A DNA stretch of 64,000 bases, from the NCBI GenBank assembly GCA_022749895.1, contig JAKIWS010000002.1, positions 24,387 through 88,386 on the forward strand, written 5' to 3'. The stretch's first letter is position 1. Each line of letters starts with the position of its first letter. Below are positions 1 to 64,000 of this stretch, one piece after another. The notes beneath the pieces are model-generated. The model was given only the letters and a program-made list of their open reading frames with translations, was not told the origin of the DNA and did not search any database. This DNA comes from Thermoplasmata archaeon. Its GTDB lineage: Archaea; Thermoplasmatota; Thermoplasmata; Lutacidiplasmatales; UBA184. The position numbers and the translations under genes are program-made.

Positions 1-380
1 CGGGGACGCCGTCCGGAGCGCAGAGCTTCACGGTGATCGTCTACTTCGTCGGCCCGACCTGCGATGGTGTCTGCGACGCGATCACGTCGTTCTCCGTGAA
101 CGTCAATCCGTCCCCTCCCGCCCTGGGCTACGTCCTGGGCAACGGGAGCGGTTTGACCGTTGGGTGGCTCATCCTGCTCATCCTCCTCGTGCTCGCGGTG
201 CTCGTGGGCCTATGGCTGCACAAGCGCGGCAACCGCCCGATGATGATGAAACCGGAGAAGTCGCACGACGGGGCCACCACGAGCGGGGAACCGGCCCAGT
301 GGAAGGAGGGAACCCCGGGCGCCGGCAACAACCCGCCGCCGCCCCTCCCGCCGCCGTCCCCGCCGGGCGAGTCGCCGTAG
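1..380 (+). CDS. Cell-surface protein, C-terminal fragment (gene begins upstream of window): last beta-rich domain, one TM anchor, Pro-rich cytoplasmic tail
   Basis: The frame of ORF 33..380 stays open back to base 3 (GTPSGAQSFTV-IVYFVGPTCDGVC...). The hydrophobic span GWLILLILLVLAVLVGLWL is followed by HKRGNR and a tail ending PPPPLPPPSPPGESP. The anchor layout matches 4670..6385. Confidence 0.5.
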   Translation, partial: GTPSGAQSFTVIVYFVGPTCDGVCDAITSFSVNVNPSPPALGYVLGNGSGLTVGWLILLILLVLAVLVGLWLHKRGNRPMMMKPEKSHDGATTSGEPAQWKEGTPGAGNNPPPPLPPPSPPGESP

Positions 381-405
381 GCCCCTCGGGGCCCCTTCCC
401 GGGCC

Positions 406-1392
406 CTAGCGCACGAGCGGGCCCAGCGCCCGCACCGAGCCGAGCACGTGGGCCAGCGGCAACCCGCCAAAGTCGAAGATGCCGAGGATCTCGTCGACCC
501 CGACCTTCCGGAACGCCTCGAGCCGGGTCGCGACCTCCTCGGCGCTCCCGAACAGCGCGAAGCCGCTCGCCTCGATGGCGGAGGCATGGGCGTGCTGGGG
601 GTCGCGTTTGACCTTGTCCTGATAGAAGCTGCTCTGCGTCGCGAGCCGGCTATCGAGGTAGCGCTGCAGCGCGGCCCGCGCCTCCCCGGGGTCGGGGCCG
701 GCGTACAGGTGGAGCGCGACGGCGACTTCCGCCGTGACCCCGGAGGGCAGGTGGCGGCGGAACTCCCGGATCTCCTCGCCGAGCTCCTGGATCGTCTGCA
801 CCGTCGCGTACGGCACGAGCGCGATGTTCGTCCCCCGTCGAGCGACGAACGGGATCGCCTCCCTCCGCTGGACGGCGACCCAGATCGGCGGATGCGGGCT
901 CTGCCGCGGTCGCACGTTCAGCCGGACGGTGCCGCCGTGCGGTCCCTCCACCCGGATCTCTTCGCCGTGCCACGCGGCGAGGACCGTTGCGAGCGCCCCA
1001 TCGAACTTCTCCCGTTTCGTCGCCGGGTCGACGCCGAATCCCTCCATCTCGAGCGGGATGTACCCGCTCCCCGCGCCGAAGTTGAACCGTCCGCGCACGA
1101 GCTGGTCGACCATCGCGTACTGTTCCGCGACCTCGACCGGGTTGTGGAACGGGAGCACGCTCACGAGGACGCCGAGGCGCAGCCGCATCGTCCGCATCCC
1201 CACGGCGGCGAGGAGGACGGCGGGGGACGGGCACGTCCCCCCCGCGTGGAAATGGTGCTCGGCGATCCACAGGGCCGCGAGCCCCGCCGCTTCGCAGCCC
1301 TCCGCGAGCTCCAGGACCTCGCCGTACCGCTCGCGCCGCCCGTTGACCCCGGGTGGGTAGGCGTCGACGATTGTGAACGCGCTCAGCTTCAC
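406..1392 (-). CDS. LLM-class (luciferase-like) flavin-dependent oxidoreductase
   Basis: ORF 406..1455 carries family-typical strings ALWIAEHHF, LPFHNPVEVAEQ and GRFNFGAGSGY. I trimmed the start to the in-frame GTG at 1392 (VKLSAFTIVD) because the ATG at 1455 overlaps the divergent ATG at 1454. A start at 1455 remains possible. Confidence 0.8.
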   Translation of the reverse strand: MKLSAFTIVDAYPPGVNGRRERYGEVLELAEGCEAAGLAALWIAEHHFHAGGTCPSPAVLLAAVGMRTMRLRLGVLVSVLPFHNPVEVAEQYAMVDQLVRGRFNFGAGSGYIPLEMEGFGVDPATKREKFDGALATVLAAWHGEEIRVEGPHGGTVRLNVRPRQSPHPPIWVAVQRREAIPFVARRGTNIALVPYATVQTIQELGEEIREFRRHLPSGVTAEVAVALHLYAGPDPGEARAALQRYLDSRLATQSSFYQDKVKRDPQHAHASAIEASGFALFGSAEEVATRLEAFRKVGVDEILGIFDFGGLPLAHVLGSVRALGPLVR

Positions 1393-1453
1393 GGGCCCGT
1401 CAGGCAAGCCGACCCTACAAGAAGGTACGCGGTTCTGCCGGTCACTACAGGAC

Positions 1454-2197
1454 ATGGCCTCGCGACCTACTCGCCCCTCGTCCGGCGCCGAGATCGACGG
1501 CGTGCCCCTTCGTCCCGGCCTGGTCGACGGTCACCTTGCCGTCCGCGGATCGACGCCGCACGGAGGGATCCTGTACGTGCCGCGCACCGCCTCCGTCCCC
1601 CCCGTGGCGCCGGGGGTCACCGGATGGGTGTTCGAGCTCCCCGACGGCGCCGCGGTTCCCGTCGCGCCACGCATCGCCGCGATCGGCGGGATCGACTCCG
1701 ACCTGGTCCGCGACGGCGATCGCGTGCGTCTCGATGGGAGCCGCGGCGTCCTCACGCTCCAGGATGCCGTGCGCCGCGACGTAGTGAGTGTCTTCCTGCA
1801 GCGCCACGACGGGCGCATCCTGATCCTGTTGCGCTCGGACCGTGTCGGCAGCTTCCGACGGCACTGGGCGGGGGTCTCCGGCTTCCTGGAGGAGGCTTCC
1901 CCGGAGGCCCAGGCGTACAAGGAGGTCCTCGAAGAGACCGGGATTGCGGCGGAGGCGCTGACCTTGGCCGCCCGCGGGCGCCTCGTCTTCGCGCGCGACG
2001 GCGACCGCGTCTTCGCCATCCATCCGTTCCGATTCCGCGTGGCGGACGTCGACGTGCGGCTCGACTGGGAACACACCGCGCACGCGTGGGTGAGCCCGAA
2101 GGAGCTCGGCCGACGGACGATCGTGCCGAAACTCGACCGCGTCTGGGAGGGGGTGGCGCCGGTCGCCGACCTCGAGCCCACCAACGGAAACGATTAA
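1454..2197 (+). CDS. NUDIX-family hydrolase with an N-terminal PEP-utilizer swivel-like domain
   Basis: ORF 1373..2197, first ATG at 1454. The C-terminal half has a Nudix-box-like GFLEEASPEAQAYKEVLEETGI, where KEVLEETGI fits REUxEExGU with R>K. The N-terminal ~110 aa (GILYVPRTASVPP...LVRDGDRVRLDGSRGVLTL) resembles the mobile domain of PEP-utilizing enzymes. Confidence 0.7.
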   Translation: MASRPTRPSSGAEIDGVPLRPGLVDGHLAVRGSTPHGGILYVPRTASVPPVAPGVTGWVFELPDGAAVPVAPRIAAIGGIDSDLVRDGDRVRLDGSRGVLTLQDAVRRDVVSVFLQRHDGRILILLRSDRVGSFRRHWAGVSGFLEEASPEAQAYKEVLEETGIAAEALTLAARGRLVFARDGDRVFAIHPFRFRVADVDVRLDWEHTAHAWVSPKELGRRTIVPKLDRVWEGVAPVADLEPTNGND

Positions 2198-2224
2198 CCC
2201 ACGGCCCACGGTCCATCGGTCCGT

Positions 2225-2298
2225 GGGCTGGTAGATCAGTCCGGAAGATCGCCGGTTTTGCAAACCGGAGGCCTCGGGTTCAAATCCCGACCAGTCCA
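2225..2298 (+). tRNA. tRNA-Ala (anticodon UGC)
   Basis: Hand-folded cloverleaf. The acceptor GGGCUGG/CCAGUCC includes the G3:U70 Ala identity pair. The anticodon stem is CCGGU/ACCGG with loop UUUGCAA, and the T arm is UCGGG-UUCAAAU-CCCGA. Discriminator is A and there is no encoded CCA. It lies 27 nt after the NUDIX stop. Confidence 0.9.
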
Positions 2299-2611
2299 CC
2301 TCCCCGATGGGCCGGATTCCCACCCCGACGCGGGCACCTTCGGCGACCCCCCGACCACCCGGATTGGGAATGTCGAGGCACAAATCCGAGAGGGGGTAGG
2401 GTGGCAACGCGCGGGGAGCGATGCGGGTCACTTTGGCGAGTATCCAGTGTTCTCCCGACGGGGCCCGCTCGGCCGACCGGCCGCGATCGGTGGGTGGTTC
2501 GTGCCCGCCGCCGCGGGCCGTTCCCCCGCACTCGGCTCGGGGCATCGGACGGTCCCCCTCGGTCGGTGTCAGCGTTGAGAATCGACGGCCCGAACGAGTA
2601 GCCTGCGCGGG

Positions 2612-3022
2612 GTGCTGAACGTGGAGGCTCCCCCACCGTCGTCCGATGCCCCGCTCTCCCCACCGCCCCGCGATCGCAGGGAACGGATCCTGGACGCGCT
2701 CGGGGACCCCGTCGCCCGGCTGATCATCCTCATGCTCAACGAAACGCCCCACTCCGCCCAGGACCTGCTCAACGCGAACCACATCCCGCAGAGCACGCTC
2801 TACCGCCGGCTCCACGAGCTCGAGCTCCTGGGCGTCGTGGCGGTGCAGCGGACCGTCATCACCGGCGACGGGAAACGTGTCGACCTCTACCGCAGCCTGC
2901 TCGAAGAGTTCAAGGTCGAACTGCGCTCGTCTCGGCTTGAAGTGACGGTGAAGTACCGCGACCTCAAGGCGGAACGCGTCCGCGAGCTGTGGGGCGCGGT
3001 CCGGAGCGAGGCCGGCCGATGA
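2612..3022 (+). CDS. ArsR-type winged helix-turn-helix transcriptional regulator
   Basis: ORF 2612..3022 (GTG start). The segment RILDALGDPVARLIILMLNETPHSAQDLLNANHIPQSTLYRRLHELELLGVV is a typical ArsR/wHTH layout. Its stop overlaps the next start (ATGA at 3019-3022). Confidence 0.7.
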   Translation: MLNVEAPPPSSDAPLSPPPRDRRERILDALGDPVARLIILMLNETPHSAQDLLNANHIPQSTLYRRLHELELLGVVAVQRTVITGDGKRVDLYRSLLEEFKVELRSSRLEVTVKYRDLKAERVRELWGAVRSEAGR

Positions 3023-3306
3023 TCGAGCTCGCGCCGCTCACGCCGATGCTGCTCGTCTGGGCGCCGGTGCTCGCGCTCGGGGTCTTGGTCTCCTTCTACA
3101 CGTTCCGGGCGTGGCGGAAGGAGCATTCGCGGGCAATGCTGGCGCTCGGCTCCGGATTCCTCCTCCTCTCGATCGTCCCGGGGACGCTCTGGTTCGGCTT
3201 GTACCTCTCGACCGACGATGCGTTCATGGCGGAGTTGGGATGCGCGGCGGTGATGGCCGGCGGTTTCGCGGCGATCGTCTACGCGTTGCGGACCCGGTTC
3301 GCCTGA
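3019..3306 (+). CDS. Small integral membrane protein (3 predicted TM helices), translationally coupled to the ArsR-like gene
   Basis: ATG at 3019 inside ORF 2989..3306. Three hydrophobic spans are visible: LTPMLLVWAPVLALGVLVSFY, MLALGSGFLLLSIVPGTLWFGLYL and AAVMAGGFAAIVYAL. Confidence 0.55.
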   Translation: MIELAPLTPMLLVWAPVLALGVLVSFYTFRAWRKEHSRAMLALGSGFLLLSIVPGTLWFGLYLSTDDAFMAELGCAAVMAGGFAAIVYALRTRFA

Positions 3307-3316
3307 CGCCCACCGC

Positions 3317-4129
3317 TCACACGCGTTCCCCCGGAACGATCGCACCGAGCGGGCGGTCGACCGCCTGGTACAGCGCTCGAATGTTGTCGCCGAGCTCGAG
3401 GCGGCGCATAGGTCCGAGGTTCAACAGACGGACCCCGAGCCGGCCCCGGAGCGTGGGCCGGGGAGATGGGAGCTGCTGGACGACCTGCTGGCGGATGGGG
3501 CGGTATCGTTCGGAAGTAAGAATGATCTCGAGCTCGCGGCGCGTGTACTCGATCACGTGGCCGTTCACTTCCCCGGGGAGTCGGGGATAGCGCCGGGAAT
3601 CCTTGATCGAATGACCGAGCAGCAGCTTGCCGCGGTTGGTCAGGCGCGATTGATTGGGCGTGGTGATCAGCACGTGCCCCCCGGGGACGAGATGATCGTG
3701 CAGTTCCCGGAGCAGGAAGAGCGGGTTTCCGGTCAGGTGCTCGACGACCTCGACGAGGAGGATCAGGTCGTAGTCGCGCGGCAGCGCGGCCAGCCCGTCG
3801 AGCGCCCCAAGGTCCACCGTGTGGTGGGCGACGAGCCCGTAGCGCGCCCCCACCTCGAGCCATTGCGGGGGCGCGGCGCCCACCTCTGCCAGATGGTACG
3901 ACCCGCCGAACGCCGCATGCAGCGCGACCGCGAGGCTTCCAACGCCCCCTCCGAGGTCGAGGACCTTGCGGGTCGACAGGGGCGCGAGCGGGGCGAGGAA
4001 CTCGACGATCGACGCGTACCGGCGGGCCTGGAACCGAAGGTACGGTAACTGGCCTTCCGGGATCCCGAGCTCCGACCAGAACGCCGGGAGCGGGTCGGTC
4101 GGGGGATGGAAGGCCCGCGTTCCGTCCAT
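3317..4129 (-). CDS. Class I SAM-dependent methyltransferase
   Basis: ORF 3317..4129. Motif I is VLDLGGGVGSLAVAL. Post-motif strings DLILLVEVVEHL and LVPGGHVLITTPN are also present. Confidence 0.8.
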   Translation of the reverse strand: MDGTRAFHPPTDPLPAFWSELGIPEGQLPYLRFQARRYASIVEFLAPLAPLSTRKVLDLGGGVGSLAVALHAAFGGSYHLAEVGAAPPQWLEVGARYGLVAHHTVDLGALDGLAALPRDYDLILLVEVVEHLTGNPLFLLRELHDHLVPGGHVLITTPNQSRLTNRGKLLLGHSIKDSRRYPRLPGEVNGHVIEYTRRELEIILTSERYRPIRQQVVQQLPSPRPTLRGRLGVRLLNLGPMRRLELGDNIRALYQAVDRPLGAIVPGERV

Positions 4130-4210
4130 GCTCGACCGGCCGGGCGCCCGGCGGGAGATGGCGGCCGTTATCTAACCATGTGCGCGGAGCGCGCGCGCTC
4201 GCGCGGGCGG

Positions 4211-4225
4211 AAAAGACTATTATCC
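4211..4225 (+). promoter_or_regulatory. TATA-like box (AAAAGACTATTATCC) about 27-29 nt upstream of GTG 4249
   Basis: This is the only AT-rich patch in the intergenic region. The spacing matches other putative leaderless starts in this window. Confidence 0.4.
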
Positions 4226-4248
4226 GGGCGGCGGGCACCAACGCCACC

Positions 4249-4704
4249 GTGTTCGACGAGCCGGACCCGATCCTGATCCAGGTCACGGTGCAGTTGCCCC
4301 CGGCGTTCATCCTGGCGGGGTTCACGGACCCGAAGCATCTCACGCAATGGCTCTGCGCGGAGGCCGACGTGGAGCCGCGCGTCGGAGGACGTTACGACCT
4401 GACGTTCACGGAGGAGGCCGCCTTCACGAGCCACGGCACGGTGACCCGGCTCACGCCGGACATCGACGTCGGCTTCACGTGGGAAGCTCCCCCCGAGTTC
4501 GCGGCGTTCATGAACGGCCCGCCGCCGGTCACGGGGATCTACGTCCGGCTCCAGGATTCACCGGAAGGCGTCGATGTGACGCTCGAGCACACCGGCTGGA
4601 AGAACGGCGACGGTTGGGGCGAGGCGCGCTCGTGGCATTTCCACCTCTGGGACGACCGGTTGCACCGGTTCAAGGACTACCTCCTGAAGGCGGCGTACGG
4701 CTGA
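4249..4704 (+). CDS. SRPBCC superfamily protein (AHSA1/Aha1-like START fold)
   Basis: ORF 4180..4704. The pattern ILIQVTVQLPPAFILAGFTDPKHLTQWL...VGGRYDLTF...GTVTRLTP...TLEHTGW is typical of AHSA1-type SRPBCC proteins. I placed the start at in-frame GTG 4249, downstream of the TATA-like box. A start at 4180 is possible. Confidence 0.7.
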   Translation: MFDEPDPILIQVTVQLPPAFILAGFTDPKHLTQWLCAEADVEPRVGGRYDLTFTEEAAFTSHGTVTRLTPDIDVGFTWEAPPEFAAFMNGPPPVTGIYVRLQDSPEGVDVTLEHTGWKNGDGWGEARSWHFHLWDDRLHRFKDYLLKAAYG

Positions 4705-6385
4705 CCGATCCCGGATCGGCGGGTCCGGGCGCGACCGGGGTCAGGGGCCCGGCCGGTTCCGGCCTCCGGGCGTACTCTTTGAGCGCCATCGCGGGGACCG
4801 GGCGTCGACGGCGCGACCGGAGATAGACCGCGAACGCGACGACCAGGGCCACGCCGATGAGGAACAGGTACGGCGCGAGCGGGGCCAGCGGATTCGGATG
4901 AGCGTGCGCCGCGCGGACCGTGACCACGACCTGGGTGCTCCCCCATTTGCCCACGCCGGTCACGGTCGCCGTCAACGTGAACGGCGTCGTCGAAGGCCCG
5001 GCGGTGATGTTCACGGTCACCCGCCCGGATCCGTCCGTGACGCCGGCCGGCGGGGCCAGCGCGGCATTCCCCGACGCCGAGAACGCGACGAACGCTCCCG
5101 CAACAGTCGCGCCGCTCCCGTCCTGGGCGCGGAAGGCGAGCTCGACCTGCCCCCCCGGGGCGAGGACCGGCGACGAGGGCGCGGCGGCCAGGAACACCTG
5201 GGCCGGCGGCGTGAGCTCGATCGCCACGACGGCTCGGCCGACGTAGCCAAACAGCGTGACCTGCGCGGTCACCGGGTCGGAGAGGGTCGCCGACACGTTC
5301 GGGGTGAGGAACAGCGTGGTACCTCCGCCGGTCCCGTTCGTCATCGTCGACGCCGGGGTGAACTGTCCGTGCTGGGCGTCGTGGAGGTAGACGGTGACGC
5401 CGGGGAGCGGAGCTCCTCCCACGCTCGTCACGATCACCGTCACTCCGACGGGGACCGTCCCGACGACCTGGGCCGACGCACAGCTCGCGCCGACGCGCAC
5501 CGGCACGGGACCCCCCGTCCAGAGCGCGGTCCCGTTGGTCACGTTCGCGATCTGGCTCCCGGTCTCGAGCTCGCCCGGAGCGAGCGTCGGGTGCTGCAAC
5601 CGCCCCTCGACCCCCCACTGGGCGCTCGGCGCGCCGGTGAAGGTCGTCGTCGCGACGTTCGGAAGGTACCACCCGCCGGCCGCGAGCACCGCCATCGCGA
5701 GCGGCACGGTCACGACGGCGGGCAGGAACGGGGTCGCCGGGAACAGGGCGACCTGCGAGAAGCCGATCGACGCGAGCCACGTTGCGGACGCCGCACCGAA
5801 GTCGAACACGCCCGCGCTCCGGTTGCCCGCGAACAGCGCCCCATCGACGGTCAAGGTCCAATTCGTGCCGTTCGTGCGAACGAGCTGGAAATCGTAGCTC
5901 TCGCCCGGGATGAGGGTCAGCCCCGGCCAGTACGCGAGGTGGACGTTCTGGTCGGTGAGGTTCGTGAACACGGAAAAGAACGGCACCGCCGCGGTCGACG
6001 GATTCTCGAAGAGGCCGAACACGGCCTCGTACGCTCCGATCACCTCCTCGACGCCCAACTGGTACGCGGAGTTCGGGGGGAGCGGCGTCGAGGCAAAGTC
6101 GGTCACGTTGAGCCGGAGACCCGCGTTCGGCACCGCCGCCGGGTCGGAGGTGGTCGTGAGCACGCGACCTTCGCCCCCGACGGCGGGCCGGAGTCCGGAG
6201 TCGAACGTCGGACGCACCGGCCCTCCGTGGAGGGTGCTGGCCGTGACGGCCGGAGCCGGGCCTCCGGAAACCGGAGGTGCGTGCGCGATTTCGCGGAGTG
6301 CGGGCGCGGCGACGCCGCTGACGACGAGCAGCGCCACGCTGAGCACGACGGGCCCGACGAGCGTGACGCCGCGACGACGCCCCAT
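4670..6385 (-). CDS. Cell-surface (glyco)protein: signal/TM, jelly-roll lectin-like region, Ig-like (Big-type) domains, C-terminal TM anchor and Pro-rich tail
   Basis: ORF 4670..6505; the ATG at 6385 gives MGRRRGVTLVGPVVLSVALLVVSGVAAP. There are many NxS/T sequons (NVT, NLT, NGT, NWT, NRS). Beta-rich repeats are visible (VTVIVTSVGGAPLPGVTVYL; TVNITAGPSTTPFTLTATVTG). The C-terminal span YLFLIGVALVVAFAVYL is followed by RSRRRR. Confidence 0.65.
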   Translation of the reverse strand: MGRRRGVTLVGPVVLSVALLVVSGVAAPALREIAHAPPVSGGPAPAVTASTLHGGPVRPTFDSGLRPAVGGEGRVLTTTSDPAAVPNAGLRLNVTDFASTPLPPNSAYQLGVEEVIGAYEAVFGLFENPSTAAVPFFSVFTNLTDQNVHLAYWPGLTLIPGESYDFQLVRTNGTNWTLTVDGALFAGNRSAGVFDFGAASATWLASIGFSQVALFPATPFLPAVVTVPLAMAVLAAGGWYLPNVATTTFTGAPSAQWGVEGRLQHPTLAPGELETGSQIANVTNGTALWTGGPVPVRVGASCASAQVVGTVPVGVTVIVTSVGGAPLPGVTVYLHDAQHGQFTPASTMTNGTGGGTTLFLTPNVSATLSDPVTAQVTLFGYVGRAVVAIELTPPAQVFLAAAPSSPVLAPGGQVELAFRAQDGSGATVAGAFVAFSASGNAALAPPAGVTDGSGRVTVNITAGPSTTPFTLTATVTGVGKWGSTQVVVTVRAAHAHPNPLAPLAPYLFLIGVALVVAFAVYLRSRRRRPVPAMALKEYARRPEPAGPLTPVAPGPADPGSVSRTPPSGGSP

Positions 6386-6456
6386 CCGTCCGACGAGGCG
6401 GGGGACTTCACATGACCATTTGCCCCACCCCCCGCGGGGGGAGGGGACGACCGGTC

Positions 6457-6645
6457 CTACGTCGGCGCGAAACGCGGGCAGGCCGATTCGCCGCAGACCG
6501 CGCACGGACCGGTCGGCTCCAGGCGGAACCCGCCGGGACGTCGTTCCTCGACCGGGGCGACCTTCATGTGGTGCGTGGGAAAATGGCCGCAGCGGCAGCG
6601 CGGGTGTCCCGAGGTCGGCGTCGAGGGCGCCGCCCGCTCGGCCAT
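6457..6645 (-). CDS. Possible small Cys/His-rich (zinc-ribbon-like) protein, 62 aa
   Basis: This is the C-terminal tail of ORF 6457..7401, starting at ATG 6645: MAERAAPSTPTSGHPRCRCGHFPTHHMKVAPVEERRPGGFRLEPTGPCAVCGESACPRFAPT. It lies in the gap between two real genes. Coding status is uncertain in GC-rich DNA. Confidence 0.3.
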   Translation of the reverse strand: MAERAAPSTPTSGHPRCRCGHFPTHHMKVAPVEERRPGGFRLEPTGPCAVCGESACPRFAPT

Positions 6646-6729
6646 CGACCCCGCGACGGGGCCCGCTTCTAAAAAGGTGCGGTGGGGACCGGGGCCAAGC
6701 GGTATCTCGGCCGCGGTGGTCGACCGGCC

Positions 6730-7458
6730 ATGGAGGTCGAAGGCTGCCCGCTGCCCGACGACCTCCGCTACGACCTGGAGAACGAGCTTTGGGTACGCTG
6801 GGACGAAGGGCGTACCCGCGCGACGGTGGGCGTCCTCGCGCCGTTCGCCTCGTTCATCGGCAAGGTCCAGCGCGTCGAATTTCACTCGGCCCCCGGTCCC
6901 GTGGCCAAGGGACGCGGGGTCGCGATGATCGAGACGACGCGCTTCACCGGGGCGCTCCACATGCCGATTGACGGGACCGTCGTCGAAACGAACCCGCTCC
7001 TCGCCGAGCGTCCGAAGTGGATCAACGATTCCCCGTACGACCGGGGCTGGGTCGTTCGCATCACCCCGTCGACGCCCCTCGCGCAGGAGGGGGATGGCCT
7101 CGAAAGCGCCGAGGCGATCCGGGCCCGGCTCGCGGAGCGGATCCGGGCGCGCAAGGTCCGATGCTGGCCCGCGGCCCCGGACGTCGAGCTCATCGAGGTC
7201 GGATCCGAGTGCGCCGCCGTCCTCGCCCGGTTGGATGAGGAGCTCGCCGTGCGGGCGCCCGACGACGTCGTGCTGCTCGTCACCGACGACCCGACGAGCC
7301 CGATCGAACTCGTCCGATGGTCCGACCGGACGGGCGAGACGATCCTCGACCATCGGAAGGAGGGGAGCCTGCACCAGTTCCTGGTGCGGAAGGAGGCCCA
7401 CCCCCAGCCGCGGGGGCGCGACGCGTTCGGCCGGCGGGCGACCGCCGGCCCGCCGTAG
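6730..7458 (+). CDS. GcvH-like (lipoyl-fold, Lys replaced) domain fused to a TusA/SirA-like sulfur-carrier domain
   Basis: ATG 6730 lies inside ORF 6682..7458. The N-terminal half aligns by eye to glycine-cleavage H (LRYDLENELWVR...GVAMIETTRFTGALHMPIDGTVVETN...DPYDRGWVVRI). The C-terminal half (VELIEVGSECAAVLARLDEEL...VVLLVTDDPTSPIELVRWSDRTGETIL...FLVRK) resembles TusA. Confidence 0.55.
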   Translation: MEVEGCPLPDDLRYDLENELWVRWDEGRTRATVGVLAPFASFIGKVQRVEFHSAPGPVAKGRGVAMIETTRFTGALHMPIDGTVVETNPLLAERPKWINDSPYDRGWVVRITPSTPLAQEGDGLESAEAIRARLAERIRARKVRCWPAAPDVELIEVGSECAAVLARLDEELAVRAPDDVVLLVTDDPTSPIELVRWSDRTGETILDHRKEGSLHQFLVRKEAHPQPRGRDAFGRRATAGPP

Positions 7459-7461
7459 CCG

Positions 7462-8322
7462 CTACGGCTTCTCGATCGGGCTTCGGATCTGGTTGCCCCA
7501 CTCGGTCCACGAGCCGTCGTAATTGCGGACGTCGGGGTACCCGAGGAGGTACTTCAGCACGAACCAGGTGTGGCTCGACCGTTCGCCGATCCGGCAGTAC
7601 GTGATCACCGGTTGGGTCGACGCGACGCCCTTTCCGCCGTACAGCGCGGCCAAGTCGGGACGGCTCTTGAACGTCCCGTCGTCGTTCACCGCTTGCGCCC
7701 AGGGGATGTTGACGGCGCCCGGGATGTGGCCGCCGCGCTGGGCGTGCTCGTTCGGGTACTCGGGCGGTGCGGTCACCTCGCCCGTGAACTCCTTCGGTCC
7801 TCGAACGTCGACGAGCTTGACGCCGCCGGATTTGACGCTCGGGAGCTCCCGCCGCACATCGTCGAGGTACGCCCGAAGCCTCTCGTCCGGCCTCCCCGCG
7901 GTGTACGAGGTGGCGGCGTACGTGGGGACGTCCTTCGTGAGCGGACGATCTTCCGCGATCCATTTCTTCCGCCCGCCGTTCATGAGACGGATGTCGGCGA
8001 AGCCGTAGTACTTGAACGTCCAGAAGGCGAACGCCGCGAACCAGTTGTTGAAATCCCCGTACAGGACGAGGGTCGTCGACGCGTCGATGCCGTTCCGCCG
8101 GAACAGCGCGGTGAGCGCCTCCGCCCCCAGCAGGTCGCGCCGGACGGGGTCGTTGATGTCCTTGCGCCAGTCGACGAGCACCGAGCCCGGGAGGTGCCCG
8201 AGCTCGTAGTTCGCCGCCGGGTCGTAGTCGACCTCGGCGACCCGGACCTTCGGGTCCTTGAGATGGCCGCTCACCCACTCCGTATCGACCAAGACCTCCG
8301 GATGCGCATACGCGTCGCTCAT
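7462..8322 (-). CDS. Thiosulfate/3-mercaptopyruvate sulfurtransferase (tandem rhodanese domains)
   Basis: ATG 8322 (MSDAYAHPEVLVDTEWV) lies inside ORF 7462..8556. The two-rhodanese layout is present, with active-site loop CRIGERSS near the C-terminus. Confidence 0.85.
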   Translation of the reverse strand: MSDAYAHPEVLVDTEWVSGHLKDPKVRVAEVDYDPAANYELGHLPGSVLVDWRKDINDPVRRDLLGAEALTALFRRNGIDASTTLVLYGDFNNWFAAFAFWTFKYYGFADIRLMNGGRKKWIAEDRPLTKDVPTYAATSYTAGRPDERLRAYLDDVRRELPSVKSGGVKLVDVRGPKEFTGEVTAPPEYPNEHAQRGGHIPGAVNIPWAQAVNDDGTFKSRPDLAALYGGKGVASTQPVITYCRIGERSSHTWFVLKYLLGYPDVRNYDGSWTEWGNQIRSPIEKP

Positions 8323-8431
8323 CGTTGTCCTCCGGGGGCCCGACGGCTGCCCGAATAAAGGGTCCACGGCGCGCACAGAACCGTCCGACCGGCGCCGGAA
8401 CGGCGCATGCGAGAGCGAACTGTTCCCCAGC

Positions 8432-8746
8432 TCAGTGGCGGCCGCGCTTCGGGAGTTGGGCGTTCGAGACCTCGACCGTCTCGGGGTCGAAACCCAAGCG
8501 CGAGAGCTCGTCGCGGATGCGGGCGCGGTGGTCGCCCTGGAGGTAGACCTCCCCATCGACCACGCTACCGCCGGTCGCGAGTCGGTTCTTCAGCGAACGC
8601 GTCGTCTCCGCGAGGTCGACCCCCGGGGGGAAGCCGGAGATCACGGTCGCGGGCTTGTTGTACCGACGCGGCTCGGCGCGGACGCGGATCCGGGCCGTCT
8701 CCCGGTCGAGCGCGGAGAGGATCTCGTCAAACTCGTCGTCCCCCAT
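8432..8746 (-). CDS. Translation initiation factor SUI1 / aIF1
   Basis: ATG 8746 lies inside ORF 8432..8833. The sequence RIRVRAEPRRYNKPATVISGF...LKNRLATGGSVVDGEVYLQGDHRARIRDEL is the typical SUI1 fold. Confidence 0.85.
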   Translation of the reverse strand: MGDDEFDEILSALDRETARIRVRAEPRRYNKPATVISGFPPGVDLAETTRSLKNRLATGGSVVDGEVYLQGDHRARIRDELSRLGFDPETVEVSNAQLPKRGRH

Positions 8747-8936
8747 CGTCTCCGTACTTCCTACGTCCGCCCCGGGCGAGGGTCCCCGAAACGTCCACGC
8801 CCATAATTCCGAGGTCCGGACACCTCCGGCCACGTGCCGGCGAGGCGACGGACGGTTCGAGTACGATGGGGCACCAAGGTTCTGATGACCGCGGAGCGTA
8901 TCAATATTGGGGGTCCGCGCCGGGGTGAAATCTGCT

Positions 8937-9710
8937 TCACACGCCTCTCCAGCGGTAGAGGCGGAGCGCGATCGCCGTGCCGAGGATCGCGGAGACCACG
9001 AGGAGGACAGCGTAGAGCTCCATCGTCGACGCGCCGAGCGACCCAGGCGCGAGCACCCCGCGCAGAAGGAGCGCCGCGTACGTCGACGGTAGGCACAGCG
9101 CGGCGTCGCGCCAGAGCGGGGGGACGGCGCTCAGCGGGTAGTAGAGCGGCGTCAACATCCCCACCACCGTGAAGACGAGGCTCCCGACCGGCCAGATCTC
9201 CCGCTGGCTCTTGACGCGGCTCGAGATCGCGATGCCGATCGCCGAGAAGAGGACCCAAAGGACCGCGATCGCGGCGATGAGGACCGGCCAGAACAGGAGC
9301 GGGACGACGGTGACCGAGGCGAGGACGATCGCGAGCACGACGAGCGCGGGGGCCGCCGGGATGAGGTTCGAGAGCGCGATCCCGAACAGGTAGCGGACCT
9401 TTCCGAGGGGCGACGCGACGAACAGGTCCTGGAGCCCGGTGTGGATCCTCCAGGTCGCGGAATCGCCGAGCACCCAGCTCCCGATGTTCTGCGTCGTGAA
9501 CAGCATCGCGCCGACGACCTCCGCGGGGAACAGCGAGGCCGGCGAGATGATGCGGAGGAAGTACAGGAAGATGAACGGGATCAGGATCGGCGCGACGGTC
9601 GCCGCGGGGTTCCGGCTGATCCACCGCCAGCCGATGATCGCGAATGCCGGGACGACCTGACCGCCCGACGTCTCGGCGACGGTCTTGGGAGGGCTCAACG
9701 CCACGCTCAT
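8937..9710 (-). CDS. ABC-2 type transporter permease
   Basis: ATG 9710 (MSVALSPPKTV...) lies inside ORF 8937..10250. The protein is polytopic and hydrophobic, with about 6 TM spans. There is a 4-nt ATGA overlap with the upstream permease gene. Confidence 0.75.
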   Translation of the reverse strand: MSVALSPPKTVAETSGGQVVPAFAIIGWRWISRNPAATVAPILIPFIFLYFLRIISPASLFPAEVVGAMLFTTQNIGSWVLGDSATWRIHTGLQDLFVASPLGKVRYLFGIALSNLIPAAPALVVLAIVLASVTVVPLLFWPVLIAAIAVLWVLFSAIGIAISSRVKSQREIWPVGSLVFTVVGMLTPLYYPLSAVPPLWRDAALCLPSTYAALLLRGVLAPGSLGASTMELYAVLLVVSAILGTAIALRLYRWRGV

Positions 9711-10465
9711 CGTTCCCGCACCGACCGGCGCGACCAGTAGACGGCGAAGAGGAACATCGCGGCCGCTTCGGCAGCGAGGGATCCAGTGGCGAGCACCACG
9801 TCGCCCGACGAGAGCAGGCCCGGGGCGAGCGCGTTCTGGACGAGCCCGGTCGCCGCGCTGGGCGGGAGGGCGAGAGCGATCGGCACCGCCGAGGCGGGCT
9901 GGAGGAGCCCGTACGGGTAGAAGACCGGCGGCAGGATGCCGAACAGATTGTAGAACAGGCTCGCGTACGGCCAGATGGTCCGCATATCCTGAAAGACGGT
10001 CGAGACGACGTAGCCGAAGCTCACCGCGAACAGCCAGACGGCCACGGAGGTGAGCGCGAGGGTCACGGCCGTCGCCGCCGAAAAATGGAGGATCGCTTCG
10101 GCCACCACGACCAGGACGAGGATCGGAGGGAGGTAGGCGAGCAGGATCCCGCCCGCCATCCCGAGGAAGTACGCTTCCGGGGCGAGCGGGGAAGCGCCGT
10201 AGAGCTGGTTCAACCGGTGGTCGATCCGGACGTACGCCGCCTCGTTCCACACCCGCTGTCCGAGGGTAAAGAACGAGAAGATGATGGCCCCCACGAGAGC
10301 GACGGCGAGATACTGCGGGGCCAGGATCGTCACGAAGATCAGGAGCACGGCCTGGATCGTCATCGACGTCGCGACCGCCATGTTCTCGTGCAACTGGACC
10401 CTAAGCTCCGTGATCAGGAACGGACCGAGTCCCCGGAAGGTCGGGAGCCGGGCGAACGCGCCCAT
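9707..10465 (-). CDS. ABC-2 type transporter permease (paralog)
   Basis: ORF 9707..10465 encodes a polytopic hydrophobic protein. It sits directly downstream of the ATPase gene (3-nt gap). Confidence 0.75.
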   Translation of the reverse strand: MGAFARLPTFRGLGPFLITELRVQLHENMAVATSMTIQAVLLIFVTILAPQYLAVALVGAIIFSFFTLGQRVWNEAAYVRIDHRLNQLYGASPLAPEAYFLGMAGGILLAYLPPILVLVVVAEAILHFSAATAVTLALTSVAVWLFAVSFGYVVSTVFQDMRTIWPYASLFYNLFGILPPVFYPYGLLQPASAVPIALALPPSAATGLVQNALAPGLLSSGDVVLATGSLAAEAAAMFLFAVYWSRRSVRER

Positions 10466-10468
10466 CGC

Positions 10469-11449
10469 CTAGCTCGCCTCGTCGTCGATCGAACGGCCGA
10501 CGGCGCGGAGGAACGCCTCCTCCAGCGTGACCGGCCCGACGGTGGCGTGGAGCCCGTGCCGCAGGGCGAGGTCCATGATCTCGTTGAGCTGGGCCGGCTC
10601 GGTGATCACGTGCACCGCTTCCGCGTCGGCGACGCAGTTGCCGAACGGCGCGAACAGCGCCCGAACCGCGTCCCCCCCGGGCACGGAGACCCGAAGCGTG
10701 CCGCCGACCCGGTGCTTGAGCGCGTCCGCCGTCCCCTCGACCAGCACCCGGCCGCGGTCGACGATGTAGAGCCGCTCCGCCAGCGCCTCCGCCTCGTCGA
10801 GGTAGTGGGTCGTGAGGAGGATCGTCGAGCCTTTCCGCGTGAGCCGCCGCAGGCACTCCCACACCGCCCGCCGGGCGAACGGGTCCATCCCGATCGTCGG
10901 CTCGTCGAGGAAGAGCAGCGGCGCCTCGGTCGCGATCACCGTCGCCACCATCGTGCGCTGGCGCTGACCCCCGGACAGGGTGACGCTCAGCCGGTCGGCG
11001 ACCTCTTCGATCCCCATCTGGGCGAGGGCTTCGTCGGTCCGCTGCTTCGCGGTCGTCCGGTCGAACCCCCGGGCGCGCAGGTACGTGTACACCTGCTCGC
11101 GGGGCGTGAGGTGGAAGAACGGCTTGCCCTCCTGCGGAACGACGGCGATCAACGGCCGGACCCGGTCGGCGTCGCGGTCGACGTCGTGGCCGAAGACAAG
11201 GACCTCGCCGGAGGTGGGGGTCAGGAGGGTCGACGCGATCTTGAGGAACGTCGTCTTCCCGGCGCCGTTCCGCCCGAGGAGCCCGACGCGTTCCCCGGGC
11301 CGGATCGTCATCGATACACCGCTGAGCGCCTCGACCGCCCCATCGTCGACCCGGCCACCGCCGTCGGCGCCGCGGTGGCGCCACCCGGCCCAACGTCGGG
11401 TCTGGTAGACCTTCCGCACGTTGGTTGCGTGGATCGCGTCGACGGTCAC
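10469..11449 (-). CDS. ABC transporter ATP-binding protein (ABC-2/DrrA-like exporter ATPase)
   Basis: ORF 10469..11449 (GTG start). Walker A is GRNGAGKTT, the signature is LSGGQRQR and Walker B is LLFLDEPT. Confidence 0.9.
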   Translation of the reverse strand: MTVDAIHATNVRKVYQTRRWAGWRHRGADGGGRVDDGAVEALSGVSMTIRPGERVGLLGRNGAGKTTFLKIASTLLTPTSGEVLVFGHDVDRDADRVRPLIAVVPQEGKPFFHLTPREQVYTYLRARGFDRTTAKQRTDEALAQMGIEEVADRLSVTLSGGQRQRTMVATVIATEAPLLFLDEPTIGMDPFARRAVWECLRRLTRKGSTILLTTHYLDEAEALAERLYIVDRGRVLVEGTADALKHRVGGTLRVSVPGGDAVRALFAPFGNCVADAEAVHVITEPAQLNEIMDLALRHGLHATVGPVTLEEAFLRAVGRSIDDEAS

Positions 11450-11473
11450 GGCGGCGGCCGAGCTGTCAAGTGC

Positions 11474-11480
11474 TATTTAA
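11474..11480 (-). promoter_or_regulatory. TATA-like box (TTAAATA on minus strand) about 28 nt upstream of GTG 11449
   Basis: The minus strand reads GGTTAAATAGCAC. The spacing is consistent with a leaderless or short-leader transcript for the ABC operon. Confidence 0.4.
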
Positions 11481-11516
11481 CCGCCCAAAAAGGCGGGTTC
11501 AGGTGGGGCTCCCAGG

Positions 11517-11533
11517 CCGGAAACGGTTTCCGG
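11517..11533. repeat. Perfect 17-nt palindrome CCGGAAAC-G-GTTTCCGG
   Basis: Read directly from the sequence. It lies 37-53 nt downstream of the iscA-like stop and upstream of the ABC operon promoter. A nearby T5 run (minus strand, 11487-11491) could serve as an archaeal terminator. Confidence 0.5.
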
Positions 11534-11569
11534 TACTAGGAGAATGTTAGCGGGCGCGGGGCGGACGAT

Positions 11570-11962
11570 CTATCCGCACCCGCAGCCGCCGCCCGCTTCC
11601 GAGCTGTTGCCGCACGAGCCGCACCCGCCGGCCTGCCCGCCGGCGTCGGGTTCGGGCAGCGTCGGGTTCGTGATCTTGAAGCCGGACTCCTTGAGTCCTT
11701 CGACGTAGTCGATGACGGCGCCGTTGACGAACTGCTGGCTCATCGGGTCGATGAGGATCGAGAAGCCGTCGACCTTGACGACCTCGTCGTCCGGCCGGGC
11801 CTTGGCGAACGCCATCCCGAACTGGACCGCGCCACCGCCGCCTCCGCAGCAGCCGCCGCCCCCGGGTTGGGCGTAAACGCGCACCCCGATCTCCGGCTTC
11901 TGGCCGGCCATCAGGCGCTGAACCTGGGCGACCGCCCCTGCCTTGACCTCGACCTGCACCAT
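11570..11962 (-). CDS. HesB/IscA-family iron-sulfur cluster insertion protein with Gly/Cys-rich insert and tail
   Basis: ATG 11962 (MVQVEVKAGAV...) lies inside ORF 11570..12415. The IscA-like core is GVRVYAQPGGGGCCGGGGG...FSILIDPMSQQFVNGAVIDYV, and the C-terminus ends ...GGGCGCG (the CGC motif of A-type carriers). Confidence 0.75.
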   Translation of the reverse strand: MVQVEVKAGAVAQVQRLMAGQKPEIGVRVYAQPGGGGCCGGGGGAVQFGMAFAKARPDDEVVKVDGFSILIDPMSQQFVNGAVIDYVEGLKESGFKITNPTLPEPDAGGQAGGCGSCGNSSEAGGGCGCG

Positions 11963-12185
11963 GGTCCGTTCTCCACCCGTTGTACGCACGAGTCGCCGCT
12001 TAAGCATTCCCCCATCGGTGACCCCGGAGTAAGCAGTCCCGGAGCGGACCCATGTCGCGTGCGAGCGCCTAGGTCGACGGCACAACCCGGGACCCCCCCC
12101 GACGGTCGCTCCTCCGACAGGCGGTGGAGGCTCTCCGCCGGCCCGATAGCGAGGTTCGTACATGGGGGCATAAAGTCGTCCGCCG

Positions 12186-13508
12186 ATGAGTCGGCGTCCT
12201 TCGAGGGAGCGATTCGAAATGCCAGCCGCGGGGGTCGGGGCGGCGCTCGATACCGCTCGTTTGAACTCGCCGACACCTCCGACTCCGAGCGCCCCGGACG
12301 GTGCGTCCCTCACCCTCTTCGTGCTCGGTTTCGACCTCGCGGGCGGCTCGCTCGACGAGCTCGAGCGCGTCGCTCGGGAGATGACGGAGGAACGTGTCAC
12401 ACGGATGTTCGGCACGATCGCCGGCGTGGCCGAACTCCTCGTGCTCCGAACATGTCAACGCATCGAACTCTACGGTATCGCGTCGAAGGAGCTCGCCGCT
12501 TCCCACGTGCGCAACCGACTCCCGACCCCCGAGCGGTGGAGGCTCCGCCAGGACGACGAGGCCGTTGCCCACCTGCTGCGCGTCGCGGCCGGCTTGGAAT
12601 CGGTCGCGGTCGGTGAAAAGGAAGTACGGGCGCAGATCGACCACGCCCGGGGCTCGGTCCATTCCCGGCATCCCCGACCCGTCCTCAAGGAGCTCTTCGC
12701 CGAGGCCCGAAGGACCGCGGACCGGTGCGCCCCGGACCCGTCGCCCGCCCGGTCGATCGCCGCCCTCGCGGCCTCGAAGGTCCTCGAGGAATGCGGCGAT
12801 CCGTTCCCGCGGGTTCTCGTCGTCGGGGCCGGCGTCGTAGGTCGTCAGGTCGCCGAGCTCCTCGCTCCGCGCGCCCGAGTTACGTTGGTGTACCGCCACC
12901 ACCCGCCGGACCCGACGTTCCTCCGCGCCTTCGGGATCCGGGCCGTTCCGGCCCGCCAGATGCCCGAGGAGCTGGCCCTGTGCGACGCGACCGTCACCGC
13001 CGCCAAATCCGCGGGGCGCCTCCTGGACCCGACCGATTTCGAGCGGCCGACGGCGGCGGGGCGACCGAGGCTCGTGATCGACCTGGGGGTACCTCGCAAC
13101 GTCGACCCGAGCGCCGGTCGGGTGCCCGGGGTGCGCCTCGTCGACCTCGCAGGCCTGGGCTCCTCGTCCCGATCGCGGGAAGGGATCGACCCGGTGGCCG
13201 AGCGGGTCGACGGCGAGGTCGATCGAGTGTACCGGCTCTTTCTCCGCGAGACCATCGAACCGTGGGTCACGGCGCTGTTCCATCGCGCCGAAGCGATACG
13301 GCAACGCGAACTCACTGGAGCCCGGCCGCATCTCGGCGACCTCAGCCCCGAGCAGCTCGGAGCCATCGACCTCCTGACCACCCGGATCACCCGCCAGCTG
13401 CTCCTCCCGGCCGCACGACGCCTGCGGGCCAGCGGAGGCGGGTCGGAGGAGGCTCGATTGCGGCACGCCGCGCTCGAGCTGTTTCCCCCCGACGCGCCCC
13501 CGCCGTGA
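12186..13508 (+). CDS. hemA: Glutamyl-tRNA reductase
   Basis: ORF 12186..13508. The active-site region is LRTCQRIELY (family TCNRxE). HLLRVAAGLESVAVGEKEV and a Rossmann segment VLVVGAGVVGRQV are also present. Confidence 0.9.
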   Translation: MSRRPSRERFEMPAAGVGAALDTARLNSPTPPTPSAPDGASLTLFVLGFDLAGGSLDELERVAREMTEERVTRMFGTIAGVAELLVLRTCQRIELYGIASKELAASHVRNRLPTPERWRLRQDDEAVAHLLRVAAGLESVAVGEKEVRAQIDHARGSVHSRHPRPVLKELFAEARRTADRCAPDPSPARSIAALAASKVLEECGDPFPRVLVVGAGVVGRQVAELLAPRARVTLVYRHHPPDPTFLRAFGIRAVPARQMPEELALCDATVTAAKSAGRLLDPTDFERPTAAGRPRLVIDLGVPRNVDPSAGRVPGVRLVDLAGLGSSSRSREGIDPVAERVDGEVDRVYRLFLRETIEPWVTALFHRAEAIRQRELTGARPHLGDLSPEQLGAIDLLTTRITRQLLLPAARRLRASGGGSEEARLRHAALELFPPDAPPP

Positions 13509-14419
13509 GCGCCCCGATCCGGGTCGGGACGCGAAAGAGCGCGCTCGCCCTCGCCCAATGCGACTCCGTCGTCCGCACGCTTCGCACCCTGGCGCCGACC
13601 CGGGAGGTCGCGATCCGGCCGATGACGACCGCGGGCGATCGGGACCGTCGCCGAACCGCGTCCCCGGATTTCACCGACGCGATCGAGGAGGCCCTGCTCC
13701 GCCAGGAGATCGACCTCGCCGTCCACAGCGCGAAGGACCTGCCCGCGCGGTTACGCTCCGGCCTGACCCTCGCGGCGTTCCCCCGACGGGCGGACCCGCG
13801 CGACTGCTTCGTCCTCCGGGAGGCGCGGTCGTTTTCCGCCCTCCCTTCCGGCGCTCGGCTCGGTTCGAGCAGCCTTCGGCGGCAGGCCCAGCTGCTCGCC
13901 TGGCGACCGGACATCGAGGTCGTTCCGGTCCGGGGCAACGTCGACTCGCGTCTCGCGCACCTCGCTCGCGGAGACCTCGCCGGGATCGTCCTCGCCGTGG
14001 CAGGCCTCGCCCGCCTCGGCCGCGCCGACGTCATCACCGAGGTCGCCGACCCGCGCGCCCTCGTACCGGCCCCGGGCCAGGGCGCCCTCGCGATCGAGGT
14101 ACGAACGAAGGACCGGTCGCTGCTCCGCCTTGTTCGGGCCCTCGATCACGGAGCGACCCGAGCGGCGGTAACCGCGGAGCGGTCGTTCTCCGCATCCCTC
14201 GGCGGCGAGTGCAATCTTCCTCTGGGAAGCCTCGCCAGGGCCCGAGGGGGGCGGCTTCGCCTCGTGGGGGACGTACTCTCCCCCGACGGCCGCCGTCGGA
14301 TCCGAGGCAGCACCACCGGACCAACGTCGTCGGCGCACCGGCTCGGCGTCGAGCTGGGTCGTCGGCTGCGGGCGAACGGAGCCGGGCAGCTGCTCTCGGA
14401 GATCCGGAGCACCGCGTGA
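13505..14419 (+). CDS. hemC: Hydroxymethylbilane synthase (porphobilinogen deaminase)
   Basis: GTG 13505 overlaps the hemA stop (GTGA). Family strings are IRVGTRKSALALAQ, DLAVHSAKDLP, RGNVDSRL and the cofactor-Cys region GGECNLPLG. Confidence 0.9.
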   Translation: MSAPIRVGTRKSALALAQCDSVVRTLRTLAPTREVAIRPMTTAGDRDRRRTASPDFTDAIEEALLRQEIDLAVHSAKDLPARLRSGLTLAAFPRRADPRDCFVLREARSFSALPSGARLGSSSLRRQAQLLAWRPDIEVVPVRGNVDSRLAHLARGDLAGIVLAVAGLARLGRADVITEVADPRALVPAPGQGALAIEVRTKDRSLLRLVRALDHGATRAAVTAERSFSASLGGECNLPLGSLARARGGRLRLVGDVLSPDGRRRIRGSTTGPTSSAHRLGVELGRRLRANGAGQLLSEIRSTA

Positions 14420-15453
14420 GGTCACCGCCACCGGTGGTGCTGGTCGCCGCAGCGACGGAGACCCTGGGGGACCTCCAGCTCGGACTCGAGCGGGTCGGTA
14501 TCCGGGTGCATCGAATCCTCACCTTGAGGATGGAGCGCGTCGACCCGCGCTCGCTGCGCCGCGAGTTCGGTCGGATCGGTGCGCCGGAGCACGCCGTCAT
14601 CAGCAGCCAAGCGGCCATCGCCGCCTTTGTTCGCCCGGTCCTTGGCTCTCCGGCTCGCGGCTCCCGTCGATTCGGCCTCTACTCTGCAGGGCCTGCGACG
14701 ACCCGGTCGTTGCGGGAACTCGGCTGGAGGAGCGTGCGCCAAAGCCGCCCGGCCGGCCTCGAGGGAATCGCCCGCGCGCTCGTTCGGGACCGGGTGACCT
14801 CGGTCGTTCACCCGACTTCGGATCTCGGATTCGGACGGCTACCCCGGCTGCTGCGGAGGAGGGGGATCATCGTGCACGAGCTCGTCGCCTACCGCGCTCG
14901 CCCGGTCGGCCGACTGTCGCGCAGGTCGATGGAGGCGGTCGCGACGTGTGCCGTCGTCGTCGCCACAAGCCCGTCCGCGCTCCGCGCGCTGGTGGCGTTG
15001 CTTCCTCGACGCGAGCTCGCTCCCCTCGCCCGCCGCGCGATCGTCTTCGCCTGGGGGAGGAGTACCAGGACGGCCGCCACGGAGCTCGGATTCCGAACGC
15101 GGCAGATCCCGGTCGCCGCCTCGGAGCAAGGCTTTACGGGGGCCTCGTTCACGGCGCTCGCTGATGCCGCGGCCCCATCCCCCCGCGCGCCCCGGCGGCG
15201 GTTTTCCGGCGAAGATGCGCATGCGCCGGCTCCGCCGGACGAGCGGCCTACGGGAGCTCCTCGCCGAGCACGACCTCCCCGTCCGACGGCTCGTCTACCC
15301 GATGTTCGTGCGGCCCGGCAGCGGGGCACCGGAAACAATCCGCTCGCTCCCGGGGATCCGGCGCTACGCCGTGGACGACGCCGTGCGTCACGCCGGCGAC
15401 GCGCACGGTCAGGGGATTCCGGCCGTGTTGTTGTTCGGCCTCGCTCACCGTAA
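14416..15453 (+). CDS. hemD: Uroporphyrinogen-III synthase (with about 95-aa Arg/Pro-rich 3' extension overlapping hemB)
   Basis: GTG 14416 overlaps the hemC stop (GTGA). A HemD-like two-lobe sequence runs to about 15170 (…VVVATSPSALRALV…IVFAWGRSTRTAATELGF). The frame then stays open to 15453 as low-complexity sequence. Confidence 0.7.
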   Translation: MRSPPPVVLVAAATETLGDLQLGLERVGIRVHRILTLRMERVDPRSLRREFGRIGAPEHAVISSQAAIAAFVRPVLGSPARGSRRFGLYSAGPATTRSLRELGWRSVRQSRPAGLEGIARALVRDRVTSVVHPTSDLGFGRLPRLLRRRGIIVHELVAYRARPVGRLSRRSMEAVATCAVVVATSPSALRALVALLPRRELAPLARRAIVFAWGRSTRTAATELGFRTRQIPVAASEQGFTGASFTALADAAAPSPRAPRRRFSGEDAHAPAPPDERPTGAPRRARPPRPTARLPDVRAARQRGTGNNPLAPGDPALRRGRRRASRRRRARSGDSGRVVVRPRSP

Positions 15454-16186
15454 GGATCCGCGCGGCCGTGAGGCGCGCGACCCGTCGGGGGCGGTCCCGC
15501 GCGCGATCCGGGGGATCAAGCGGCTCTGGCCGGATCTCGTCGTCGCGACGGACGTCTGCCTCTGCGCCTACACCTCCCACGGTCACTGCGGGGTCCTCAA
15601 AGACGGGCGCGTCGACAACGACGCGACGCTCCCCCTACTGGCCGAGATGGCCGCCGTGCACGCGGCGGCCGGGGCGGATTTCGTCGCGCCGAGCGCCATG
15701 ATGGACCACCAGGTTGCGGCGTTGCGCCACGCCCTGGATGACCAGGGTTTCTCCGGGACCGGCGTCCTCGCGTACGGCGCCAAGTTCGCGTCGGCGTTCT
15801 ACGGACCGTTCCGGGACGCGGCCGATTCCGCCCCCGCCTTCGGGGACCGGCGGGAGTACCAGCTCGACCCGCGCAACGGCCGCGAAGCCGACCGCGAGAT
15901 CGACCTGGATGTCGAAGAGGGGGCGGACATCGTGATGGTCAAGCCCGCGCTCCCCGCGTTGGATATCCTCGCGCGCGCGCGGCAGCGTCACGCGATCCCC
16001 CTCGCCGCGTTCCAGGTCAGCGGGGAGTACGCGATGCTGAAGGCGGCGGGTCGGGCCGGCGCCCTCGACGAAGCGGCCGCCGTGATGGAGAGCCTCACCG
16101 TCATCCGCCGGGCCGGCGCCGACCTCATCGTGACGTACTTCGCTCCCGACGTGGCGCGGTGGGCGCGGCGGTCGGAGGAGCGGTGA
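15215..16186 (+). CDS. hemB: Porphobilinogen synthase (delta-aminolevulinate dehydratase), Zn-type
   Basis: ATG 15215 (MRMRRLRRTSGLRELL) lies inside ORF 14948..16186. The Zn site is DVCLCAYTSHGHCG and the active-site Lys context is IVMVKPALPALD. Confidence 0.9.
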   Translation: MRMRRLRRTSGLRELLAEHDLPVRRLVYPMFVRPGSGAPETIRSLPGIRRYAVDDAVRHAGDAHGQGIPAVLLFGLAHRKDPRGREARDPSGAVPRAIRGIKRLWPDLVVATDVCLCAYTSHGHCGVLKDGRVDNDATLPLLAEMAAVHAAAGADFVAPSAMMDHQVAALRHALDDQGFSGTGVLAYGAKFASAFYGPFRDAADSAPAFGDRREYQLDPRNGREADREIDLDVEEGADIVMVKPALPALDILARARQRHAIPLAAFQVSGEYAMLKAAGRAGALDEAAAVMESLTVIRRAGADLIVTYFAPDVARWARRSEER

Positions 16187-16905
16187 CCGCGGACGCCGGG
16201 GTTTCGGCGGGCGAGCCTCGCGACTTCGTGAAGTATACGTTCCTGCACCTCGATCCCGCCTGGCGCCTCCGTTCCCGCGAGTCGCGCCGGGGCGGCCGGT
16301 GGGAGCTCGCCGCGCTCCTCGCGCACCCACCGCCGGGGATGCACCTTCAGACGTACTCGCTCGTGGGCACGAAGGGCGGCGCCGACGGGCTCCTCTGGAT
16401 CGTCGCCGAGAGTCTCGAATCGATCCAAGAGCTCCACGCCCGCCTCTACGGCACGTCGATGGGGCGATACCTGGCCGTGGCGTTCTCGTACCTGGGGCTG
16501 GGCCGGCGCTCGGAGTACCTGGGCGATCACGCTCACGGCGGGCAGGAGGGTGCCGAAGGCCGACGACGGCCCGTTGGCCGACCGTACCTGTTCGTCTACC
16601 CCTTCGTGAAGAAACGCGAATGGTACGGTCTCCCGTTCGAGGAACGCCGGCGGATCATGGGCGAGCATTTCCGGATCGGGCACAAGTTTCCCCGGGTCGT
16701 GATCCACACGGGCTACTCGTTCGGGCTCGACGACGCCGAGTTCATCCTCGGGTTCGAGGCGGATTCCCCGGCGGAGTTCCTCGACCTGGTCGAAGCGCTC
16801 CGCGGCTCGGAGGCGAGCCGGTACACGGCGCTCGAGACGCCGATCTTCACGTGCCGTCGGGTCCCGCCGCTCACGATGCTCGAGCTCGCCGACGGGGTCG
16901 TCTGA
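16183..16905 (+). CDS. hemQ: Chlorite-dismutase-family protein, probable coproheme decarboxylase (HemQ/ChdC)
   Basis: ORF 16159..16905. GTG 16183 overlaps the hemB stop (GTGA). Cld-family strings are FVKYTFLHLDP, YLFVYPFVKKREWYGLPFEERRRIMGEH and VVIHTGYSFGLDDAEFILGFE. Confidence 0.75.
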   Translation: MTADAGVSAGEPRDFVKYTFLHLDPAWRLRSRESRRGGRWELAALLAHPPPGMHLQTYSLVGTKGGADGLLWIVAESLESIQELHARLYGTSMGRYLAVAFSYLGLGRRSEYLGDHAHGGQEGAEGRRRPVGRPYLFVYPFVKKREWYGLPFEERRRIMGEHFRIGHKFPRVVIHTGYSFGLDDAEFILGFEADSPAEFLDLVEALRGSEASRYTALETPIFTCRRVPPLTMLELADGVV

Positions 16906-18212
16906 CGCCGTCCCGCCGGCGACCGGCGTCGACCGCGGCGTTCCGCCGAGCCCGCTCCGTGCTGCCGGGAGGCGTCGACAGTCCGGTGCGGTCGTTCGTC
17001 CATGTCGGCGGCGTTCCGGTGTTCTTCGCGCGGGGCGACGGCGCCCGGCTCGTCGACGTCGACGGCCACCGGTACCTCGACCTCGTCAATTCCTGGGGAG
17101 CGATCATCCTCGGCCACGCGGCGCCGTCGGTGGTTCGGGCGATCGAGCGCACCGCGCGCGAGGGGCTGAGCTTCGGAGCGCCGTCGCCGCGCGAGCATGA
17201 ACTGGCCGAGCAGATCCGCCACGCGGCTCCCGAGCTCGAGCGGCTCCGGTTCGTGAACTCCGGCACGGAAGCGACGATGTCGGCGGTGCGCGTCGCCCGC
17301 GGGTTCACCGGACGCGCGAAGATCGTCAAGTTCGCCGGCGGCTATCATGGTCATAGCGACGGCCTGCTCGCCCGGGCCGGTTCGGGCGTCGCCGCGCAGT
17401 CCCTTCCCGATTCCGCCGGCGTCCCAGCGCCCACCGTCGCGACCACGCTCGTAGCTCCGTACAACGATCTCGACGCCACCCGGGAGGTGTTCGAGGAACA
17501 CGGGGAGGAGATCGCGGCGGTCATCGTGGAACCGATCGCCGCGAACATGGGCCTGGTTCCGCCGGTCGATGGCTTCCTGCGCGGCGTCGACCGGCTCGTC
17601 CACACGGCCGGCGGGCTGTTGATCGCCGACGAGGTGATCACCGGCTTCCGTCTCCGGCGCGGGCTCATCCACCCGACGTTGGGGGCCCGCGCGGACCTCG
17701 TAGCCCTCGGAAAGATCATCGGCGGCGGCCTCCCGGTCGCGGCGTACGGCGGCCGACGCGACGTCATGGAGACCGTCGCGCCGATCGGACCGGTGTACCA
17801 GGCCGGTACCCTCGCGGGCAACCCCGTAGCGATGGCCGCGGGGACGGCGACGCTCGCTCGTCTGACCCCAGCGCTGTACGATCGCCTCGATCGCGTTGCG
17901 GCCGAGGCGGCCCGGTCGATCCAGCGGTGCGCGGACGGGCAATCGGTCGACGGGTTCACGCTCGTTCGCCGCGGGTCGATGTTGGGCCTCTTTTTCGCCG
18001 ACCACCCTCCGCGCAACGAGGTCGAGGCGGCGCGGACCGACCGGGCCCGATTCGCCCGATTCTTTCACGCGGCGCTCGACGCCGGGGTCTACCTTCCGCC
18101 GTCCCCCCTCGAAACCGCGTTCCTGTCGGCGGCGTGGGGGCGCGGCGAGGTCGCCGACCTCGAACGGAGGCTGGCGGGGGCCTTCCGGGCGGCCCGTCGC
18201 TCGGGTCGGTGA
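16902..18212 (+). CDS. hemL: Glutamate-1-semialdehyde 2,1-aminomutase
   Basis: Frame of ORF 16299..18212. Family strings are LPGGVDSPVRSF and NSGTEATMSAVRVARG, and the PLP-Lys context is ALGKIIGGGLP. The start is uncertain. CTG 16902 (CTGA overlap with the hemQ stop) gives a family-typical N-terminal length. Alternatives are GTG 16851 or GTG 16959. Confidence 0.85.
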   Translation: MTPSRRRPASTAAFRRARSVLPGGVDSPVRSFVHVGGVPVFFARGDGARLVDVDGHRYLDLVNSWGAIILGHAAPSVVRAIERTAREGLSFGAPSPREHELAEQIRHAAPELERLRFVNSGTEATMSAVRVARGFTGRAKIVKFAGGYHGHSDGLLARAGSGVAAQSLPDSAGVPAPTVATTLVAPYNDLDATREVFEEHGEEIAAVIVEPIAANMGLVPPVDGFLRGVDRLVHTAGGLLIADEVITGFRLRRGLIHPTLGARADLVALGKIIGGGLPVAAYGGRRDVMETVAPIGPVYQAGTLAGNPVAMAAGTATLARLTPALYDRLDRVAAEAARSIQRCADGQSVDGFTLVRRGSMLGLFFADHPPRNEVEAARTDRARFARFFHAALDAGVYLPPSPLETAFLSAAWGRGEVADLERRLAGAFRAARRSGR

Positions 18213-18214
18213 CG

Positions 18215-19252
18215 ATGCGGCGTCGATTCTTGGAAGCACTCCGCGGCGAGGCTCCGGAGACGACCCCGATCTGGCTGATGCGGCAGGCGGGGCGGTACCT
18301 CCCGGGGTACCGGAAGTTACGCGCGGAGCACGCGATCCTGGAGATCGCCCGGGACCCCGCGCTCGCCGCCGAGGTCACGCTGGAACCGGTGCGGAGGTTC
18401 GATGTTGACGCGGGTGTGATCTTCGCCGACATCACGCTCCCGTTCGCGGGCCTCGGGCTCGATTTCCGCATCGACCCCGGCGTCGGCCCCGTCATCCCCA
18501 CCCCGGTCAACGACCGCGCCGCCGTCGACCACCTCCGTTCGTTCGACGCCGAAACCGAGCTCGGCTTCGTCGGACAGGCGATCGAACGGTTCCGGCTCGC
18601 CGCCCCCGACCGGCCCGTGATCGGGTTCGCGGGCGCTCCGTTCACGCTCGCGTCGTATCTGGCCGAGGGAGGTGCCTCGCGCGACTTCGCGGCGACGAAG
18701 AGGTTCCTCGGGACGGATCCGGCGGGGTTCCACGAGCTCCTCCGTCGGCTGACCCAGGTGACGATCGACTACCTTCGGATGCAGGCGCGACACGGCGCCC
18801 ACGCCCTGCAGGTGTTCGACACCTGGGCCGGCGTGCTCGGCCGACGGGAGTTCGACCTCGAGGTCGCTCCGTACCTCCGGGACCTGTTCGCCGAGACCGC
18901 CGCGTGGAAGGTCCCGACCATCTACTTCTCCACCGGGTCGACCCATCTGCTCCCGATTCTGAAGGGCCTCGGCGCCACCGCCCTCGGCGTCGACTGGCGG
19001 CTCCCGCTGGGGGCGGTACGGCGCGAAGTCGGGGGCGGCCTACCCCTGCAGGGGAACCTGGACCCCGGAGCGATGCTCGGCAGCGCGGACGCGATGCGAC
19101 GCCGAGCCGCCGAGGTGTTGCGCGAGATCCCCGACCGGCGGGGGCACGTCTTCAATTTAGGGCACGGCGTGCTCCCCGGCACCGACCCGGAACGCGTCCG
19201 CGAGCTCGTCGAGTTCGTGCATGCGACCGGCCGGGCCGGAGCGAACCGATGA
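18215..19252 (+). CDS. hemE: Uroporphyrinogen decarboxylase
   Basis: ATG 18215 lies 3 nt after the hemL stop; GTG 18209 is also possible. The motif is PIWLMRQAGRYLPGYR. Confidence 0.9.
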   Translation: MRRRFLEALRGEAPETTPIWLMRQAGRYLPGYRKLRAEHAILEIARDPALAAEVTLEPVRRFDVDAGVIFADITLPFAGLGLDFRIDPGVGPVIPTPVNDRAAVDHLRSFDAETELGFVGQAIERFRLAAPDRPVIGFAGAPFTLASYLAEGGASRDFAATKRFLGTDPAGFHELLRRLTQVTIDYLRMQARHGAHALQVFDTWAGVLGRREFDLEVAPYLRDLFAETAAWKVPTIYFSTGSTHLLPILKGLGATALGVDWRLPLGAVRREVGGGLPLQGNLDPGAMLGSADAMRRRAAEVLREIPDRRGHVFNLGHGVLPGTDPERVRELVEFVHATGRAGANR

Positions 19253-20175
19253 CCGAGGGCGGGCGAACCGGTCCGCCCGCGGTCCTGCTGATGGGCTACG
19301 GATCCCCCGGAGGTCCCGAGGACATCCCGGGGTACCTCGCCGATGTGCTGGCCCGACCCCCCACCGACGACCTCGTAGAGGAGTACCGTCGACGGTACGC
19401 GCTGATCGGCGGCTCGCCGCAGAACCGGGTCCTCGGCTCTCTCCGAACGAAACTGGAGGAACGGTTGCGGGCCGACGGCGACGGGACGCGGGTCTATCTC
19501 GGCACCAAGCACTGGTCGCCGCACATCGCGGACGTCCTGCCGGCGATCGCGGCCGACGGGTTCGACACGGTCACGGCGGTACCCCTCTCCCCGTACGCTT
19601 CGACGTGGATCATGGAACCGTACCTGCGGGCGGTCGAGCGGGGACGGGCCGCCGCCCGGCGACCGCTCCGCGTCGATGTCCGGTCCGGCTGGCACACCAA
19701 TTCGCATCTCATCGCCTACTGGCGCGATGCGATCCGGAGCGCGAACGAGGCGAACGGAGGCGCGGTGCTCCTCTCGGCGCACAGCCTCCCCACGCGCATG
19801 GCCGAGCAGGGCGACCCGTACCCGAAACTCCTCGACACGACCGCCACCGCGATCGCGACCGCCGCAGAGCTTCCGCGGTGGTCGTTCACGTTCCAGAGCG
19901 CCGGCAACACGACCGAACCGTGGCTCGGACCGGACATCACCGAGGTGATGACCGACTGGCAACGGCGGGGGGTCACGGACCAGCTCGTCGCTTCGTTCGG
20001 TTTCGTCTTCGATCACCTGGAGACCCTCTACGACCTGGACGTCGTGGTCCGAGCGTTCGCGGAGGAGCGCGGCATTCCGTACCGCCGGGCCCCGATGCCC
20101 AACGACGACGACCGGGTCGTCGCGGCGCTCGCCGACGTCGTCCACCGGCCGAATGGGCCCGCCCTCGACGCCTAG
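19249..20175 (+). CDS. hemH: Ferrochelatase (probably coproporphyrin ferrochelatase type)
   Basis: ATG 19249 overlaps the hemE stop (ATGA). Family strings are VLLMGYGSP, LLSAHSLP and FVFDHLETLYDLD. Confidence 0.85.
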   Translation: MTEGGRTGPPAVLLMGYGSPGGPEDIPGYLADVLARPPTDDLVEEYRRRYALIGGSPQNRVLGSLRTKLEERLRADGDGTRVYLGTKHWSPHIADVLPAIAADGFDTVTAVPLSPYASTWIMEPYLRAVERGRAAARRPLRVDVRSGWHTNSHLIAYWRDAIRSANEANGGAVLLSAHSLPTRMAEQGDPYPKLLDTTATAIATAAELPRWSFTFQSAGNTTEPWLGPDITEVMTDWQRRGVTDQLVASFGFVFDHLETLYDLDVVVRAFAEERGIPYRRAPMPNDDDRVVAALADVVHRPNGPALDA

Positions 20176-21935
20176 CGTCCGGGGGGCGCCGCCGGCGGAG
20201 GTTCCGCCGCCGCCTCGCCGGTTGTTCCCGCATCGGGGGGCAGGAGGCCCTTGGCGGCACCGGGACGCGCTTCGTCGAGCTCGGAGGTCTCTTGGCGCCA
20301 ACAGGCCCGTGCGAAGACGTTGCCGATCCGCTTCGGGAGTCCGAGGCTCCGCGTGAGAAGCCGAACGTCGTCCTTGGAGAGCTCCCCCGTCGCCGCCAGA
20401 ACGAGGAAGTAGACCGCGAAGCCGAAGATCAGTGCGCCCGCGAACACGTAGTAGCGGTTTACGGGGAGCACGGCGTTGAGGCGGGATACGGCGAGAAAGC
20501 TCGCGAGCGCGCTCACCGTGATGAGGCCGATCGGCCGCGGCCGGATCCGCACCGCCATCAATCGTTCCATGAAGTAAGCGTTGACGGCGAGGGCCGCGAC
20601 GGAGGAGAGCAGCACCGCGACTGCGGCCGCTTCCAGCCCGTCGAACCCAAAGTACCCCCGGAAGACCGGGTCACCCGGGAATCGCGCCGGCATCAGGAGG
20701 AAGGCGGTGGCGAACAGGACTGCGACCTGGACCGAGGTGAGATACAGCTCGAGCCGCTGGCGGCCGATCGCGTTGAGGGCGGTACCGATGAGCTGGCTCA
20801 GGGCGAGCGGGACGGCCGAGACGGCGAGCAGGGCGAGGGGGATCGCCCCGGAGATCTCGATCGGGCCGATCACGATCGGGCTCCCGCTCGAGAGCTTGAC
20901 ATACTGGCCGGTGAGGAGGATGTTGATCACGTTGACGCGATAAACCGCGAGCCCGATGACCCCCGGGATAACGAGCATCGACGTGAACCGGAGGGCGCGC
21001 CAGGTCTGCTGGCGGATCTCCTCGAACTTGCGCCGAACGTGCAACCCCGAGAGGAGGGGGAACAGGGGCACGGTGATCGCCGTGGGGAGCTGCAGGATCA
21101 GGATCCGGAACCCGTTTTCCGAGTTGAAGATGTTCCCGAGAGCCCGGCCCTGGTCGGCGTACACAATGAACGGGATCGCGGTTGTGGCGAGGAACAGTAG
21201 GAACATGCTGATCATGAGCGGCGTCGCGTAGCGGAACATCGCGGTCGCCTCGGACCGGCGCGGTCGCCCGGCCTGCGTGAGGATCGACGGAAGGGAGACC
21301 ACCGCGGACGCGACGGCGCCGAGCAGGTACGCCACGGTGAGCGTCCAGAGGGTGGGACCGGTGAGCACCGCGGTGATGAGCGCCGCCGTGCGCACGATCG
21401 ATTCAAGCAGGAACGGGTACTGCGCGCGGATCGAGTCGCCGCGGGCCACCCAGAGCTGGTTGTAGACGGTCGACATCGACCAGACGAGGGGGAGGAGCAT
21501 GTACACTCCCAGGATCCCGAGCTCGGACGACCCCGAGGCCAGGCCCGAGGGGGCGGCGAGGAGGAAGATCGCGAGGGCGGCCCCGCTGACCATCGACAGC
21601 CGGAGCACGAAGTAGGTGCCGGTGCTCGTCGCGATCGGCCGTCCGCGCGCGACGAAGTAGACGAACGCGGAACCGATCCGGAGGTCGCCGATGCTGGTGA
21701 TCGAGGAGGCGACCAGGACGAACAACCCGACCGTCCCAATGAGGGCGCGGCCGTCCGCGGAGCTCCCCGGGCCGCGGGCGAGGAAGAACGTCGACGCGTA
21801 GCCGATCAGCTGGATGGCGATGCTGATGACGAAGACGCCGGTCGAGCTGACGCCCAGGCCTCGGACCGGGATCGGCAGCATGGGCTCGGTCTCGACGACG
21901 CCCGGGAACGCCCGATCCTCGGTCTCCAAGGACAC
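20172..21935 (-). CDS. MOP-superfamily oligosaccharide/polysaccharide flippase (Wzx/MurJ-like)
   Basis: ORF 20172..21935 encodes a polytopic protein of about 12-14 TM spans with a typical flippase-like layout. The start may instead be the internal ATG at 21881. There is a 4-nt convergent overlap with hemH. Confidence 0.7.
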   Translation of the reverse strand: MSLETEDRAFPGVVETEPMLPIPVRGLGVSSTGVFVISIAIQLIGYASTFFLARGPGSSADGRALIGTVGLFVLVASSITSIGDLRIGSAFVYFVARGRPIATSTGTYFVLRLSMVSGAALAIFLLAAPSGLASGSSELGILGVYMLLPLVWSMSTVYNQLWVARGDSIRAQYPFLLESIVRTAALITAVLTGPTLWTLTVAYLLGAVASAVVSLPSILTQAGRPRRSEATAMFRYATPLMISMFLLFLATTAIPFIVYADQGRALGNIFNSENGFRILILQLPTAITVPLFPLLSGLHVRRKFEEIRQQTWRALRFTSMLVIPGVIGLAVYRVNVINILLTGQYVKLSSGSPIVIGPIEISGAIPLALLAVSAVPLALSQLIGTALNAIGRQRLELYLTSVQVAVLFATAFLLMPARFPGDPVFRGYFGFDGLEAAAVAVLLSSVAALAVNAYFMERLMAVRIRPRPIGLITVSALASFLAVSRLNAVLPVNRYYVFAGALIFGFAVYFLVLAATGELSKDDVRLLTRSLGLPKRIGNVFARACWRQETSELDEARPGAAKGLLPPDAGTTGEAAAEPPPAAPPGR

Positions 21936-22014
21936 GCTCGCCCGAACGACCGCGGTGCCCCTTCATAGCCTCACCGAGCGAGGAGCGTCCGGCGTGCGGC
22001 GGCTCCGATCCGGT

Positions 22015-22440
22015 TCAGTCGCCCTCGCGGGACGCGGGAGCGGCGTCACCGCCGGCCCGGGCCTCGAGCTCGAGCCAAACACCGTCGGGGTCCGACATGA
22101 ACGCGAGACGGGTCGGCCCCTCCACGAACGGTGGGATGCGGACGCGGGCCCCCATCCGCTCGAGCTGGTCGATGGTAGCGTCGAGATCGTCGACCCGGAA
22201 CGCCAGGTGGTCGAGTTCATCCCCCTCGCGATACGGTGGATGGTCGGGGTAGAAGTTTAGCTCCAGGACGAAGCCGCTCTCGGGGTCCCGCAGCTCCTCC
22301 CATTGGCCACCCGCGGCCATCCGCCCCGCCTTCACGAACGAAAGGCCGAGGCCGTCGCAGTAGAAGCGGCGGGCGCGGGCGAGGTCACGAACCCGAATCC
22401 CGACGTATTCGAGCACGGACGATGCCACCCGACCGGCCAT
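22015..22440 (-). CDS. VOC-family protein (glyoxalase I-like)
   Basis: ORF 22015..22440 shows the typical VOC pattern: LEYVGIRVRDLARARRFYCDGLGL...LELNFYP...LDHLAFRVDDLDATIDQLERMGARV. Confidence 0.8.
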   Translation of the reverse strand: MAGRVASSVLEYVGIRVRDLARARRFYCDGLGLSFVKAGRMAAGGQWEELRDPESGFVLELNFYPDHPPYREGDELDHLAFRVDDLDATIDQLERMGARVRIPPFVEGPTRLAFMSDPDGVWLELEARAGGDAAPASREGD

Positions 22441-22479
22441 AAAAGGCGGCGCGAAGGCGGCGCCGCGACATCGAAGTTC

Positions 22480-22818
22480 TCAGGCGAGTTGAAGTTCCCG
22501 GGCCCACGCGGCCCGGCGACGACGACCGACCACGAAGTAGGCCCCGATGGTGGACACCACCGAACCGGCAAGGAGAACCGGTCCAAGCAGGTCGAGGTTG
22601 CCGGTGGAGGAACACCCCAAGGAGCAGTTCTCTGACGGCGATGAACATGGAGCGCACCCTGCGTGCCACGTGATCAAGGGGGCGAACGTCAGCATCGACC
22701 AAACGCCCGCGACCAACATAGCGAGGGCAGGGACGTAGGCCAGCGCCTCCCTCGCGGGGGCCCACACGGTGTCCTTCGGCTTAACGTGAGACGTCGAAGC
22801 TTCCGTTCCGGACCGCAA
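22480..22818 (-). CDS. Small membrane protein with Cys-rich inter-helix loop
   Basis: ORF 22480..22818 has two hydrophobic helices (ALAYVPALAMLVAGVWSMLTFAPLITW; LLGPVLLAGSVVSTIGAYFVV). They flank the loop CAPCSSPSENCSLGC. Confidence 0.4.
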   Translation of the reverse strand: MRSGTEASTSHVKPKDTVWAPAREALAYVPALAMLVAGVWSMLTFAPLITWHAGCAPCSSPSENCSLGCSSTGNLDLLGPVLLAGSVVSTIGAYFVVGRRRRAAWARELQLA

Positions 22819-22866
22819 CCGCGTCAGAACGGGCGGGCGGCGGGCCGTGGGTTCCTTTCCGCCGGA

Positions 22867-23403
22867 CTAGACGCGCGTCGAACTCTGGGGCGATCTCGCG
22901 CGCGATTGGGGGGGACGAGTTTGCATCTCGTCCGTGAGCATCAGCGCGTGGTCGGCAGCGAGGAGCGGCAGGCGGTCGAGCGGCCACCAGCGGGCCTCCG
23001 ATGCATCCGAGCCTCCTCGGGGCGTCGATCGTTTTCCGCGGAGGCGGTACGCGACGGAGACGACGTGGGCCCGAGGGTCCCGTTGGGGGTCGGAGTAGAC
23101 CCCCACGAGGCTGTCCACGGACGTCGCGAGTCCGGTCTCCTCTCGGAACTCCCGGACGACCGCCTCTTCCAGGCTTTCGCCGATCTCGACGAAACCTCCG
23201 GGGAGCGCCCACATCCCCACCCACGGTGCTCGTCGCCGCCGAATGAGGAGGACGTGCGGTCCGTGGCGGAGGATTCCGTCCACGACGAGCGCCGGCGTGA
23301 CGATTGGGCGCCGGCCCCGGTACGGGGAGCCCGGGTAGGCGATCGTGACCCCACGGGGCCCCTTCGATGGGGTCGGAGGCCTCCGCCGTGTCGTCCCGGC
23401 CAT
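22867..23403 (-). CDS. NUDIX hydrolase
   Basis: ORF 22867..23403 has a canonical Nudix box, GFVEIGESLEEAVVREFREETGL. Confidence 0.85.
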   Translation of the reverse strand: MAGTTRRRPPTPSKGPRGVTIAYPGSPYRGRRPIVTPALVVDGILRHGPHVLLIRRRRAPWVGMWALPGGFVEIGESLEEAVVREFREETGLATSVDSLVGVYSDPQRDPRAHVVSVAYRLRGKRSTPRGGSDASEARWWPLDRLPLLAADHALMLTDEMQTRPPQSRARSPQSSTRV

Positions 23404-23448
23404 CGATCCCCCTGCTCCCCCGGATTCGCGCCGTGGCTGCGCGGGGGG

Positions 23449-24555
23449 CTACACGATGCGCCCGTCGCGAACGATGACGGCGCCGTCCAGGCTCAACGTG
23501 CCGCCCCGGAGGCACGAGTACATGCTGTAGGGGATCTTGGTGCTCCCCCCGAAGAATCCGTTCGCCCCTACGCTGACCGTGATCGTTCCTCGCGCTTGGT
23601 CCTGCAACGTCGGGGCAATGTCCAGGGCCGGATTGAGCCCGATCGTGATGATACCGGGCCGTTCCTTGCCCGCCGGGGCCTTCCGATACTCGTCCTTGAT
23701 CGCGTCGCCGCCGGACGCGTACGAGAACGAGGTCAGCTTGCCGCCCGCGAAGTTCCAGACCCCACCGGTCGCCGGGGCCTCGATGACCGGGGTCGGCATC
23801 GTCGCCGCGAAGCTCCCGTCCGCGACCCGCTCGTCGAGCGCGACGCTCACGAAACCCGCGGGAACATTGAGGATGTTCTGACCGCGCCGGATCATCTCGG
23901 GGGTGACCACGCCGCCGCCGGGGTACGCTTCCCGGCCGCGGAGCCGCAGCTTGAGCCTGGTTCCGTTCGGGTGGGAGATCTCGACGTGGCGCCCGGACTT
24001 GAGCCGGCGACCGAGGCGTTCCGACTCCCGCTGGAGCTTGACCGGGTCCTGGAGCGCGCCCTCGATCAGTTCCTCCCGCCACAGATCGAGAGGGACCTGA
24101 GCGGCCCGCGCCGTCGCCTCGCTGACCTGCCCCAGGCTGAGGCGGGCCCCGCGGATCTTCGCCTTGGCCGCGCGGGTGTACCAAATAGGATTGTACGCGG
24201 TCGCCGAGTTCTGGGCCTTGTCGGAAAGGGCGCGGAACCGCGGAACGTCGGCCGGGCCGTAGAAGAAGACGTAGGCGTCGCTCTTGGCGAGCGCGGCCCA
24301 TTCGGCCGCCCCCGCGGCCCCCACGGACCGGGGGTTCGTCCGGACCGCTTCCCAATACCCGGCCTCGTCCTCGTAGAGGATCAGGGGATGGGCCCCGATC
24401 CTGCGGGCCTCGAGGGCGAACGCCGCCGCCCACGGGAGGCAGTCGGTCCACGTCTCGATCGTGACCGACTCACCCTTGCGCACGCGCAGGCTGCCGCGGA
24501 GCACATTCCGGGCCATCTGCGCGCCCCGCTCCGCCGTGAATCCGGGTACCGTCAT
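23449..24555 (-). CDS. Aminopeptidase, M29 (AmpS/PepS)-like
   Basis: ORF 23449..24555. The length and sequence pattern (ARNVLRGSLRVRKGESVTIETW...NVPAGFVSVA...GGVWNFAGGKLTSF...ITIGLNPAL) resemble peptidase family M29. This is called from memory of the family, not from a search. Confidence 0.6.
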   Translation of the reverse strand: MTVPGFTAERGAQMARNVLRGSLRVRKGESVTIETWTDCLPWAAAFALEARRIGAHPLILYEDEAGYWEAVRTNPRSVGAAGAAEWAALAKSDAYVFFYGPADVPRFRALSDKAQNSATAYNPIWYTRAAKAKIRGARLSLGQVSEATARAAQVPLDLWREELIEGALQDPVKLQRESERLGRRLKSGRHVEISHPNGTRLKLRLRGREAYPGGGVVTPEMIRRGQNILNVPAGFVSVALDERVADGSFAATMPTPVIEAPATGGVWNFAGGKLTSFSYASGGDAIKDEYRKAPAGKERPGIITIGLNPALDIAPTLQDQARGTITVSVGANGFFGGSTKIPYSMYSCLRGGTLSLDGAVIVRDGRIV

Positions 24556-24576
24556 GCCGCTCCCGACGGGCCGCTG

Positions 24577-24584
24577 CTATTTCT
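24577..24584 (-). promoter_or_regulatory. TATA-like box (AGAAATAG on minus strand) about 25 nt upstream of ATG 24555
   Basis: This is the only AT-rich patch upstream of the aminopeptidase start. Confidence 0.35.
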
Positions 24585-24719
24585 CCTCTTGTTGGCGATC
24601 GCCGCCGCGGACGCCCGGGGAATCCGGAGCCGCCCAACGACGGCGTCCGACGACGGGCCGCGAAGCTTCATGAGCGCGCAGCCGTCCCACGTCGCGTCCC
24701 ACGAAGGGGAGATTCCCAG

Positions 24720-25670
24720 GTGTCCCCGCGTCGTTTTTTCGGGCGATTCGCCGAGTTCGTGAACGACTCGGCGATGTGGGGCACGGCGCTCGAGAATCCC
24801 CGGCGCCTCCTGCTCGCCCGCCTCGGGTGGGGCGGGGCGACGCTCCGGTTTCACGGGGGATTCACTCTACCGTATACCCGGCAGAACCGTCCCCTCGTCG
24901 AAGACCTGCTGCGCCTCGCAGTGCCGCACGGGGCCATCTTCGGCGACACGCCGGACCCCATCCTCGGCCGCTGGAGGGTCCAGCTCGCCGACGGGACGAT
25001 CACGACCCCCACGGGACTGAGGTTCACCCTGGACTCGTTCAACGCGACGATCTTCGCGGAGACGTTCATCTACCAAACCCAGTTCCGGGGCTTCGATCTC
25101 TCGAACGCCACCGTCGTCGACGTCGGGGCGAACGTCGGGGACACGGCCCTCTACTACGCGAGCCTCGGCGCGAGCGTCGTCGCCGTCGAGCCCGACCCCG
25201 TGAACTTTGAGCGCCTCCGAAAGAACCTGGCGCTCAACCCTACGCTCTCCGGGAAGATCCGCCCGATCGCCGCGGCCGTCGGCGACGACGGCGAGGTGGA
25301 GTTTCACGCGGGCCTCGGCGGCGGGAGCGGCCTCTACGCGGCCGGGGGTCGGACAGTGCGGGTTCGGTCGATGAGCCTCGGCACCCTCCTCGCGGAAAGT
25401 GGATGGGACGCACCCTTCCTCCTCAAGTGCGACTGCAAGGGCTGCGAGTTCACGCTCGTTCGGGACCCGGCACTACGCCGGTTCCGGAACGTCGCGATCG
25501 AGTACGCGGTCTTCCACCCCACCGACCGGCCCGAGGCGATCCACACGGCCCTGGGCGAGCTCGGATTCACGCGGCGCCGCGTGTACAAGCACAATTTCGG
25601 CGCGTACACGTTCGGCGAGTACGGAACGATCCACGCCCAGCGGGACGAGGCCCCGAGGGGCCCCGACTAG
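24720..25670 (+). CDS. FkbM-family SAM-dependent methyltransferase
   Basis: ORF 24720..25670. VVDVGANVGDTALYYASLGASVVAVEPDPVNFERLRKN and LKCDCKGCEF are typical of FkbM. Confidence 0.8.
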   Translation: MSPRRFFGRFAEFVNDSAMWGTALENPRRLLLARLGWGGATLRFHGGFTLPYTRQNRPLVEDLLRLAVPHGAIFGDTPDPILGRWRVQLADGTITTPTGLRFTLDSFNATIFAETFIYQTQFRGFDLSNATVVDVGANVGDTALYYASLGASVVAVEPDPVNFERLRKNLALNPTLSGKIRPIAAAVGDDGEVEFHAGLGGGSGLYAAGGRTVRVRSMSLGTLLAESGWDAPFLLKCDCKGCEFTLVRDPALRRFRNVAIEYAVFHPTDRPEAIHTALGELGFTRRRVYKHNFGAYTFGEYGTIHAQRDEAPRGPD

Positions 25671-26362
25671 CGATAGATCGAATCGGCCGACTCGGCGCCG
25701 TTACGGCGTCGGGCCGCCGCGGCCTGCGACCGGAGCTCCCGCGCGAGCGATTCGCCGAGCGGCGTCAATCGGTACACCTTGAGCCGGCGGGGCTGCCCGC
25801 GCACGTGCGCGCGGCCGACAGTGAGCACCCCGGCGGCCTCGAGCCGCTGGAGGACCTTCGTGAGCGAGGTCTGGGCCGCCCCGAGGTCCGCGACCATCCC
25901 CATTTGGGAGAGCCCCGGAGGCGCCACCTCGTTCGGGGGGAGGAACCCCTGCCCGGCGATGTGCAGCACGACCCGTTGCGACAACCGGAGGACCTCCCGC
26001 TTGAGCCGAACCGGTTCGGGCGCCGGTTCTCCCGGTGGCGCCGCGCGTCCGTTCCGGAGATCCGTCCCCGCAGGGGGTGCGGGAGATGCCGGCCCGGCCG
26101 TCGTCGGTCCCCGCCCGGGGGGTGAGGAGAACCCGGCGTCGAACGACGGCTCTCCGTGCGGCGACGGGACCGCCGACGCCGCGGCGGGTGGCCGCACACC
26201 CTCGTGGTCGCCCCGGCTCGGATCGAAGGCGGTCGACGCGGGCCCGACAGCTTCCGGGGTCGGGGCCGTGCGCAGCCGTCGGATCAGGAGCCACACGCCC
26301 ACGCCGGCGGCCGTGAGGCCCGCGCCCGCCACGAATCCTACCAGCTCCGACGTGAGGTCCAT
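25667..26362 (-). CDS. Membrane-tethered winged-helix (MarR/TrmB-like) DNA-binding protein
   Basis: ATG 26362 lies inside ORF 25667..28930. An N-terminal TM helix (LVGFVAGAGLTAAGVGVWLLI, then RRLR) is followed by a roughly 90-aa Pro-rich linker. The C-terminal wHTH reads GLSQMGMVADLGAAQTSLTKVLQRLEAAGVLTVGRAHVRGQPRRLKVYRLTPLG. It begins 18 nt after the stop of the giant Kelch gene. Confidence 0.6.
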   Translation of the reverse strand: MDLTSELVGFVAGAGLTAAGVGVWLLIRRLRTAPTPEAVGPASTAFDPSRGDHEGVRPPAAASAVPSPHGEPSFDAGFSSPPGRGPTTAGPASPAPPAGTDLRNGRAAPPGEPAPEPVRLKREVLRLSQRVVLHIAGQGFLPPNEVAPPGLSQMGMVADLGAAQTSLTKVLQRLEAAGVLTVGRAHVRGQPRRLKVYRLTPLGESLARELRSQAAAARRRNGAESADSIYR

Positions 26363-26379
26363 GGTGCTTCGTGTCGAAG

Positions 26380-29300
26380 TTACGTCCGGTCGTCCGGCTC
26401 CGCGGCCCCCTCGTTGTTCCGAAGCCCCCGGACGATCTCCGCACCTTCCCACCGGAGCCGCCGTCGTCGCCAGTACGCCCCGATCACGACGGCGGCGAAC
26501 ACCGCCCCGGCGACGGCCCCCGGGAGAACGCCGCCCGCGAGACCGAGCAGCGAGCCGGTTCCGCCCGGTGGGGTCGGGTTCCCGGGCGGCCCCGCCTCGA
26601 CGACGACCGAGGCCATCGCCGAGGTCGGCCGCCCGAGCGCGTCCGTCACGTTGAGATGGACCGTGAAGGTCCCCACGACGGAGGGGGAGCAGGTGAGCGC
26701 CGGGGCGTTCACGGAACTGCAACCGGCCGGAAGCCCCGCGTACAGGTAGCGGAGCGGCGCGACGCCACCCGCGGTCGCCACGACGAACGTCACGGGATGA
26801 CCGACGACGACGGTCGAAGGGTCGGCGAGGAAGGCGGAGATGCTCGGGCCGGCGCCGATCCGCGACGGGACGACGTTGAGCGCGGTGTGGACGCCGGCGC
26901 GGTGCCCCGCGAGGTCGAACGTCACGACGTAGACGTTGAACGCCCCGGTCGCCGTGGGCGTGCACGGCAGCGCCGAGGCGTTCGCGGAGAGGCAGCCGGC
27001 CGGGAGGCCCTGGTAGGCGTATCCGAGGGGACCGACGCCCCCCGTCGCAACGACGAGGAGCACCGTCGATTCCCCGATCGCCAGGACGGCGGGCGCCGCG
27101 GTGAACGAGGAGATGAGCGCCCCACCCCCCCCGCCGACCGGGTAGATGGTGACGTTCGCGAAGGCGACGGCGGTTCGCCCGGCGGTATCCGTGACCACGA
27201 CCTCGACGGTGGGGCTCCCGGCGGTCGTCGCCGTGCACGGGAGGGACGAACGGTTGGCGGTCGCGCAGCCGGCGGGCAGGCCTTGGTAGGCGTACGCAAG
27301 AGGGCCGCTCCCGCCCCGCGCGGTCGCCCCGAAGTTGGTCGTGTTTCCGAGGACGAGGGCGTTCGGCGCGGCCGCGAAGGCGAAGATCTCCGGGCCGCCG
27401 AGCGCTCCGCGGGGTACGACCACCAATCCGGCACTCGCCGTCGCCGCGGAACCCGGAGCGTCGGTGACCGTCACCGTGATCGTGTAGTTGCCGGTCACGT
27501 TCGGATAGCACGGCAACACCACGACGTTCTGCGACGGGCATCCGGGCGGCAAGCCCGAGTAACTGTACGCGATCGGGGGAGTTCCTCCCATCACCTGAGC
27601 CGCGAGCAGCGTCCGATTCCCGACCAGGTCGGGGTTGGCGCTCACGGTGAAGGAGCCGATCGTGGGCACCGGGTTGACCTGCACCGTCGCGAGCGCCTGC
27701 GCGTAGTTTCCGTGCACGTCGGTCACCCGCACCGTGACCGGGTAGGTCCCGGCCGATGTCGGGGTGCAGGCGAGCGTCGAGAGGTTCGCGGATAGGCATC
27801 CCGGCGGAAGACCCGCGTACACAAAGGTGAGCGACCCCACGCCGCCGCCGGCGGAGGCGGCCAGTTGAAGCGACTGGCCGACGTCCGTAGCGGCCGGGAG
27901 CGCCCGGAAGCTCGCGATGTACGGCCGGTTGCCGCCACCGGCCGACCAGGCCCACGCGTCGCCGCAGACTTCCCGGCACTGCGGCGGCTCGCCGTTGTAG
28001 AGGCTGTAGCCTTGACCGAACGCTCCGCCGAAGACGAGCGCCGAGGCGTCGGCCGTGTCGACGGCGGACGCGGCCTCGGAGCGGTTGAACGGCCCGGTAC
28101 TCGGGAACTGCTCGGTCCAGCTGCCGTTCGCGTACGTCCAGGTATCCGCGAGCCATTGGCCGACGGAGGGGGAACGACCTCCCCACAGGACCACGTACGG
28201 GCCCGGGGCGTAGTACGTGAGCACGCCCGCGGCGCGGGCCGGCGGCGCGCCCACGACCCGGCTGGTCAGATTGGTCCAGTTCGCCGACTGGAACTTCCAG
28301 GTCTCGCGGCTGGGACTCGGCCAGCCCCCGGACGAGGAGGGAACGGTGCCGAAGAGGAGGACGTAGCCGTCGGTCGCGTCGTACGTGATCTGGCCGGGCA
28401 TCGCACTGTGGGGAGCGGTCCGGAGGTGCGAGGTGAGATTCGTCCACGTCCCCGCGTGGAACGTCCACGTGTCGTTGTACCCGCCGGGCGACGAGCTCCC
28501 TTCCGCGTAGTACGGGAATCCTCCGAACAGCAGGATGTCTCCCGCGGCGCCATCGTACAGGAGGTCCGTCCCGCTCCGGTTCGACGGCGCTACGAGCGGC
28601 GTGAGCCGCGACCAGTTGCCGCTGACGAACTCCCAGGTATCCCCGAGAGCCCGACCCGCGGCACCGTACCCCCCGAACAGGACGACGTACCCATCGGCGG
28701 CATCGTAGGCCATCCCGGCGCCGTCGCGCGCGGCCGGTCCGGGGCGTCCGGTAAGCTCGGTCCACACCCCGCCCCGGAACGTCCACGTGTCGTTGAGGGG
28801 CGTCCACACGACGGCGGGGCTGCCAGCGAGACGATACCCCCCGAATAGGACGACCTCGCCATCGGCCGCATCGTACGTCATGCGCGCGTCGGCCCGGGCC
28901 GATGGAACCGCGGTCGTCCGATTGGTCCACGCCCCCGCCGTGAACGACCAGGTGGGGGCCTGTCCGCCCGGAGGCTGCGCGATGCTCCCGAGAAGGAGCG
29001 CGTAGTGGTCGGCCAGGTCGTAGCCGAAGGCGGGACCGAAGCTCGACGGAGGGGAGATCGTCGGTGAGATTGTCTTCCAGACGCCGGCATGGAAGCTCCA
29101 GGTACGGAGCTGGGCCCCCGTCGAGTTGGTCACGAGGAGCACCACGCCGTCGGCGGGATCGTCGACGAGCCCCGCCCGGGGGTGGTTGGAGACGGGTGGC
29201 CCTGGCACAGCGAGCGGGGTCCAGTGACCGGAGCCAAACGTCCAGGTCGAGTTGTCGGGCTGCCCGGACGTTAGGATGCCCCCAAACAAGACCACGTTGG

Positions 29301-30225
29301 CGTCAGCGGAGTCGAAGGTGATGGCCCCACCATACCGCGCCGGTGGCGCTGTGGTGAGGTTGGCGGAGAGGTTGTTCCAGACGCCCCCCGAGAACGACCA
29401 AGTGTCGTTCAGGTAGGTGAATCGGGAACCGGCCGCGTAGTAACCTCCGAAGAGGAGGAGGTAGCCATCGGCGTTGTCGTACGCCATCATCGGAAGGTAG
29501 CGGGGGGACGGTCGAGGCACGGGGCTGACCTGGTTCCACTGACCCGAGGCGAAGGTCCAGGTCTGATTCGCGGACGGGCAGGCGGGCTGGGTCCCGGCGA
29601 CGTTCGCCGCCCCAAAGAAGACGACCACGCGGTCGAGCGCGTCGTACGCGAGCGCCGACCCGGGGCAATCCGTCGGCTGGAGGTTGGAGAGGATCGGGCT
29701 CCATCGCCCGGCGGCGTAGCTCCACGAGGAGCTGACGTCGTTCGAGGTCGCAGAATACGGGTTGGGTCCGTCCAGGAGCACGACCATGTTGTCCGCGAGG
29801 TCGAACGTCAGGAGCGAATTCTGGAATCCGGCCGGTTCCGTACTCACGGGTCTCCACCCGGCCGGCCCCCCCACGGCGGGCAGGCGGGCTGCGGCATGGG
29901 GTGTGCACCGACTCGACGTTCCGCCGCTCGAGCAACTCCAGGATTGCCCCCCGGCGGGACCCTCGCCGTGCGCGAGAGCCGCCGTGGCCCGGAGGATCGC
30001 GCCCGAGGCCGTCGCGGTGGCGAGATGCGCGGGAGAGACCGCGCGAAGATGCGGGGCGGTGACGTCGGAAGCGCGAGTCCCCTCCGGCCAGGCGAGGGTC
30101 AGGACGGCGACCAGGCCCAGGACCAACAGCATCGAGCCGAGGGTCCGCCGCCGACCGGCGGGCAAGCGTACCCGATGGGTCGGGTGGGGGTCGCGACTAC
30201 CGTTCGCCGTGGTCCCCCGGCTCAC
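26380..30225 (-). CDS. Giant surface protein: signal/TM, about 12 Kelch blades (two propellers), five Ig-like repeats, C-terminal TM anchor
   Basis: ORF 26380..30279. I count 12 blade cores of the type MAYDAADGYVVLFGG...W. Five repeats with YxYxGLPxGC follow. The C-terminal span LPGAVAGAVFAAVVIGAYW is followed by RRRR. The start is set at in-frame GTG 30225, 27 nt downstream of a TATA-like box. GTG 30279 is the alternative. Confidence 0.8.
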   Translation of the reverse strand: MSRGTTANGSRDPHPTHRVRLPAGRRRTLGSMLLVLGLVAVLTLAWPEGTRASDVTAPHLRAVSPAHLATATASGAILRATAALAHGEGPAGGQSWSCSSGGTSSRCTPHAAARLPAVGGPAGWRPVSTEPAGFQNSLLTFDLADNMVVLLDGPNPYSATSNDVSSSWSYAAGRWSPILSNLQPTDCPGSALAYDALDRVVVFFGAANVAGTQPACPSANQTWTFASGQWNQVSPVPRPSPRYLPMMAYDNADGYLLLFGGYYAAGSRFTYLNDTWSFSGGVWNNLSANLTTAPPARYGGAITFDSADANVVLFGGILTSGQPDNSTWTFGSGHWTPLAVPGPPVSNHPRAGLVDDPADGVVLLVTNSTGAQLRTWSFHAGVWKTISPTISPPSSFGPAFGYDLADHYALLLGSIAQPPGGQAPTWSFTAGAWTNRTTAVPSARADARMTYDAADGEVVLFGGYRLAGSPAVVWTPLNDTWTFRGGVWTELTGRPGPAARDGAGMAYDAADGYVVLFGGYGAAGRALGDTWEFVSGNWSRLTPLVAPSNRSGTDLLYDGAAGDILLFGGFPYYAEGSSSPGGYNDTWTFHAGTWTNLTSHLRTAPHSAMPGQITYDATDGYVLLFGTVPSSSGGWPSPSRETWKFQSANWTNLTSRVVGAPPARAAGVLTYYAPGPYVVLWGGRSPSVGQWLADTWTYANGSWTEQFPSTGPFNRSEAASAVDTADASALVFGGAFGQGYSLYNGEPPQCREVCGDAWAWSAGGGNRPYIASFRALPAATDVGQSLQLAASAGGGVGSLTFVYAGLPPGCLSANLSTLACTPTSAGTYPVTVRVTDVHGNYAQALATVQVNPVPTIGSFTVSANPDLVGNRTLLAAQVMGGTPPIAYSYSGLPPGCPSQNVVVLPCYPNVTGNYTITVTVTDAPGSAATASAGLVVVPRGALGGPEIFAFAAAPNALVLGNTTNFGATARGGSGPLAYAYQGLPAGCATANRSSLPCTATTAGSPTVEVVVTDTAGRTAVAFANVTIYPVGGGGGALISSFTAAPAVLAIGESTVLLVVATGGVGPLGYAYQGLPAGCLSANASALPCTPTATGAFNVYVVTFDLAGHRAGVHTALNVVPSRIGAGPSISAFLADPSTVVVGHPVTFVVATAGGVAPLRYLYAGLPAGCSSVNAPALTCSPSVVGTFTVHLNVTDALGRPTSAMASVVVEAGPPGNPTPPGGTGSLLGLAGGVLPGAVAGAVFAAVVIGAYWRRRRLRWEGAEIVRGLRNNEGAAEPDDRT
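26599..27924 (-). repeat. Five tandem coding repeats (83-92 aa each) forming Ig-like domains inside the giant Kelch protein
   Basis: The repeat boundaries were counted from the protein sequence. Each unit carries (F/Y)xYxGLP(P/A)GC...L(x)C(T/Y/S)P...G.(Y/F).V.V.V.D..G. Confidence 0.75.
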
Positions 30226-30248
30226 AGCGGCGGGGAGCGGCCGGGCGG

Positions 30249-30256
30249 GTAAAAAG
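30249..30256 (-). promoter_or_regulatory. TATA-like box (CTTTTTAC on minus strand) 27 nt upstream of GTG 30225
   Basis: The minus strand reads GGGGCTTTTTACCCGCC. The spacing matches the other putative promoters in the window. Confidence 0.35.
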
Positions 30257-30364
30257 CCCCGAGGGGAGATACGGCGCACTTATGGTCCGTTTCGGGGGGC
30301 GGCTCGGTGGACGGGACCCGGGGCGACCCGATCCCCCGCCTTCCGTCCGGGAGGCGCCGGGACG

Positions 30365-31090
30365 TCAGAGACCCATCGGCGCCACGATCACCGGGGCGGC
30401 GCACGACGGGCACTTCGGGTTGTCCGGTGACAGCGTCGCGATGTCGATGCGCGCTCCGCAGTACGGGCAGACGATCCGGTCCATCAGCGACGCGACCGTC
30501 ACCTGCTGGCGGAGGTCGCGTTGGCGGTTGCGGATCCGGTAGTAGGCGACCGCGCTTTGGGCGAAGGAGACCACCGCCGGGGCGCCGGGGACCGGACTCC
30601 AGACCATCGTCGGGGCCCGGCTCGACCCGAGCAGCCCCGTCTTGCTCCCGGCAGGAGGCGGTGCGAGATGAAAGACGACCGTCGCGGATTTCTTCGTCAT
30701 CGAGACGCTCGTGATCTGATCGTAGGAGACGCTCTGGAAGTCGCTCCCGGAGCGCGTGAGAACGCGCTGGTCGGTCATCGCGTAGGCGACGCGCGACCAC
30801 AGGCCGAGGACGATGAAGATCGGAAGGGCGAAGAGGAACAGGGCGAAGATCCCGGCGCCGAGGTTGGCCCCCTGGTCCTGGGGCTGGGTCGCGACGACCA
30901 GGGCGAACAGCAGCACGAAGATTCCGAAGACGAAGATGATCACCCAGCGCCCCGTGGAGATCTTCGGTCGCGTTTCGTAGAGGACCTTCTCCCCGCCTTG
31001 CAGCGCGGTGACGGGAAACACGCCGGTCCGGCTGGTCGGGGGACGCACCCGTTCCAGTTCCGCTTCCGATGACGGAAGGTACCCGCCCAT
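30365..31090 (-). CDS. Membrane protein: 2 TM helices, PH-like (bPH/YdbS-type) domain, C-terminal zinc ribbon
   Basis: ORF 30365..31090. GEKVLYETRPK is followed by a two-TM hairpin, then YAMTDQRVLTRSG...SVSYDQITSV (bPH-like). The C-terminal zinc ribbon reads CPYCGARIDIATLSPDNPKCPSC. Confidence 0.6.
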   Translation of the reverse strand: MGGYLPSSEAELERVRPPTSRTGVFPVTALQGGEKVLYETRPKISTGRWVIIFVFGIFVLLFALVVATQPQDQGANLGAGIFALFLFALPIFIVLGLWSRVAYAMTDQRVLTRSGSDFQSVSYDQITSVSMTKKSATVVFHLAPPPAGSKTGLLGSSRAPTMVWSPVPGAPAVVSFAQSAVAYYRIRNRQRDLRQQVTVASLMDRIVCPYCGARIDIATLSPDNPKCPSCAAPVIVAPMGL

Positions 31091-31112
31091 CCGGTCGCGC
31101 GAACCCGAGTGG

Positions 31113-31119
31113 ATTATTT
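31113..31119 (-). promoter_or_regulatory. TATA-like box (AAATAAT on minus strand) 26 nt upstream of ATG 31090
   Basis: The minus strand reads CTCCAAATAATCCACTC. This implies a separate, probably leaderless, transcript start for 30365..31090. Confidence 0.45.
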
Positions 31120-31222
31120 GGAGATATCTGGATTCAGAACCGGCGAGCCTTCCGAGGGGTCGCGGCCCTTTCCGGGAGTTTCGCCCGGCGGTACCGGGGC
31201 GCCCCGCCGATTTCCCGGAAGT

Positions 31223-33202
31223 CTACCCCGTGCCCGGGAGCGGTTGTCCGCAGTTCGAACAGAACCGGACCCGCATCGTCATCAGGCTCCCGCACCGCGG
31301 GCATTTCTGGACCTGGGCGCCGATCCGAGCGCTCCCCGTGCCCGCGCGGGTCGGCGACGGGGGAGGGCGTGCCGGACCCGGGGCCAGCGGATCGTTGCTC
31401 GGCAGGGAAGGCGACGCGGGGGCCGCGGGAGTCATGCCGAAGATAGCGGCCACCATCGGCGAGAGGATCCACCGGGGTGCGTTCGGATGGAGCAAGATCG
31501 CGCGGGCCTGATCGACGGTGACCAGGATCGCCCCCACCATGGGGGTCTTTCCGGGGTACGTGTAGGTGAACACGAACCGCCCGCGGCGGGCGGGGAATCG
31601 CGCCGGCTCAAGATACGCCCACGGAATTCGTAGATCGCTCTTCGAGCGTCGGACGATGACCCCCGACGCGCAGGTGCCGACCGATCGCGTCACCGACCGT
31701 CCGGACGAATAGATCACGGAGAACGGCAGGAGCAGGAGTATCACAAACGCGGGCAACAACAGGAGGGCGGCCCCAGCGGCCCCGGAGCCACTCGCGGCGA
31801 GCGGGATGATCAGGATCGCGATGAGGAACAGGGTGAAGATCGTGAGGAAGACGCCGGATACGACCCCGTCGCGATAGAGCGCCCACCGGCCCACCGTCGG
31901 GACCCAGCGTACCTCGCTGTCGGGCGGCGGCGGGAACAGCGCCTGGAGGGCGCGCTCCCGGCGACGCCGACTCCGATGGCCGGCGAGGATGGCGACCGCG
32001 AACGTGACCGGGAAGACGAGCGCGAAGATCAGGAACGCGCCCCCGAACCCGTTCGACTTCGGGTTCAGCAGCGACCAGTTCCCGTGAACGTACGTCCAGG
32101 TCCCGTCGGTCACGCCCGACGGCTCGCCGCCGGTCGCCACCAGAAGGTACCCGTCGGCGGCGTCGAACGCCATCGCCCCGGCGTAGAGGCCGTCCGGAAA
32201 CTCGTTCGCGGTGAGCCGGCTCCAATGCCCGCTGGCCAACGACCAGACGTCGCCGAAGTACGTCCCGTAGGCGTAGCCCCCGGCGAGGACCAGGTTCCCG
32301 TCCAGGGGGTCCTCCGCGAACATCGCCCCGTGGCGGGGCGACGGCGCCGTGCCCGCGCTCGCCGTCAGATTCGTCCAGACCCCGTGGCCGTAGCTCCAGG
32401 TGTCGCCGATGTTCGACCCGTTGAGCCCCCCGAACAACACGACCGGAACTGTCGATCCGCCGGCGAGAGAAGCATCGAGACGACCGATCGGGCGGGCCCC
32501 CGTGATGTTCGACGCGAGGTTCGTCCAATGCCCGTGCCCGAACGACCACGCGTCCGACAACGTCTGGGGAGTCGCGCCCCCGAGAGACCCTCCGAAGAGG
32601 AGGGCGTAGCCGTCCGGTCCGTCCCACGTCATCGCGGCACGACCGCGGGCGGAGGGAGCGACCCCGGCCGTCGCCGAAAGGTCGGTCCAGTGACCCCCTT
32701 GGAAGACCCACGTGTCGGCGAGCGCGGGGTAGCAGCTCAGCGTCACGCAGCCGCCGAAGAGGAGCAATTGCTGGTCGGCCGCATCATAGACCATGGACCC
32801 GGCCCAGCGGGCGGGGGGGTACTTCGCGAGCTGGCCGGAAAGGTCCGTCCACGTGCGGTTGTGGTACGTCCACGTCGCCGACGTCGCCGAACCGCTGGAG
32901 TCGAGGCCGCCGAACATGACCACGTACCCGTCGACCGCATCGTACGCCATCGAGGCGAACTCGATGTAGGGCGGATTCGTCGCGAGATTCGCCGGGCGCG
33001 ATCCCTCCACTCCGGCGAGGCCGCAGGCACGGTCGGCGGGAGTCGCGCAGAGGCCGGCCCGAGATGGTTCCCCCCCCAGCCCTGGGAGGGAGTGCGCGCT
33101 CGCGATTGTCGGCGGGGGACTCGGGGGAGCAAAGCGGGTCCCGCCGGCACCGGGCGTGAAGGTTCCCACGGCCAGCACGACGAGGGCGGCGAGGACGATC
33201 AC
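31223..33202 (-). CDS. Kelch-propeller ectodomain protein with TM segments, cytoplasmic PH-like region and C-terminal zinc ribbon
   Basis: ORF 31223..33202 (GTG start). A signal-like MIVLAALVVLAVGTF precedes about 6 Kelch blades (MAYDAVDGYVVMFGG, MVYDAADQQLLLFGG, MTWDGPDGYALLFGG ...). After a TM helix followed by HRSRRRRE comes a second two-TM hairpin, and the protein ends CPRCGSLMTMRVRFCSNCGQPL. Confidence 0.75.
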   Translation of the reverse strand: MIVLAALVVLAVGTFTPGAGGTRFAPPSPPPTIASAHSLPGLGGEPSRAGLCATPADRACGLAGVEGSRPANLATNPPYIEFASMAYDAVDGYVVMFGGLDSSGSATSATWTYHNRTWTDLSGQLAKYPPARWAGSMVYDAADQQLLLFGGCVTLSCYPALADTWVFQGGHWTDLSATAGVAPSARGRAAMTWDGPDGYALLFGGSLGGATPQTLSDAWSFGHGHWTNLASNITGARPIGRLDASLAGGSTVPVVLFGGLNGSNIGDTWSYGHGVWTNLTASAGTAPSPRHGAMFAEDPLDGNLVLAGGYAYGTYFGDVWSLASGHWSRLTANEFPDGLYAGAMAFDAADGYLLVATGGEPSGVTDGTWTYVHGNWSLLNPKSNGFGGAFLIFALVFPVTFAVAILAGHRSRRRRERALQALFPPPPDSEVRWVPTVGRWALYRDGVVSGVFLTIFTLFLIAILIIPLAASGSGAAGAALLLLPAFVILLLLPFSVIYSSGRSVTRSVGTCASGVIVRRSKSDLRIPWAYLEPARFPARRGRFVFTYTYPGKTPMVGAILVTVDQARAILLHPNAPRWILSPMVAAIFGMTPAAPASPSLPSNDPLAPGPARPPPSPTRAGTGSARIGAQVQKCPRCGSLMTMRVRFCSNCGQPLPGTG

Positions 33203-33380
33203 GCTCTCCCCAAGTCGACCGGAGAGACGGTCGAATGTTCGCGGGGCCGGGTCGGGGGGCGTCGTCGGGGCCGAGAACCGGTCTCAGGTGATGAACCTTC
33301 GGGGGACCGGCGCGCGGCCATTTCGAGGCCACCGGGGCGGCGTTTCGACGCCCGAAGGGGAATCGACCGCTCCGTCGAGG

Positions 33381-33638
33381 TCAACGTCGATGGACGATTC
33401 GATTGTGGTCGCGGAACGCCGCCGGCGAGTTGAAGAGTTTCTGACACGGGTCGCACCGGAGCGGTGGCCGACGTGGCGCGGCCGGCGCGTCATCGCCGCC
33501 GGCGGCAGCGTGCACCTTGACGCGGTGGGAGTCCAGCGCATCGCCCGATCGGAACGTCATCCCGCAATCGGAGCAGACGGCCTCCACTTCGTCGTACTCG
33601 ATGTAGGGCATCGGCGCCCGGAAGGGCGGGCCTCTCAT
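33381..33638 (-). CDS. Small protein with two C2H2-type zinc fingers
   Basis: ORF 33381..33638 (alternative ATG 33611). The fingers are CSDCGMTFRSGDALDSHRVKVH and CDPCQKLFNSPAAFRDHNRIVH, both fitting CxxC-x12-Hx4H. Confidence 0.55.
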   Translation of the reverse strand: MRGPPFRAPMPYIEYDEVEAVCSDCGMTFRSGDALDSHRVKVHAAAGGDDAPAAPRRPPLRCDPCQKLFNSPAAFRDHNRIVHRR

Positions 33639-33723
33639 CTCCGTTCCTGCCTCCGACCGAAGGCCGATCCGCGACGGGGCGGGCCCGGCGCCGAACCTCT
33701 GGCCGACCCGTATCGAGCGCCGA

Positions 33724-34407
33724 TCAACCGGGAAAGGCCCGGAGCGGCACCCCCATCCGGAATCCCTGGTCGGCCGGGGCCTTCTCGCACAGGATGCGGG
33801 CGTCCCGCCAGCTCGCGGAATCCTTCGAACGCACTTCGAAGACGTAGTCGTAGAGGAACCGGTCCTTCCGAGGATGATCGAGCAGTGTCACGACGGCCGT
33901 GAGCCGCTCGCGCTTCCACACGTCGAGGATCGGCTGCGAGCTCGCGTCGTCGTCGGGGTAGAACGCGATAAGGCGGTCGGCGTTCGCCACCACGAAGACC
34001 GCCGGGTGACCTTCGCTCGGTGCGTTCCCGATGATCTCCTGCAGGAGCTGGGGGAGGCGGAGGAAATCCATGAGAGGATGGAGGACCTCGATCGGTTCAT
34101 CGGCACGGACGACCGACCACATCGCCAGGTTCGCGAGGGCGTGCGACGGCTCGAGGTCGGCCGGGGGGATCGTTCGGTACAACATGGTGTCGGGAACCAG
34201 CCCGTTCCGCGACGGATCCTCCGGATCGACGTCGTCACCGGAACTTCCGATGTCGATCCAGGCGTAGCGCGCCTGCACGCGGTGCACCACTTCGAAGGCG
34301 GCGCGGTTGACGGCGAGGCGAGCGTCACCCCAGATCCAAATATTGCAAGGCCCCCGCGTCATGCGGGGCGAGATCCACTCGGGGACCCCAGGGCCGAGGC
34401 CGGGCAT
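33724..34407 (-). CDS. Hypothetical protein, possibly a degenerate (P-loop-less) RecA/KaiC-like fold
   Basis: ORF 33724..34407. I recognised no motif with certainty. NIWIWGDARL sits where a Walker A strand-loop would be, and VFVVANADRLIAFY resembles a Walker B strand. Confidence 0.45.
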   Translation of the reverse strand: MPGLGPGVPEWISPRMTRGPCNIWIWGDARLAVNRAAFEVVHRVQARYAWIDIGSSGDDVDPEDPSRNGLVPDTMLYRTIPPADLEPSHALANLAMWSVVRADEPIEVLHPLMDFLRLPQLLQEIIGNAPSEGHPAVFVVANADRLIAFYPDDDASSQPILDVWKRERLTAVVTLLDHPRKDRFLYDYVFEVRSKDSASWRDARILCEKAPADQGFRMGVPLRAFPG

Positions 34408-34528
34408 GCTACGCTCGGCGGACTAGGGCAAGAATGGCTTCCGTCGACCTCCGGAGGTAGATGCCGGGGCTCGACGAGGCTCGAGGGCGCGTCGTGCGCC
34501 CCACGGAGAACGGCGGCCTGAGGTGGCC

Positions 34529-34582
34529 GCGAGGGGGGCGCTGTCCCGAGAACCGCATGTAAACGGGACGCGCCCCCCTCGC
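34529..34582. other. Strong hairpin (13 bp + 1-nt bulge + 6 bp, 15-nt loop) inside a 334-nt non-coding region
   Basis: Read directly: GCGAGGGGGGCGC-T-GTCCCG [AGAACCGCATGTAAA] CGGGAC-GCGCCCCCCTCGC. Two further 6-bp hairpins lie at 34485-34501 and 34513-34530. Confidence 0.6.
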
Positions 34583-34741
34583 TTCCGATGGTGAGTAGTC
34601 ACTCCGCGTATTGGAACGTGTCGGTGTTTGTCGTACAAATCTGGGTAACCGTGAGACGGGGTTCTGGGACGTTGAGGGTCGGGTGGGCGGTATGGAAAGC
34701 ATCGCCACCCGAGAAGTTCGGATCCACCGCAGTTCGGAGAG

Positions 34742-34908
34742 TGGTGGGAGCAGGGGGATTTGAACCCCCATATGCGGGTCTCTCCGCGCGCTCCAGTCAA
34801 TCGTCATCGGACCGCGCCGGGCGGTCCTCCGCAGACCCAACTTCGCAGGATCGCCTTGCGGCAAACCTGACTGGAGCCCGCTGGTCTACCAGATTAGCCT
34901 ATGCTCCC
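34742..34908 (-). tRNA. tRNA-Trp (anticodon CCA) with a 91-nt intron at the canonical 37/38 position (34780..34870) and encoded 3' CCA
   Basis: Hand-folded. The acceptor is GGGAGCA/UGCUCCC, the anticodon stem GCGGG/CCCGC, the loop CUCCAG|intron|A, and the T arm GGGGG-UUCAAAU-CCCCC, followed by A-CCA. A bulge-helix-bulge forms from CUCC:GGAG (4 bp) flanked by the 3-nt bulges AG|U and AG|A. The D stem has one C:A mismatch. Confidence 0.85.
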
Positions 34909-34933
34909 CCGAGCGCCCGGGAGGAGCCCGGAA

Positions 34934-34943
34934 GATATCCTTT
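34934..34943 (-). promoter_or_regulatory. TATA-like element (AAAGGATATC on minus strand) about 30 nt upstream of tRNA-Trp 5' end
   Basis: AT-rich patch in the divergent intergenic region 34909..35033. Confidence 0.35.
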
Positions 34944-35001
34944 GTTCCCCGGACGGGGAGCCCGCGGAACGTCCGCCCTCGGCGCGAATCGTTCTCGAAA
35001 T

Positions 35002-35009
35002 GTTTATCT
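35002..35009 (+). promoter_or_regulatory. TATA-like box (GTTTATCT) 28 nt upstream of ATG 35034
   Basis: The spacing supports ATG 35034, rather than TTG 35016, as a leaderless start for the binding-protein gene. Confidence 0.4.
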
Positions 35010-35033
35010 GAAACCTTGTTTGCCTGGAATCCA

Positions 35034-36077
35034 ATGTCGTTGAATGGAGCCGTGCCCGGCGCGTCGCGCCAAGTATCGCTCGCCCTCGTTGCCGTGATCT
35101 CGCTGGTCGTCGCAGGGGGGGCGATCGGGGCGACGGCCGCCTACTTCGAACTTCGGCCGTCGGCGACCCACCCGGGCGCTTCCGCGGTGACCGTCACCGA
35201 CGACCTGGGGCGGACCGTCACCGCGCCGTCGAATCCCTCCCGGGTCGTCGCCCTCTCCCCGAGCATCGTCGACTCCCTCGTGCGGCTGGGTCTCCGTGAC
35301 CGCCTCGTCGGGGTCGACTGCTCCAGTCCGGCGTTCGGGGGTCTCTCGGCCGACTACGATGCGAGCCAGACCGCGGCGTGGCACCTCACCTCCGCGATGT
35401 GCGTCCAGGTGAGCCCGCTCAACAGCGAGGCGCTCGTGAACCTCTCGCCCACTCTGGTCCTCTCATCGACGATCGTCTCCGTGAGCGCGGTCCAGGAGAT
35501 CGCGAACACGCTCCACATCCCCGTGATCATGCTGCAGCCCGTCTCGGTCTCGGGGATCGTGACCGATGTCCAGCTCCTGATGTCGCTCTTCCCGACGGGT
35601 TCCCTCGGACCTACTCTCGTTGCCTCCATGCAGCGGGAGCTCGGGAACGTCTCGGTGCTCGACGCCAATCTCTCGTACAACGACGCGCAGCTACCCAGCC
35701 TTCTCCTGACCTACGCGGTCAATCCGGTCGGCAGTACCGCGCCCGGCTACTGGACGTTCGGGCCGGGCACGTTCGGACAGTCGCTCGCGGAACTCGCGGG
35801 GGGCTCGAGCATCTCCGCGAACGTGACCATCCCCTGGCCGGAGCTCTCCGGTTCCCAGGTCCTGCTCGCCGCCCCGAGCTTGATCGTCTATGGGACCGGC
35901 TTCGGGATCGATCTGACCCTGTACGCCCAGGGACCGGACTGGTCGAGCTTCACCGCGGTCCAGAGCGGTCACGCGTACGCGATCGATTCGACGTTGATCA
36001 CCGAGCCCGGCCCCACCACGGTCCTCGTCGGGCTCCCCGATCTCATCGGTCTCCTGCATCCCAGCGCGCACAGCTAA
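35034..36077 (+). CDS. ABC transporter substrate-binding protein (iron-siderophore/cobalamin, FecB/BtuF-type)
   Basis: ORF 35016..36077. An N-terminal TM/signal (VSLALVAVISLVVAGGAIGA) is present. VTDDLGRTVTAPSNPSRVVALSPSIVDSLVRLGLRDRLVGVD is typical of the type III periplasmic binding fold. Confidence 0.8.
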   Translation: MSLNGAVPGASRQVSLALVAVISLVVAGGAIGATAAYFELRPSATHPGASAVTVTDDLGRTVTAPSNPSRVVALSPSIVDSLVRLGLRDRLVGVDCSSPAFGGLSADYDASQTAAWHLTSAMCVQVSPLNSEALVNLSPTLVLSSTIVSVSAVQEIANTLHIPVIMLQPVSVSGIVTDVQLLMSLFPTGSLGPTLVASMQRELGNVSVLDANLSYNDAQLPSLLLTYAVNPVGSTAPGYWTFGPGTFGQSLAELAGGSSISANVTIPWPELSGSQVLLAAPSLIVYGTGFGIDLTLYAQGPDWSSFTAVQSGHAYAIDSTLITEPGPTTVLVGLPDLIGLLHPSAHS

Positions 36078-36083
36078 CGACCG

Positions 36084-37196
36084 GTGGGTTGGGCGGTGCC
36101 GGCCGCGGGTGCACCGGGGGTCGGCGACCGTTTGGGTCGGCGTCGCTTCGGGGGGTGGCTCCTCGCCTCGACCGTGGCCACGATGGCATTCCTTACGCTC
36201 GCATCGTTCTTCGTCGGCACCGTCCCGATCCCGTTCCGGGTGGTCGCGGCGATCCTGCTCCACCAGGCCTCGAACGGTGCGGTGTTCAGTTCGCCCTGCG
36301 CCGGCACGGTGCCGGCGTTCCGGTGCGCGGCGTTCACCGCGATCGTGTGGGATCTTCGCGTCCCCGCCGTCTTGCTCGCCTTGATCGCGGGCGCCGCGCT
36401 CGGCCTCGCGGGCGGGACGCTCCAAGGCGTTTTCCGGAATCCACTCGCCGACCCGTACCTGTTCGGGCTGTCGGCCGGGGCGGCGGTCGGAGCTGCGGGG
36501 CTTTACGTCTTCAATATCGGATTGCGGGAGTCGAACATCACCCTCCCATTGTTCGCTTTCCTGGGGGCGGTGGTCACCGGCGCGGCGATCCTGGCGATCG
36601 CCGGAGGACGGTTAGGCTCGGTCGAAACCCTGCTCCTGAGCGGGGTCGCTCTGAGCTACCTGCTCTCGGGCGTCCTTTCTCTCATGCTCCTCTACAATCC
36701 GTTCGGGAGCCTCCAGGTCAGCTTCTGGCTGCTCGGGGGGCTGACCGGCGCCACGTGGGACCGGGTGGGGGTGGCGTTCGGCGGCCTCCTCGTGGCGGGC
36801 TCCCTCCTGGTGGTCGCCAGCCGGGAAGTGAACGTGCTCCAGCTCGGAGACGAGGTCGCCCTCAGCCTCGGGGTCGAGGTCGCGCGGGTCCGCACCCGCC
36901 TCATCCTCCTCGCCTCACTCGCCACCGGATTCGCGGTGGCCTTTACCGGGGTCATCGGCTTTGTGGGCCTCATCTCCCCGCACATCGTACGGCGGATCTT
37001 CGGTCCGGATTATCGAGTGGTCCTCCCCGGATCCGCCCTGGTCGGAGGGATCTTCCTGCTGGGGGCCTCGGACCTCGCCCAAACCATCCTTCCCCAGACC
37101 GTCCTGCCCGTCGGCGTCCTCACGGCGTTCGCCGGGGCTCCGTTCTTTCTCTACCTCCTGCAGCGGAAGCGACGCCAAGGAACCGGGGGGCGGTAG
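36084..37196 (+). CDS. Iron-chelate/cobalamin ABC transporter permease (FecCD/BtuC family)
   Basis: ORF 36084..37196 is polytopic. Family strings are GAALGLAGGTLQGVFRNPLADPYLFGLSAGA and GVIGFVGLISPHIVR. Confidence 0.85.
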   Translation: MGWAVPAAGAPGVGDRLGRRRFGGWLLASTVATMAFLTLASFFVGTVPIPFRVVAAILLHQASNGAVFSSPCAGTVPAFRCAAFTAIVWDLRVPAVLLALIAGAALGLAGGTLQGVFRNPLADPYLFGLSAGAAVGAAGLYVFNIGLRESNITLPLFAFLGAVVTGAAILAIAGGRLGSVETLLLSGVALSYLLSGVLSLMLLYNPFGSLQVSFWLLGGLTGATWDRVGVAFGGLLVAGSLLVVASREVNVLQLGDEVALSLGVEVARVRTRLILLASLATGFAVAFTGVIGFVGLISPHIVRRIFGPDYRVVLPGSALVGGIFLLGASDLAQTILPQTVLPVGVLTAFAGAPFFLYLLQRKRRQGTGGR

Positions 37197-37200
37197 CCGG

Positions 37201-38529
37201 ATGGACGGGGGGCTCACCCTCGAGGTCGACGACCTCGTGGTGGGGTACGGCGACCGACCGGCGTTGCGGGGTCTCTCGCTCCGGGTCGAGGCCGGCGAGG
37301 TGCTGGCGCTGACCGGACCGAACGGTTCGGGCAAGACGACCTTGCTGAAATCGGTCCTGGGGCTGGTGACCCCGGAACGTGGGACGATCCGCGTCGGCGG
37401 CACCGACGTGGGGGGACTCGCCCGTCGGGAGCGAGCGCGGCGGATCGCCTGGGTCCCTCAGTCCGAGGCCCCGATGGACAACGTTCCCCTGTTGGAGTAC
37501 GTCCTCTACGGTCGGCACCCGCACATCGGCGGCTTCGAACGGGAGAATGCGTACGACGCGGTGCGCGTGCGCGACGCCCTCGCCGCCGTCGACCTCACGG
37601 ACCGGGCGGATGCGGGGATCCTCGAACTCAGCGGCGGCGAGCGCCAGCGGGCCCTGCTCGCGCGCGCCCTCGCGCAGGACACCCCGATCCTCCTCCTGGA
37701 TGAACCCACGTCGAGCCTCGACATCGGCCACCAGCTCGACCTGCTCGACCGCATCCGCGCGCTCTCCCGCGGGGAGGGTCGCACCGTCGTCACCGCCATG
37801 CACGACCTCAACCTGGCGGCCCGGTACGCCGACCGGATCGCGGTCCTCGACCACGGACGGCTCGTGGCGCTCGGTCCCCCCAGCGCCGTCCTCTCCCCCA
37901 CGCTGCTGCGGGACGTGTGGGGCGTGACCGCCGATCTTCGACACGATGCCCGGACGGGTCTGCCGTTCCTCGTCCCTCGACTTCCTCCCGCGATCCCGCC
38001 CGAGGCCGGGTCGGCGACGGCGCGCCCCGGCCCGATCCACGTCCTGGGCGGGGGCGGGGCCGCGGTCAGCACCTTGCAACGGCTCGTCGACGAGGGGTTC
38101 CGCGTCACCGCCGGCGCGCTGAACCTCCTGGATTCCGACAGCGAAGCGGCCCAGAGCCTGGGGGTACCGTTCGCCGCCGAGATGCCGTTCGCGCCGCTGA
38201 GCGACGAGGTGCGGGCCGAGAACCGCCGGTTCATGCTCGCGGCGACGGCGATCGTGATCACGCCGTTCGCGGTGGGACCCTCGAACTTGGGGAACCTCGA
38301 AGACGTTGCGGGTCTGGGACCCGGTTCTCCCCCGGTCATCCTGTTCGTCCAGCCGCCCTGGACGTTGCGGGATTTCGCCGCCGGGCGCGTGACGCCGATC
38401 ATCAACGACCTCCTCGCGCGGGGCGCATCCCCCGTTCAGGGGGTCGACGAACTGTTGGCGCTCCTACGCGCCCGAACCCTTCGGGCCCGAGACCCGCCGG
38501 TGGCGGACGCGATCCGGAGCGTCGGGTAG
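37201..38529 (+). CDS. ABC transporter ATP-binding protein (FepC/BtuD-type) with an extra ~180-aa C-terminal domain
   Basis: ATG 37201 lies inside ORF 36961..38529. Walker A is GPNGSGKTT, the signature LSGGERQR and Walker B ILLLDEPTSSLD. After about residue 260 a second, non-low-complexity domain begins (IHVLGGGGAAVSTLQRLVDEGFRVTAGALN...). Confidence 0.85.
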   Translation: MDGGLTLEVDDLVVGYGDRPALRGLSLRVEAGEVLALTGPNGSGKTTLLKSVLGLVTPERGTIRVGGTDVGGLARRERARRIAWVPQSEAPMDNVPLLEYVLYGRHPHIGGFERENAYDAVRVRDALAAVDLTDRADAGILELSGGERQRALLARALAQDTPILLLDEPTSSLDIGHQLDLLDRIRALSRGEGRTVVTAMHDLNLAARYADRIAVLDHGRLVALGPPSAVLSPTLLRDVWGVTADLRHDARTGLPFLVPRLPPAIPPEAGSATARPGPIHVLGGGGAAVSTLQRLVDEGFRVTAGALNLLDSDSEAAQSLGVPFAAEMPFAPLSDEVRAENRRFMLAATAIVITPFAVGPSNLGNLEDVAGLGPGSPPVILFVQPPWTLRDFAAGRVTPIINDLLARGASPVQGVDELLALLRARTLRARDPPVADAIRSVG

Positions 38530-39372
38530 CAGCGAGCGGACGTTCAGCGGCGGATCATCCGCCTCCCCCAGGTCCGCGAGAAGCCGAGGAAGCTCCGGCG
38601 CGCTGACGAAGACGGTCGTCGAGATCCCGAGGCGGGACGCCTCTCGACTCGCCGCCCCGACACCGAATCGCTGGATCGGTTCGGAGGTGGCGCGCCGCGC
38701 GAGGTGGTAGGCTTCCAGCCCGACGGCGGCCAGGATCCCGTCGTGGCGGGGAGCGACCCAGGGACGGATCCGCGCCAGGAGTCGAGGATCGTCGACGCGC
38801 TGGGGATCGACCACAAGCACATCGACGCGGCCCGGCGCCAGGGGAACGATTCCTTCGAGGTCGTCGACCTCGACGAGCGCTCCCGGACGCGCGGCGGCCC
38901 GGGCCCGCCCGGTCGAGGAGCCGGTCGCCCCGGGACGGGCCGTGAGCAGCCCGTGTTCGAGGGTCAGGGTCACGGGCTCCCCCGCCCGCAGCGGGGATGG
39001 GGCCAGAGCCCGACAACTTCGGATGACGCGGAGCCGGCGCAGCCGCTCGACGAGATCGTCCTGGACGTCGCCCAAGCGCGAGTGGAGCCAGTCGACGCCG
39101 GCGACCGTCGGTCGATACCGGCCATCCCGGCTCTCGACGAGGCCCCGGCGGGCGAGAGCGCGGTAGGCGTGGGACGCGGCCTGGACGGTGACCCCGAGGA
39201 GGTCGGCGATCGGGCGGAGCCGCGTCGGGGGGGCGGTCGTGCATTCGTAGAGGAAGAGGAGCTCCGTGACCTCCGCTCGGCGGCGGAGGCCGGCGAGCCC
39301 TTTCCGGATCGTCGCGGGAGCGTGGGGGGCCGAAAGGCGGCCGGACGCCGCGGCACGGGGCACCCCCGTCAC
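38464..39372 (-). CDS. Winged-helix transcriptional regulator with uncharacterised C-terminal domain
   Basis: This is the C-terminal part of ORF 38464..41955. GTG 39372 overlaps the uvrB stop (GTGA). The wHTH reads ELLFLYECTTAPPTRLRPIADLLGVTVQAASHAYRALARRGLVESRDGRYRPT. Confidence 0.55.
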   Translation of the reverse strand: MTGVPRAAASGRLSAPHAPATIRKGLAGLRRRAEVTELLFLYECTTAPPTRLRPIADLLGVTVQAASHAYRALARRGLVESRDGRYRPTVAGVDWLHSRLGDVQDDLVERLRRLRVIRSCRALAPSPLRAGEPVTLTLEHGLLTARPGATGSSTGRARAAARPGALVEVDDLEGIVPLAPGRVDVLVVDPQRVDDPRLLARIRPWVAPRHDGILAAVGLEAYHLARRATSEPIQRFGVGAASREASRLGISTTVFVSAPELPRLLADLGEADDPPLNVRSLLPDAPDRVRHRRVSGPKGSGA

Positions 39373-41438
39373 GATTCCGCTGCCTTCGCGCCGCGGCCCC
39401 GCCCGGCGTGCGCGGCGACGGCGACCTTGAGCTGACGTTCCAGGTCGCGGATGCGGTCCCGGATCCGGGCCGCCTCCTCGAAATCGAGCCGCTCGGCCGC
39501 GATGCGCATCTCCTCTTCGAGGTTGGCCAGGAGCAACGGCAGGCGCTGCTGCCACTTCGGTCCCATCCGCGAGGTCGAGAGCTCCCCGGACGCCGCCTCC
39601 GCGTCCGGTTCGAGCAGGGACCGGATCTCCTTCCGGATCGATTCGGGGACGATCCCGTGCTCCCGGTTGTACGCGACCTGGACCTCGCGTCGCCGGGCCA
39701 TCTCCGCGATCGCCCGCTGCATGGAGCCCGTCACCTTGTCGGCGTAGAGGATGACCCGGCCCATGACGTTGCGCGAGGCACGGCCGGACGTCTGGATGAG
39801 GGACGTCTCGCTCCGAAGGTAGCCTTCCTTGTCGGCGTCCAGGATCGCGACCAAGCTCACCTCCGGGAGGTCGAGGCCTTCCCGGAGGAGGTTGATGCCG
39901 ACGAGGATGTCGAACTCGCCGAGCCGAAGGTCGCGGAGGATCTCGATCCGCTTGAGCGTCTCGACGTCCGAGTGCAGGTAGCGGACCTTGAATCCCAGGT
40001 TCGCGAGATAGCTCGCCAGCTCCTCCGACGTCGACTTGGTGAGGGTGGTGACGAGCGCGCGGTCTCCGCGGGCGATGACGGAACGAAGCTCGCCGACGAG
40101 GTTCTCGATGTGACCTTTCAGCGGCCGGACCTCGATCTCGGGGTCGACGAGGCCGGTGGGCCGGATGATCTGCTCGACCACGCCCCGGGAGACCTTCCGC
40201 TCGAACGGGCCGGGGGTGGCGGAGACGAACACCGCCTGCGGGACCTTGCCCAGAAACTCCGGGAACTTGAGCGGTCGGTTGTCGCGCGCCGAGGGGAGCC
40301 GCCAGCCGAAGTCGACGAGGTTGTCCTTCCGGCTCCGGTCGCCCTTGTACATCCCCTCGAGCTGCGGAATCGTGACGTGCGACTCGTCGACGAAGGCGAG
40401 GAAGTCGTCGGGGAAGAAGTCGAGCAGCGTGTACGGCGGCTCGCCCGGCTTGCGGCCCGCGAAGTACCGGGAGTAGTTCTCGATCCCTCCGGTGTAGCCG
40501 GTCTCGCGGATCATCTCGAGGTCGTAATCCGTGCGTCCGCGCAGGCGCTGCGCCTCCACGATCTTCTCCTGCGCTATCAGTTCGGCGACGCGGGCCTCCT
40601 TCTCCTGGTTGATCTCGGCGAGGATCCGCTCGAGCTTCTCGTCCGCGCTCAGGAAGTGGGTCGCGGGAAAGACGACGAGCTCGTCGATCTCGCGCCGTTC
40701 CTCCTGCGTGACCTTGTCGAGCTCGGTGATGCTCTCCACGCGGTCGCCGTCGAAGACGATCCGGTGGAGCGAGTCGCCGGCGCCCAGGAGGTCGAGCGTC
40801 CCGCCGCGGACGCGGAAGCGCCCGCGCTTGAGCTCGATATCGTTGCGCTGGTAGCGCATCCGGATCAGGCGCTCGATGAACGCCCGGCGGCCGAGCTCCT
40901 CGTCCCGCTTCAAGTGCAGGACGTTCGCGCCGTAGTCCTCGGGCGAGCCCAACCCGTAGATGCAGCTCACCGAGGCGACGATGAGCACGTCGCGCCGCGT
41001 CATGAGCGCCTGCGTCGCCCGGTGGCGGAGTTTCTCGATCTCCTCGTTGATGGAGGCGTCCTTCTCGATGTAGAGGTCCGTCTGCGGGACGTACGCTTCC
41101 GGCTGGTAGTAGTCGTAGTAGCTCACGAAGTACTCGACGGCGTTGCGCGGGAACAGGGCCCGGAACTCGCTCACCAGTTGCGCGGCCAACGTCTTGTTGG
41201 GTGAGATGACGATCGTCGGGCGCTGCAGCTGCGCGACGATGTGCGCCATCGTGAACGTCTTGCCGGACCCCGTGACGCCGAGGAGCGTGACGTACTTCTC
41301 GGGCGTCCGAAGGCGCTCGACCGCTTCGGCGATCGCCTTCGGCTGATCCCCTTGCGGGACGAGTTCCGTCTCGAGCTGGAAGCGCCCCTGCAGGCGCCGC
41401 GACGACGCCGGTTGGGAGCGCGACGCAGCGGCGGCCAC
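39369..41438 (-). CDS. uvrB: Excinuclease ABC subunit B
   Basis: ORF 39369..41438 (GTG start). Family strings are GVTGSGKTFTMA, DESHVTIPQ, the helicase motifs and a C-terminal UVR domain (LEEEMRIAAERLDFEEAARIRDRI). Confidence 0.95.
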   Translation of the reverse strand: MAAAASRSQPASSRRLQGRFQLETELVPQGDQPKAIAEAVERLRTPEKYVTLLGVTGSGKTFTMAHIVAQLQRPTIVISPNKTLAAQLVSEFRALFPRNAVEYFVSYYDYYQPEAYVPQTDLYIEKDASINEEIEKLRHRATQALMTRRDVLIVASVSCIYGLGSPEDYGANVLHLKRDEELGRRAFIERLIRMRYQRNDIELKRGRFRVRGGTLDLLGAGDSLHRIVFDGDRVESITELDKVTQEERREIDELVVFPATHFLSADEKLERILAEINQEKEARVAELIAQEKIVEAQRLRGRTDYDLEMIRETGYTGGIENYSRYFAGRKPGEPPYTLLDFFPDDFLAFVDESHVTIPQLEGMYKGDRSRKDNLVDFGWRLPSARDNRPLKFPEFLGKVPQAVFVSATPGPFERKVSRGVVEQIIRPTGLVDPEIEVRPLKGHIENLVGELRSVIARGDRALVTTLTKSTSEELASYLANLGFKVRYLHSDVETLKRIEILRDLRLGEFDILVGINLLREGLDLPEVSLVAILDADKEGYLRSETSLIQTSGRASRNVMGRVILYADKVTGSMQRAIAEMARRREVQVAYNREHGIVPESIRKEIRSLLEPDAEAASGELSTSRMGPKWQQRLPLLLANLEEEMRIAAERLDFEEAARIRDRIRDLERQLKVAVAAHAGRGRGAKAAES

Positions 41439-41441
41439 CGT

Positions 41442-42263
41442 TCACGCCCCCGCCCGCGGACGGTAGCCGACCGGATCCAGGACCACCGCATCGAATCCGC
41501 GCCGTTGCAGTTCGGTGGTGACCGTCGCCGCCATCGCTCCCCCGGTCAAGCGGGGGACCTCGTCCGGGTCGACCTCGACGCGGGCGGCCCCACCCCGGAC
41601 GCGAACCCGCACCCGGCGGAACCCCTGCTGTTCCATCCACGCCTCGGCCGATTCGACCCGGGCGAGGAGTTCGGCGGTGACCGGCTGACCGTGCGGGATG
41701 CGCGACGCGAGGCAGGCGTCGGACGGCTGGTCGGCGTTCGGAAGCCCGCGCCGGCGGGCGTACCGTCGAACGTCCGCCTTGTGCCAGCCTCCCGCCACCA
41801 GGGGGTGGCGGAATCCCGCCTCGTCCATCGCGCGGATGCCGGGGCGGTCGTCCCCGAGGTCGTCGACCTGAACCCCATCGAGGTACTGCGCGATACCGTG
41901 CGCCGCCCCCCAGCGGTGGAAGGTCGTGGATTCGGTCGACCGGCAGAAGTAGCACCGGTCCGCGGGATTCTCACGGTACCCAGCGACCGCCAGCGGATCG
42001 ACCGGTAGCACGACATGCTCGATGCCGATCGCGGTCGCCACCTGGCGGGCCCGCTCGACCTCCCGGGAGGCGACCGCGACGCCCGCGAGGGTGACGGCGA
42101 CCGAGCGACCGGGGAGCGCGGCGTGCGTGAGGGCGGCCACCACCGCGGAGTCGACGCCGCCGGAGAGCGCGACGAGCGCCCGGCCGTCGCGCCCGATCCA
42201 CCGCCGCAGCTCCCGGGGCGAACCCCGGGCGCCCACGGGCCGGGGTCGCGCCGGGTTCGCCAT
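41442..42263 (-). CDS. larE: PP-loop ATP pyrophosphatase, LarE-like sulfur transferase
   Basis: ATG 42263 lies inside ORF 41442..42662. The PP-loop is SGGVDSAVV and the LarE-type Cys motif is PSDACLASRIPHG. The stop is 3 nt before the uvrB start. Confidence 0.7.
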   Translation of the reverse strand: MANPARPRPVGARGSPRELRRWIGRDGRALVALSGGVDSAVVAALTHAALPGRSVAVTLAGVAVASREVERARQVATAIGIEHVVLPVDPLAVAGYRENPADRCYFCRSTESTTFHRWGAAHGIAQYLDGVQVDDLGDDRPGIRAMDEAGFRHPLVAGGWHKADVRRYARRRGLPNADQPSDACLASRIPHGQPVTAELLARVESAEAWMEQQGFRRVRVRVRGGAARVEVDPDEVPRLTGGAMAATVTTELQRRGFDAVVLDPVGYRPRAGA

Positions 42264-42356
42264 CCGCGGCCGTATTCCGACCGCGGGAAAACCGTTGCTC
42301 CGATTCCCTCCGCTCCCGTCGCAACCGAGATAGGCGGGGCGTTCGTTCGCGCGAAC

Positions 42357-42794
42357 ATGCAGGTCGCCCACGACGGCAATCGGTGGATGGTTCGACTGGC
42401 CGAGGGGGAGGATCTGCACACGCAACTCGGCGCGCTGGCCGATACGGCCGGGATTCGGGCGGGCGCCGTCGTCATGGGGATCGGGATGCTCGGTTCCGCC
42501 TCGATCGGCTTCTGGAACGGAAGGGAGTACGCGACGCGCGAACTGGCGACCCCGCACGAGCTTCTGTCGCTGGGCGGTTCGATCGCCGTCGCCGACGGGC
42601 GCCCGTCGGTGCATCTTCACGCGAGCTTGGGGACCCCGACGCACGCGGTGGTGGGGGGCCACCTCGTCTGGGGACGCGTCGGGATCCTGGCGGAGATCCT
42701 GGTCACGGGGTTCCCGGGTCGGACGTTCGGCCGTCCGATGGTCGAGAGCCTCGGCCTGCGGGCGCTCGACCTCGAGCCAGGCCCGACCGCGTGA
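42357..42794 (+). CDS. PPC (DUF296) domain protein
   Basis: ATG 42357 lies inside ORF 42015..42794. The pattern VRLAEGEDLHTQLGALADTAGIRAGAVVMGIGML...ELLSLGGSIA...PSVHLHASL...GGHL...AEILV is typical of PPC domains. Confidence 0.6.
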   Translation: MQVAHDGNRWMVRLAEGEDLHTQLGALADTAGIRAGAVVMGIGMLGSASIGFWNGREYATRELATPHELLSLGGSIAVADGRPSVHLHASLGTPTHAVVGGHLVWGRVGILAEILVTGFPGRTFGRPMVESLGLRALDLEPGPTA

Positions 42795-42856
42795 GAACCT
42801 GGGCGTAACGCGCTCCCCCCGACGGCTTATCGTTCCCCCGATGCCCTCCGTCGCGT

Positions 42857-45679
42857 GTGCCCACCGAATCCGTCGCCGGGCTCGAACGTCTGCACGGCCG
42901 CCTGCTCGAGGCGATCCGCCGTCGCGGTTGGGTCGAGCCGACCGAGATCCAGAAGCTCGCCGTCCCGCTCCTCCACGAATCGACCGATGCGCTGCTGATC
43001 TCCCCCACGGGCACCGGGAAGACCGAGGCGGCGCTCCTGCCGCTGCTCTCCCGCCAGCTCAAGGACCCGTCCCCGCCCGTGAGCCTGCTCTACGTGACCC
43101 CGCTCCGGGCGCTCAACCGGGACCTGGAGCACCGCCTGGTCGAGCTCGTCGGGGAGATCGGTCTCCGGGCCGCCGTGCGCCATGGGGATACCCCGCCCGC
43201 GGAGCGTCTGCGCCAATCGAAACGCCCCCCGGACCTGCTCCTCACGACGCCGGAAACCCTCCAGCTGTTGCTCGTCGGGCGGAAGCTGCGCGAGGGCCTG
43301 CGCAACGTCCGGGCGGTCGTCATCGACGAGGTCCACGAACTTGCCCCCTCCGACCGGGGCGCCCAGCTCGCGCTCACGCTGGAAAGGCTCGACGAGTTCG
43401 TCGGTCGCCCCGTGCGGCGGGTCGGTCTCTCGGCGACCGTGGGAAACCCCGAGGAGGTCGCCCGCTTCCTCTCCCCGCGGCCGCGGCGGGTCGAGGTTCT
43501 GACGGCCCGACGACCACGCCGCATCGCGATCGAGGTGAAGCTGCCCCGCGTCGACCGGCCCCCGCTTCCCCCCGCGCTCGTGGCGGAATTGAAGGCCGAC
43601 CCCGTGCTCTTGGCCGGACTTCGCACGGTCGAAGAAGAGGTCCGGAGCCACCGGACGACGCTGATCTTCGTCAACACGCGACCGACCGCGGAAGGTCTAT
43701 CGGCCCGGTTGCGACGCTTGGCCCCCGACCTACCGGTCGCGGTGCATCACGGGTCGCTCTCGCGCGAGGTGCGGGAGGAGGCCGAACGGGCGTTCCGGAA
43801 CGGTGAGCTTCGCGCCCTCGTCGCCACCTCCTCCCTCGAGCTCGGGATCGACATCGGCGCGGTCGACCTTGTGCTGCAGTTCGGCTCGCCCCATCAGGCG
43901 GGACGCCTTCTGCAGCGCGTCGGACGTAGCGGGCACCGGGTCGACCGGGAGGTCCGCGGCGCGGTGATCGCCCTCGATGACGAGGACGTGGAGGAAGCCG
44001 CCGTGCTCGCGCGACGGGCCACGCACGGCGAGATCGAGCCGACGCGCTGGCGCACCCGCAACCGCCTCGCGGTCGCACAACAAATTCTCGCCACCCTCCG
44101 CGCCGAGGGGAGCATCGACCGGGTGAAGCTCCGCGACCAGTTCCGCCGCGCCGAGCCGGCCCGGGAGCTCCAGGACGCCGAGTGGGATGCCCTGCTGACC
44201 TACCTCGAGGAGATCGGCCTCCTCCGCGAGGAGGCCCACCGGCTGGTTTCCGGCCGCGGCACCCTGCACCGGTTCTATTCGACGCTCTCGCTGATCCCGG
44301 ACGAGCGGACCTACCGCCTCCGCGACATGGCGACCCGCCGGATCATCGGGACGCTCGACGAGCGGTTCGTCCTCACCCAGATCTTGGCACAGCCGGAGAT
44401 GATCTTCCTCCTCCACGGCCGGACCTGGAAGGTCGTCGAGTTCCGGGACGAAGAGCTGCTCGTCGAGACCGTCGCGGAGATCGGGCAGGAGCCACGCTGG
44501 GTGGGGGAGGACCTTCCGGTCCCGTTCGACGTCGCGCAGGAAATTGGCCGACTGCGCCGGGAACGCGACGTGGCCCACTACCCCCTCGACGCGGCGGCGC
44601 GGACCCACCTGGAGGCTCGGTTCGCCCAGCTCCCCGGCCCGGCCATCCTCCCCGACGACCGGCGCATCACCATCACCGTCTCGGGCCGGTTGGCGATCGT
44701 CGGGGCGTGCTTCGGCACCCGGACCAACGATACGCTCGCTCTCGCGGCCGCCGGACTGCTCACGGCGCGGCTCGGCTCCCGCGTCGACGTCGTGACCGTC
44801 GAGCCTACGTGGATTGTCCTGGGGCTACCGATCGCGGTGGACGGGGCGACGGTACGGGACTGCCTCGCGATCCCGCCCGCGACGCTCGATGGGCTCGTCG
44901 AGCGGCTCGTTCCGAGCGGCCTCGACTACCGGTGGGTGTTCCTCACCGTCGCCCGGAAGCTCGGGATCCTGCCGCCCTCCGCGGACCCGAGAAACCTCCG
45001 GAACCTGGAGCCGCTCCTCGACCGCTCCCGCACGACGCCGCTGGGCGAAGAGGTGCTCGAGAAGACGCTCCACGACCGGTTCGACCTCGGACACGCGCGC
45101 CTCGTTCTCGAGCGCCTCGAGCGCGGGGAGATCGAGGTCCACCTGACCCCGCCGAACCCGTGGAGCGACCTCCCGCTCGCGCGGCTCCGGTGGAGGGAGC
45201 TCCCCGACGTCCCGCCGCCGACGCTCCTCAAGGCGGTCGGGGACCGCCTCCGCCAGGAACCCCTGACGCTCGTGTGCCTGCGCTGCGGGTTCACCCGGAC
45301 GACGACCGCGGCCCGGTACCGGACGGAAGGCGGTAGCCTCTGCCGGATCTGCCACGGTGCGCTCTCGGCCGTGCTCTCCCCTCGGCGCACGGACGAGGTC
45401 GACCGGTTGGCGCGGTACGCGAAGGCGAAGTGGAAGGGACGAAAGACGGCCGGACGCAAGGTCGGGTCGATCGAGGCGCTCGTCCGCCAGGCGTACACTT
45501 CGGCCGAGCTGCTCGCCCACTACGGGGAGCGGGCGCTCCTGTGTCTGGCCGCCCGGGGGATCGGGCCGGATACGGCGCGGCGGCTCCTCGCTCGCCTCTA
45601 CCGTAGCGACGACGAGTTGCTCACCGAAATTTTGCGGGCCGAGCGGAGCTATGCGCGGACCCGCGCGTTTTGGGACTAA
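42857..45679 (+). CDS. lhr: Lhr-family ATP-dependent DNA helicase
   Basis: ORF 42857..45679 (GTG start). Walker A is SPTGTGKTEAALLP and the DEAH-type box is VIDEVHEL. TSSLELGIDIG is present, along with a C-terminal CxxC...CxxC (CLRCGF...CRIC). Confidence 0.85.
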   Translation: MPTESVAGLERLHGRLLEAIRRRGWVEPTEIQKLAVPLLHESTDALLISPTGTGKTEAALLPLLSRQLKDPSPPVSLLYVTPLRALNRDLEHRLVELVGEIGLRAAVRHGDTPPAERLRQSKRPPDLLLTTPETLQLLLVGRKLREGLRNVRAVVIDEVHELAPSDRGAQLALTLERLDEFVGRPVRRVGLSATVGNPEEVARFLSPRPRRVEVLTARRPRRIAIEVKLPRVDRPPLPPALVAELKADPVLLAGLRTVEEEVRSHRTTLIFVNTRPTAEGLSARLRRLAPDLPVAVHHGSLSREVREEAERAFRNGELRALVATSSLELGIDIGAVDLVLQFGSPHQAGRLLQRVGRSGHRVDREVRGAVIALDDEDVEEAAVLARRATHGEIEPTRWRTRNRLAVAQQILATLRAEGSIDRVKLRDQFRRAEPARELQDAEWDALLTYLEEIGLLREEAHRLVSGRGTLHRFYSTLSLIPDERTYRLRDMATRRIIGTLDERFVLTQILAQPEMIFLLHGRTWKVVEFRDEELLVETVAEIGQEPRWVGEDLPVPFDVAQEIGRLRRERDVAHYPLDAAARTHLEARFAQLPGPAILPDDRRITITVSGRLAIVGACFGTRTNDTLALAAAGLLTARLGSRVDVVTVEPTWIVLGLPIAVDGATVRDCLAIPPATLDGLVERLVPSGLDYRWVFLTVARKLGILPPSADPRNLRNLEPLLDRSRTTPLGEEVLEKTLHDRFDLGHARLVLERLERGEIEVHLTPPNPWSDLPLARLRWRELPDVPPPTLLKAVGDRLRQEPLTLVCLRCGFTRTTTAARYRTEGGSLCRICHGALSAVLSPRRTDEVDRLARYAKAKWKGRKTAGRKVGSIEALVRQAYTSAELLAHYGERALLCLAARGIGPDTARRLLARLYRSDDELLTEILRAERSYARTRAFWD

Positions 45680-46680
45680 GGAACGGCCACCGAGCGGGCG
45701 ACCGATTCCACGACCGGTCGGGGCGCCGAAGTGCGGAAGGCGCTCGGCCGAACGTGAGAGCGCACCGCCGCGTACCCCGCTGCCTCAAGAGCTTGCAGGA
45801 GCGGTGCGAGGGCCGGGGGCGAGCGCAGCCCGAGGTTCCCCGCGATCTCGTTCGGCTCGTAGAAGAGGACCGAGGGAACCGTCGCCTCCGCCTTCCAACG
45901 CTCGAGGAGATGCGTGAGCTCGCGCGGGCGGGCGGCGGTCGACGGGGGAGCCAGACGCGCCACCCAATCCGGATCGAACAGCGGACCGACCCAGAGCGGT
46001 CCCACGGCCGGACCCGGGGGCAGCCGCGGACCCTCCCACGTCGAATCCCCGATCCATCCTACGGGGTCCGGTGTCGCGGCGTCGTGGCGGGTCACCGTCA
46101 CGTAACAGCGGAGGTGATGCCCCAACACGTACGCGAGTCGCGGGACGAGCCGCCGACCGGTCCGTCGGGTCGCCCCAGCCAGGTAGGCCAGGAGGATGCG
46201 AAGGCCGCCTTCCGGCCCGAGACGTCCGCGAAGGGGCCGCGCACCGTACCGGCGCTCGCAGGCCGCGCGGTTGGCCCCGGCCAGCACCGGTAGGTCCGTC
46301 GCGGTGACGGCGAGGAGGCCGTCGTCGGCGACGGCCGCCAACGCCGACTCGATGAACGGGACCGGGGAGCCGAACGGGTCGAGGTCGACGTAATCGAACC
46401 CTCCGCGCGACACGGGACGTTGTGCATCCAAGCGAACCACGGCGGCGCCTTCCTCCCGGTACCTCGCCGCATTCTCCCGAAGGACGTCGATCGCCTGCCC
46501 GTCCCGCTCGCTGAGGACCATCGGATGAAACCCCCCGCCTTCGTGGAGGACGCGCAACCCCCGGATCCCGGTGGCCGAGAGCATGTCCCACCCTCGCCGC
46601 GCGCGTCCGGTCGGGAGCGAGGCGCGGGCCACCGCGACGGCGACATCCCGATCGAGCTCCATCGCCGGATTGTAGAACAC
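45676..46680 (-). CDS. trm1: tRNA (guanine26-N2)-dimethyltransferase
   Basis: ORF 45676..46680 (GTG start). FYNPAMELDRDV and ATGIRGLR are present, and the overall Trm1 layout holds. The N-terminus looks about 20-30 aa shorter than I expect for the family. Confidence 0.75.
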   Translation of the reverse strand: MFYNPAMELDRDVAVAVARASLPTGRARRGWDMLSATGIRGLRVLHEGGGFHPMVLSERDGQAIDVLRENAARYREEGAAVVRLDAQRPVSRGGFDYVDLDPFGSPVPFIESALAAVADDGLLAVTATDLPVLAGANRAACERRYGARPLRGRLGPEGGLRILLAYLAGATRRTGRRLVPRLAYVLGHHLRCYVTVTRHDAATPDPVGWIGDSTWEGPRLPPGPAVGPLWVGPLFDPDWVARLAPPSTAARPRELTHLLERWKAEATVPSVLFYEPNEIAGNLGLRSPPALAPLLQALEAAGYAAVRSHVRPSAFRTSAPRPVVESVARSVAVP

Positions 46681-46766
46681 CGCCCGGCGCCGGCCGGGTC
46701 CGCGAACGTTCGTGGACGCCGGTCGGTGAAAGTCGGTGGCGCCTTCGCGACCCAGCGGGGGGAGGG

Positions 46767-47324
46767 CTAGTGGGCCCGGCCGGTCAGGAGGCGGACGATC
46801 TTGATCGCGAGCAGGTTCTTGTTCACCGGCGTCACCTCGAGCAGCCGTAGTTCGTCCCTCCGCCGGATGTCCTGCAGGAGCGGATTGCGGGACTTCTTAT
46901 GAAGCGTCATCACGATCGACTTCTCCGTGTCGAGCGTCTCGATGACGGTCTTGGTGAAGGCGTCGCTCTCGACCTCCATCTTCCCGACCTCGTCGATGAC
47001 GATGACGTCGGCGGTCTCGCGGGCCTCCAGGAGCGACCGCGACCCCAAGCCCTCGAGCGCCGCAAGGTTGACCCCGTACTTCCCGGAGCGGACGCGGGAT
47101 TTGATCGACTCGTGGGCGAACACCTCGGATTCCTTCGTGAGCCAGTTCGTGATCTGGAACCCCGCGCGCCGGTGCTTCTCCACGATCGGTTCGGTCACCA
47201 TGCCCCCGACCTTGATCCCTTCCTGCTCGAGGAGCTGGATGATCCGGAGCAGCGTCTGCGTCTTCCCCGACCCCGGAAGCCCGGTGATTCCGATTTTTAC
47301 CGGGGCGACCGGACGGCGAGGCAT
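46767..47324 (-). CDS. Nucleoside-triphosphatase THEP1 family
   Basis: ATG 47324 lies inside ORF 46767..47390. The P-loop is GLPGSGKT, with VIVIDEVGKME also present. The length is about 185 aa. Confidence 0.8.
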   Translation of the reverse strand: MPRRPVAPVKIGITGLPGSGKTQTLLRIIQLLEQEGIKVGGMVTEPIVEKHRRAGFQITNWLTKESEVFAHESIKSRVRSGKYGVNLAALEGLGSRSLLEARETADVIVIDEVGKMEVESDAFTKTVIETLDTEKSIVMTLHKKSRNPLLQDIRRRDELRLLEVTPVNKNLLAIKIVRLLTGRAH

Positions 47325-47347
47325 GAAGCAAAATCTCCGGGGCTGAC

Positions 47348-48178
47348 ATGGACGCGAGAGATAAGAAACTGCGCGGCTCCGGGACTTCACCCGTGCGACA
47401 TTCGCTCACGGGGCCGGTTCCGGCGGGCGTGTACCCGCCGCGGGAGGATACGGAGCTCCTTCTCCCGTTCGCGACGGTCGCACCCGGTCAACTTCTTCTC
47501 GAGATCGGCTGCGGCGCGGGGCGGGCGAGCCTGACGGCGGCGCGGGCGGGATCGCGCGTCGTCGCGACCGACCGGAACCTCGAGGCGTTGCGGTTCGTGC
47601 GCGATGCGGCTCGCCGAGGATCGCTCGACCTCGAGGTCGTCCGGACCGACCTGGCTTCCGGCCTCCGTCGGTTCGACCGGATCCTGGCGAATCCCCCCTA
47701 CCTTCCGACCCGCCCCAATGAACGGGACCCGGACCCCCGTCACAACCTCGCGCTCGATGGCGGGCCGGACGGTTGGCGGACCACGTCGCGGATCGTGGAT
47801 TCTCTGCCCGAGCATCTGACGCCGACCGGCGAGGCGTTTGTGGTCGTCTCGTCCCGTCAGCGCGAGCTCGGACGTCGGCAGGTCACGCGCCGGTGGCGAA
47901 GCGCCGGCGGTCAGCGGTCGGTCGTCCGACGTCGAGCGCTCGGGGGCGAAGTTCTCGCGGTGTGGAGGCTCCGTCTGCCTCCTAGGGAGGCGTTCGCCCC
48001 GCAGCAGCGCCCGACTACCGGAGCGACTCCGCGTGCTCGACGACGGCCGCGAGGAACCGTTGCCCGTCCCCGGGGCCGTCCGCGGGACCGCTCCGGGTCC
48101 AATCGGGGGCCTGGATCCGGAAGAAATGGCGCTCGGGGTGGGGCATCAACCCGAAGACGTTCCCCTCCGGATTCGTGA
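47348..48178 (+). CDS. HemK/PrmC (Mtq2)-like N5-glutamine methyltransferase, with Arg/Pro-rich 3' extension
   Basis: ORF 47348..48178. Family strings are VYPPREDTELLL, EIGCGAG and the catalytic NPPY. The last ~68 codons are low-complexity and overlap purQ on the opposite strand. Confidence 0.65.
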   Translation: MDARDKKLRGSGTSPVRHSLTGPVPAGVYPPREDTELLLPFATVAPGQLLLEIGCGAGRASLTAARAGSRVVATDRNLEALRFVRDAARRGSLDLEVVRTDLASGLRRFDRILANPPYLPTRPNERDPDPRHNLALDGGPDGWRTTSRIVDSLPEHLTPTGEAFVVVSSRQRELGRRQVTRRWRSAGGQRSVVRRRALGGEVLAVWRLRLPPREAFAPQQRPTTGATPRARRRPRGTVARPRGRPRDRSGSNRGPGSGRNGARGGASTRRRSPPDS

Positions 48179-48842
48179 GACCCGCGACGTCACCGATCGA
48201 CCCGTTCGGATTCCAGGGGTACTCGGCGGAGCTTCCGTCGGGGGCGGACCACCGGAAGAGGACCTGACCGGAGTTCGCGAGGGCTTTGAGTCGGCGGTTA
48301 CCGTCGGCCAGCACGAGCTTGCCCTCGGCATGGGCGACGGGAAACATGAAGAGCGAGCCCTTGGGGGTCTTCCGGAGCGGTACGAAGTTCCCCCCGTCCC
48401 ACCGGATGTACGTCGGGCGGCATTCGAAGTGCCCGGATTCGTTCGACATCAGGGCGGCTTCGGGTGATCCGAGGACCCCGCCCTTGCGGCCCGGCAGCAA
48501 CCCGAGCTCGGTCAGGACTTGGAACCCGTTGCAGATGCCGCCCACGAGGTGGCCGTCCCGCACGAACTCCTCCAACTCCGCCCTCAGCGACGCGCGAAGG
48601 CGGGCCGCGAAGATCGCGCCCGCCCGCACGTAATCACCGCCCGAGAACCCGCCGGGGATGAGCAGGACGTCGAACTCGGAGAGGCGGCGTTCCAGCCCGG
48701 GGGGAACATCCCGCCCCTCGAGCTGCTTGAGATGAACGACCTCGGGCGCCGTCCCGAGCGCGCGCATGGCGACGACCAGCTCCCGGTCGCAGTTCGTCCC
48801 CTCGATCGTGAGCACCGCGACCCGGAGCGCCCGACGGCCCAT
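48015..48842 (-). CDS. purQ: Phosphoribosylformylglycinamidine synthase, glutaminase subunit
   Basis: ORF 48015..48842. Family strings are RVAVLTIEGTNCDRE, the catalytic GICNGFQ and HAEG. Confidence 0.85.
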   Translation of the reverse strand: MGRRALRVAVLTIEGTNCDRELVVAMRALGTAPEVVHLKQLEGRDVPPGLERRLSEFDVLLIPGGFSGGDYVRAGAIFAARLRASLRAELEEFVRDGHLVGGICNGFQVLTELGLLPGRKGGVLGSPEAALMSNESGHFECRPTYIRWDGGNFVPLRKTPKGSLFMFPVAHAEGKLVLADGNRRLKALANSGQVLFRWSAPDGSSAEYPWNPNGSIGDVAGLTNPEGNVFGLMPHPERHFFRIQAPDWTRSGPADGPGDGQRFLAAVVEHAESLR

Positions 48843-48993
48843 GGCCCCCGGAGCGAATCCGGAGCCTAAGGTCTACGGGAGCCCGAGTGCGAGCCATGCC
48901 TTGGCTCGACCGTAGCCGAAGAACGGCGGCCCCTCCCTCGGGGAAATGGGAATCGTTAACGTTGGAGTCGCCTGAGGATTCGTCGGATCGAGC

Positions 48994-49332
48994 ATGGGCG
49001 TCGCCCCCAAGGACTCCGCCGCACACTTTGCGAGGTTGTCCCGGCAGCTCGCCGGCGCCGGAGGTGCCGACTCCCCCCATCGCGAGGGGTTTGGGACCGG
49101 GTCCCTCTTCGTAGGACGCAAGATGTTCGGGCTCTTGGACGGTTCCGGCGCCCTCGTCCTGAAGCTACCTCCGAGCCGCGTCCAGGAGTTGATCGCGCGA
49201 GGCTTGGGGAAGCCGTGGCACCCCGGCACGGGGAAACCACTCAAGGAGTACGTTGCGGTCGGACCCGACCGCCACGCGACGTGGTTGAGCCTCGCCCGGG
49301 AATCTCGGCAGTACATGGGATCCAAGCACTAG
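48994..49332 (+). CDS. TfoX N-terminal domain-like protein
   Basis: ORF 48994..49332. SLFVGRKMFGLLDGSGALVLKLPPSRVQELI...PLKEYVAV resembles the TfoX_N pattern. This is a call from memory only. Confidence 0.45.
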   Translation: MGVAPKDSAAHFARLSRQLAGAGGADSPHREGFGTGSLFVGRKMFGLLDGSGALVLKLPPSRVQELIARGLGKPWHPGTGKPLKEYVAVGPDRHATWLSLARESRQYMGSKH

Positions 49333-49451
49333 CCGGATACTTTCCCGCGCTCTGGCAACCTCGCCCAGCCGAAGGCGGCCAATGGGGACGGAGCCCCGAT
49401 TGAGAGGGTACGTTCGATAATGAGTTGGGCGGTGCCGGAAATCCGATCGGA

Positions 49452-50462
49452 CTACGGCGACGAGATCATGGGTAACGCGATCCCTTCGTGCGCCCACGTG
49501 GCCGGCTCCGCCCGACTGGGGGCGGGAGTCTCCGGCCCTACGAAGTACGGCTGTCGGGTCGCGATGGCGAGCTCGAAGGCACGGTCGAGCGCGCGGTCGG
49601 CATCGGGCGCCCGCAGCAGCTCGCGAAGGTCGACCAGCCCGCGATTTGTCATGAGGCAGCCCTTGAGTTGTCCGTCGGAGGTGACTCGGAGGCGGTGGCA
49701 CGCCATGCAGAAGGCGGGGTTCTCGACCGGCTGCACGACCTCGACCGTGACCGGCGCGCCGTCGCTCGCGAACGTGTATTGGGGCCGGCCGTGCAGTCGA
49801 TTCCGGTCGGTGCGGAACGCGCGCTGCGCGGCGTCCGCGCTCAGACGTCCGAGTTCCGAGTGGAACTGACGGTAGACCTCCGGGTCGACCCGCCCGCTCA
49901 CGTTCTCGAACTCGATGACCTGCAGCCAGGCGCCGGTCTCCTTCGCGAGCGCGAGGAGCGCCGCGGTGGAGGCCTTGTCGTCGTTGCTGCCGTTCAACGC
50001 CACGACGTTGAGCTTGATCGGCGCGAGCCCGGCCGCGCCCGCGGCACGGATACCGCGGAGGACCCGGTCGACGCCGTCGACCCCCGTGAGCTCTCGGTAG
50101 GTCGCCCGGTCCAAGCTCGGGAGGCTGATGTTCACGCGCTCGAGGCCGGCGGCCCGTAGAGGGGCGGCGAGCGCCTCCAGCCGGAGCCCGTTCGTGGTCA
50201 TCGAGAGCTCCTGCATGTGCGGCCGCAGCGCCGCCACGATCTCGACGATATCGCTCCGAAGCGTCGGTTCCCCTCCCGTGAGCTTGACCCGGTCGATGCC
50301 GGCCCGCGCCGCCGCGCGGACGATCCTCGTGAGGTCCGCGACGCCCAGCTCCTCGGTGGAGACCGGCTGGCCCTCCATGTGGCAAAAGACGCACTTGAGA
50401 TTGCACCGCTGGGTGAGCGAGATGCGGAGGTCGGTGACGTCCCGGCCGTACCGGTCGCGCAT
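49452..50462 (-). CDS. moaA: GTP 3',8-cyclase (radical SAM, molybdenum cofactor biosynthesis)
   Basis: ATG 50462 lies inside ORF 49452..51599. The radical-SAM motif is CNLKCVFCH, GGEPTLR is present, and the C-terminal cluster region is FCMACHRLRVTSDGQLKGC. Confidence 0.9.
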   Translation of the reverse strand: MRDRYGRDVTDLRISLTQRCNLKCVFCHMEGQPVSTEELGVADLTRIVRAAARAGIDRVKLTGGEPTLRSDIVEIVAALRPHMQELSMTTNGLRLEALAAPLRAAGLERVNISLPSLDRATYRELTGVDGVDRVLRGIRAAGAAGLAPIKLNVVALNGSNDDKASTAALLALAKETGAWLQVIEFENVSGRVDPEVYRQFHSELGRLSADAAQRAFRTDRNRLHGRPQYTFASDGAPVTVEVVQPVENPAFCMACHRLRVTSDGQLKGCLMTNRGLVDLRELLRAPDADRALDRAFELAIATRQPYFVGPETPAPSRAEPATWAHEGIALPMISSP

Positions 50463-50527
50463 CGATGTGCCATGGGTCGGCTGGATGATAGCCTTTAGCG
50501 GCAGGGTTCGCGCGGCCGCCGGGCCGG

Positions 50528-51775
50528 CTACGGCGAGGAAGCGTCGCCCAGGGGCGGTGGCAGGTAGTGGACCTCGACCTCGGTCCCGCGTGCAAGCGGC
50601 CGGTGGCGGCTGTCGACGAGCGCGAAGGCGTGGACGCCCGCGAGGCTCGTGATCGCGGAGGAATCGTGGAACGTCGGATACCCCCGGCCGTGCTCGATCC
50701 GCAACGGGATCACGGTCGAGAAGCCGGGGGTCGGCGGGTCGTACGACCGGGCGAGTCGCACCGAGCCGACGGTCCACGCCCTCCCCGGGATTCCGGCCAG
50801 CCGCCGGAGGACCGGGAGAAGGAGCCAGTAGCCGTTCAGGAGGCACGAAGTCGGGTGTCCCGGCATCCCGACGACGACCTTCCGTCCCACCCGAACGGCG
50901 AGTGTCGGCTTCCCGGGCCGTACCGCGACCCCGTGGAACAGCATGCGGCCCAGCCGTGGAAAGATCGACGGAAGGTAGTCGCGCTCTCCGACCGAACTCC
51001 CGCCGGTGAGGAGCACGAGGTCGCTCCCCGGGATCGCCGCACGGATCGCCGCCTCGATCTTCGCCGGATCGTCGACGACCGGCAGGTGGGGGTGCGCCTC
51101 GGCGCCGGCCGCCTCGACGACCGCCCCGAGCGTCAGATTGTTCGACTCGTAGATCTGCCCGGGAGCCAGGCGGTGGCCGGGGACGACGAGCTCGTTCCCG
51201 TTGGGTATGATCGCCACCACCGGTCGTGCGAGGACGCGGACCCGCCGGCGTCCGACGGCGGCCAGGGCTCCGAGCGAGGCGGGGGTGAGGGGCCGACCCC
51301 GTTCGACCAGGACGGCCCCGCGGGGAAAGTCCTCCCCCGGATGCGCGACCCGGTTCCCGGGGGGGACCCGACGGGTCACGACGATGGCGCCGCGTCGCCG
51401 CGTGACGACCTCGAAGATCACCACGGCATCGGCCCCGCGGGGGAGGGCCCCGCCGGTCGCGATCGCCGCACACTCGCCCGCCGCGAGCGGCCGGGGCAGG
51501 CGTTCCTCGGCGAAGATCTCCCCGACAATGCGCAACGGGACCGGGCGGGAGGGCGAGGCGCCTCGCGTGCTCCGGGACGCGAGAGCGTAGCCGTCCCACG
51601 TCGCCCGGGCGAACGCCGGGACGGGGGCGGGGGCCCGTACCGTCTCCGCCGCGATCCTTCCCAGCGCCGACGCGAGCCGGAGGCTCTCGGCGCGGCGGAT
51701 CGGGGTGACGGCCGCGATGAGACGTCGACGGGCCTCTTCCGCCGGGATCAACCTTCCGAACGGACGCATCTTCAT
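50528..51775 (-). CDS. moeA: Molybdopterin molybdenumtransferase
   Basis: ATG 51775 lies inside ORF 50528..52270. WDGYAL, GGSSVGERDY and VAVRPGKP are present. Confidence 0.85.
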   Translation of the reverse strand: MKMRPFGRLIPAEEARRRLIAAVTPIRRAESLRLASALGRIAAETVRAPAPVPAFARATWDGYALASRSTRGASPSRPVPLRIVGEIFAEERLPRPLAAGECAAIATGGALPRGADAVVIFEVVTRRRGAIVVTRRVPPGNRVAHPGEDFPRGAVLVERGRPLTPASLGALAAVGRRRVRVLARPVVAIIPNGNELVVPGHRLAPGQIYESNNLTLGAVVEAAGAEAHPHLPVVDDPAKIEAAIRAAIPGSDLVLLTGGSSVGERDYLPSIFPRLGRMLFHGVAVRPGKPTLAVRVGRKVVVGMPGHPTSCLLNGYWLLLPVLRRLAGIPGRAWTVGSVRLARSYDPPTPGFSTVIPLRIEHGRGYPTFHDSSAITSLAGVHAFALVDSRHRPLARGTEVEVHYLPPPLGDASSP

Positions 51776-52773
51776 CGGACGTTCCGCCCCCGTCGACGCC
51801 GGCTTTCTGCGGGAGGTCGTGTCATCCACGCCGCGGCGGATCGGCCACCCAAGGCGAGGGATTCTCGGAGCGGGGCACCACCGAGCCACCCGGCGTAGAA
51901 TCCGCCGCGGAAGGCGTCGCCGGCTCCGGTGATCCGGACCGGTCCGCGAAGGGGAGTTGCCCGAACCTGCTCGTCGCCTCCGCGTCGGAACGCGCGGGCA
52001 CCCCGCGCCCCGTCGGTCATCACCACGAGCGGAACCAGCTCGGTGAGGCTCCGAGCGGAGCGTCGACCGAGGAGCTTCGCGGCGCGGGCGATCTCGGCGC
52101 GGTTTCCGAAGAGAATCTCGGCCGAGCTGACGAGCCGCCGCAAGCGGGGCGCGTCCCACCGATAGTGGATCTCCTGGGCGGGGTCGACCGCGACGTGCAG
52201 GCCGTGCTTTCGGGCCGCGTCGGCAAAACGGAGCTGGAAGTCGGGGTCGCCCGTGGTGAGATGGACCCACGACGCGCCCCGGAACAACTCCGGACGGACG
52301 GCGACGCCCCGAGCGTCGTCCATGGGCCCTTGGCGGAAGGCCGTCATTTGCGACCCCTGGCCGTCCTCGAGGATCGTGCAGGACGGGGTTTGGGTGCCGG
52401 CGATCCGCTCCACACCGGCGACATCGACCTTCTCACGACGGAGCGTCGCGAGGAACTCCGGAGGGAAATCCGGGCCGACGAGGCTGACGAGCCCGACCTT
52501 GAGCCCGTGGCCCGCGGCCGAGCGGGCCAACGTCGCCGCGGTCCCGCCGAGGCGCACCGTCTCGGCGACGACCGGCACGGTACGATCCGGCTCGGGCAAG
52601 TGGGCGACCTCCAGGATGCGGTCGATGTTGGTGTGACCGACCACGAGCAGGTCCAGACGAGCACGGTCCGCGAGCGGAGCTGGCTCTCGGGGCACACCAC
52701 GACCGAAGCTCCCCCCGCCATAGCAGTTTGCGGGCCCGCCCCCGACGCGGGCGGGAAAGGGAGGCAGTTTCAT
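51772..52773 (-). CDS. PfkB-family carbohydrate/nucleoside kinase
   Basis: ORF 51772..52773. Family strings are DLLVVGHTNIDRI, RLGGTAATLA and TGAGDAFRGGF. There is a 4-nt overlap with the moeA start. Confidence 0.75.
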   Translation of the reverse strand: MKLPPFPARVGGGPANCYGGGSFGRGVPREPAPLADRARLDLLVVGHTNIDRILEVAHLPEPDRTVPVVAETVRLGGTAATLARSAAGHGLKVGLVSLVGPDFPPEFLATLRREKVDVAGVERIAGTQTPSCTILEDGQGSQMTAFRQGPMDDARGVAVRPELFRGASWVHLTTGDPDFQLRFADAARKHGLHVAVDPAQEIHYRWDAPRLRRLVSSAEILFGNRAEIARAAKLLGRRSARSLTELVPLVVMTDGARGARAFRRGGDEQVRATPLRGPVRITGAGDAFRGGFYAGWLGGAPLRESLALGGRSAAAWMTRPPAESRRRRGRNVR

Positions 52774-52802
52774 AGCGCTCGGGGCTCCGCGGGAGGTCGC
52801 CG

Positions 52803-53864
52803 ATGATCGTGGAAGGCGCCGTGCTCGACGCCGACGGACCGCGGCCAGGGTACGCGCGGATTCAGAACGGGATCGTCGTCGAGACCGGCAAGCTCGGCAC
52901 CGATTCCCTGCGGGGCCGCGATCGACGCATCCAGGGCATCGTCGTTCCGCGACCGGTCAACTCCCACACGCACCTCGGCGATGCGATGTTCGGTCGCGAG
53001 CCACCGTGGACGACGTTCGACGCGATCGTCCGCCCGCCCACCGGGGTGAAGTTCCGCCTCTTGGCCACGACGCCCCCTTCGGTGAAGGTCGCGGCGATCC
53101 GCGGGGAGCTTCGCCGGCTGGACCGCCTCGGCATCGGGGCCGTCGTCGATTTCCGCGAGGAAGGGGTCGATGGGGTCCGTTGGTTCCGTCAGGCGGCGAA
53201 GGGGTTTGGCTTTCCGATCCGAGTCTTCGGACGGCCGACCCGACGTCCGCTCGACGCTCCCGAGCTCGAGAAGCTCCTCGACGTCGCCGACGGGATCGGC
53301 TTGAGCTCCGTGGCGGAAGAACCGAAGGCGGCGCGGCGCGCGATCGCCCGAGCCTGCCGACGCCGCGGGAAACAGTACGGGCTCCACGCGAGCGAGGGTC
53401 GACGCGAGGACGTCGATGAGTATCTCGACCCCAAGCCCGACCTGCTGGTGCACATGACGTGCGCGACCGAGAGCGACCTGGAGCTCGTCGCGCAGCGCGG
53501 CGTACCCGTCACGGTCTGCTCGCGGTCGAATGCGCTGTTCGGTCGGCGACCGGATCTCGCTCGGCTTGAGCGCCTCGGGGTGACGACGCTGATCGGCACG
53601 GACAACGCGATGTTGAACCAGCCGTCGATCTGGCGCGAGCTCGAGTTCGCGTACCTCGCGGCGCGGCTCGCGGGCCGGCCGATCTCCCCGGCGTTCCTGT
53701 TCCGCGCCGCGTTCGTCAACCCCTGGACGTGGCTCGGCCTCGCCGAGCATGCTCGGCTCACGCCCGGCGGCCCCGCGCGTCCCCTCGTCGTTCGCCTGCC
53801 CCCGGACGACCCCGAGTACCAGGTCGTGGTCCGCACCACCGAACAGGTAATGCTTCGCCCGTGA
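52803..53864 (+). CDS. Amidohydrolase-superfamily protein (chlorohydrolase/deaminase-like)
   Basis: ORF 52803..53864. The metal-binding motif is VNSHTHLGD. HASE and GTDN strings are also present. Confidence 0.7.
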   Translation: MIVEGAVLDADGPRPGYARIQNGIVVETGKLGTDSLRGRDRRIQGIVVPRPVNSHTHLGDAMFGREPPWTTFDAIVRPPTGVKFRLLATTPPSVKVAAIRGELRRLDRLGIGAVVDFREEGVDGVRWFRQAAKGFGFPIRVFGRPTRRPLDAPELEKLLDVADGIGLSSVAEEPKAARRAIARACRRRGKQYGLHASEGRREDVDEYLDPKPDLLVHMTCATESDLELVAQRGVPVTVCSRSNALFGRRPDLARLERLGVTTLIGTDNAMLNQPSIWRELEFAYLAARLAGRPISPAFLFRAAFVNPWTWLGLAEHARLTPGGPARPLVVRLPPDDPEYQVVVRTTEQVMLRP

Positions 53865-53889
53865 ACTGACGCCGCACGCGAACGGGCCC

Positions 53890-55401
53890 ATGAAATCCGA
53901 CGAGCTGTTCGCGCTCCTTCGCCGACGCGGCTTCCTCTGGCCCACCGCCGAGATCTACGGCGGGGCTCAGGGGCTCTTCGATTACGGCCCGCTGGGATGG
54001 GGCCTCAAACGCCGGATCGAGGAGGCGTGGACCCGCTGGTTCGTGGGCCTCTCCGACGACTACTACCGGATCGAACCGGCCGAGCTTCTGCCGGAGGCCG
54101 TCGTACGCGCCTCCGGCCACCTCGAGAACTTCACCGACCTCGAGATCTCCTGCGGCGAGTGCCATTCGGTGTTCCGGGCGGACGCGCTGCTCGAGCGGTA
54201 CCGTCCCGAGGGACTGGACGGCCTTGCGTCGTCCCAGGTCGCCGAACTGCTCACCCTCTACCAGGTCAAGTGCCCGACGTGCGGAAAGGCGGCCCTCGCG
54301 GTCCCGCGCCCGTTCAACCTGATGTTCGCGGTGGATTTCGGGCCGACCGGTCGGGAGATGGCGTACCTCGCCCCCGAAACGGCGCAGGCGAGCTTCCTCG
54401 CCTTCTCCCGCATGTGGGAGGTCGGGCGGAAGGCGCTCCCGCTCGGCATCGCCTCCGTCAGCCGAGCCTACCGCAACGAGATCGCCCCGCGCCAGGTCCT
54501 GTTCCGGATGCGGGCGTTCACCCAGGCCGAGCTCCAGATCTTCTTCGACCCGGAGAAGTTCGCGCCGTCGCTCGCCGCCGTCGGGGACGATCTCTTGCCC
54601 GTGCTGCGCGCGGAGCGGCGTCTCGCGGGACAAGCCGCGCCCGAGCCCACACGGGTCCGGGACCTCGTCGACGCGGGAATCCTGCCCGCGTTCTACGCCT
54701 ACCACCTCGCGCTCTCGTTCCGCTTCTACCGGGACGTTCTGGGGCATCCGGCAGAAACGATCCGGCTCTTCGAGAAGTCGGACCAGGAGCGCGCCTTCTA
54801 CAACCGGATCCAGTTCGACGTCGAGGTCCACGTTGACAGCCTGGGCGGGTACCGGGAGGTCGGGGCGGTGCATTACCGGGGCGACTACGACCTCGGTCGT
54901 CACAGCGCCGGCTCGGGCAAGGACCTGACCGTGGTCACCGAAGAGGGCCGACGGATCCTCCCGCACGTCCTCGAGCTCACGTTCGGCGTCGACCGGAACT
55001 TCTGGGCGCTCGCCGACCGTCACCTGGGCAAGGACGGCGAGCGCACGTTGTTCCGCCTTCCGACCTACCTCGCCCCGGTCCCTCTCGGTCTCTTCCCGCT
55101 CCTGAAGAAGGAGCACAGCGCGTATGCCCGGGAGCTCCAGCTTCGGCTCGAAGCGGCCGGGATCCCGGTCGATTTCGACGACGCGGGCTCGATCGGCAAG
55201 CGGTACGCGCGGGGCGATGAAGCCGGTACCCCGTTCGCGGTGACCATCGACGGGGAGTCGGTCGGCGACGGGCCGAACCACGGAACCGTGACGCTCCGCG
55301 AACGCGATTCGAAGGCGCAGGAACGCCTCGCTCCGGACGCGCTCATCGCTCGGATCGCTCCGCGTCTCGTCGTCCCGAGCGCCCCGCGCCCAGCCGGCTG
55401 A
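53890..55401 (+). CDS. glyS: Glycine--tRNA ligase (archaeal/eukaryotic-type dimeric)
   Basis: ORF 53890..55401. Family strings are RRGFLWPTAEIYGG, YLAPETAQ, RNEIAPR and FTQAELQIF, and an anticodon-binding C-terminal domain is present. Confidence 0.9.
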   Translation: MKSDELFALLRRRGFLWPTAEIYGGAQGLFDYGPLGWGLKRRIEEAWTRWFVGLSDDYYRIEPAELLPEAVVRASGHLENFTDLEISCGECHSVFRADALLERYRPEGLDGLASSQVAELLTLYQVKCPTCGKAALAVPRPFNLMFAVDFGPTGREMAYLAPETAQASFLAFSRMWEVGRKALPLGIASVSRAYRNEIAPRQVLFRMRAFTQAELQIFFDPEKFAPSLAAVGDDLLPVLRAERRLAGQAAPEPTRVRDLVDAGILPAFYAYHLALSFRFYRDVLGHPAETIRLFEKSDQERAFYNRIQFDVEVHVDSLGGYREVGAVHYRGDYDLGRHSAGSGKDLTVVTEEGRRILPHVLELTFGVDRNFWALADRHLGKDGERTLFRLPTYLAPVPLGLFPLLKKEHSAYARELQLRLEAAGIPVDFDDAGSIGKRYARGDEAGTPFAVTIDGESVGDGPNHGTVTLRERDSKAQERLAPDALIARIAPRLVVPSAPRPAG

Positions 55402-55456
55402 GCCGGTCCAACGGGGACATCGTCCACCGGCGGCGCTTCCGTGCCAGAACTGCTAT

Positions 55457-56101
55457 ATGGAGCAGGCTACCTTTCTTCGGCGGCGGATGGCGCCGGAGGA
55501 GACCCCGGGGAGCTCCCCGGCCGACGGCCATAACGTCCTCCAGCGGGCGCGCGAAACGCGCTGGCGCGGGCAGGAGTTCGCCGACATCACGAAGCTGCGC
55601 GAGCTCTCGGCGAAGCACGAACGGTTGGCCGCCAAGAACGAGAGCCGGGCCGCTCGCCTCGCCACGCGCATCGAGAAGCTCCGCCACCAGGCGACGGTGC
55701 AGCGCGAAAAGGCGCAAACCGTGCTCGGATTGATCCCCGGGATCGAGCAGCAGATGACCCAGCACGAGCGCGACATCAAGGCCGCGACCGAGCGGACCGG
55801 GGGCGTCGCCGTGACGAGCGATGTCACGAGCCTGCACTACCGGATCCGGAAGCTGCAGCAGAAGATCGTCGACCTGCAGCACAAGTCACGGACGCTCGAG
55901 CACCGGGCCGCCATGAAGACCCAGAAGACCTCCGAGCTCAAGATCAAGGCCGACCGGTACCACGAGCACGCCCGGCTCGAGGAGCTCGAAGCGCAGAGCT
56001 GCCGCCAGAGGGCCGACCGCCTGCAGCTCGCCTCCGAGAGCTCCGCTTCCACCGTCGCCGACACGCGGGAGACGCCGAGGGATACGACCGGCCCCGCATG
56101 A
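55457..56101 (+). CDS. Coiled-coil protein of unknown function
   Basis: ORF 55457..56101 has heptad-like charged sequence (KLRELSAKHERLAAKNESRAARLATRIEKLRHQ...KLQQKIVDLQHKSRTLEH). Its stop overlaps the next start (ATGA at 56098). The start may be ATG 55487, because a TATA-like GCTATAT overlaps 55457. Confidence 0.45.
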   Translation: MEQATFLRRRMAPEETPGSSPADGHNVLQRARETRWRGQEFADITKLRELSAKHERLAAKNESRAARLATRIEKLRHQATVQREKAQTVLGLIPGIEQQMTQHERDIKAATERTGGVAVTSDVTSLHYRIRKLQQKIVDLQHKSRTLEHRAAMKTQKTSELKIKADRYHEHARLEELEAQSCRQRADRLQLASESSASTVADTRETPRDTTGPA

Positions 56102-56643
56102 GACTCATCGTCACCGTCGGCATGCCCGGGGCGGGGACGGACGAGCTCGCCGACGTCGCGCGCGGCCTCAACCTGGCCACGCTCAAGATGGGCGACCTCG
56201 TGCGCGACGAGACGCGGCGCCGCGGGATGCAGATCACGAACGCCAACATCGCCCGGGTCGCGGCCGAGGAGCGGGAGAAGCACGGCTTGGGCATCTGGGC
56301 GCAGCGCGCGCTCCCGAAGATCACCGAGACGAAGATGCTGGTCAACGGCTGCCGCTCCGATAGCGAGATCACGGTGTTCCGCCACAACTTCAGCGACCTG
56401 TTCATCCTCGGGGTCTACTCCTCCCCCGAGACCCGGTACAACCGGATGATCGAGCGGGCCCGCGGGCGCGACGGCGAAGGGCTCCAGGAGTTCTACGAAC
56501 GCGACCGCCGGGAACTCAAGTGGGGGATCGGCAACGCCTTCGCGCTGGTCGACGGCATGCTGGTCAACGAAGTCCCCCTTCCCGAATTCCGGGTCCAGGC
56601 CCGGACGATGCTCGAGCGGATCCTGCGGAAAGAGACGGACTAG
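56098..56643 (+). CDS. UPF0200-like nucleotide-kinase-fold protein with degenerate Walker A
   Basis: ORF 56098..56643. The overall pattern matches the archaeal UPF0200 / dephospho-CoA-kinase-like family (LKMGDLVRDE...GCRSDSEITVFRHNF...SSPETRYNRMIERAR...ERDRRELKWGIGN). The P-loop reads GMPGAGTD instead of GxPGxGKS. Confidence 0.65.
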   Translation: MRLIVTVGMPGAGTDELADVARGLNLATLKMGDLVRDETRRRGMQITNANIARVAAEEREKHGLGIWAQRALPKITETKMLVNGCRSDSEITVFRHNFSDLFILGVYSSPETRYNRMIERARGRDGEGLQEFYERDRRELKWGIGNAFALVDGMLVNEVPLPEFRVQARTMLERILRKETD

Positions 56644-56655
56644 GCCGGCGGTCCC

Positions 56656-57159
56656 GTGCGGCTGTACCTCTTCCGCCACGGTCCGTCCGAGAACCGCGAC
56701 CCCGACCGGTGGCCGGACGACACCGACCGGCCGCTCAGCCGCGTGGGCCGGACGCAGAGCCGGGCCGCCGCGACGGGTTTCGCTACGCTCGCCCACGACG
56801 TGACCGCGGTCGTATCGAGCCCCGCCGTTCGCGGACGGACGACGGCGGACGCGGTCCACGCGGCGCTCGGGCTTCGCCGCACGATCGTGCTCTGGGACGA
56901 ACTCGCCCCCGGCGAGCCCGCGGGCGCCGTCCTGGAGAAGCTCGGACGTCCGAACTTCGCCCGGTGGACCCCGGTCGTCGTCGGCCATGAGCCGACGTTG
57001 AGCGAATTCATCGGCCTCGCGGTCACGGGCGAGCCGACGGGGTGGGCGCACGTCGCCAAGGCGGGCGCGGCCGCGCTCGAGTTCCCGGCCCGCGTCGCCC
57101 CGGGGGCGGCCCGCTTGGAGTGGTTGCTCACGCGGGCGCAGCTGAGCTCGCTCGCTTGA
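56656..57159 (+). CDS. Histidine phosphatase family protein (SixA-like)
   Basis: ORF 56656..57159 (GTG start). The RHG motif is LFRHGPSE and the second catalytic region is VVVGHEPTLSEF. Confidence 0.75.
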   Translation: MRLYLFRHGPSENRDPDRWPDDTDRPLSRVGRTQSRAAATGFATLAHDVTAVVSSPAVRGRTTADAVHAALGLRRTIVLWDELAPGEPAGAVLEKLGRPNFARWTPVVVGHEPTLSEFIGLAVTGEPTGWAHVAKAGAAALEFPARVAPGAARLEWLLTRAQLSSLA

Positions 57160-57895
57160 CCGGGCCCGCGCGCAGTGGCGGAGCCCGCCGGGGTTCCGCC
57201 GTCCGGATCCGGATACCGTAGAGGGGCGCCACGAGCCGCTTCACGTCGCGGTGGACGGCGTCCGCGGTGCGGTTCGCGTCGACGCGGGCGAACCCGTACT
57301 CCTTCGCCATCCACTCGAACTCCCGGCGGAGCTTCTCCTGGTACAGGTAGAAGCTCTCGAACCGGTCGCGCGAGAGGCAGAGGTCCATGCCGCTCTCCCA
57401 GTAGTCCAGGCTCCCGTACTTCGCGATCGCCCGGTGGAGGAGGATGTCGGCGCGGGCTTCGAGGAAGATCGTGAGGTCCGGCACGAGCGCGAACCCGTAG
57501 AGCCGGCCCGCCCACTCCCGCGACGCCCCCCGGGCGACCGCCCGGGCCATCAACGTGTAGATGTACCGGTCGGCGAGCACGGTCGACCCCGCGGCGAGCG
57601 ATGGGAGGATCTTGTTCTCGAGCTGGTCCGCGAAATCGGCGGCGTAGAACAGCGCCATCGTCGTGCCCCCCAGCGTGTGGCCCTGCTTTGCGCGGTCGAT
57701 CTCTTGCGAGAGCAGGCTCGACCGACGCAGGCCGGTATCGACGACGGGGTGACCTTCGATCTCGAGCCACTCGCGGAGCTGTTCGACCTCCGTCGTGCGG
57801 CCGGAGCCGTCGGCCCCTTCGATGACGATGAGATGGCCGCGGCCGAGGTGGTCGGGCGAGATCCCGGGCAGCCGGGTCCCGTAGGTCCTACGCAT
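57128..57895 (-). CDS. Thymidylate-kinase-like protein, paralog with Arg in place of the P-loop Lys
   Basis: ORF 57128..57895. The P-loop is IEGADGSGRTT and the DRY motif ADRYIYT. It is related by eye to the upstream tmk across its whole length. Confidence 0.7.
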   Translation of the reverse strand: MRRTYGTRLPGISPDHLGRGHLIVIEGADGSGRTTEVEQLREWLEIEGHPVVDTGLRRSSLLSQEIDRAKQGHTLGGTTMALFYAADFADQLENKILPSLAAGSTVLADRYIYTLMARAVARGASREWAGRLYGFALVPDLTIFLEARADILLHRAIAKYGSLDYWESGMDLCLSRDRFESFYLYQEKLRREFEWMAKEYGFARVDANRTADAVHRDVKRLVAPLYGIRIRTAEPRRAPPLRAGPVKRASSAAPA

Positions 57896-58583
57896 GGACC
57901 AGGTCCTCCATCGTCGGGAAGTCGGCGAGGAGCGGGCGGATCTCCCGGCGGACCTGGCCGAGCACCTCTTCGACCTTCCGGTCCGCGTCGATGATGGCGA
58001 AGTTGTCGCGCGGAGCGAGCCGGTCGTACTCGCGCTTGAGCCGGCCCTGGAACCGCTCGTAGCTATCGGTCACGTCGTTGGAGAGGCCCAAGTCCATGCC
58101 GGCTTCGTAGTACGAGATCTTCTGCCGGGAAGCGAGCTTCCGCTTCAAGGACGTCTCCACGGAGACGCGGAAATACATGGTCTTGTCCGGAGCCGGGGCG
58201 AAGTTGTAGAGGTTGCGGACCCACTCCGGGTCGCACCCCCGCGCGGCATCGCGCGCGAACGCGGTGTAGATGTACCGGTCGCAGACGACGATGTACCCGG
58301 CCCGGAGCGGCGGCTGGATGTGCCGCTCGAACCGGTCCGCGAAATCGGTCGCGTGGAGGAGGGAGAACGTGGTCGGGGTCAGTAGGCCCTTCTTCTTGCC
58401 GCGCCGGATCGTCGCCGAGACGAGCTCGGACGAGTTCCACTCGGTGAAGAAGACCCGGTAGCCCCGCGCTTGGAGCCACTTCACCAGGAGGCGGGCCTGG
58501 GTCGATTTGCCGCTCCCGTCGAGCCCTTCGAACACCAGGAGCCGACCGGGTCGCGCGAGGGTGATCGGTGGGCGTTCACCCAC
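57888..58583 (-). CDS. tmk: Thymidylate kinase
   Basis: ORF 57888..58583. The P-loop is FEGLDGSGKST and the DRY motif CDRYIYT. There are 8-nt overlaps with the genes on both sides. Confidence 0.8.
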   Translation of the reverse strand: MGERPPITLARPGRLLVFEGLDGSGKSTQARLLVKWLQARGYRVFFTEWNSSELVSATIRRGKKKGLLTPTTFSLLHATDFADRFERHIQPPLRAGYIVVCDRYIYTAFARDAARGCDPEWVRNLYNFAPAPDKTMYFRVSVETSLKRKLASRQKISYYEAGMDLGLSNDVTDSYERFQGRLKREYDRLAPRDNFAIIDADRKVEEVLGQVRREIRPLLADFPTMEDLVHA

Positions 58584-60132
58584 GGAAGCCCTCCAGCTCC
58601 ACCCCGAGCTCCCGCCGGAGGCGGCGGCCGACGCGTCCGCGGAGACGGTCCCGCGCCGCGGGGCCCGCGGGGTGCGGCAGCGTCAAGCGGACGCGGTTCG
58701 GCGTCCGGCTGCCCCGGAACTTGGCGCCCAGTCCGGCGAGTTCTTCGGCGACGGCGAGGATCGCGCCGAACTCGTGGGCGATCGCGGCATCGTCCGGGGT
58801 GAGCACGGTCTTCCATCCCTTGCACCACCCTTCCGGGACCGGGTCGCCTTCGTGCATGTACGCGGCGAGCGCGGCCATCAGGATCTCCCGGTGGGTCACG
58901 CCGTGGATCGGCGTGTGCCGGAGTATGTAGGCGGAGTGCAGCGGGTGACGCCACTCCTCGATCGCGGTCCCCACGTCGTGCATCCACGCCCCGACCGATA
59001 GCGCGAGCCGGTCGGCCTCCGACCAGCGTCGTCGGCTCTTGAGGAGGTCGAACAGCGCCACCGCGGTGCTCCGGACATCCTCGGCGTGGGCGAAGGAGAA
59101 GCTGAACGCTCGGGAGGCGCCCAGGACCGAGCGGCGGGCCAGGGTCTCGGCGTTCGCCGGCACCTCGATCCCCGCCACCTCGACGGCGACCCCCTGGCGG
59201 ATTCCGTTCCCGCTCACCGTGAGGTGCTCGAGGCCGGTGGCGGTCAGGATCTCCTGCGCCACGACCACCCCCGCGACGACCACATCCGCACGATGACCGC
59301 TGATCCCCGGCACGTCGCGGCGTCGGTCGGCCGGCATCTCCTCGAGGATCGAACCCAAGGCGCGGAGCTCCCGCACCCCGAGCGGGTAGCCGTGGACCTG
59401 GGCGACCGGATAGTTGGAGAGGAGGATGGCGACCCGCGCGAGACATCGGATCGTGCCCCCGATACCGTACATCCGCCCGAACGTGCGGCGCGGCGGCACC
59501 GGGAGCGCGGCCAACGTCGCGCGAACGTGCTCGCGCAGGAGGTCGAGCTCCTTGCGCTTCGGCGGGTCGTGCGCGAGGAACCGCTCGGTCAGGCGGAGCA
59601 CGCCGAGCGGCGCGCTTCCCGCTCGGTCGAACGCCCCGTTCTTCGTGGCCGCGAGTTGGATCGAGCCCCCCCCGACGTCGAGCACGAGGTCGTCGGCGAG
59701 CGGCCAGGCGGCGGCGGTACCCAGGTAGGCGTACCGCGCCTCCTCTTCGCCCGAGATGATACGGAGCTCGATCCCGCTCTCGCGCCGGACGCGTCGCAGG
59801 AATTCGCGACCGTTCGCCGCGTCGCGGATCGCGCTCGTCGCGACCCCGACCACGACCGGCCGGCCCCAGACATCGATCTCGCGGGCGAACCGCTTCATCG
59901 TCGCGACGCCGCGGTCGACCGCCGCCGGTGTGAGGCGGCCGTGTTCGGCAAGGCCCTGCCCGAGGCGAGGCACCTCCTTGGATTCGAAGACCGTCCGGAG
60001 CGAGCCACCCTCCGTCGCTTCGAAGACGTCGAGCCGGGCCGTGTTCGAGCCCAGGTCGATGACGCCGACCTCGCGTACCGCGACGGCCGACGGGGACGCG
60101 GCCCGGATCATCAACCGTGTCGCCGCCACCAT
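58576..60132 (-). CDS. ppx: Ppx/GppA-family phosphatase with C-terminal HD domain
   Basis: ORF 58576..60132. Family strings are VIDLGSNTARL, LDVGGGS and the HD region WMHDVG...HREI. Confidence 0.85.
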   Translation of the reverse strand: MVAATRLMIRAASPSAVAVREVGVIDLGSNTARLDVFEATEGGSLRTVFESKEVPRLGQGLAEHGRLTPAAVDRGVATMKRFAREIDVWGRPVVVGVATSAIRDAANGREFLRRVRRESGIELRIISGEEEARYAYLGTAAAWPLADDLVLDVGGGSIQLAATKNGAFDRAGSAPLGVLRLTERFLAHDPPKRKELDLLREHVRATLAALPVPPRRTFGRMYGIGGTIRCLARVAILLSNYPVAQVHGYPLGVRELRALGSILEEMPADRRRDVPGISGHRADVVVAGVVVAQEILTATGLEHLTVSGNGIRQGVAVEVAGIEVPANAETLARRSVLGASRAFSFSFAHAEDVRSTAVALFDLLKSRRRWSEADRLALSVGAWMHDVGTAIEEWRHPLHSAYILRHTPIHGVTHREILMAALAAYMHEGDPVPEGWCKGWKTVLTPDDAAIAHEFGAILAVAEELAGLGAKFRGSRTPNRVRLTLPHPAGPAARDRLRGRVGRRLRRELGVELEGFRG

Positions 60133-60217
60133 CGAACGATGAAAGAACCGGTGGTTTCCCGCTCTCTTAATTATGCCGTCCTTACGGCGGCGCGGTCCGG
60201 CGGGTGCCCGGGCACGG

Positions 60218-60847
60218 TCATACTTGCCCTAGTCCCGTCACGACACCGGGCAACCGTTCTCGGTCGACGATTCCCACCGTGCGTCGACCGCCCTCGGTGA
60301 GCCGACGGAGGCTCTCGGCGATCACCCGTTCCCGGGCCGCCGCTAGCCGCGCCGAGCCGGCCCCGGGGGTGAGTCGGCGGTCCCACGCGACCACGAATTC
60401 GTCGGCGTTCTTCGCTTCGGGAGGATGGCGCAGCATGCCGCGTTCCCGCACCGTGCGTCGCACGAGCTCCAGATAGCTCACGTGTTCCGTGAACTGGTCG
60501 GCGAGCGTATCGTCGGAAGGGTCGAGCGGCTCGACGGGGACGTTCGCCCGTCGCGCCCACTCGATCGCCGCCACGAACGTCGGGTGCGGGACCCGGACCT
60601 CGCCGAATTGCGCCAAGCCGCGAATCTCCGCCGCTTCGGTCGAGGTGAGCGGCACGACCGGCTCGGAATCGGTGCCGACGAAGTAGTCCGTGAGGCCGGT
60701 CAGCTCATCGGAAGAAAGCCCGACCCCGACCACGGAGGGACGGAACCGATCGAGCTCAGCGACGGCGGCCACGGCATCCGTGGCCATCCCGCGAACGGCC
60801 CCGACGAGCAACAGGCCCGAGCGACCAGGGACGGTGGCGGTAATCAC
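60218..60847 (-). CDS. TraB/GumN-family-like protein
   Basis: ORF 60218..60847. The layout LLLVGAVRGMATDAVAAVAELDRFRPSVVGVGLS resembles the TraB family N-terminus, though the usual AHVS motif is not conserved. This is a low-certainty call. Confidence 0.4.
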   Translation of the reverse strand: MITATVPGRSGLLLVGAVRGMATDAVAAVAELDRFRPSVVGVGLSSDELTGLTDYFVGTDSEPVVPLTSTEAAEIRGLAQFGEVRVPHPTFVAAIEWARRANVPVEPLDPSDDTLADQFTEHVSYLELVRRTVRERGMLRHPPEAKNADEFVVAWDRRLTPGAGSARLAAARERVIAESLRRLTEGGRRTVGIVDRERLPGVVTGLGQV

Positions 60848-61887
60848 GTCCCTTCTCGTTCGCCGATCGTCTCGAGAAGGTCGTCGCGGTCGCGCTGCCG
60901 GCGGAATTCCGTGATCGTGAGGACCGGGAGCCGTTCGCGGGCCGCCCGGTCCGGGGCCTCGCGTACGACGAACAGCGCGTGACCCTCGGCGACGCTCGCG
61001 AGCTCCTTGAGGAGCTCCGCGCGGTTGAGCGCCGTCCGCCAGTTGCCTACGGAGGTGAGCAGGATCTCCTTTTCTCCGCGGGCCGCGGCGTGCGTGAACG
61101 CATCGAACGGGCAGCGCAACGTCACGACGACCTCCCAGCCCATGCCGCCCAATTGTCGAAGGACCACATCGCGCAGCGCGTTGCCCGTGGTCACCGGCGC
61201 GCGATCACCCGCGGGTTCGGCTTCCTTCGTCCCGTCGCTCACGGCGTCGGAGGGCGGGCGTCGGGCCCCGTCTTTCCCCCTCACCTCGGTCGTCCTCCAG
61301 AGCTCGAGCGGAACCGCGATCGGCTCGCCGAGGTACCGTTCGAGCCGCTCGACGACGTCGACCTCGGCGCCCGCGCCTTCCTCGTACAGCTGGATGGTCC
61401 GCCGAGAGACTCCGGCGACGGAGGCGAGGGCACCCAGCGATAGTGCGCGAGCCTCGCGGGCCGTTCGAAGGCGGGGCCCGTCGACCCGGGCGAAGATGCC
61501 GCCGGGACTGGAGAACAGGAACGGCGGGACGCCTTCGAGGAGCAGGTCCCCCAGCGTTTCCAGGGTCACGACCGCGACGTCATATCGATTGTAGACGACC
61601 CCCGCTTCGAGCGCCGTGCCGCCGGAGGTCTCCCCCACGACGATCGGTGCGGCCGGGAACAGCTGCCCCCGCTCTCGCAGTCGACGGGCTTCGGCGGGGT
61701 CGAACGCGTCGATGTTCTTCAGCACCTTGAGGATCAAGAGGAGCGAATCGCGCCGCGCGAGGAGGTCGAAGCTCGTCGGGCGGATCCCGTGGGCGTCGGA
61801 AACGTAGAAACCGGACCTCTCGAGGAGGTCGCGGATCCCTTCGATCGCCTTCTCCCGGCGGCGGGTCGAGACACCCATGCGCATCAT
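60844..61887 (-). CDS. Archaeal HTH (XRE-type) transcriptional regulator, COG1395-like
   Basis: ORF 60844..61893 (TTG); the first ATGs are at 61887, 61884 and 61878. The central HTH reads LRTAREARALSLGALASVAGVSRRTIQLYEEG. There is a 4-nt overlap with the TraB-like gene. Confidence 0.7.
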   Translation of the reverse strand: MMRMGVSTRRREKAIEGIRDLLERSGFYVSDAHGIRPTSFDLLARRDSLLLILKVLKNIDAFDPAEARRLRERGQLFPAAPIVVGETSGGTALEAGVVYNRYDVAVVTLETLGDLLLEGVPPFLFSSPGGIFARVDGPRLRTAREARALSLGALASVAGVSRRTIQLYEEGAGAEVDVVERLERYLGEPIAVPLELWRTTEVRGKDGARRPPSDAVSDGTKEAEPAGDRAPVTTGNALRDVVLRQLGGMGWEVVVTLRCPFDAFTHAAARGEKEILLTSVGNWRTALNRAELLKELASVAEGHALFVVREAPDRAARERLPVLTITEFRRQRDRDDLLETIGEREGT

Positions 61888-61903
61888 AACCAATTGGACT
61901 TCT

Positions 61904-61912
61904 ATATAAAAG
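61904..61912. promoter_or_regulatory. Canonical archaeal TATA box (TATATAAAA / TTTTATATA) in a divergent intergenic region
   Basis: The sequence TTCTATATAAAAGACA is the most AT-rich spot in the window. On the minus strand its centre is about 21-30 nt upstream of the ATGs at 61887, 61884 and 61878, which implies a leaderless regulator mRNA. It may also serve the plus-strand gene at 62003. Confidence 0.6.
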
Positions 61913-62002
61913 ACACAGGTAAGTTCTCCCGAAGCTGCGAACTCGCTCGGCCGTGCGGATTCGTGGCCAAACCGTCATCCCCGCACCACGGCATCGTACG
62001 TC

Positions 62003-62833
62003 GTGCCGGCCGCAGAGCTGCAACCGCTCTGGGACGTCGCGGCGCTGAAGGTCGCTCCCCCCGGCCGGTCGCCGTACCTGGTCATCGCCGATCTCCACTT
62101 GGGGCTGGGAGCGCACGACGCGCATGCACGCGGGCCGCCGAATGCTGAAGCGGCCGGGCTCGCAGAGATTCTCTGCCGGGCCGCCCGGTCGGCTCAGCTA
62201 CGGAGCATCGTCGTCGCCGGCGATGTGAAGCAACCGATCGTCGGGACCCCACGGCCCCTTCGGCCGGTGATCTTCGACTTCTTCTCGACGTTGCTCGCCG
62301 AGGGCCTGCGCGTCGAGGTGGTGCTGGGCAACCATGACGTCGGGCTGACCCCACACCTCCCGCGGGAGGTCCGCGTGGCGCCGGCGACCGGCATCGTTCG
62401 GGGTGGCGTCGGGATCTTCCACGGGCATGGGTGGCCGTCCCGCGCCGTGCTGCGCGCTGGTTCGCTCGTCGTCGGTCACCTTCACCCCGGGGTGCGTCTC
62501 GCGCCGACCGCGGACGAGGACCGGGGCAAGGTGAGGTGTTGGGTTCGAGCGACGCGCCGTCCGGCCGGGCCACCGACCGCCCGTGGATCGCGAACGCCGA
62601 CCATCGCGGCCGAGGAAGTCGTCGTCGTTCCCGCGTTCAACCCGATCACGGGAACCGAAGCGTTGAATCGGCAACGACCGAGCCGGGGCCGCTCGTTTCT
62701 CTTCCGCCGTTTCCTCGCGGGGGCCGCGATGCGGGCCTACCTGCTCGACGGGACCGACCTGGGCGAGCTCGTCACGCCGGGGGATCCCGACCCCCGCCCA
62801 AAAGGAGCGGGCCGACGGCCGCCGGGTCGGTGA
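62003..62833 (+). CDS. Calcineurin-like metallophosphoesterase (COG1407-like)
   Basis: ORF 62003..62833 (GTG start). Metallophosphoesterase motifs are present: VIADLHLG, VVAGDVKQ, LGNHD and FHGH. Confidence 0.7.
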   Translation: MPAAELQPLWDVAALKVAPPGRSPYLVIADLHLGLGAHDAHARGPPNAEAAGLAEILCRAARSAQLRSIVVAGDVKQPIVGTPRPLRPVIFDFFSTLLAEGLRVEVVLGNHDVGLTPHLPREVRVAPATGIVRGGVGIFHGHGWPSRAVLRAGSLVVGHLHPGVRLAPTADEDRGKVRCWVRATRRPAGPPTARGSRTPTIAAEEVVVVPAFNPITGTEALNRQRPSRGRSFLFRRFLAGAAMRAYLLDGTDLGELVTPGDPDPRPKGAGRRPPGR

Positions 62834-64000
62834 CCGGCGGGAGACACCGGGTTCCGAAGCAAACGAGGAGGCGCTCCGCGCCGGGTCCCGAGGCCGACGT
62901 GAGCTCCTCGGGCAAGGAGAACGGCGGGGGTGGGGTTCCCCGGAACAACCAGGCGTCGGGGTACCACGCGGCGCTGGCGGCCCGGAACAGCCGGTCCGAT
63001 CCCGGACCGGTCCCCTCGACGACGAGTCGAGCGGCCGGAGTGTCAACGAGTCCGACCGCGAGGGCGGCGCCGGTCGCGAACAATCCCGCGTGGCCGAGTC
63101 GGCCCTGGACGGCGGTGAGCAGCGTGCGCGCTTTCTCCCTCCACGCGTCGTTCTGGGTCAGGCTCGCGAGCCTCAGCATAGCGAGCGCCGCTGCGGAATT
63201 CGGCGAGAGGTGCGGATGGTCTTCCAGGGGGAAGCTCGGCTCCCCGACCGAACCGATCGTCGGGCCATTGTAGAGATTGGGGCCGAGGTCGCGGAGGACC
63301 CCGTTATCGGCCCGGAACTCCCGGTCGATGAGCGTGAGGAGCTCTTCGGCCGGTCGGACGTACTGCGCATCCCCGGTCGCCCCCGCGAGCTCCACGAGGC
63401 CGTAGGCGAGCTCGGCCTGGTCGGCGAGATGGCCCCAGCCGTGGCCCCCGGCGTCGTCGACGCGATGGGCAACTCCTTTGGCGGGATCGTAAGCGTACTT
63501 CAGGAACCGCTCGGCGGCGCGGCGGGCCGTGATGACGATCGACGGCTCCGCGAGGAGTTGTCCCGCGTGGGCGAAGGCCCGGATGAACGCCCCGTTGATG
63601 TCCGCGTAGAGCGCGGTGTCGACGATCGGGGTCGGCCGTTCGTTCCGCGCGGCGCGCAGTTTCGTGAGCGCGGAGGCGAGGCGCTCATTGGCCTCCGTCT
63701 CGCCGAGCTCGGAGCCAGCCCGGGCCTCGTTGACGGACATGAGGCGGTAGAGGACATTGCGATCCGGGTCGTGCGGCATTCGTCCGTCGCTCCCCACACC
63801 GTAGACCCGGGTGACCAAGCGAAGTTCTTCGCCCGTGAGCACGGCCTTGAGCTCCGGCCGACTCCACGTGAAGTAGCTCCCGTCATCGCCGGGAGCGTTA
63901 TCGGCATCCTGACTCGCCGCGAAGCCTCCGCCCTTCTGGACGAGGACGTTCTGGACCCACTCGACCGTGTCGCGGACCGTCTCGACGAACCGGACGTCCC
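62772..64000 (-). CDS. Thioredoxin-domain/six-hairpin (YyaL, DUF255)-family protein, 5' end outside window
   Basis: ORF 62772..63842 continues in frame to the window edge (…KGGGFAASQDADNAPGDDGSYFTWSRPELKAV-LTGEEL…). The (alpha/alpha)6-like region with GWGHLADQAELAYGLVEL is typical of YyaL-like proteins. Confidence 0.75.
   Translation of the reverse strand, partial: DVRFVETVRDTVEWVQNVLVQKGGGFAASQDADNAPGDDGSYFTWSRPELKAVLTGEELRLVTRVYGVGSDGRMPHDPDRNVLYRLMSVNEARAGSELGETEANERLASALTKLRAARNERPTPIVDTALYADINGAFIRAFAHAGQLLAEPSIVITARRAAERFLKYAYDPAKGVAHRVDDAGGHGWGHLADQAELAYGLVELAGATGDAQYVRPAEELLTLIDREFRADNGVLRDLGPNLYNGPTIGSVGEPSFPLEDHPHLSPNSAAALAMLRLASLTQNDAWREKARTLLTAVQGRLGHAGLFATGAALAVGLVDTPAARLVVEGTGPGSDRLFRAASAAWYPDAWLFRGTPPPPFSLPEELTSASGPGAERLLVCFGTRCLPPVTDPAAVGPLLLGGGRDPPA

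Follow-up and report, generated by a model that had tools for sequence, protein, structure and literature searches.

The haem operon and its host

Which route to haem does an eight-gene hem cluster in a Thermoplasmata genome encode, and what oxidizes coproporphyrinogen there, given that no oxidase gene accompanies the cluster? The cluster lies at 12186-20175 (+) of the window (the whole 64,000-nt stretch of DNA that we analyzed), in the order hemA-hemC-hemD-hemB-hemQ(chdC)-hemL-hemE-hemH(cpfC), on one strand:

12186..13508, +, hemA, glutamyl-tRNA reductase (GlutR_N, Shikimate_DH, and GlutR_dimer domains)
13505..14419, +, hemC, hydroxymethylbilane synthase (HMBS; TIGR00212, 300 bits, cutoff 164)
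14416..15453, +, hemD, uroporphyrinogen-III synthase (HEM4, residues 23-236)
15164..16186, +, hemB, porphobilinogen synthase (ALAD, 444 bits; NF006762, 447 bits)
16183..16905, +, hemQ/chdC, coproheme decarboxylase of the Cld family (Chlor_dismutase/HemQ PF06778, 174 bits)
16902..18212, +, hemL, glutamate-1-semialdehyde 2,1-aminomutase (NF000818, 550 bits, residues 9-430)
18215..19252, +, hemE, uroporphyrinogen decarboxylase (URO-D; TIGR01464, 366 bits, cutoff 303)
19249..20175, +, hemH/cpfC, coproporphyrin-type ferrochelatase (TIGR00109, 159 bits, cutoff 125)

Pfam and NCBIfam profiles confirmed the identities of all eight genes, which the initial annotation had read as contiguous and on the same strand, and the overlapping stop and start codons that it had listed are all present where it placed them (GTGA at 13505, 14416, and 16183; CTGA at 16902; GTGAcgATG at 18209; ATGA at 19249). 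The arrangement did not arise by chance, as about 75 independent loci of Thermoplasmata share this gene order. hemH is immediately 3' of hemE in 50 of the 60 loci with sufficient downstream sequence, and a nearly identical operon, slightly altered, is also found in soil Bathyarchaeia and Nitrososphaerales.

Some gene boundaries need comment. The start of hemA is uncertain (ATG 12186, ATG 12219, or GTG 12321); the family profile begins at about residue 45 of the long version, and 59 of 75 related loci contain the gene. HemA scores 117 bits against TIGR01035, which is under the cutoff, so the protein is divergent. The start of hemC overlaps the hemA stop within GTGA. The HEM4 domain of HemD ends at about 15140, and the frame stays open to 15453, about 290 nt into hemB, with the usual stop absent. 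(Fifteen relatives have a hemD stop about 12 codons past the domain, and in most of these the end of hemD and the start of hemB share 8-14 nt.) The extra tail is rich in Arg, Pro, and Ala, as expected for hemB read out of frame. hemB likely starts at ATG 15164, which gives the N-terminus MPRPHPP...FPAKMRMRRLRR. For hemL, there is no ATG, GTG, or TTG upstream of the conserved N-terminus, and the probable start is CTG 16902, inside the CTGA in which the hemQ stop also lies. The first canonical start is GTG 16959; alignments (HSPs) with relatives start from residue 8, and we rejected GTG 16959 because the conserved N-terminus would be lost.

The contig belongs to an archaeon, a Lutacidiplasmatales-like member of the Thermoplasmata from soil. 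The genes that flank the operon are syntenic with those of named Thermoplasmata MAGs, including Ca. Lutacidiplasma silvani; a tRNA-Trp gene interrupted by a 91-nt intron is located 14.5 kb from the operon; and GC content is uniform across the window (about 0.70). A bacterial or chimeric contig had been raised as a concern, but the contig is not chimeric because it is syntenic with long Thermoplasmata contigs, and its relatives are archaeal.

A coproporphyrin-dependent route

We propose that HemA, HemL, HemB, HemC, and HemD would lead to uroporphyrinogen III, from which HemE would form coproporphyrinogen III; once this is oxidized, the CpfC-type HemH would insert iron into coproporphyrin III, and the ChdC-type HemQ would decarboxylate coproheme to haem b. 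The haem would supply an aerobic chain that is encoded elsewhere (cytochrome b, a haem-copper oxidase, and the haem O and haem A synthases). Indeed, contig C96 carries COX1 (haem-copper oxidase), CtaA, CtaB, cytochrome b, and a Rieske protein, and a genome with a haem-copper oxidase, CtaA, and CtaB needs haem. The assignment to the coproporphyrin-dependent (CPD) pathway is solid, and the pathway is not new in kind; that this is a genuine archaeal operon for making haem b from glutamyl-tRNA by this route is, in our judgment, quite probable.

By its sequence, HemH is a Firmicutes-type coproporphyrin ferrochelatase. It is a soluble protein of 308 amino acids without a C-terminal Fe-S extension, and its best structural matches are from B. 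anthracis (2c8j, 4.5e-50) and the CpfC proteins of L. monocytogenes and B. subtilis (about 1e-45), as compared to only 1e-20 for human ferrochelatase. The CpfC tyrosine (Y17) is present in 59 of 61 family members, and H178 and E258 are present in all 61. HemQ, for its part, best matches coproheme decarboxylases of known structure (9mhr, 4e-29; C. diphtheriae ChdC, 4e-22), and the catalytic tyrosine and both histidines of that enzyme are kept (Y139 and H162 in 81/81 family members, H116 in 77/81). HemE, a CpfC-type HemH, and a ChdC-type HemQ together make up the CPD signature that the initial annotation had recognized, and its catalytic residues are intact.

The Cld-family gene might instead be a true chlorite dismutase or another paralog, with the cluster making only precursors of other tetrapyrroles. 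HemQ does match the chlorite dismutase of N. defluvii (6e-16), and its top NCBIfam match, HemQ_actino, reaches 128 bits (cutoff 235). Since HemQ and HemA both fall below the NCBIfam equivalog cutoffs, we assign their exact function from residues and context and not from a curated threshold. However, HemQ is closer to coproheme decarboxylases than to chlorite dismutases, its gene sits between hemB and hemL, with a 4-nt overlap on either side, and is followed by hemE and hemH, and we know of no role for hemE or hemH outside of haem or chlorophyll synthesis. We would be very surprised if the paralog explanation were correct.

Phylogenetic trees point to a bacterial source for the CPD route, as had been suggested. 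In the HemQ tree, the archaeal group is nested within sequences of which every labeled one is bacterial (the nearest labeled outgroups are Dehalococcoidia, Rubrobacteraceae, Poribacteria, and Planctomycetota). The operon's HemH is sister to a group of Firmicutes CpfC proteins and three ferrochelatases from sister genomes, and HemE is placed in a Thermoplasmata clade (SH-aLRT 100%). Also, two families of the order have Ahb genes: in family f3, AhbA/B lie beside two radical SAM genes, and in genus g5 of family f1 (G018 and G040), AhbA/B adjoins HemQ, in a Haloferax-like arrangement. From the trees, the HemQ outgroups, and these Ahb genes, we infer that the CPD module is bacterial in origin. It is now stable and typical of the order in Lutacidiplasmatales-like Thermoplasmata.

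The oxidation of coproporphyrinogen

Neither the operon nor its flanks (an IscA-like protein, an ABC transporter, a flippase-like protein, and a glyoxalase) include an oxidase gene, and HemY/CgoX is absent from the window, as originally reported. We extended the search to the rest of the genome, which is a MAG of 106 contigs that is 83% complete. In this assembly, we found no CgoX above the cutoff, no HemJ, no Flavodoxin_5 or HemG-like flavodoxin, no HemN, no HemF or YfeX (by phmmer and tblastn), no member of the CopD-like family (from an HMM search of every six-frame ORF), no AhbA/B, and no AhbC/AhbD-like radical SAM protein at E ≤ 1e-20. CgoN (DUF1444) was not found in this genome or in any of the 121 genomes that we sampled from the order.

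HemQ is present in 67 of those 121 genomes. Eight of the 67 have CgoX, 12 have a membrane protein of the CopD/HemJ clan in the CgoX slot, 5 have only a stand-alone CopD-like protein, 2 have AhbA/B, and 40, including the source genome, have none of these; half of the 40 (20 genomes) are at least 90% complete. (Across all 121 genomes, CgoX is found in 12 and TIGR04053 in 24.) The oxidase gap is real and spans the lineage: most of the haem-making relatives lack any known enzyme for coproporphyrinogen oxidation. Some sister genomes have an accessory module, with a second ferrochelatase and an AhbD-like radical SAM protein. All 12 of the cluster-type CopD-like genes, and CgoX at every locus examined, adjoin the AhbD-like gene, and the CopD-like protein is encoded between the ferrochelatase and coproheme decarboxylase genes. 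These sister genomes fill the oxidation step with CgoX or, probably, with the CopD/HemJ-clan membrane protein.

In the source genome, coproporphyrinogen would be oxidized either by an unrecognized enzyme or non-enzymatically, and we consider the two options to be about equally likely. A dedicated oxidase or dehydrogenase, with a gene elsewhere in this genome and in the 39 others that lack a candidate, and non-homologous to CgoX, CgoN, HemG, HemJ, and the CopD-like proteins, is a serious possibility, if somewhat short of even. Because sister genomes spend dedicated oxidases on this step, it normally seems to need an enzyme; the gap extends across the lineage's high-quality genomes; and non-orthologous displacement is already known three times at this step (CgoX, CgoN, and the CopD-like protein in the CgoX slot). 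On the other hand, we found no candidate, and the operon flanks hold no suitable gene. Two CrtI-like flavoproteins (C1:81409-82977 and C1:87605-89155) were rejected because both lie in a catabolic-looking cluster, as was a distant CopD-clan protein (C53:6699-7196), for which we saw no complementarity and which only about 15 of the 121 genomes encode. Alternatively, and with a chance that we also put a little under one half, the oxidation could be adventitious: O2 would act on coproporphyrinogen III, perhaps sped by the peroxidase-like HemQ or other haem proteins, and operon-only genomes would have no dedicated gene. This reaction would also yield H2O2, which HemQ would consume. HemQ belongs to the same CDE superfamily as E. 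coli YfeX, which is named porphyrinogen peroxidase in RefSeq, and CgoX is itself slow, with a turnover of about 0.5-1.3 per min. Operon-only genomes have an aerobic chain and lack the O2-sensitive AhbD-like protein, beside which the dedicated oxidases of the sister genomes are encoded. However, no organism has, to our knowledge, been shown to depend on such oxidation, which would be unusual in an essential pathway; the turnover of free porphyrinogen and porphyrin would be wasteful and phototoxic; and the genome has no homolog of YfeX. HemQ does increase coproporphyrinogen's non-enzymatic oxidation (PMC5095920), and coproporphyrinogen III autoxidizes measurably in air (PMC10965808), but the published rates are low.

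It is very unlikely that the organism has CgoX, or a CopD-like protein with its module, in the 17% of the genome that was not assembled. Besides the incompleteness of this 106-contig MAG, the presence of CgoX in a tenth or so of the relatives (12/121) and the SPRUCE 215 MAG, where an operon hemH is paired with a CgoX fragment (L022, L121), would allow for this. Yet the same absence is seen in the 20 genomes that are at least 90% complete, and hemH is missing from the main operon of those accessory-module genomes for which this locus was fetched (G017, locus L014; G034, locus L003), whereas the operon here includes it. Because only 20 of the 67 HemQ-bearing relatives have CgoX or a CopD-like gene in a haem context, the chance that one lies in the missing part is a few per cent (a rough Bayes estimate gives 2-5%). 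An acquired bacterial branch and an unrecognized oxidase had been posed as alternatives, but they are not mutually exclusive, and both find support.

Comparison with known systems

One close match is to the CPD pathway of Firmicutes and Actinobacteria (for example, in B. subtilis, L. monocytogenes, and C. diphtheriae), which comprises UroD/HemE, CgoX/HemY, CpfC/HemH, and ChdC/HemQ. The source genome shares HemE, the CpfC-type ferrochelatase, a ChdC with the catalytic tyrosine, the proximal histidine, and an actinobacterial-type distal histidine, the early hem genes, and the absence of HemN and HemF. It differs in its archaeal host, in lacking CgoX and CgoN, in having all eight genes in a single operon with hemQ between hemB and hemL, and in combining a HemQ that is nearest to actinobacterial-type enzymes with a HemH that is nearest to Firmicutes-type ones.

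CgoN (YtpQ, DUF1444), the O2-independent coproporphyrinogen oxidase of Bacillaceae (PMC10965808), sets a precedent for CgoX being replaced by a non-orthologous enzyme. The CopD-like protein of the sister genomes resembles HemJ (PgdH2, PF03653) in its size (161-168 amino acids, about 4 transmembrane helices), its invariant histidine in TM1 (within H-x3-A-x3-V-G-G), and a weak match to PF03653. HemJ is a membrane b-haem protoporphyrinogen dehydrogenase, whereas the substrate of the CopD-like protein would be coproporphyrinogen; also, the CopD profile (PF05425) reaches 50 bits, above its cutoff, as compared to at most 23-27 bits for HemJ (cutoff 34). PF05425 and PF03653 give overlapping weak matches on the same proteins.

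Within the phylum, TA0507 of Thermoplasma (Cld-like structure 3DTZ) is only a distant relative of our HemQ (3e-12, a partial match), and this suggests that the two were acquired separately. Thermoplasma and Picrophilus have hemE and hemH without ahb and without hemY, hemG, hemF, or hemN, and their route was called unclear (Storbeck et al., 2010, PMC3004389). They share the late CPD genes, the absence of Ahb, and the oxidase gap, which was first noted then, with our genome, but the single operon and its Lutacidiplasmatales-like gene order are different. Thus, a bacterial-type route in an archaeon is less of a surprise than the initial annotation suggested. Finally, Haloferax volcanii is also an archaeon with a ChdC-type decarboxylase (PitA), which it uses aerobically, but it is a hybrid with Ahb that reaches coproheme through the sirohaem route and lacks uroD, cgoX, and cpfC (PMC5746218), whereas the source genome encodes hemE and hemH and no Ahb.

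Genes of the operon

Eight contiguous hem genes occupy 12186-20175 on the forward strand, and each was identified with Pfam and NCBIfam models.

Genes of the haem operon (12186-20175, +), in order, with the domain or model matched
hemA: GlutR domains
hemC: TIGR00212, 300 bits
hemD, 14416-15453 (+): HEM4
hemB: ALAD, 447 bits
hemQ (chdC): Cld family, PF06778, 174 bits; the top NCBIfam model is hydrogen peroxide-dependent haem synthase HemQ_actino, at 128 bits (below the equivalog cutoff of 235)
hemL, likely from 16902 (+): 550 bits
hemE: TIGR01464, 366 bits against a cutoff of 303
hemH (cpfC): TIGR00109, 159 bits

The overlapping junctions quoted in the initial annotation are all present in the sequence. 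The hemD frame is open to 15453, about 290 nt inside hemB, with its usual stop missing and an extra tail of about 95 residues that is rich in Arg, Pro, and Ala. (The hemD genes of 15 relatives end about 12 codons past the domain and mostly overlap the start of hemB by 8-14 nt.) The stop may truly have been lost, or the assembly may have an indel here. ATG, GTG, and TTG are all absent ahead of the conserved N-terminal segment of hemL (16902-16960, +). The start is likely the CTG at 16902, inside a CTGA overlap with the TGA of hemQ; in this reading, residue 8 is where alignments (HSPs) to relatives start. The genes flanking the operon are unrelated: on the upstream side are an IscA-like gene and an ABC transporter, and on the downstream side a flippase-like gene and a glyoxalase. 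We sought a conserved promoter or operator by aligning the region upstream of hemA, which proved not to be alignable.

The best matches of HemQ in the PDB are coproheme decarboxylases (9mhr, 4e-29; Corynebacterium diphtheriae ChdC, 4e-22). Chlorite dismutases come behind them (6e-16 versus 4e-29), and the gene context is haem synthesis. HemQ also has the catalytic residues: Y139 aligns with the radical tyrosine Y135 of C. diphtheriae and H162 with the proximal histidine H158 (both kept in 81 of 81 family members), while H116 aligns with the distal base H118 (77 of 81). HemH is closest to the coproporphyrin ferrochelatases of Firmicutes (1e-50 to 1e-45, as compared to 1e-20 for the human enzyme, all from the PDB), and it keeps the tyrosine that is typical of CpfC (Y17) as well as the catalytic His and Glu. 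By these matches, HemH would be of the CpfC type and not the protoporphyrin type. As the operon also encodes the uroporphyrinogen decarboxylase HemE/UroD, and a ChdC with the catalytic Tyr and proximal His, it has these features of the coproporphyrin-dependent (CPD) route, and we consider this assignment correct and well supported.

The archaeal host

HemQ's 80 best genomic relatives all come from archaea. Seventy-five of these are from Thermoplasmata metagenome-assembled genomes (MAGs), including Candidatus Lutacidiplasma silvani, and the remainder are from Bathyarchaeia, an unclassified archaeon, and a Nitrososphaerales MAG. With 2.02 Mb and a GC content of about 70%, the genome fits the published description of Lutacidiplasmatales as aerobic, with 69% GC and 2.1 Mb (PMC9287336). 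GC content is uniform across the window (about 0.70), and the genes on both sides of the operon are syntenic with a subset of the relatives' loci (51-95% identity), some of which are on contigs of up to 1 Mb. Also, the window includes a gene for tRNA-Trp(CCA) (34742-34908, -) that is interrupted at the canonical 37/38 position by an intron of 91 nt: the 71-position Rfam model spans 164 nt, and ARAGORN detects the gene in intron mode only. An intron at this position of tRNA-Trp is a hallmark of archaea. Given the relatives, the genome's size and GC content, the synteny, and this intron, the contig is neither bacterial nor chimeric.

Elsewhere in the window are two very large Kelch-repeat/PKD-domain proteins of 1155 and 595 aa (26380-29847, -; 31223-33010, -). 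Contig C53 of the same genome encodes further ones, of 920, 708, and 504 aa. These proteins look to be secreted or surface-bound.

Haem demand and missing genes

Genes for subunit I of a haem-copper oxidase (474 bits), for CtaA and CtaB, and for cytochrome b and a Rieske protein lie on contig C96 of the genome, so haems b, o, and a are all needed. The assembly (83% complete, 106 contigs) lacks every known gene for oxidising the porphyrinogen. We found no match to CgoX/HemY above the cutoff of TIGR00562 (only matches to the N-terminal FAD fold of at most 20 bits), no HemJ, no HemG-like flavodoxin, no YfeX, no HemN at E ≤ 1e-10 (TIGR00538), and no HemF (phmmer and tblastn searches with E. coli HemF gave no match). 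Hence none of the protoporphyrinogen oxidases of the classical, protoporphyrin-dependent (PPD) route (HemY/PgoX, HemG, HemJ) is present. CgoN/DUF1444 is absent from all 121 genomes sampled from the order, including this one, and no HemN scored above the cutoff across the order. Weak matches to Flavodoxin_5/HemG occur in 16 of the 121 genomes.

The sirohaem-dependent (Ahb) route is missing as well. A search for AhbA/AhbB with PF17805 gave nothing in this genome and matches in just 4 of the 121 from the order; Haloferax, Sulfolobus, and Methanosarcina served as controls and were positive. No radical SAM/SPASM protein like AhbD or AhbC was found at E ≤ 1e-20 with TIGR04053, a model that matches both AhbD and AhbC strongly. 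The absence of an oxidase that was first noticed for the operon and the window extends, for the known families, to the whole assembly. With Ahb absent, HemQ similar to ChdC, and the contig archaeal, nothing that would have spoken against a bacterial-type branch in an archaeon was found.

The weak matches to TIGR00562 in the genome were rejected as oxidase candidates, as none has a link to haem genes. Two of them are paralogous flavoproteins similar to CrtI/phytoene desaturase and 5 kb apart (C1:81409-82977 and C1:87605-89155), among Rieske-type oxygenases, peptide ABC transporters, and aminotransferases, in what looks like a catabolic cluster. One is an LhgO-like oxidase, and another is similar to geranylgeranyl reductases. 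Two small transmembrane (TM) proteins (81 and 125 aa) are encoded at the complex III/IV locus on C96, where nothing resembles a porphyrinogen oxidase.

Spread of the operon and of the oxidase gap

About 75 Thermoplasmata loci share the gene order hemA-C-D-B-Q-L-E(-H), and hemH directly follows hemE in 50 of the 60 loci with enough downstream sequence. Closely similar operons are present in Bathyarchaeia, the unclassified archaeon, and the Nitrososphaerales locus; the Bathyarchaeia operon has an additional AhbD-like radical SAM gene upstream. Within the order, HemQ is present in 67 of 121 genomes. Several of the 54 genomes without it are 94-96% complete (G019, G020, G022, G023). Because HemQ is missing from these 54 genomes, haem synthesis by the CPD route is patchy even within the GTDB genus.

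Candidate oxidases and Ahb genes in the 67 genomes with HemQ
CgoX: 8 of 67
Cluster-type CopD-like membrane protein: 12 of 67
Stand-alone CopD-like gene only, role unclear: 5 of 67
AhbA/B adjoining HemQ: 2 of 67
None of these (including the window's genome): 40 of 67

Twenty of the 40 genomes without a candidate have a completeness of 90% or more, which means that assembly artefacts do not explain the gap. A weak match to Flavodoxin_5 is present in two or three of the 40. In the two genomes of the fourth row, AhbA/B lies within 3 kb of the HemQ gene (G018:C11:5403-8907 and G040:C25:7979-11447, L102).

A CopD-like protein in the gene slot of CgoX

Sister genomes have an accessory module for late haem synthesis, no part of which is present in the window's genome. 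TIGR04053, whose AhbD-like radical SAM/SPASM members are plausibly O2-independent coproheme decarboxylases, scored above the cutoff in 24 genomes of the order, two of which (G003 and G006) have a full Ahb cluster. A second count, of radical SAM clusters, also gave 24, with G011 and G036 (just under the cutoff) added. These 24 clusters split evenly, 12 with CgoX and 12 with a CopD-like protein. In the CgoX loci that we examined (L091-L095, from G017, G009, G004, G026, and G072, among 12 CgoX genomes), the order is hemH2-CgoX-radical SAM or hemE-radical SAM-hemH-CgoX. In the 12 genomes with the radical SAM gene and without CgoX, that gene is followed by a gene for a four-TM protein of 161-168 aa and then by hemH2 (for example L109-L113, in G001, G034, G052, G031, and G037). 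This protein scores above the Pfam cutoff for CopD (50 bits) and weakly matches HemJ/UPF0093, DUF2269, DUF4149, and the N-terminal domain of urate oxidase. Two His residues are invariant in its alignment, one of them in TM1.

The CopD-like gene lies between the ferrochelatase and decarboxylase genes, which is the place of CgoX in every CgoX cluster examined. Because of this shared slot and the 12:12 split, the CopD-like protein is a good candidate for an O2-independent coproporphyrinogen dehydrogenase. The obvious alternative is that it handles copper or iron, which would suit a gene beside a ferrochelatase. Among the papers that we searched, none ties CopD-like proteins to coproporphyrinogen oxidation.

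The CopD-like protein of about 165 aa is absent from the window's genome: an HMM run against every six-frame ORF and the A1 search both failed to find it. We rejected three other sets of membrane proteins. First among these is a four-TM protein of 165 aa (C53:6699-7196, +) with an N-terminal WLHVVSAIGWLGGG motif and sub-threshold Pfam matches only. It is distantly similar to the CopD/DUF2269/HemJ clan, is unlinked to hem genes, and has been found in only about 15 of the 121 genomes; as its family also occurs in genomes with CgoX or the CopD-like protein, there is no complementarity. Another conserved family, of about 205 aa (L187-L192, weak A1 matches), has no orthologue in the window's genome. 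Finally, stand-alone CopD-like genes of subfamily 2 (G015, G051, G098, G047, G079, G060, G050, and G013) were not counted as haem-linked because there are no hem genes within about 6 kb.

Four genomes of genus g2 (G004, G009, G024, and G064, 91-98% complete; L092, L093) have CgoX and the AhbD-like radical SAM protein and no HemQ, and G009 has the full hemE-radical SAM-hemH-CgoX cluster. This is apparently a variant of the CPD route in which coproheme is decarboxylated by the radical SAM protein only.

Origin of the module

In the HemQ tree, the Thermoplasmata, Nitrososphaerales-like, and Bathyarchaeia proteins form one group with moderate support (SH-aLRT 91). This group is nested in a radiation with Dehalococcoidia, Rubrobacteraceae, Poribacteria, and Planctomycetota as its labelled members, and the characterised actinobacterial ChdCs are farther away. 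The operon's HemH forms a clade with 100% support, sister to a group with Firmicutes CpfC and the ferrochelatases of G009, G004, and G072; hemH2 of the CopD-like clusters and of the CgoX clusters in G017 and G026 forms a separate clade. In the HemE tree, which has narrow bacterial sampling, bacterial clades fall between the Thermoplasmata and the Bathyarchaeia/Nitrososphaerota clades. Among bacterial enzymes, the one nearest to the Thermoplasmata CgoX (45% identity) comes from a Solibacteraceae MAG (L122, CAZPZE010000731.1). Its gene and, directly downstream, a TIGR04053-like radical SAM gene (41%) lie at 6974-9570, and the pair may have been transferred together. Residual Ahb genes are found in family f3, where AhbA/B lies beside two radical SAM genes, and in genus g5 of family f1, where AhbA/B is paired with HemQ. 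Together, these quick trees and the residual Ahb genes favour a bacterial origin of the CPD module and its replacement of Ahb, and the module has likely spread among soil archaea.

How is coproporphyrinogen III oxidised?

The initial annotation had proposed either that this lineage acquired the bacterial-type branch or that it uses an unrecognised oxidase. The trees favour the acquisition, and an unrecognised oxidase is one of two explanations for the missing step. Coproporphyrinogen III might instead be oxidised non-enzymatically by O2, possibly promoted by HemQ. Coproporphyrinogen III autoxidises in air (PMC10965808), HemQ is reported to promote the non-enzymatic oxidation, and turnover by CgoX is slow (PMC5095920). 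An enzyme of an unrecognised kind would equally account for the 40 genomes without a candidate, and we consider these two explanations about equally probable. That a known oxidase gene was simply missed is conceivable for an incomplete MAG, yet half of the genomes with the same gap are at least 90% complete, and we think this very improbable.

More broadly, most haem-making members of the order have the CPD route without CgoX or CgoN, so there would be at least one further way, as yet unrecognised, to oxidise coproporphyrinogen III. The CopD-like protein, a member of the CopD/HemJ clan, may be a new, probably quinone-linked, O2-independent dehydrogenase, and the genomes with only the operon may use another enzyme or none. 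We hold this picture as a whole tentatively, at somewhat less than an even chance. The swap of CgoX for the CopD-like protein in one slot provides a concrete, clonable candidate for one missing enzyme, and the operon-only genomes are a natural test of an enzyme-free oxidation step.

Comparison with known systems

In a 2024 survey of archaea, the complete CPD route was confined to some of the Halobacteria and a single Hydrothermarchaeota genome (PMC11459464), and the paper on Lutacidiplasmatales discusses haem A and O synthases and not the synthesis of haem b (PMC9287336). According to a 2026 review, the described PPD, AHB, and CPD enzymes cover all known haem-synthesising organisms (PMC13564367). 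According to the operon and our order-wide tallies, the CPD route is present without its oxidase in a large group of aerobic archaea from soil. The interest lies in this lineage-wide gap and in the candidate replacement in sister genomes. The operon probably also reflects an archaeal Ahb route, left in a few genomes of the order, giving way to a bacterial-type module as these archaea adapted to oxic soils.

The pairing of AhbA/B with HemQ in G018 and G040 resembles the hybrid proposed for Haloferax, in which the path from sirohaem to coproheme is completed by HemQ. As for the operon itself, Picrophilus and Thermoplasma have hemE and hemH without ahb, hemY, hemG, hemF, or hemN, and their route was called unclear (Storbeck et al., 2010, PMC3004389). 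The operon in the window belongs to this already known exception, and the Thermoplasma puzzle of 2010 becomes a pattern at the level of a lineage.

Follow-up and report, generated by a model that had tools for sequence, protein, structure and literature searches.

Four neighbouring genes of an uncultured soil archaeon (Thermoplasmata), here named g1 to g4, combine Kelch and Ig-like surface domains with membrane segments and cytoplasmic winged-helix or zinc-ribbon domains, which raises the question of whether they form a single co-transcribed system and what such an arrangement might do.

Gene layout and protein architecture

All four genes are minus-strand ORFs running in the same direction in the window (the whole 64-kb stretch of DNA analysed), as a preliminary description of the locus had claimed, and their third-position GC of 0.86-0.89 in a genome of 70% GC marks them as coding. 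The domain calls made there for g1-g4 were likewise upheld by Pfam, hydropathy and AlphaFold (Table 1). The intergenic gaps are 132 nt for g1-g2, 139 nt for g2-g3 and 17 nt for g3-g4, so that tight coupling is restricted to g3-g4, with g4 starting 17 nt past the g3 stop codon and not 18 as first given. The g3-g4 pair is the core of the cluster: the two genes are conserved as a unit and share a promoter signature of their own. The g1-g4 stretch probably comprises three transcription units.

Table 1. Features of the g1-g4 locus, in positions of the window
Feature	Position	Strand	Basis
g1, 659 aa: signal, 6-blade Kelch, TMs, cytoplasmic domain, Zn ribbon	31223..33202	-	Pfam, hydropathy
g1 6-blade Kelch	32063-32965	-	Pfam Kelch families above cut-offs
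g1 TM, aa 389-407, then RSRRRRER	31982-32038	-	hydropathy
g1 TM hairpin, aa 451-504	31691-31852	-	hydropathy
g1 Zn ribbon, aa 632-655	31238-31309	-	Zn_ribbon_3 26.3 bits vs cut-off 27
AT-rich box CTCCAAATAATCC, candidate promoter for g2 alone	31111..31123	-	~26 nt upstream of g2 ATG
g2, 241 aa: TM hairpin, PH-like domain, Zn ribbon	30365..31090	-	Pfam, AlphaFold, alignment
g2 TM hairpin	30794-30955	-	
g2 PH-like domain	30491-30790	-	AlphaFold model
g2 CxxC...CxxC Zn ribbon	30392-30475	-	four Cys invariant
Two tandem 11-bp boxes ACCATAAGTGC GCCGTATCTCC, candidate g3-g4 operator	30265..30286	-	PWM, conservation
TATA-like box CTTTTTAC	30249..30256	-	lowest-GC 10-mer in 200 nt upstream of g3
g3, partner A, 1281 aa	26380..30225	-	signal/anchor, Kelch, Ig-like, TM, cytoplasmic tail
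g3 N-terminal hydrophobic signal/anchor, aa 28-46, RRR before it	30088..30144	-	hydropathy
g3 Kelch region, aa ~135-770, ~12 blades	27916..29823	-	Pfam Kelch + blade motifs
g3 five Ig-like/PKD-like repeats, aa ~775-1215, two Cys each	26581..27903	-	repeat motif, PKD
g3 C-terminal TM helix, aa 1230-1248	26482..26538	-	hydropathy
g3 cytoplasmic tail motif RRRRLRWEGAEIVRGLR, aa 1253-1269	26419..26469	-	regex scan
g4, partner B: membrane-tethered PadR-like winged-helix protein, 231 aa	25667..26362	-	sequence + AlphaFold
g4 N-terminal TM helix core, aa 9-27, Gly/Ala-rich, then RRLR	26282..26338	-	hydropathy
g4 Pro-rich disordered linker, aa 32-117, ~86 aa	26012..26269	-	pLDDT ~50-58
g4 winged helix + C-terminal helix, aa 118-229	25676..26011	-	pLDDT above 94

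The g3 gene encodes the surface partner A, in which Pfam Kelch families score above cut-off and whose blades are enough for two six-bladed propellers. Its Ig-like repeats number exactly five at a period of ~91 aa, each marked by the motif Y.Y.GLP.GC (aa 801, 887, 978, 1069 and 1160), and one of them matches PKD in Pfam at 30.8 bits against a cut-off of 23.5. The C-terminal transmembrane (TM) helix is followed by RRRR, and the five Arg/Lys just downstream fit the positive-inside rule; the remaining 33 aa (26383-26481) form the cytoplasmic tail with its conserved motif. N-glycosylation sequons number 26 in g3 and 0 in g4, which, like the distribution of basic residues, fits the proposed topology. 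The preliminary description had named membership of the Kelch proteins in a well-characterised enzyme family as a finding that would speak against it, and profile scores placed none of those in the cluster in such a family. The YjhT mutarotase model reaches 15.8 bits against a cut-off of 256.

Partner B, encoded by g4, is modelled by AlphaFold as a helix (aa 3-31), a disordered stretch (32-117) and a winged helix (118-229). In its homologues G13 and W24 are nearly invariant in short and long forms alike while the linker ranges from 27 to 133 aa; the conservation of the TM helix implies that the winged-helix protein is not soluble, a possibility considered earlier. By its hydropathy profile B should cross the membrane once, N-out/C-in, and expose next to nothing outside, the extracellular stub of the short form being 8 aa only. 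Foldseek matches the g4 domain best to Rv3488, LmrR and B. fragilis PadR, all of them PadR proteins (target-normalised TM-scores 0.6-0.7), and the g4 profile matches Rv3488 at E 8.8e-6; the Pfam PadR score of 18.5 bits stays under the cut-off of 27. With the PadR recognition-helix and wing signatures kept, the modelled domain is best described as a PadR fold with a PadR-like sequence.

The other two proteins are of a different make. Besides the features in Table 1, g1 carries an uncharacterised cytoplasmic domain, and the AlphaFold model of g2 consists of a beta-sandwich and a helix whose best PDB matches are all PH/PTB folds at weak E values of 0.03-0.2.

Pairing of the surface protein and the winged helix across Thermoplasmata

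Across the ~40 related Thermoplasmata loci that we compared, the g4 family was always found either behind a surface repeat protein or fused to it; the g4-family loci were retrieved via a strict peptide pattern, and the range of the family and its exceptions are hence under-sampled. An exact-protein look-up turned up four unrelated contexts, in each of which the family comes after a surface repeat protein encoded on its own strand; GTDB representative genomes gave 31 loci with this arrangement, every one of them in Thermoplasmata. By tblastn, Kelch/Ig/PKD coding sequence lies directly upstream of the g4 family or is fused to it in 35/37 occurrences, which bears out the suggestion that the extracellular propeller/Ig protein with a membrane-anchored winged helix is a conserved design. 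The remaining two (L004 and L009b) have a large upstream surface-protein gene carrying the same conserved tail, that of L004 with faint NHL/lactonase propeller matches. The ectodomain of A is of the Kelch+Ig, PKD array or NHL propeller type. Many loci encode PKD-PKD-TM-linker-wHTH in one ORF, and at least two (L027 and L030) hold clean single-ORF fusions of Kelch+Ig-TM-wHTH; third-position GC is unbroken over the fusion junctions (0.82-0.97) as against 0.58-0.66 in split loci. In the closest relative, L001, g4 is 71% identical and the flanks are syntenic. A and B are strictly co-inherited. The module, whose sole conserved DNA-binding protein is B, is a conserved feature of a Thermoplasmata clade from soil and peat.

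The cytoplasmic tail motif, RRR…EGxx[W/L]VxEL, is found only in the upstream partner of g4-family genes. A six-frame scan of 40 loci plus the window (regex, TM and nearby stop) returned 24 matches, all 24 at the C terminus of an ORF that directly precedes a g4-family gene, whatever its ectodomain type, with none elsewhere in these sequences, other Kelch proteins and g1 included. Looser variants occur in further loci; the single-ORF fusions are without the motif. Tail and winged-helix core distances are correlated (Mantel r = 0.59; 0/2000 permutations as high), and paralogous modules of one genome are each nearer to the modules of other genomes than to one another. Since adjacent genes can be expected to co-diverge through linkage alone, this co-divergence is no proof of contact.

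The promoter element of the g3-g4 operon

At the start of the operon, tandem 11-bp boxes of the GGCGTATCTCC type adjoin a TATA-like box. The consensus of the dual-box element is GGCGTATCTCCGGCGTATCTCC; the candidate operator in the window is one of its weak variants, with only the proximal box canonical. It is the sole strong match in the 64-kb window (PWM score 21.8), and the L001 site is nearly identical (1 mismatch/22 nt) in a locus without g1 and g2. The TATA-like box follows the tandem boxes at a distance of 8 nt and precedes the GTG at 30225 by ~28 nt, a geometry that supports this codon as the g3 start; its placement at -30 is conserved in L001, and equivalents lie at about -30 in many other loci.

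The dual-box architecture was found at the 5' end of ~27/36 module occurrences and in 12 held-out loci; the PWM scored 23 sites at 17 or higher, compared with 0.8 in shuffled sequence. When metagenomes were searched reciprocally with the box pattern, 45 matches came up, wHTH modules among them: all six high-GC matches have a TATA-like box at the canonical distance and the four with enough downstream DNA all encode the wHTH family there, while 0/39 lower-GC matches do. Sampling of ~600 kb showed the boxes to be module-specific: they are absent at g1, at the L001 minus-strand Kelch-PKD gene and at the window's Big_1 gene. The usual targets of PadR proteins, which bind as symmetric dimers, are inverted repeats, whereas the element conserved here is mainly a direct repeat, joined by an extra inverted box at only about every second site. 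The boxes could be bound by a different, unlinked factor.

A candidate transmembrane regulator among its alternatives and relatives

The reading that we favour, at a probability of about 0.6, is that the products of g3 and g4 make up a transmembrane transcription regulator (TTR) of two proteins, one that autoregulates its own operon. What the sequences show directly is the architectures, the topology logic, the A-B co-inheritance, the fusions, the partner-specific tail and the module-specific promoter element; DNA binding by B at the boxes, its contact with A, the direction of regulation and the kind of signal are inferred. A would display a large glycosylated ectodomain of two Kelch propellers and five Ig-like domains, anchored by its C-terminal TM helix and reaching into the cytoplasm with the short conserved tail. 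The winged helix of B would hang from the membrane by its disordered linker and bind the tandem boxes abutting the g3-g4 TATA box; as these boxes lie just ahead of the TATA/BRE region, activation is the likelier effect. A may control B through TM-helix contact and/or docking of its tail, and in this way a ligand, contact or assembly at the ectodomain would be reported to transcription. The module looks like a previously undescribed route of information from surface to gene in these archaea.

It is unlikely, though worth weighing, that g4 is an ordinary local regulator of the surface-protein gene which happens to be membrane-anchored and takes its cue elsewhere, for instance from membrane state or, as classical PadR proteins do, from a small ligand, while the g3 ectodomain is structural or adhesive and passes on no signal. 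PadR proteins are typically ligand-responsive local repressors, and the g4 fold, the minimal stub of the short form and the boxes at the regulator's own operon agree with such a role, which nevertheless leaves unexplained both the tail kept across unrelated ectodomains and the repeated independent ectodomain-wHTH fusions. Regulated proteolysis, in which A would hold the winged helix inactive until a signal leads to cleavage of the linker or TM helix and frees a soluble factor, seems to us improbable. Holding a factor at the membrane and then releasing it is an established principle, e.g. in anti-sigma/RIP systems, and the long, disordered, variable linker would suit it, but among the loci compared the module has no conserved protease gene, and the linkers of the fused forms in L026 and L027, only 27-29 aa, leave little room for cleavage. 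Least credible of all is that the winged helix is no transcription factor and tethers DNA or a cytoplasmic partner to the membrane, the boxes belonging to an unlinked regulator of surface-protein genes: a direct-repeat layout is atypical for PadR proteins, yet the boxes are absent from the other surface-protein genes sampled and the PadR signatures are retained.

That all four genes make up one co-transcribed sensing or adhesion system with g1 and g2 as integral parts, as originally proposed, has become very improbable. Besides the shared direction of the genes, L040 has a full-length g1 orthologue (42% identity) upstream of a g2 homologue, and in L036/L037 a g2 homologue directly follows the genes of a Kelch-PKD protein and a long-form wHTH protein. 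However, L001 is without g1 and g2 despite its syntenic flanks, a g2 homologue was found in 0/35 wHTH loci and stands alone in L038/L039, and regex and PWM scans gave neither tail motif nor dual box for g1. Moreover, g2 and g3 each have conserved promoter boxes of their own: that of g2 overlaps the lowest-GC 16-mer (31112-31127) of positions 25000-34000, and a similar CCAAA... box lies at about -30 of the g2 homologues in L036, L038 and L040. As a pair, g1 and g2 recur in L040 only; the four genes are two separate pairs and not one conserved operon, with g1+g2 the rarer one, beside the g3-g4 unit and outside it. Its predicted layout is analogous, with surface Kelch, membrane and cytoplasmic PH-like/Zn-ribbon domains.

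The earlier statement that no described archaeal system matches stands for the family and not for the principle, since archaeal TTRs are known (PMC10269533, PMC6396743). TTRs with a co-transcribed membrane partner include ToxR/ToxS, TcpP/TcpH and VtrA/VtrC (TTR census, PMC10269533; ToxRS, PMC7496328). As in these, a single TM helix fixes the g4 winged helix to the cytoplasmic membrane, g4 lies beside the gene of a single-pass membrane partner, its presumed modulator, and the promoter-adjacent DNA target, a candidate in g3-g4, has direct repeats. Their winged helix is OmpR-type and N-terminal, whereas that of g4 is PadR-like, C-terminal and N-out/C-in; they use periplasmic domain contact, whereas the g4 short form has no ectodomain, so that contact would have to use the TM helix or the cytoplasmic tail. 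Partner A differs further in its giant, interchangeable ectodomain, and its host is archaeal, with a TATA/BRE promoter. Sulfolobus acidocaldarius has in ArnR/ArnR1 archaeal membrane-bound one-component regulators of cell-surface structures (PMC6396743); like them g4 is an archaeal membrane-tethered predicted transcription factor, but no sequence relationship could be shown, and they differ in domain order and sensor, in having no known separate surface partner and in lineage (Thermoproteota). The HAAS-PadR-like wHTH dyads of bacterial envelope stress, proposed as an alternative to two-component systems (PMC11237479), also couple a PadR-like winged helix genomically to a membrane-associated partner; there PadR is soluble and the partner has a HAAS helical domain, whereas g4 itself is tethered and g3, with no Pfam match to HAAS, has the short tail motif instead.

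With PadR subfamily 2 (Rv3488, LmrR), g4 shares the fold of a wHTH plus a single C-terminal helix and the signature R-x-K-x-Y-x-L-T-x-x-G; these proteins are soluble, ~110 aa, ligand-binding and palindrome-recognising, whereas g4 has an N-terminal TM helix, an 86-aa linker and a sub-cut-off Pfam score. The RsgI/SigI anti-sigma systems of cellulolytic clostridia, bacterial and with no known homology to the g3/g4 proteins, have as output an alternative sigma factor freed from an anti-sigma domain. We liken the A-B modules to them: they are paralogous single-pass sensors, several per genome, that combine variable extracellular modules with a constant intracellular signalling part, each with its own regulon.

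Conservation of the g3–g4 pair

Four minus-strand ORFs had been read in the preliminary description as one co-transcribed Kelch/Ig/wHTH cluster: g1 and g3, encoding Kelch surface proteins, g2, encoding a small membrane protein, and g4, encoding a membrane-tethered winged-helix (wHTH) protein. All four ORFs are present in the window (GC ~70%) and display a third-position GC of 0.86-0.89, as expected of real genes in this genome. Profile searches bore out the Kelch assignments of g1 (PF24681, 79.7 bits, cut-off 50; Kelch_4, 50.8 bits, cut-off 21.6) and g3 (93.8 and 63.7 bits with the same models) as well as one PKD repeat of g3 (30.8 bits, cut-off 23.5), and left the other domain calls below cut-off. 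The remaining four Ig-like repeats of g3 were seen by internal periodicity and by below-cut-off matches to He_PIG and Big_13, the repeat length being ~91 aa. Counted by motif, g3 has ~12 Kelch blades and exactly five repeats of the Ig-like type, and g1 has about six blades, the numbers proposed. A known enzyme family was checked for the Kelch proteins, and the YjhT/NanM mutarotase model TIGR03547 reached 15.8 bits, its cut-off being 256. Coherent topologies for all four proteins emerged from hydropathy, from the positive-inside rule and from where N-glycosylation sequons lie; g3 has 26 of these and g1 has 5, while g2 and g4 have none.

A homology search with g4 returned 44 clusters, and all those carrying a taxon name in their source annotation are Thermoplasmata. 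The family comes either as a short TM-linker-wHTH protein or as a form of ~390 aa with a signal peptide and two PKD domains before the TM-linker-wHTH part. By exact-protein look-up, four short homologues were placed in four unrelated neighbourhoods, each directly 3' of a gene for a large exported protein on the same strand: a Kelch-PKD protein of 1154 aa in L001, another of 1009 aa in L002, a PKD protein of 394 aa in L003 and an NHL/lactonase-type propeller (faint matches) of 1020 aa in L004. The locus L001 is the closest relative, with a g4 homologue 71% identical and a gap of 17 nt before the wHTH gene, as in the window; it also has an M29 peptidase, a NUDIX protein, a glyoxalase, an ABC transporter and a small C2H2 zinc-finger gene in common with the window flanks, and neither g1 nor g2 is present. 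A scan of one genome per GTDB species with the conserved wing peptide added 31 further loci, all in Thermoplasmata MAGs; these were gathered by a strict peptide pattern with ±8-kb flanks, and their architectures were assigned by tblastn and in-frame translation. The window shows the split arrangement, a surface protein followed by a short TM-wHTH protein. Other loci hold a PKD-PKD-TM-wHTH gene downstream of a gene for another exported repeat protein, or fully fused single ORFs with Kelch blades, Ig or PKD repeats, one TM, the linker and the wHTH (L027, L030 and probably L026). Third-position GC across the junction is 0.82-0.97 in the fused loci and 0.58-0.66 in that frame in the split loci, the window included, and thus distinguishes real fusions from frames that are merely open. 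A g2 homologue is absent from all 35 wHTH loci, which g1 matches via its Kelch blades only. Judged by these neighbourhoods, g3–g4 is a conserved unit and the four-gene cluster, missing g1 and g2 in L001, is not.

Single MAGs hold two or more paralogous modules (a surface protein with its wHTH protein) of differing architecture, as in L010/L025, L012/L028, L005/L035, L016/L032 and L022/L026, and those of L009 lie only 4 kb apart. Around g1–g4, the methyltransferase gene convergent with g4 is replaced in L001 by a Methyltransf_24 gene on the other strand together with an extra 881-aa Kelch-PKD gene, and the small C2H2 zinc-finger gene keeps its place in L001, directly before the g3 orthologue. 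A tRNA gene with a ~95-nt insertion in the anticodon-loop region, presumably an archaeal intron, scores 45.7 bits with the Rfam tRNA model and was missed by ARAGORN.

Features of the window and of related loci (positions of related loci refer to the locus itself)
Feature	Position	Strand	Remark
g1	31223-33202	-	
g2	30365-31090	-	
g3	26380-30225	-	
g4	25667-26362	-	
g3 promoter, ACCATAAGTGC GCCGTATCTCC cctcgggg CTTTTTAC	30286-30249	-	then GTG at 30225
g3 tail resembling C-terminal helix of g4	26419-26469 vs 25700-25740	-	
g1 segment RSRRRRERALQALFPPPP	31982-32020	-	residues ~408-420
Small C2H2 zinc-finger gene	33381-33638	-	85 aa, two C2H2-type zinc fingers, just upstream of g1
tRNA gene	34745-34908	-	
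FkbM-type methyltransferase (Methyltransf_21)	24720-25670	+	convergent with g4, stop codons overlap by 4 nt
Probable large surface protein	4670-6853	-	727 aa, Big_1 Ig-like domain above cut-off
Glutamyl-tRNA reductase	12174-13508	+	housekeeping context, tetrapyrrole synthesis
ALA dehydratase	14798-16186	+	housekeeping context, tetrapyrrole synthesis
UvrB	39369-41441	-	housekeeping context
Lhr-type helicase	42809-45679	+	housekeeping context
L009, two modules	8001; 11823		
L012, extra exported protein	~1614-2819	+	
L015, extra exported protein	~4245-5469	+	
L005, back-to-back box sites	4446; 4465	-; +	
L007, back-to-back box sites	4628; 4647	-; +	

The PadR-like protein g4 and the boxes at the g3 promoter

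The AlphaFold model of g4 (alignment of 27 homologues) has a helix at residues 3-31, disorder over 32-117 and a domain at 118-229 with pLDDT >94, and together with hydropathy it matches the layout of TM helix, linker and C-terminal wHTH first proposed. The domain consists of helices 118-138, 153-160 and 164-176, a hairpin (180-199) that makes up the wing, and a long C-terminal helix (201-229). Foldseek against the PDB ranked Rv3488, LmrR and a Bacteroides (B. fragilis) PadR first, with MarR/SlyA proteins next, and the sequence profile of the domain matched Rv3488 (E 8.8e-6) over nearly its whole length. By this ranking and this match the modelled domain is PadR-like, with a predicted wHTH and one C-terminal helix, the subfamily 2 layout. 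The Pfam PadR model PF03551 reaches 18.5 bits (E 2e-3, residues 164-206), below its gathering cut-off of 27; because the wHTH falls under this value, most g4 homologues have no precomputed Pfam hit and Pfam-based censuses miss the family. The hydrophobic segment 9-27, with RRLR after it, is conserved, and in the alignment it coincides with the TM of the PKD-fused proteins; in several short homologues it is weakly hydrophobic and Gly/Ala-rich. The topology predicted for g4 is an 8-aa stub outside, one helix, and the remainder inside.

Upstream regions of the surface-protein genes were anchored on predicted starts, each being the first start codon with a signal-like segment after it. They display a shared promoter with two tandem 11-bp boxes, consensus GGCGTATCTCC with GTATCT cores, 11 bp centre to centre (consensus also written GGCGTATCTCCGGCGTATCTCC), then 7-8 nt of G/C-rich spacer, a TATA-like box rich in AT and, ~25-35 nt further, the start codon. 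The start of g3 given in the preliminary description, which is a GTG, is supported by this geometry. When compared to the window, the L001 promoter has one mismatch in the 22-nt boxes and two in the spacer. Since these near-identical boxes and the TATA-like box are found in L001 despite no upstream g2, they indicate that g3–g4 has its own putative promoter, with little or no leader. For the same reason the T-run CCCCTCGGGGCTTTTT located 3' of g2 was ruled out as a g2 terminator, the same sequence being found at position -30 relative to the L001 orthologue of g3.

From 15 sites we derived a 22-nt weight matrix, and a scan of 1.2 Mb of strands with it gave 23 matches scoring ≥17, against 0.8 in block shuffles. 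In 12 loci outside the training set, a match scoring ≥12 was found on the module strand at the operon 5' end, and the g3 promoter is the only strong site in the 64-kb window. In the PKD-fused loci the box site precedes the extra upstream gene, so that these operons have three genes. The extra gene (plus strand in L012, L015, L005, L007 and L016) encodes an exported protein of ~400 aa with a C-terminal TM and none of the tail motif described below. The best sites of two single-ORF fusion loci come right after the fused gene and before further Kelch genes. An inverted copy, GATACGCC, occurs 6-20 nt upstream of about half of the true sites and an inverted-repeat enrichment test on the upstream regions was negative; the candidate operator is mainly a direct repeat.

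As the reciprocal check, we searched metagenomes with the exact pattern GCGTATCNNNGGCGTATCTYC and obtained 45 matches, six of them from high-GC contigs. A TATA-like box stands at the canonical distance in all six (6/6), the wHTH family is encoded downstream on the same strand in all four with enough downstream DNA (4/4), and a fifth encodes a PKD protein. The lower-GC matches show none of the TATA-like box spacing, the wHTH family or a PKD protein (0/39); they were set aside as unrelated to the module, the one inspected, L056, being a phage-like bacterial region. One locus of 1592 nt, L070, has a boxed promoter directly before a wHTH ORF with no preceding surface-protein gene; this ORF holds an in-frame stop and an apparent frame change, and may be a decayed or mis-assembled copy. 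Both strands of L005 and L007 carry box sites, set back to back, and these suggest divergent promoters with a common operator region. As the only DNA-binding protein conserved in the module, the wHTH protein is the most economical candidate for reading the boxes.

The surface partner, its tail and the neighbouring pair g1–g2

The g3 protein is predicted to be exported and anchored by a C-terminal helix, leaving a conserved 33-aa tail inside the cell. An archaeosortase PGF-CTERM signal consists of a short motif such as PGF, then a TM, then a few basic residues that end the protein, and no such sorting signal was found at the g3 C-terminus among the NCBIfam models. ORFs ending just upstream of wHTH genes terminate in a TM helix, an Arg/Lys cluster, the motif E-G-x-x-[W/L/I]-[V/I]-[R/K/Q]-[E/G/D]-[L/M] and 15-25 acidic or Pro-rich residues before the stop; in g3 the tail reads ...YWRRRRLRWEGAEIVRGLRNNEGAAEPDDRT. 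The motif accompanies Kelch+Ig ectodomains, PKD arrays and the faint NHL/lactonase-type propeller of L004, one ectodomain (L009b) being left unclassified in this comparison. In order to be counted in a six-frame scan of 40 loci and the window (~600 kb), the motif had to follow a hydrophobic stretch and precede a stop by ≤60 residues. All 24 matches (24/24) fall where the gene directly preceding a wHTH gene ends, and none was found elsewhere in the ~600 kb, be it in g1, in the Kelch-PKD gene on the minus strand of L001 or in the Big_1 protein of the window, which has no boxed promoter either. Most remaining two-gene loci carry looser variants, and the motif is absent from the single-ORF fusions.

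Distances between tails correlate with distances between wHTH cores (Mantel r = 0.59; 0/2000 permutations reached this value), and paralogous modules of one genome are each closer to modules of other genomes than to one another. By this comparison, the correlation shows a long-standing linkage of tail and wHTH, not necessarily a contact. The tail 12-mer was matched without gaps to the cognate wHTH protein, and its best match falls where the C-terminal helix (P-x-G-E-x-L-A-R-[E/D]-L-R) begins in 22 of 28 loci. This resemblance could reflect mimicry of the helix, common origin or chance helix composition; we treat it as a lead, because the scores of single loci are modest and their sequences are related.

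The two genes next to this unit have a different distribution. g1 is predicted to form an outside propeller, a helix, a cytoplasmic loop, a helical hairpin and a cytoplasmic zinc-ribbon C-terminus; the ribbon scores 26.3 bits with Zn_ribbon_3 (cut-off 27) and its four Cys are kept in the orthologue of L040, a related locus. This orthologue is full-length, with 42% identity over the propeller, TM segments, cytoplasmic domain and zinc ribbon, and it overlaps the start of a g2 homologue. Right after the first TM of g1, and kept in L040, lies RSRRRRERALQALFPPPP, a juxtamembrane basic and helical segment faintly like the tail motif of the surface partners, without its EG core. For g2, a helical hairpin with both ends inside is predicted. 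Its Pfam matches are below cut-off (bPH_3, 16.9 bits vs 23; DUF6585, 20.4 vs 27.7), those to zinc ribbons are weak, and the four Cys of its CxxC...CxxC are invariant in 7 homologues. In the g2 model (pLDDT 76.7) a TM hairpin is followed by a beta-sandwich with a helix as its cap, and the zinc ribbon is modelled with low confidence. The top PDB matches of this model are all of PH/PTB fold, with weak E values of 0.03-0.2. Only six other g2 homologues were found in 5.8 billion clusters. They stand alone in L038/L039, and in L036/L037 they follow a Kelch-PKD-TM protein with the tail motif and a PKD-fused wHTH protein. In the C-terminal half of g1 the elements come in the order seen in g2. The two have an architecture in common, but the comparison falls short of showing homology: only the zinc ribbon aligns (hhalign probability 49%), and BLASTP gives an E of 0.004 in the TM region.

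In the window, L036, L038 and L040, an AT-rich CCAAA... box stands ~26-30 nt before the start codon of the g2-like genes. Because these genes carry their own box, g2 is, as far as its predicted promoter tells, an independent transcription unit, contrary to the co-transcription first proposed. A box-like AGATATCTCC in the g2 promoter is not kept in g2 homologues and was dismissed as a coincidence; TATCTCC occurs 3 times in the window, with 3.1 expected. In our reading, g1 and g2 form a second and less frequent pair of similar principle, loosely tied to Kelch surface genes and, in this genome, by chance beside g3–g4.

Possible working of the module and comparison with known systems

All inferences about the module come from the sequence analysis of uncultured organisms. 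We propose that the tethered winged helix would reach DNA via its flexible linker, that the wHTH protein would bind the boxes beside the TATA box and regulate its own operon, and that the surface protein might modulate it via the membrane helices and/or the tail. A site adjoining the TATA box is typical of archaeal activators, and glycans or proteins are common ligands of propeller and PKD domains. A purely structural role for these surface proteins fits less well than a sensor family, because several paralogous modules occur per genome, each with a different ectodomain. A more far-reaching reading is a lineage-specific signalling system of Thermoplasmata with interchangeable Kelch, NHL or PKD receptors, whose tail would mimic the C-terminal (dimerisation) helix of the PadR-like factor and so gate dimerisation and box binding, with several paralogous pairs per genome driving their own operons and g1/g2 (2TM/PH-like/Zn-ribbon) as a second output class on the same kind of receptor; we give this combination a probability of about one in four.

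Archaeal signal transduction is poorly mapped, and soil and peat Thermoplasmata are known only from metagenomes. With its three defined parts, a tail peptide, a DNA-binding domain of ~110 aa and a 22-bp candidate operator, the module would be a concrete example of how a wall-less archaeon could tie surface events to gene expression. Varied ectodomains on a constant tail suggest a sensor family with differing specificities, and their ligands would tell what these abundant uncultured soil archaea perceive.

The preliminary description could match the genes to no described archaeal system. This stands for the coupling of Kelch/PKD proteins to a wHTH protein in Thermoplasmata, of which we found no description in the open-access literature (the Lutacidiplasmatales genome paper makes no mention of Kelch or PKD proteins), but not for the principle, since transmembrane transcription regulators (TTRs) are known in archaea. 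TTRs are defined by a DNA-binding domain and at least one TM region, and they are widespread, with about four per archaeal genome in one census (PMC10269533); ArnR/ArnR1 are archaeal TTRs that have been studied experimentally (PMC6396743). g4 has a predicted DNA-binding domain and a predicted TM segment, the two parts of this definition, and would regulate transcription from the membrane. With ToxR/ToxS-type pairs, g3–g4 has in common a tethered winged helix and a co-transcribed membrane partner, while the domain family, the orientation and the contact site differ: ToxR-like TTRs have an N-terminal OmpR/PhoB-type winged helix and a C-terminal periplasmic sensor, whereas g4 has its PadR-like domain at the C-terminus and 8 aa outside the cell. 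In the bacterial HAAS-PadR dyads (PMC11237479), as in g3–g4, a PadR-like domain is coupled to a membrane partner; there, however, the PadR protein is soluble and the partner domain is another one, while g4 is itself tethered, and no Pfam match to a HAAS (DUF1700/DUF1129-like) domain was obtained in g3 or g4 at E ≤ 0.1. PadR proteins usually bind palindromic operators as dimers, in contrast to the mainly direct repeat of the candidate operator. Given that TTRs, ToxR/ToxS-type pairs and HAAS-PadR dyads are known, we rate the g3–g4 module as a variation on the TTR theme and not as a categorically new system.
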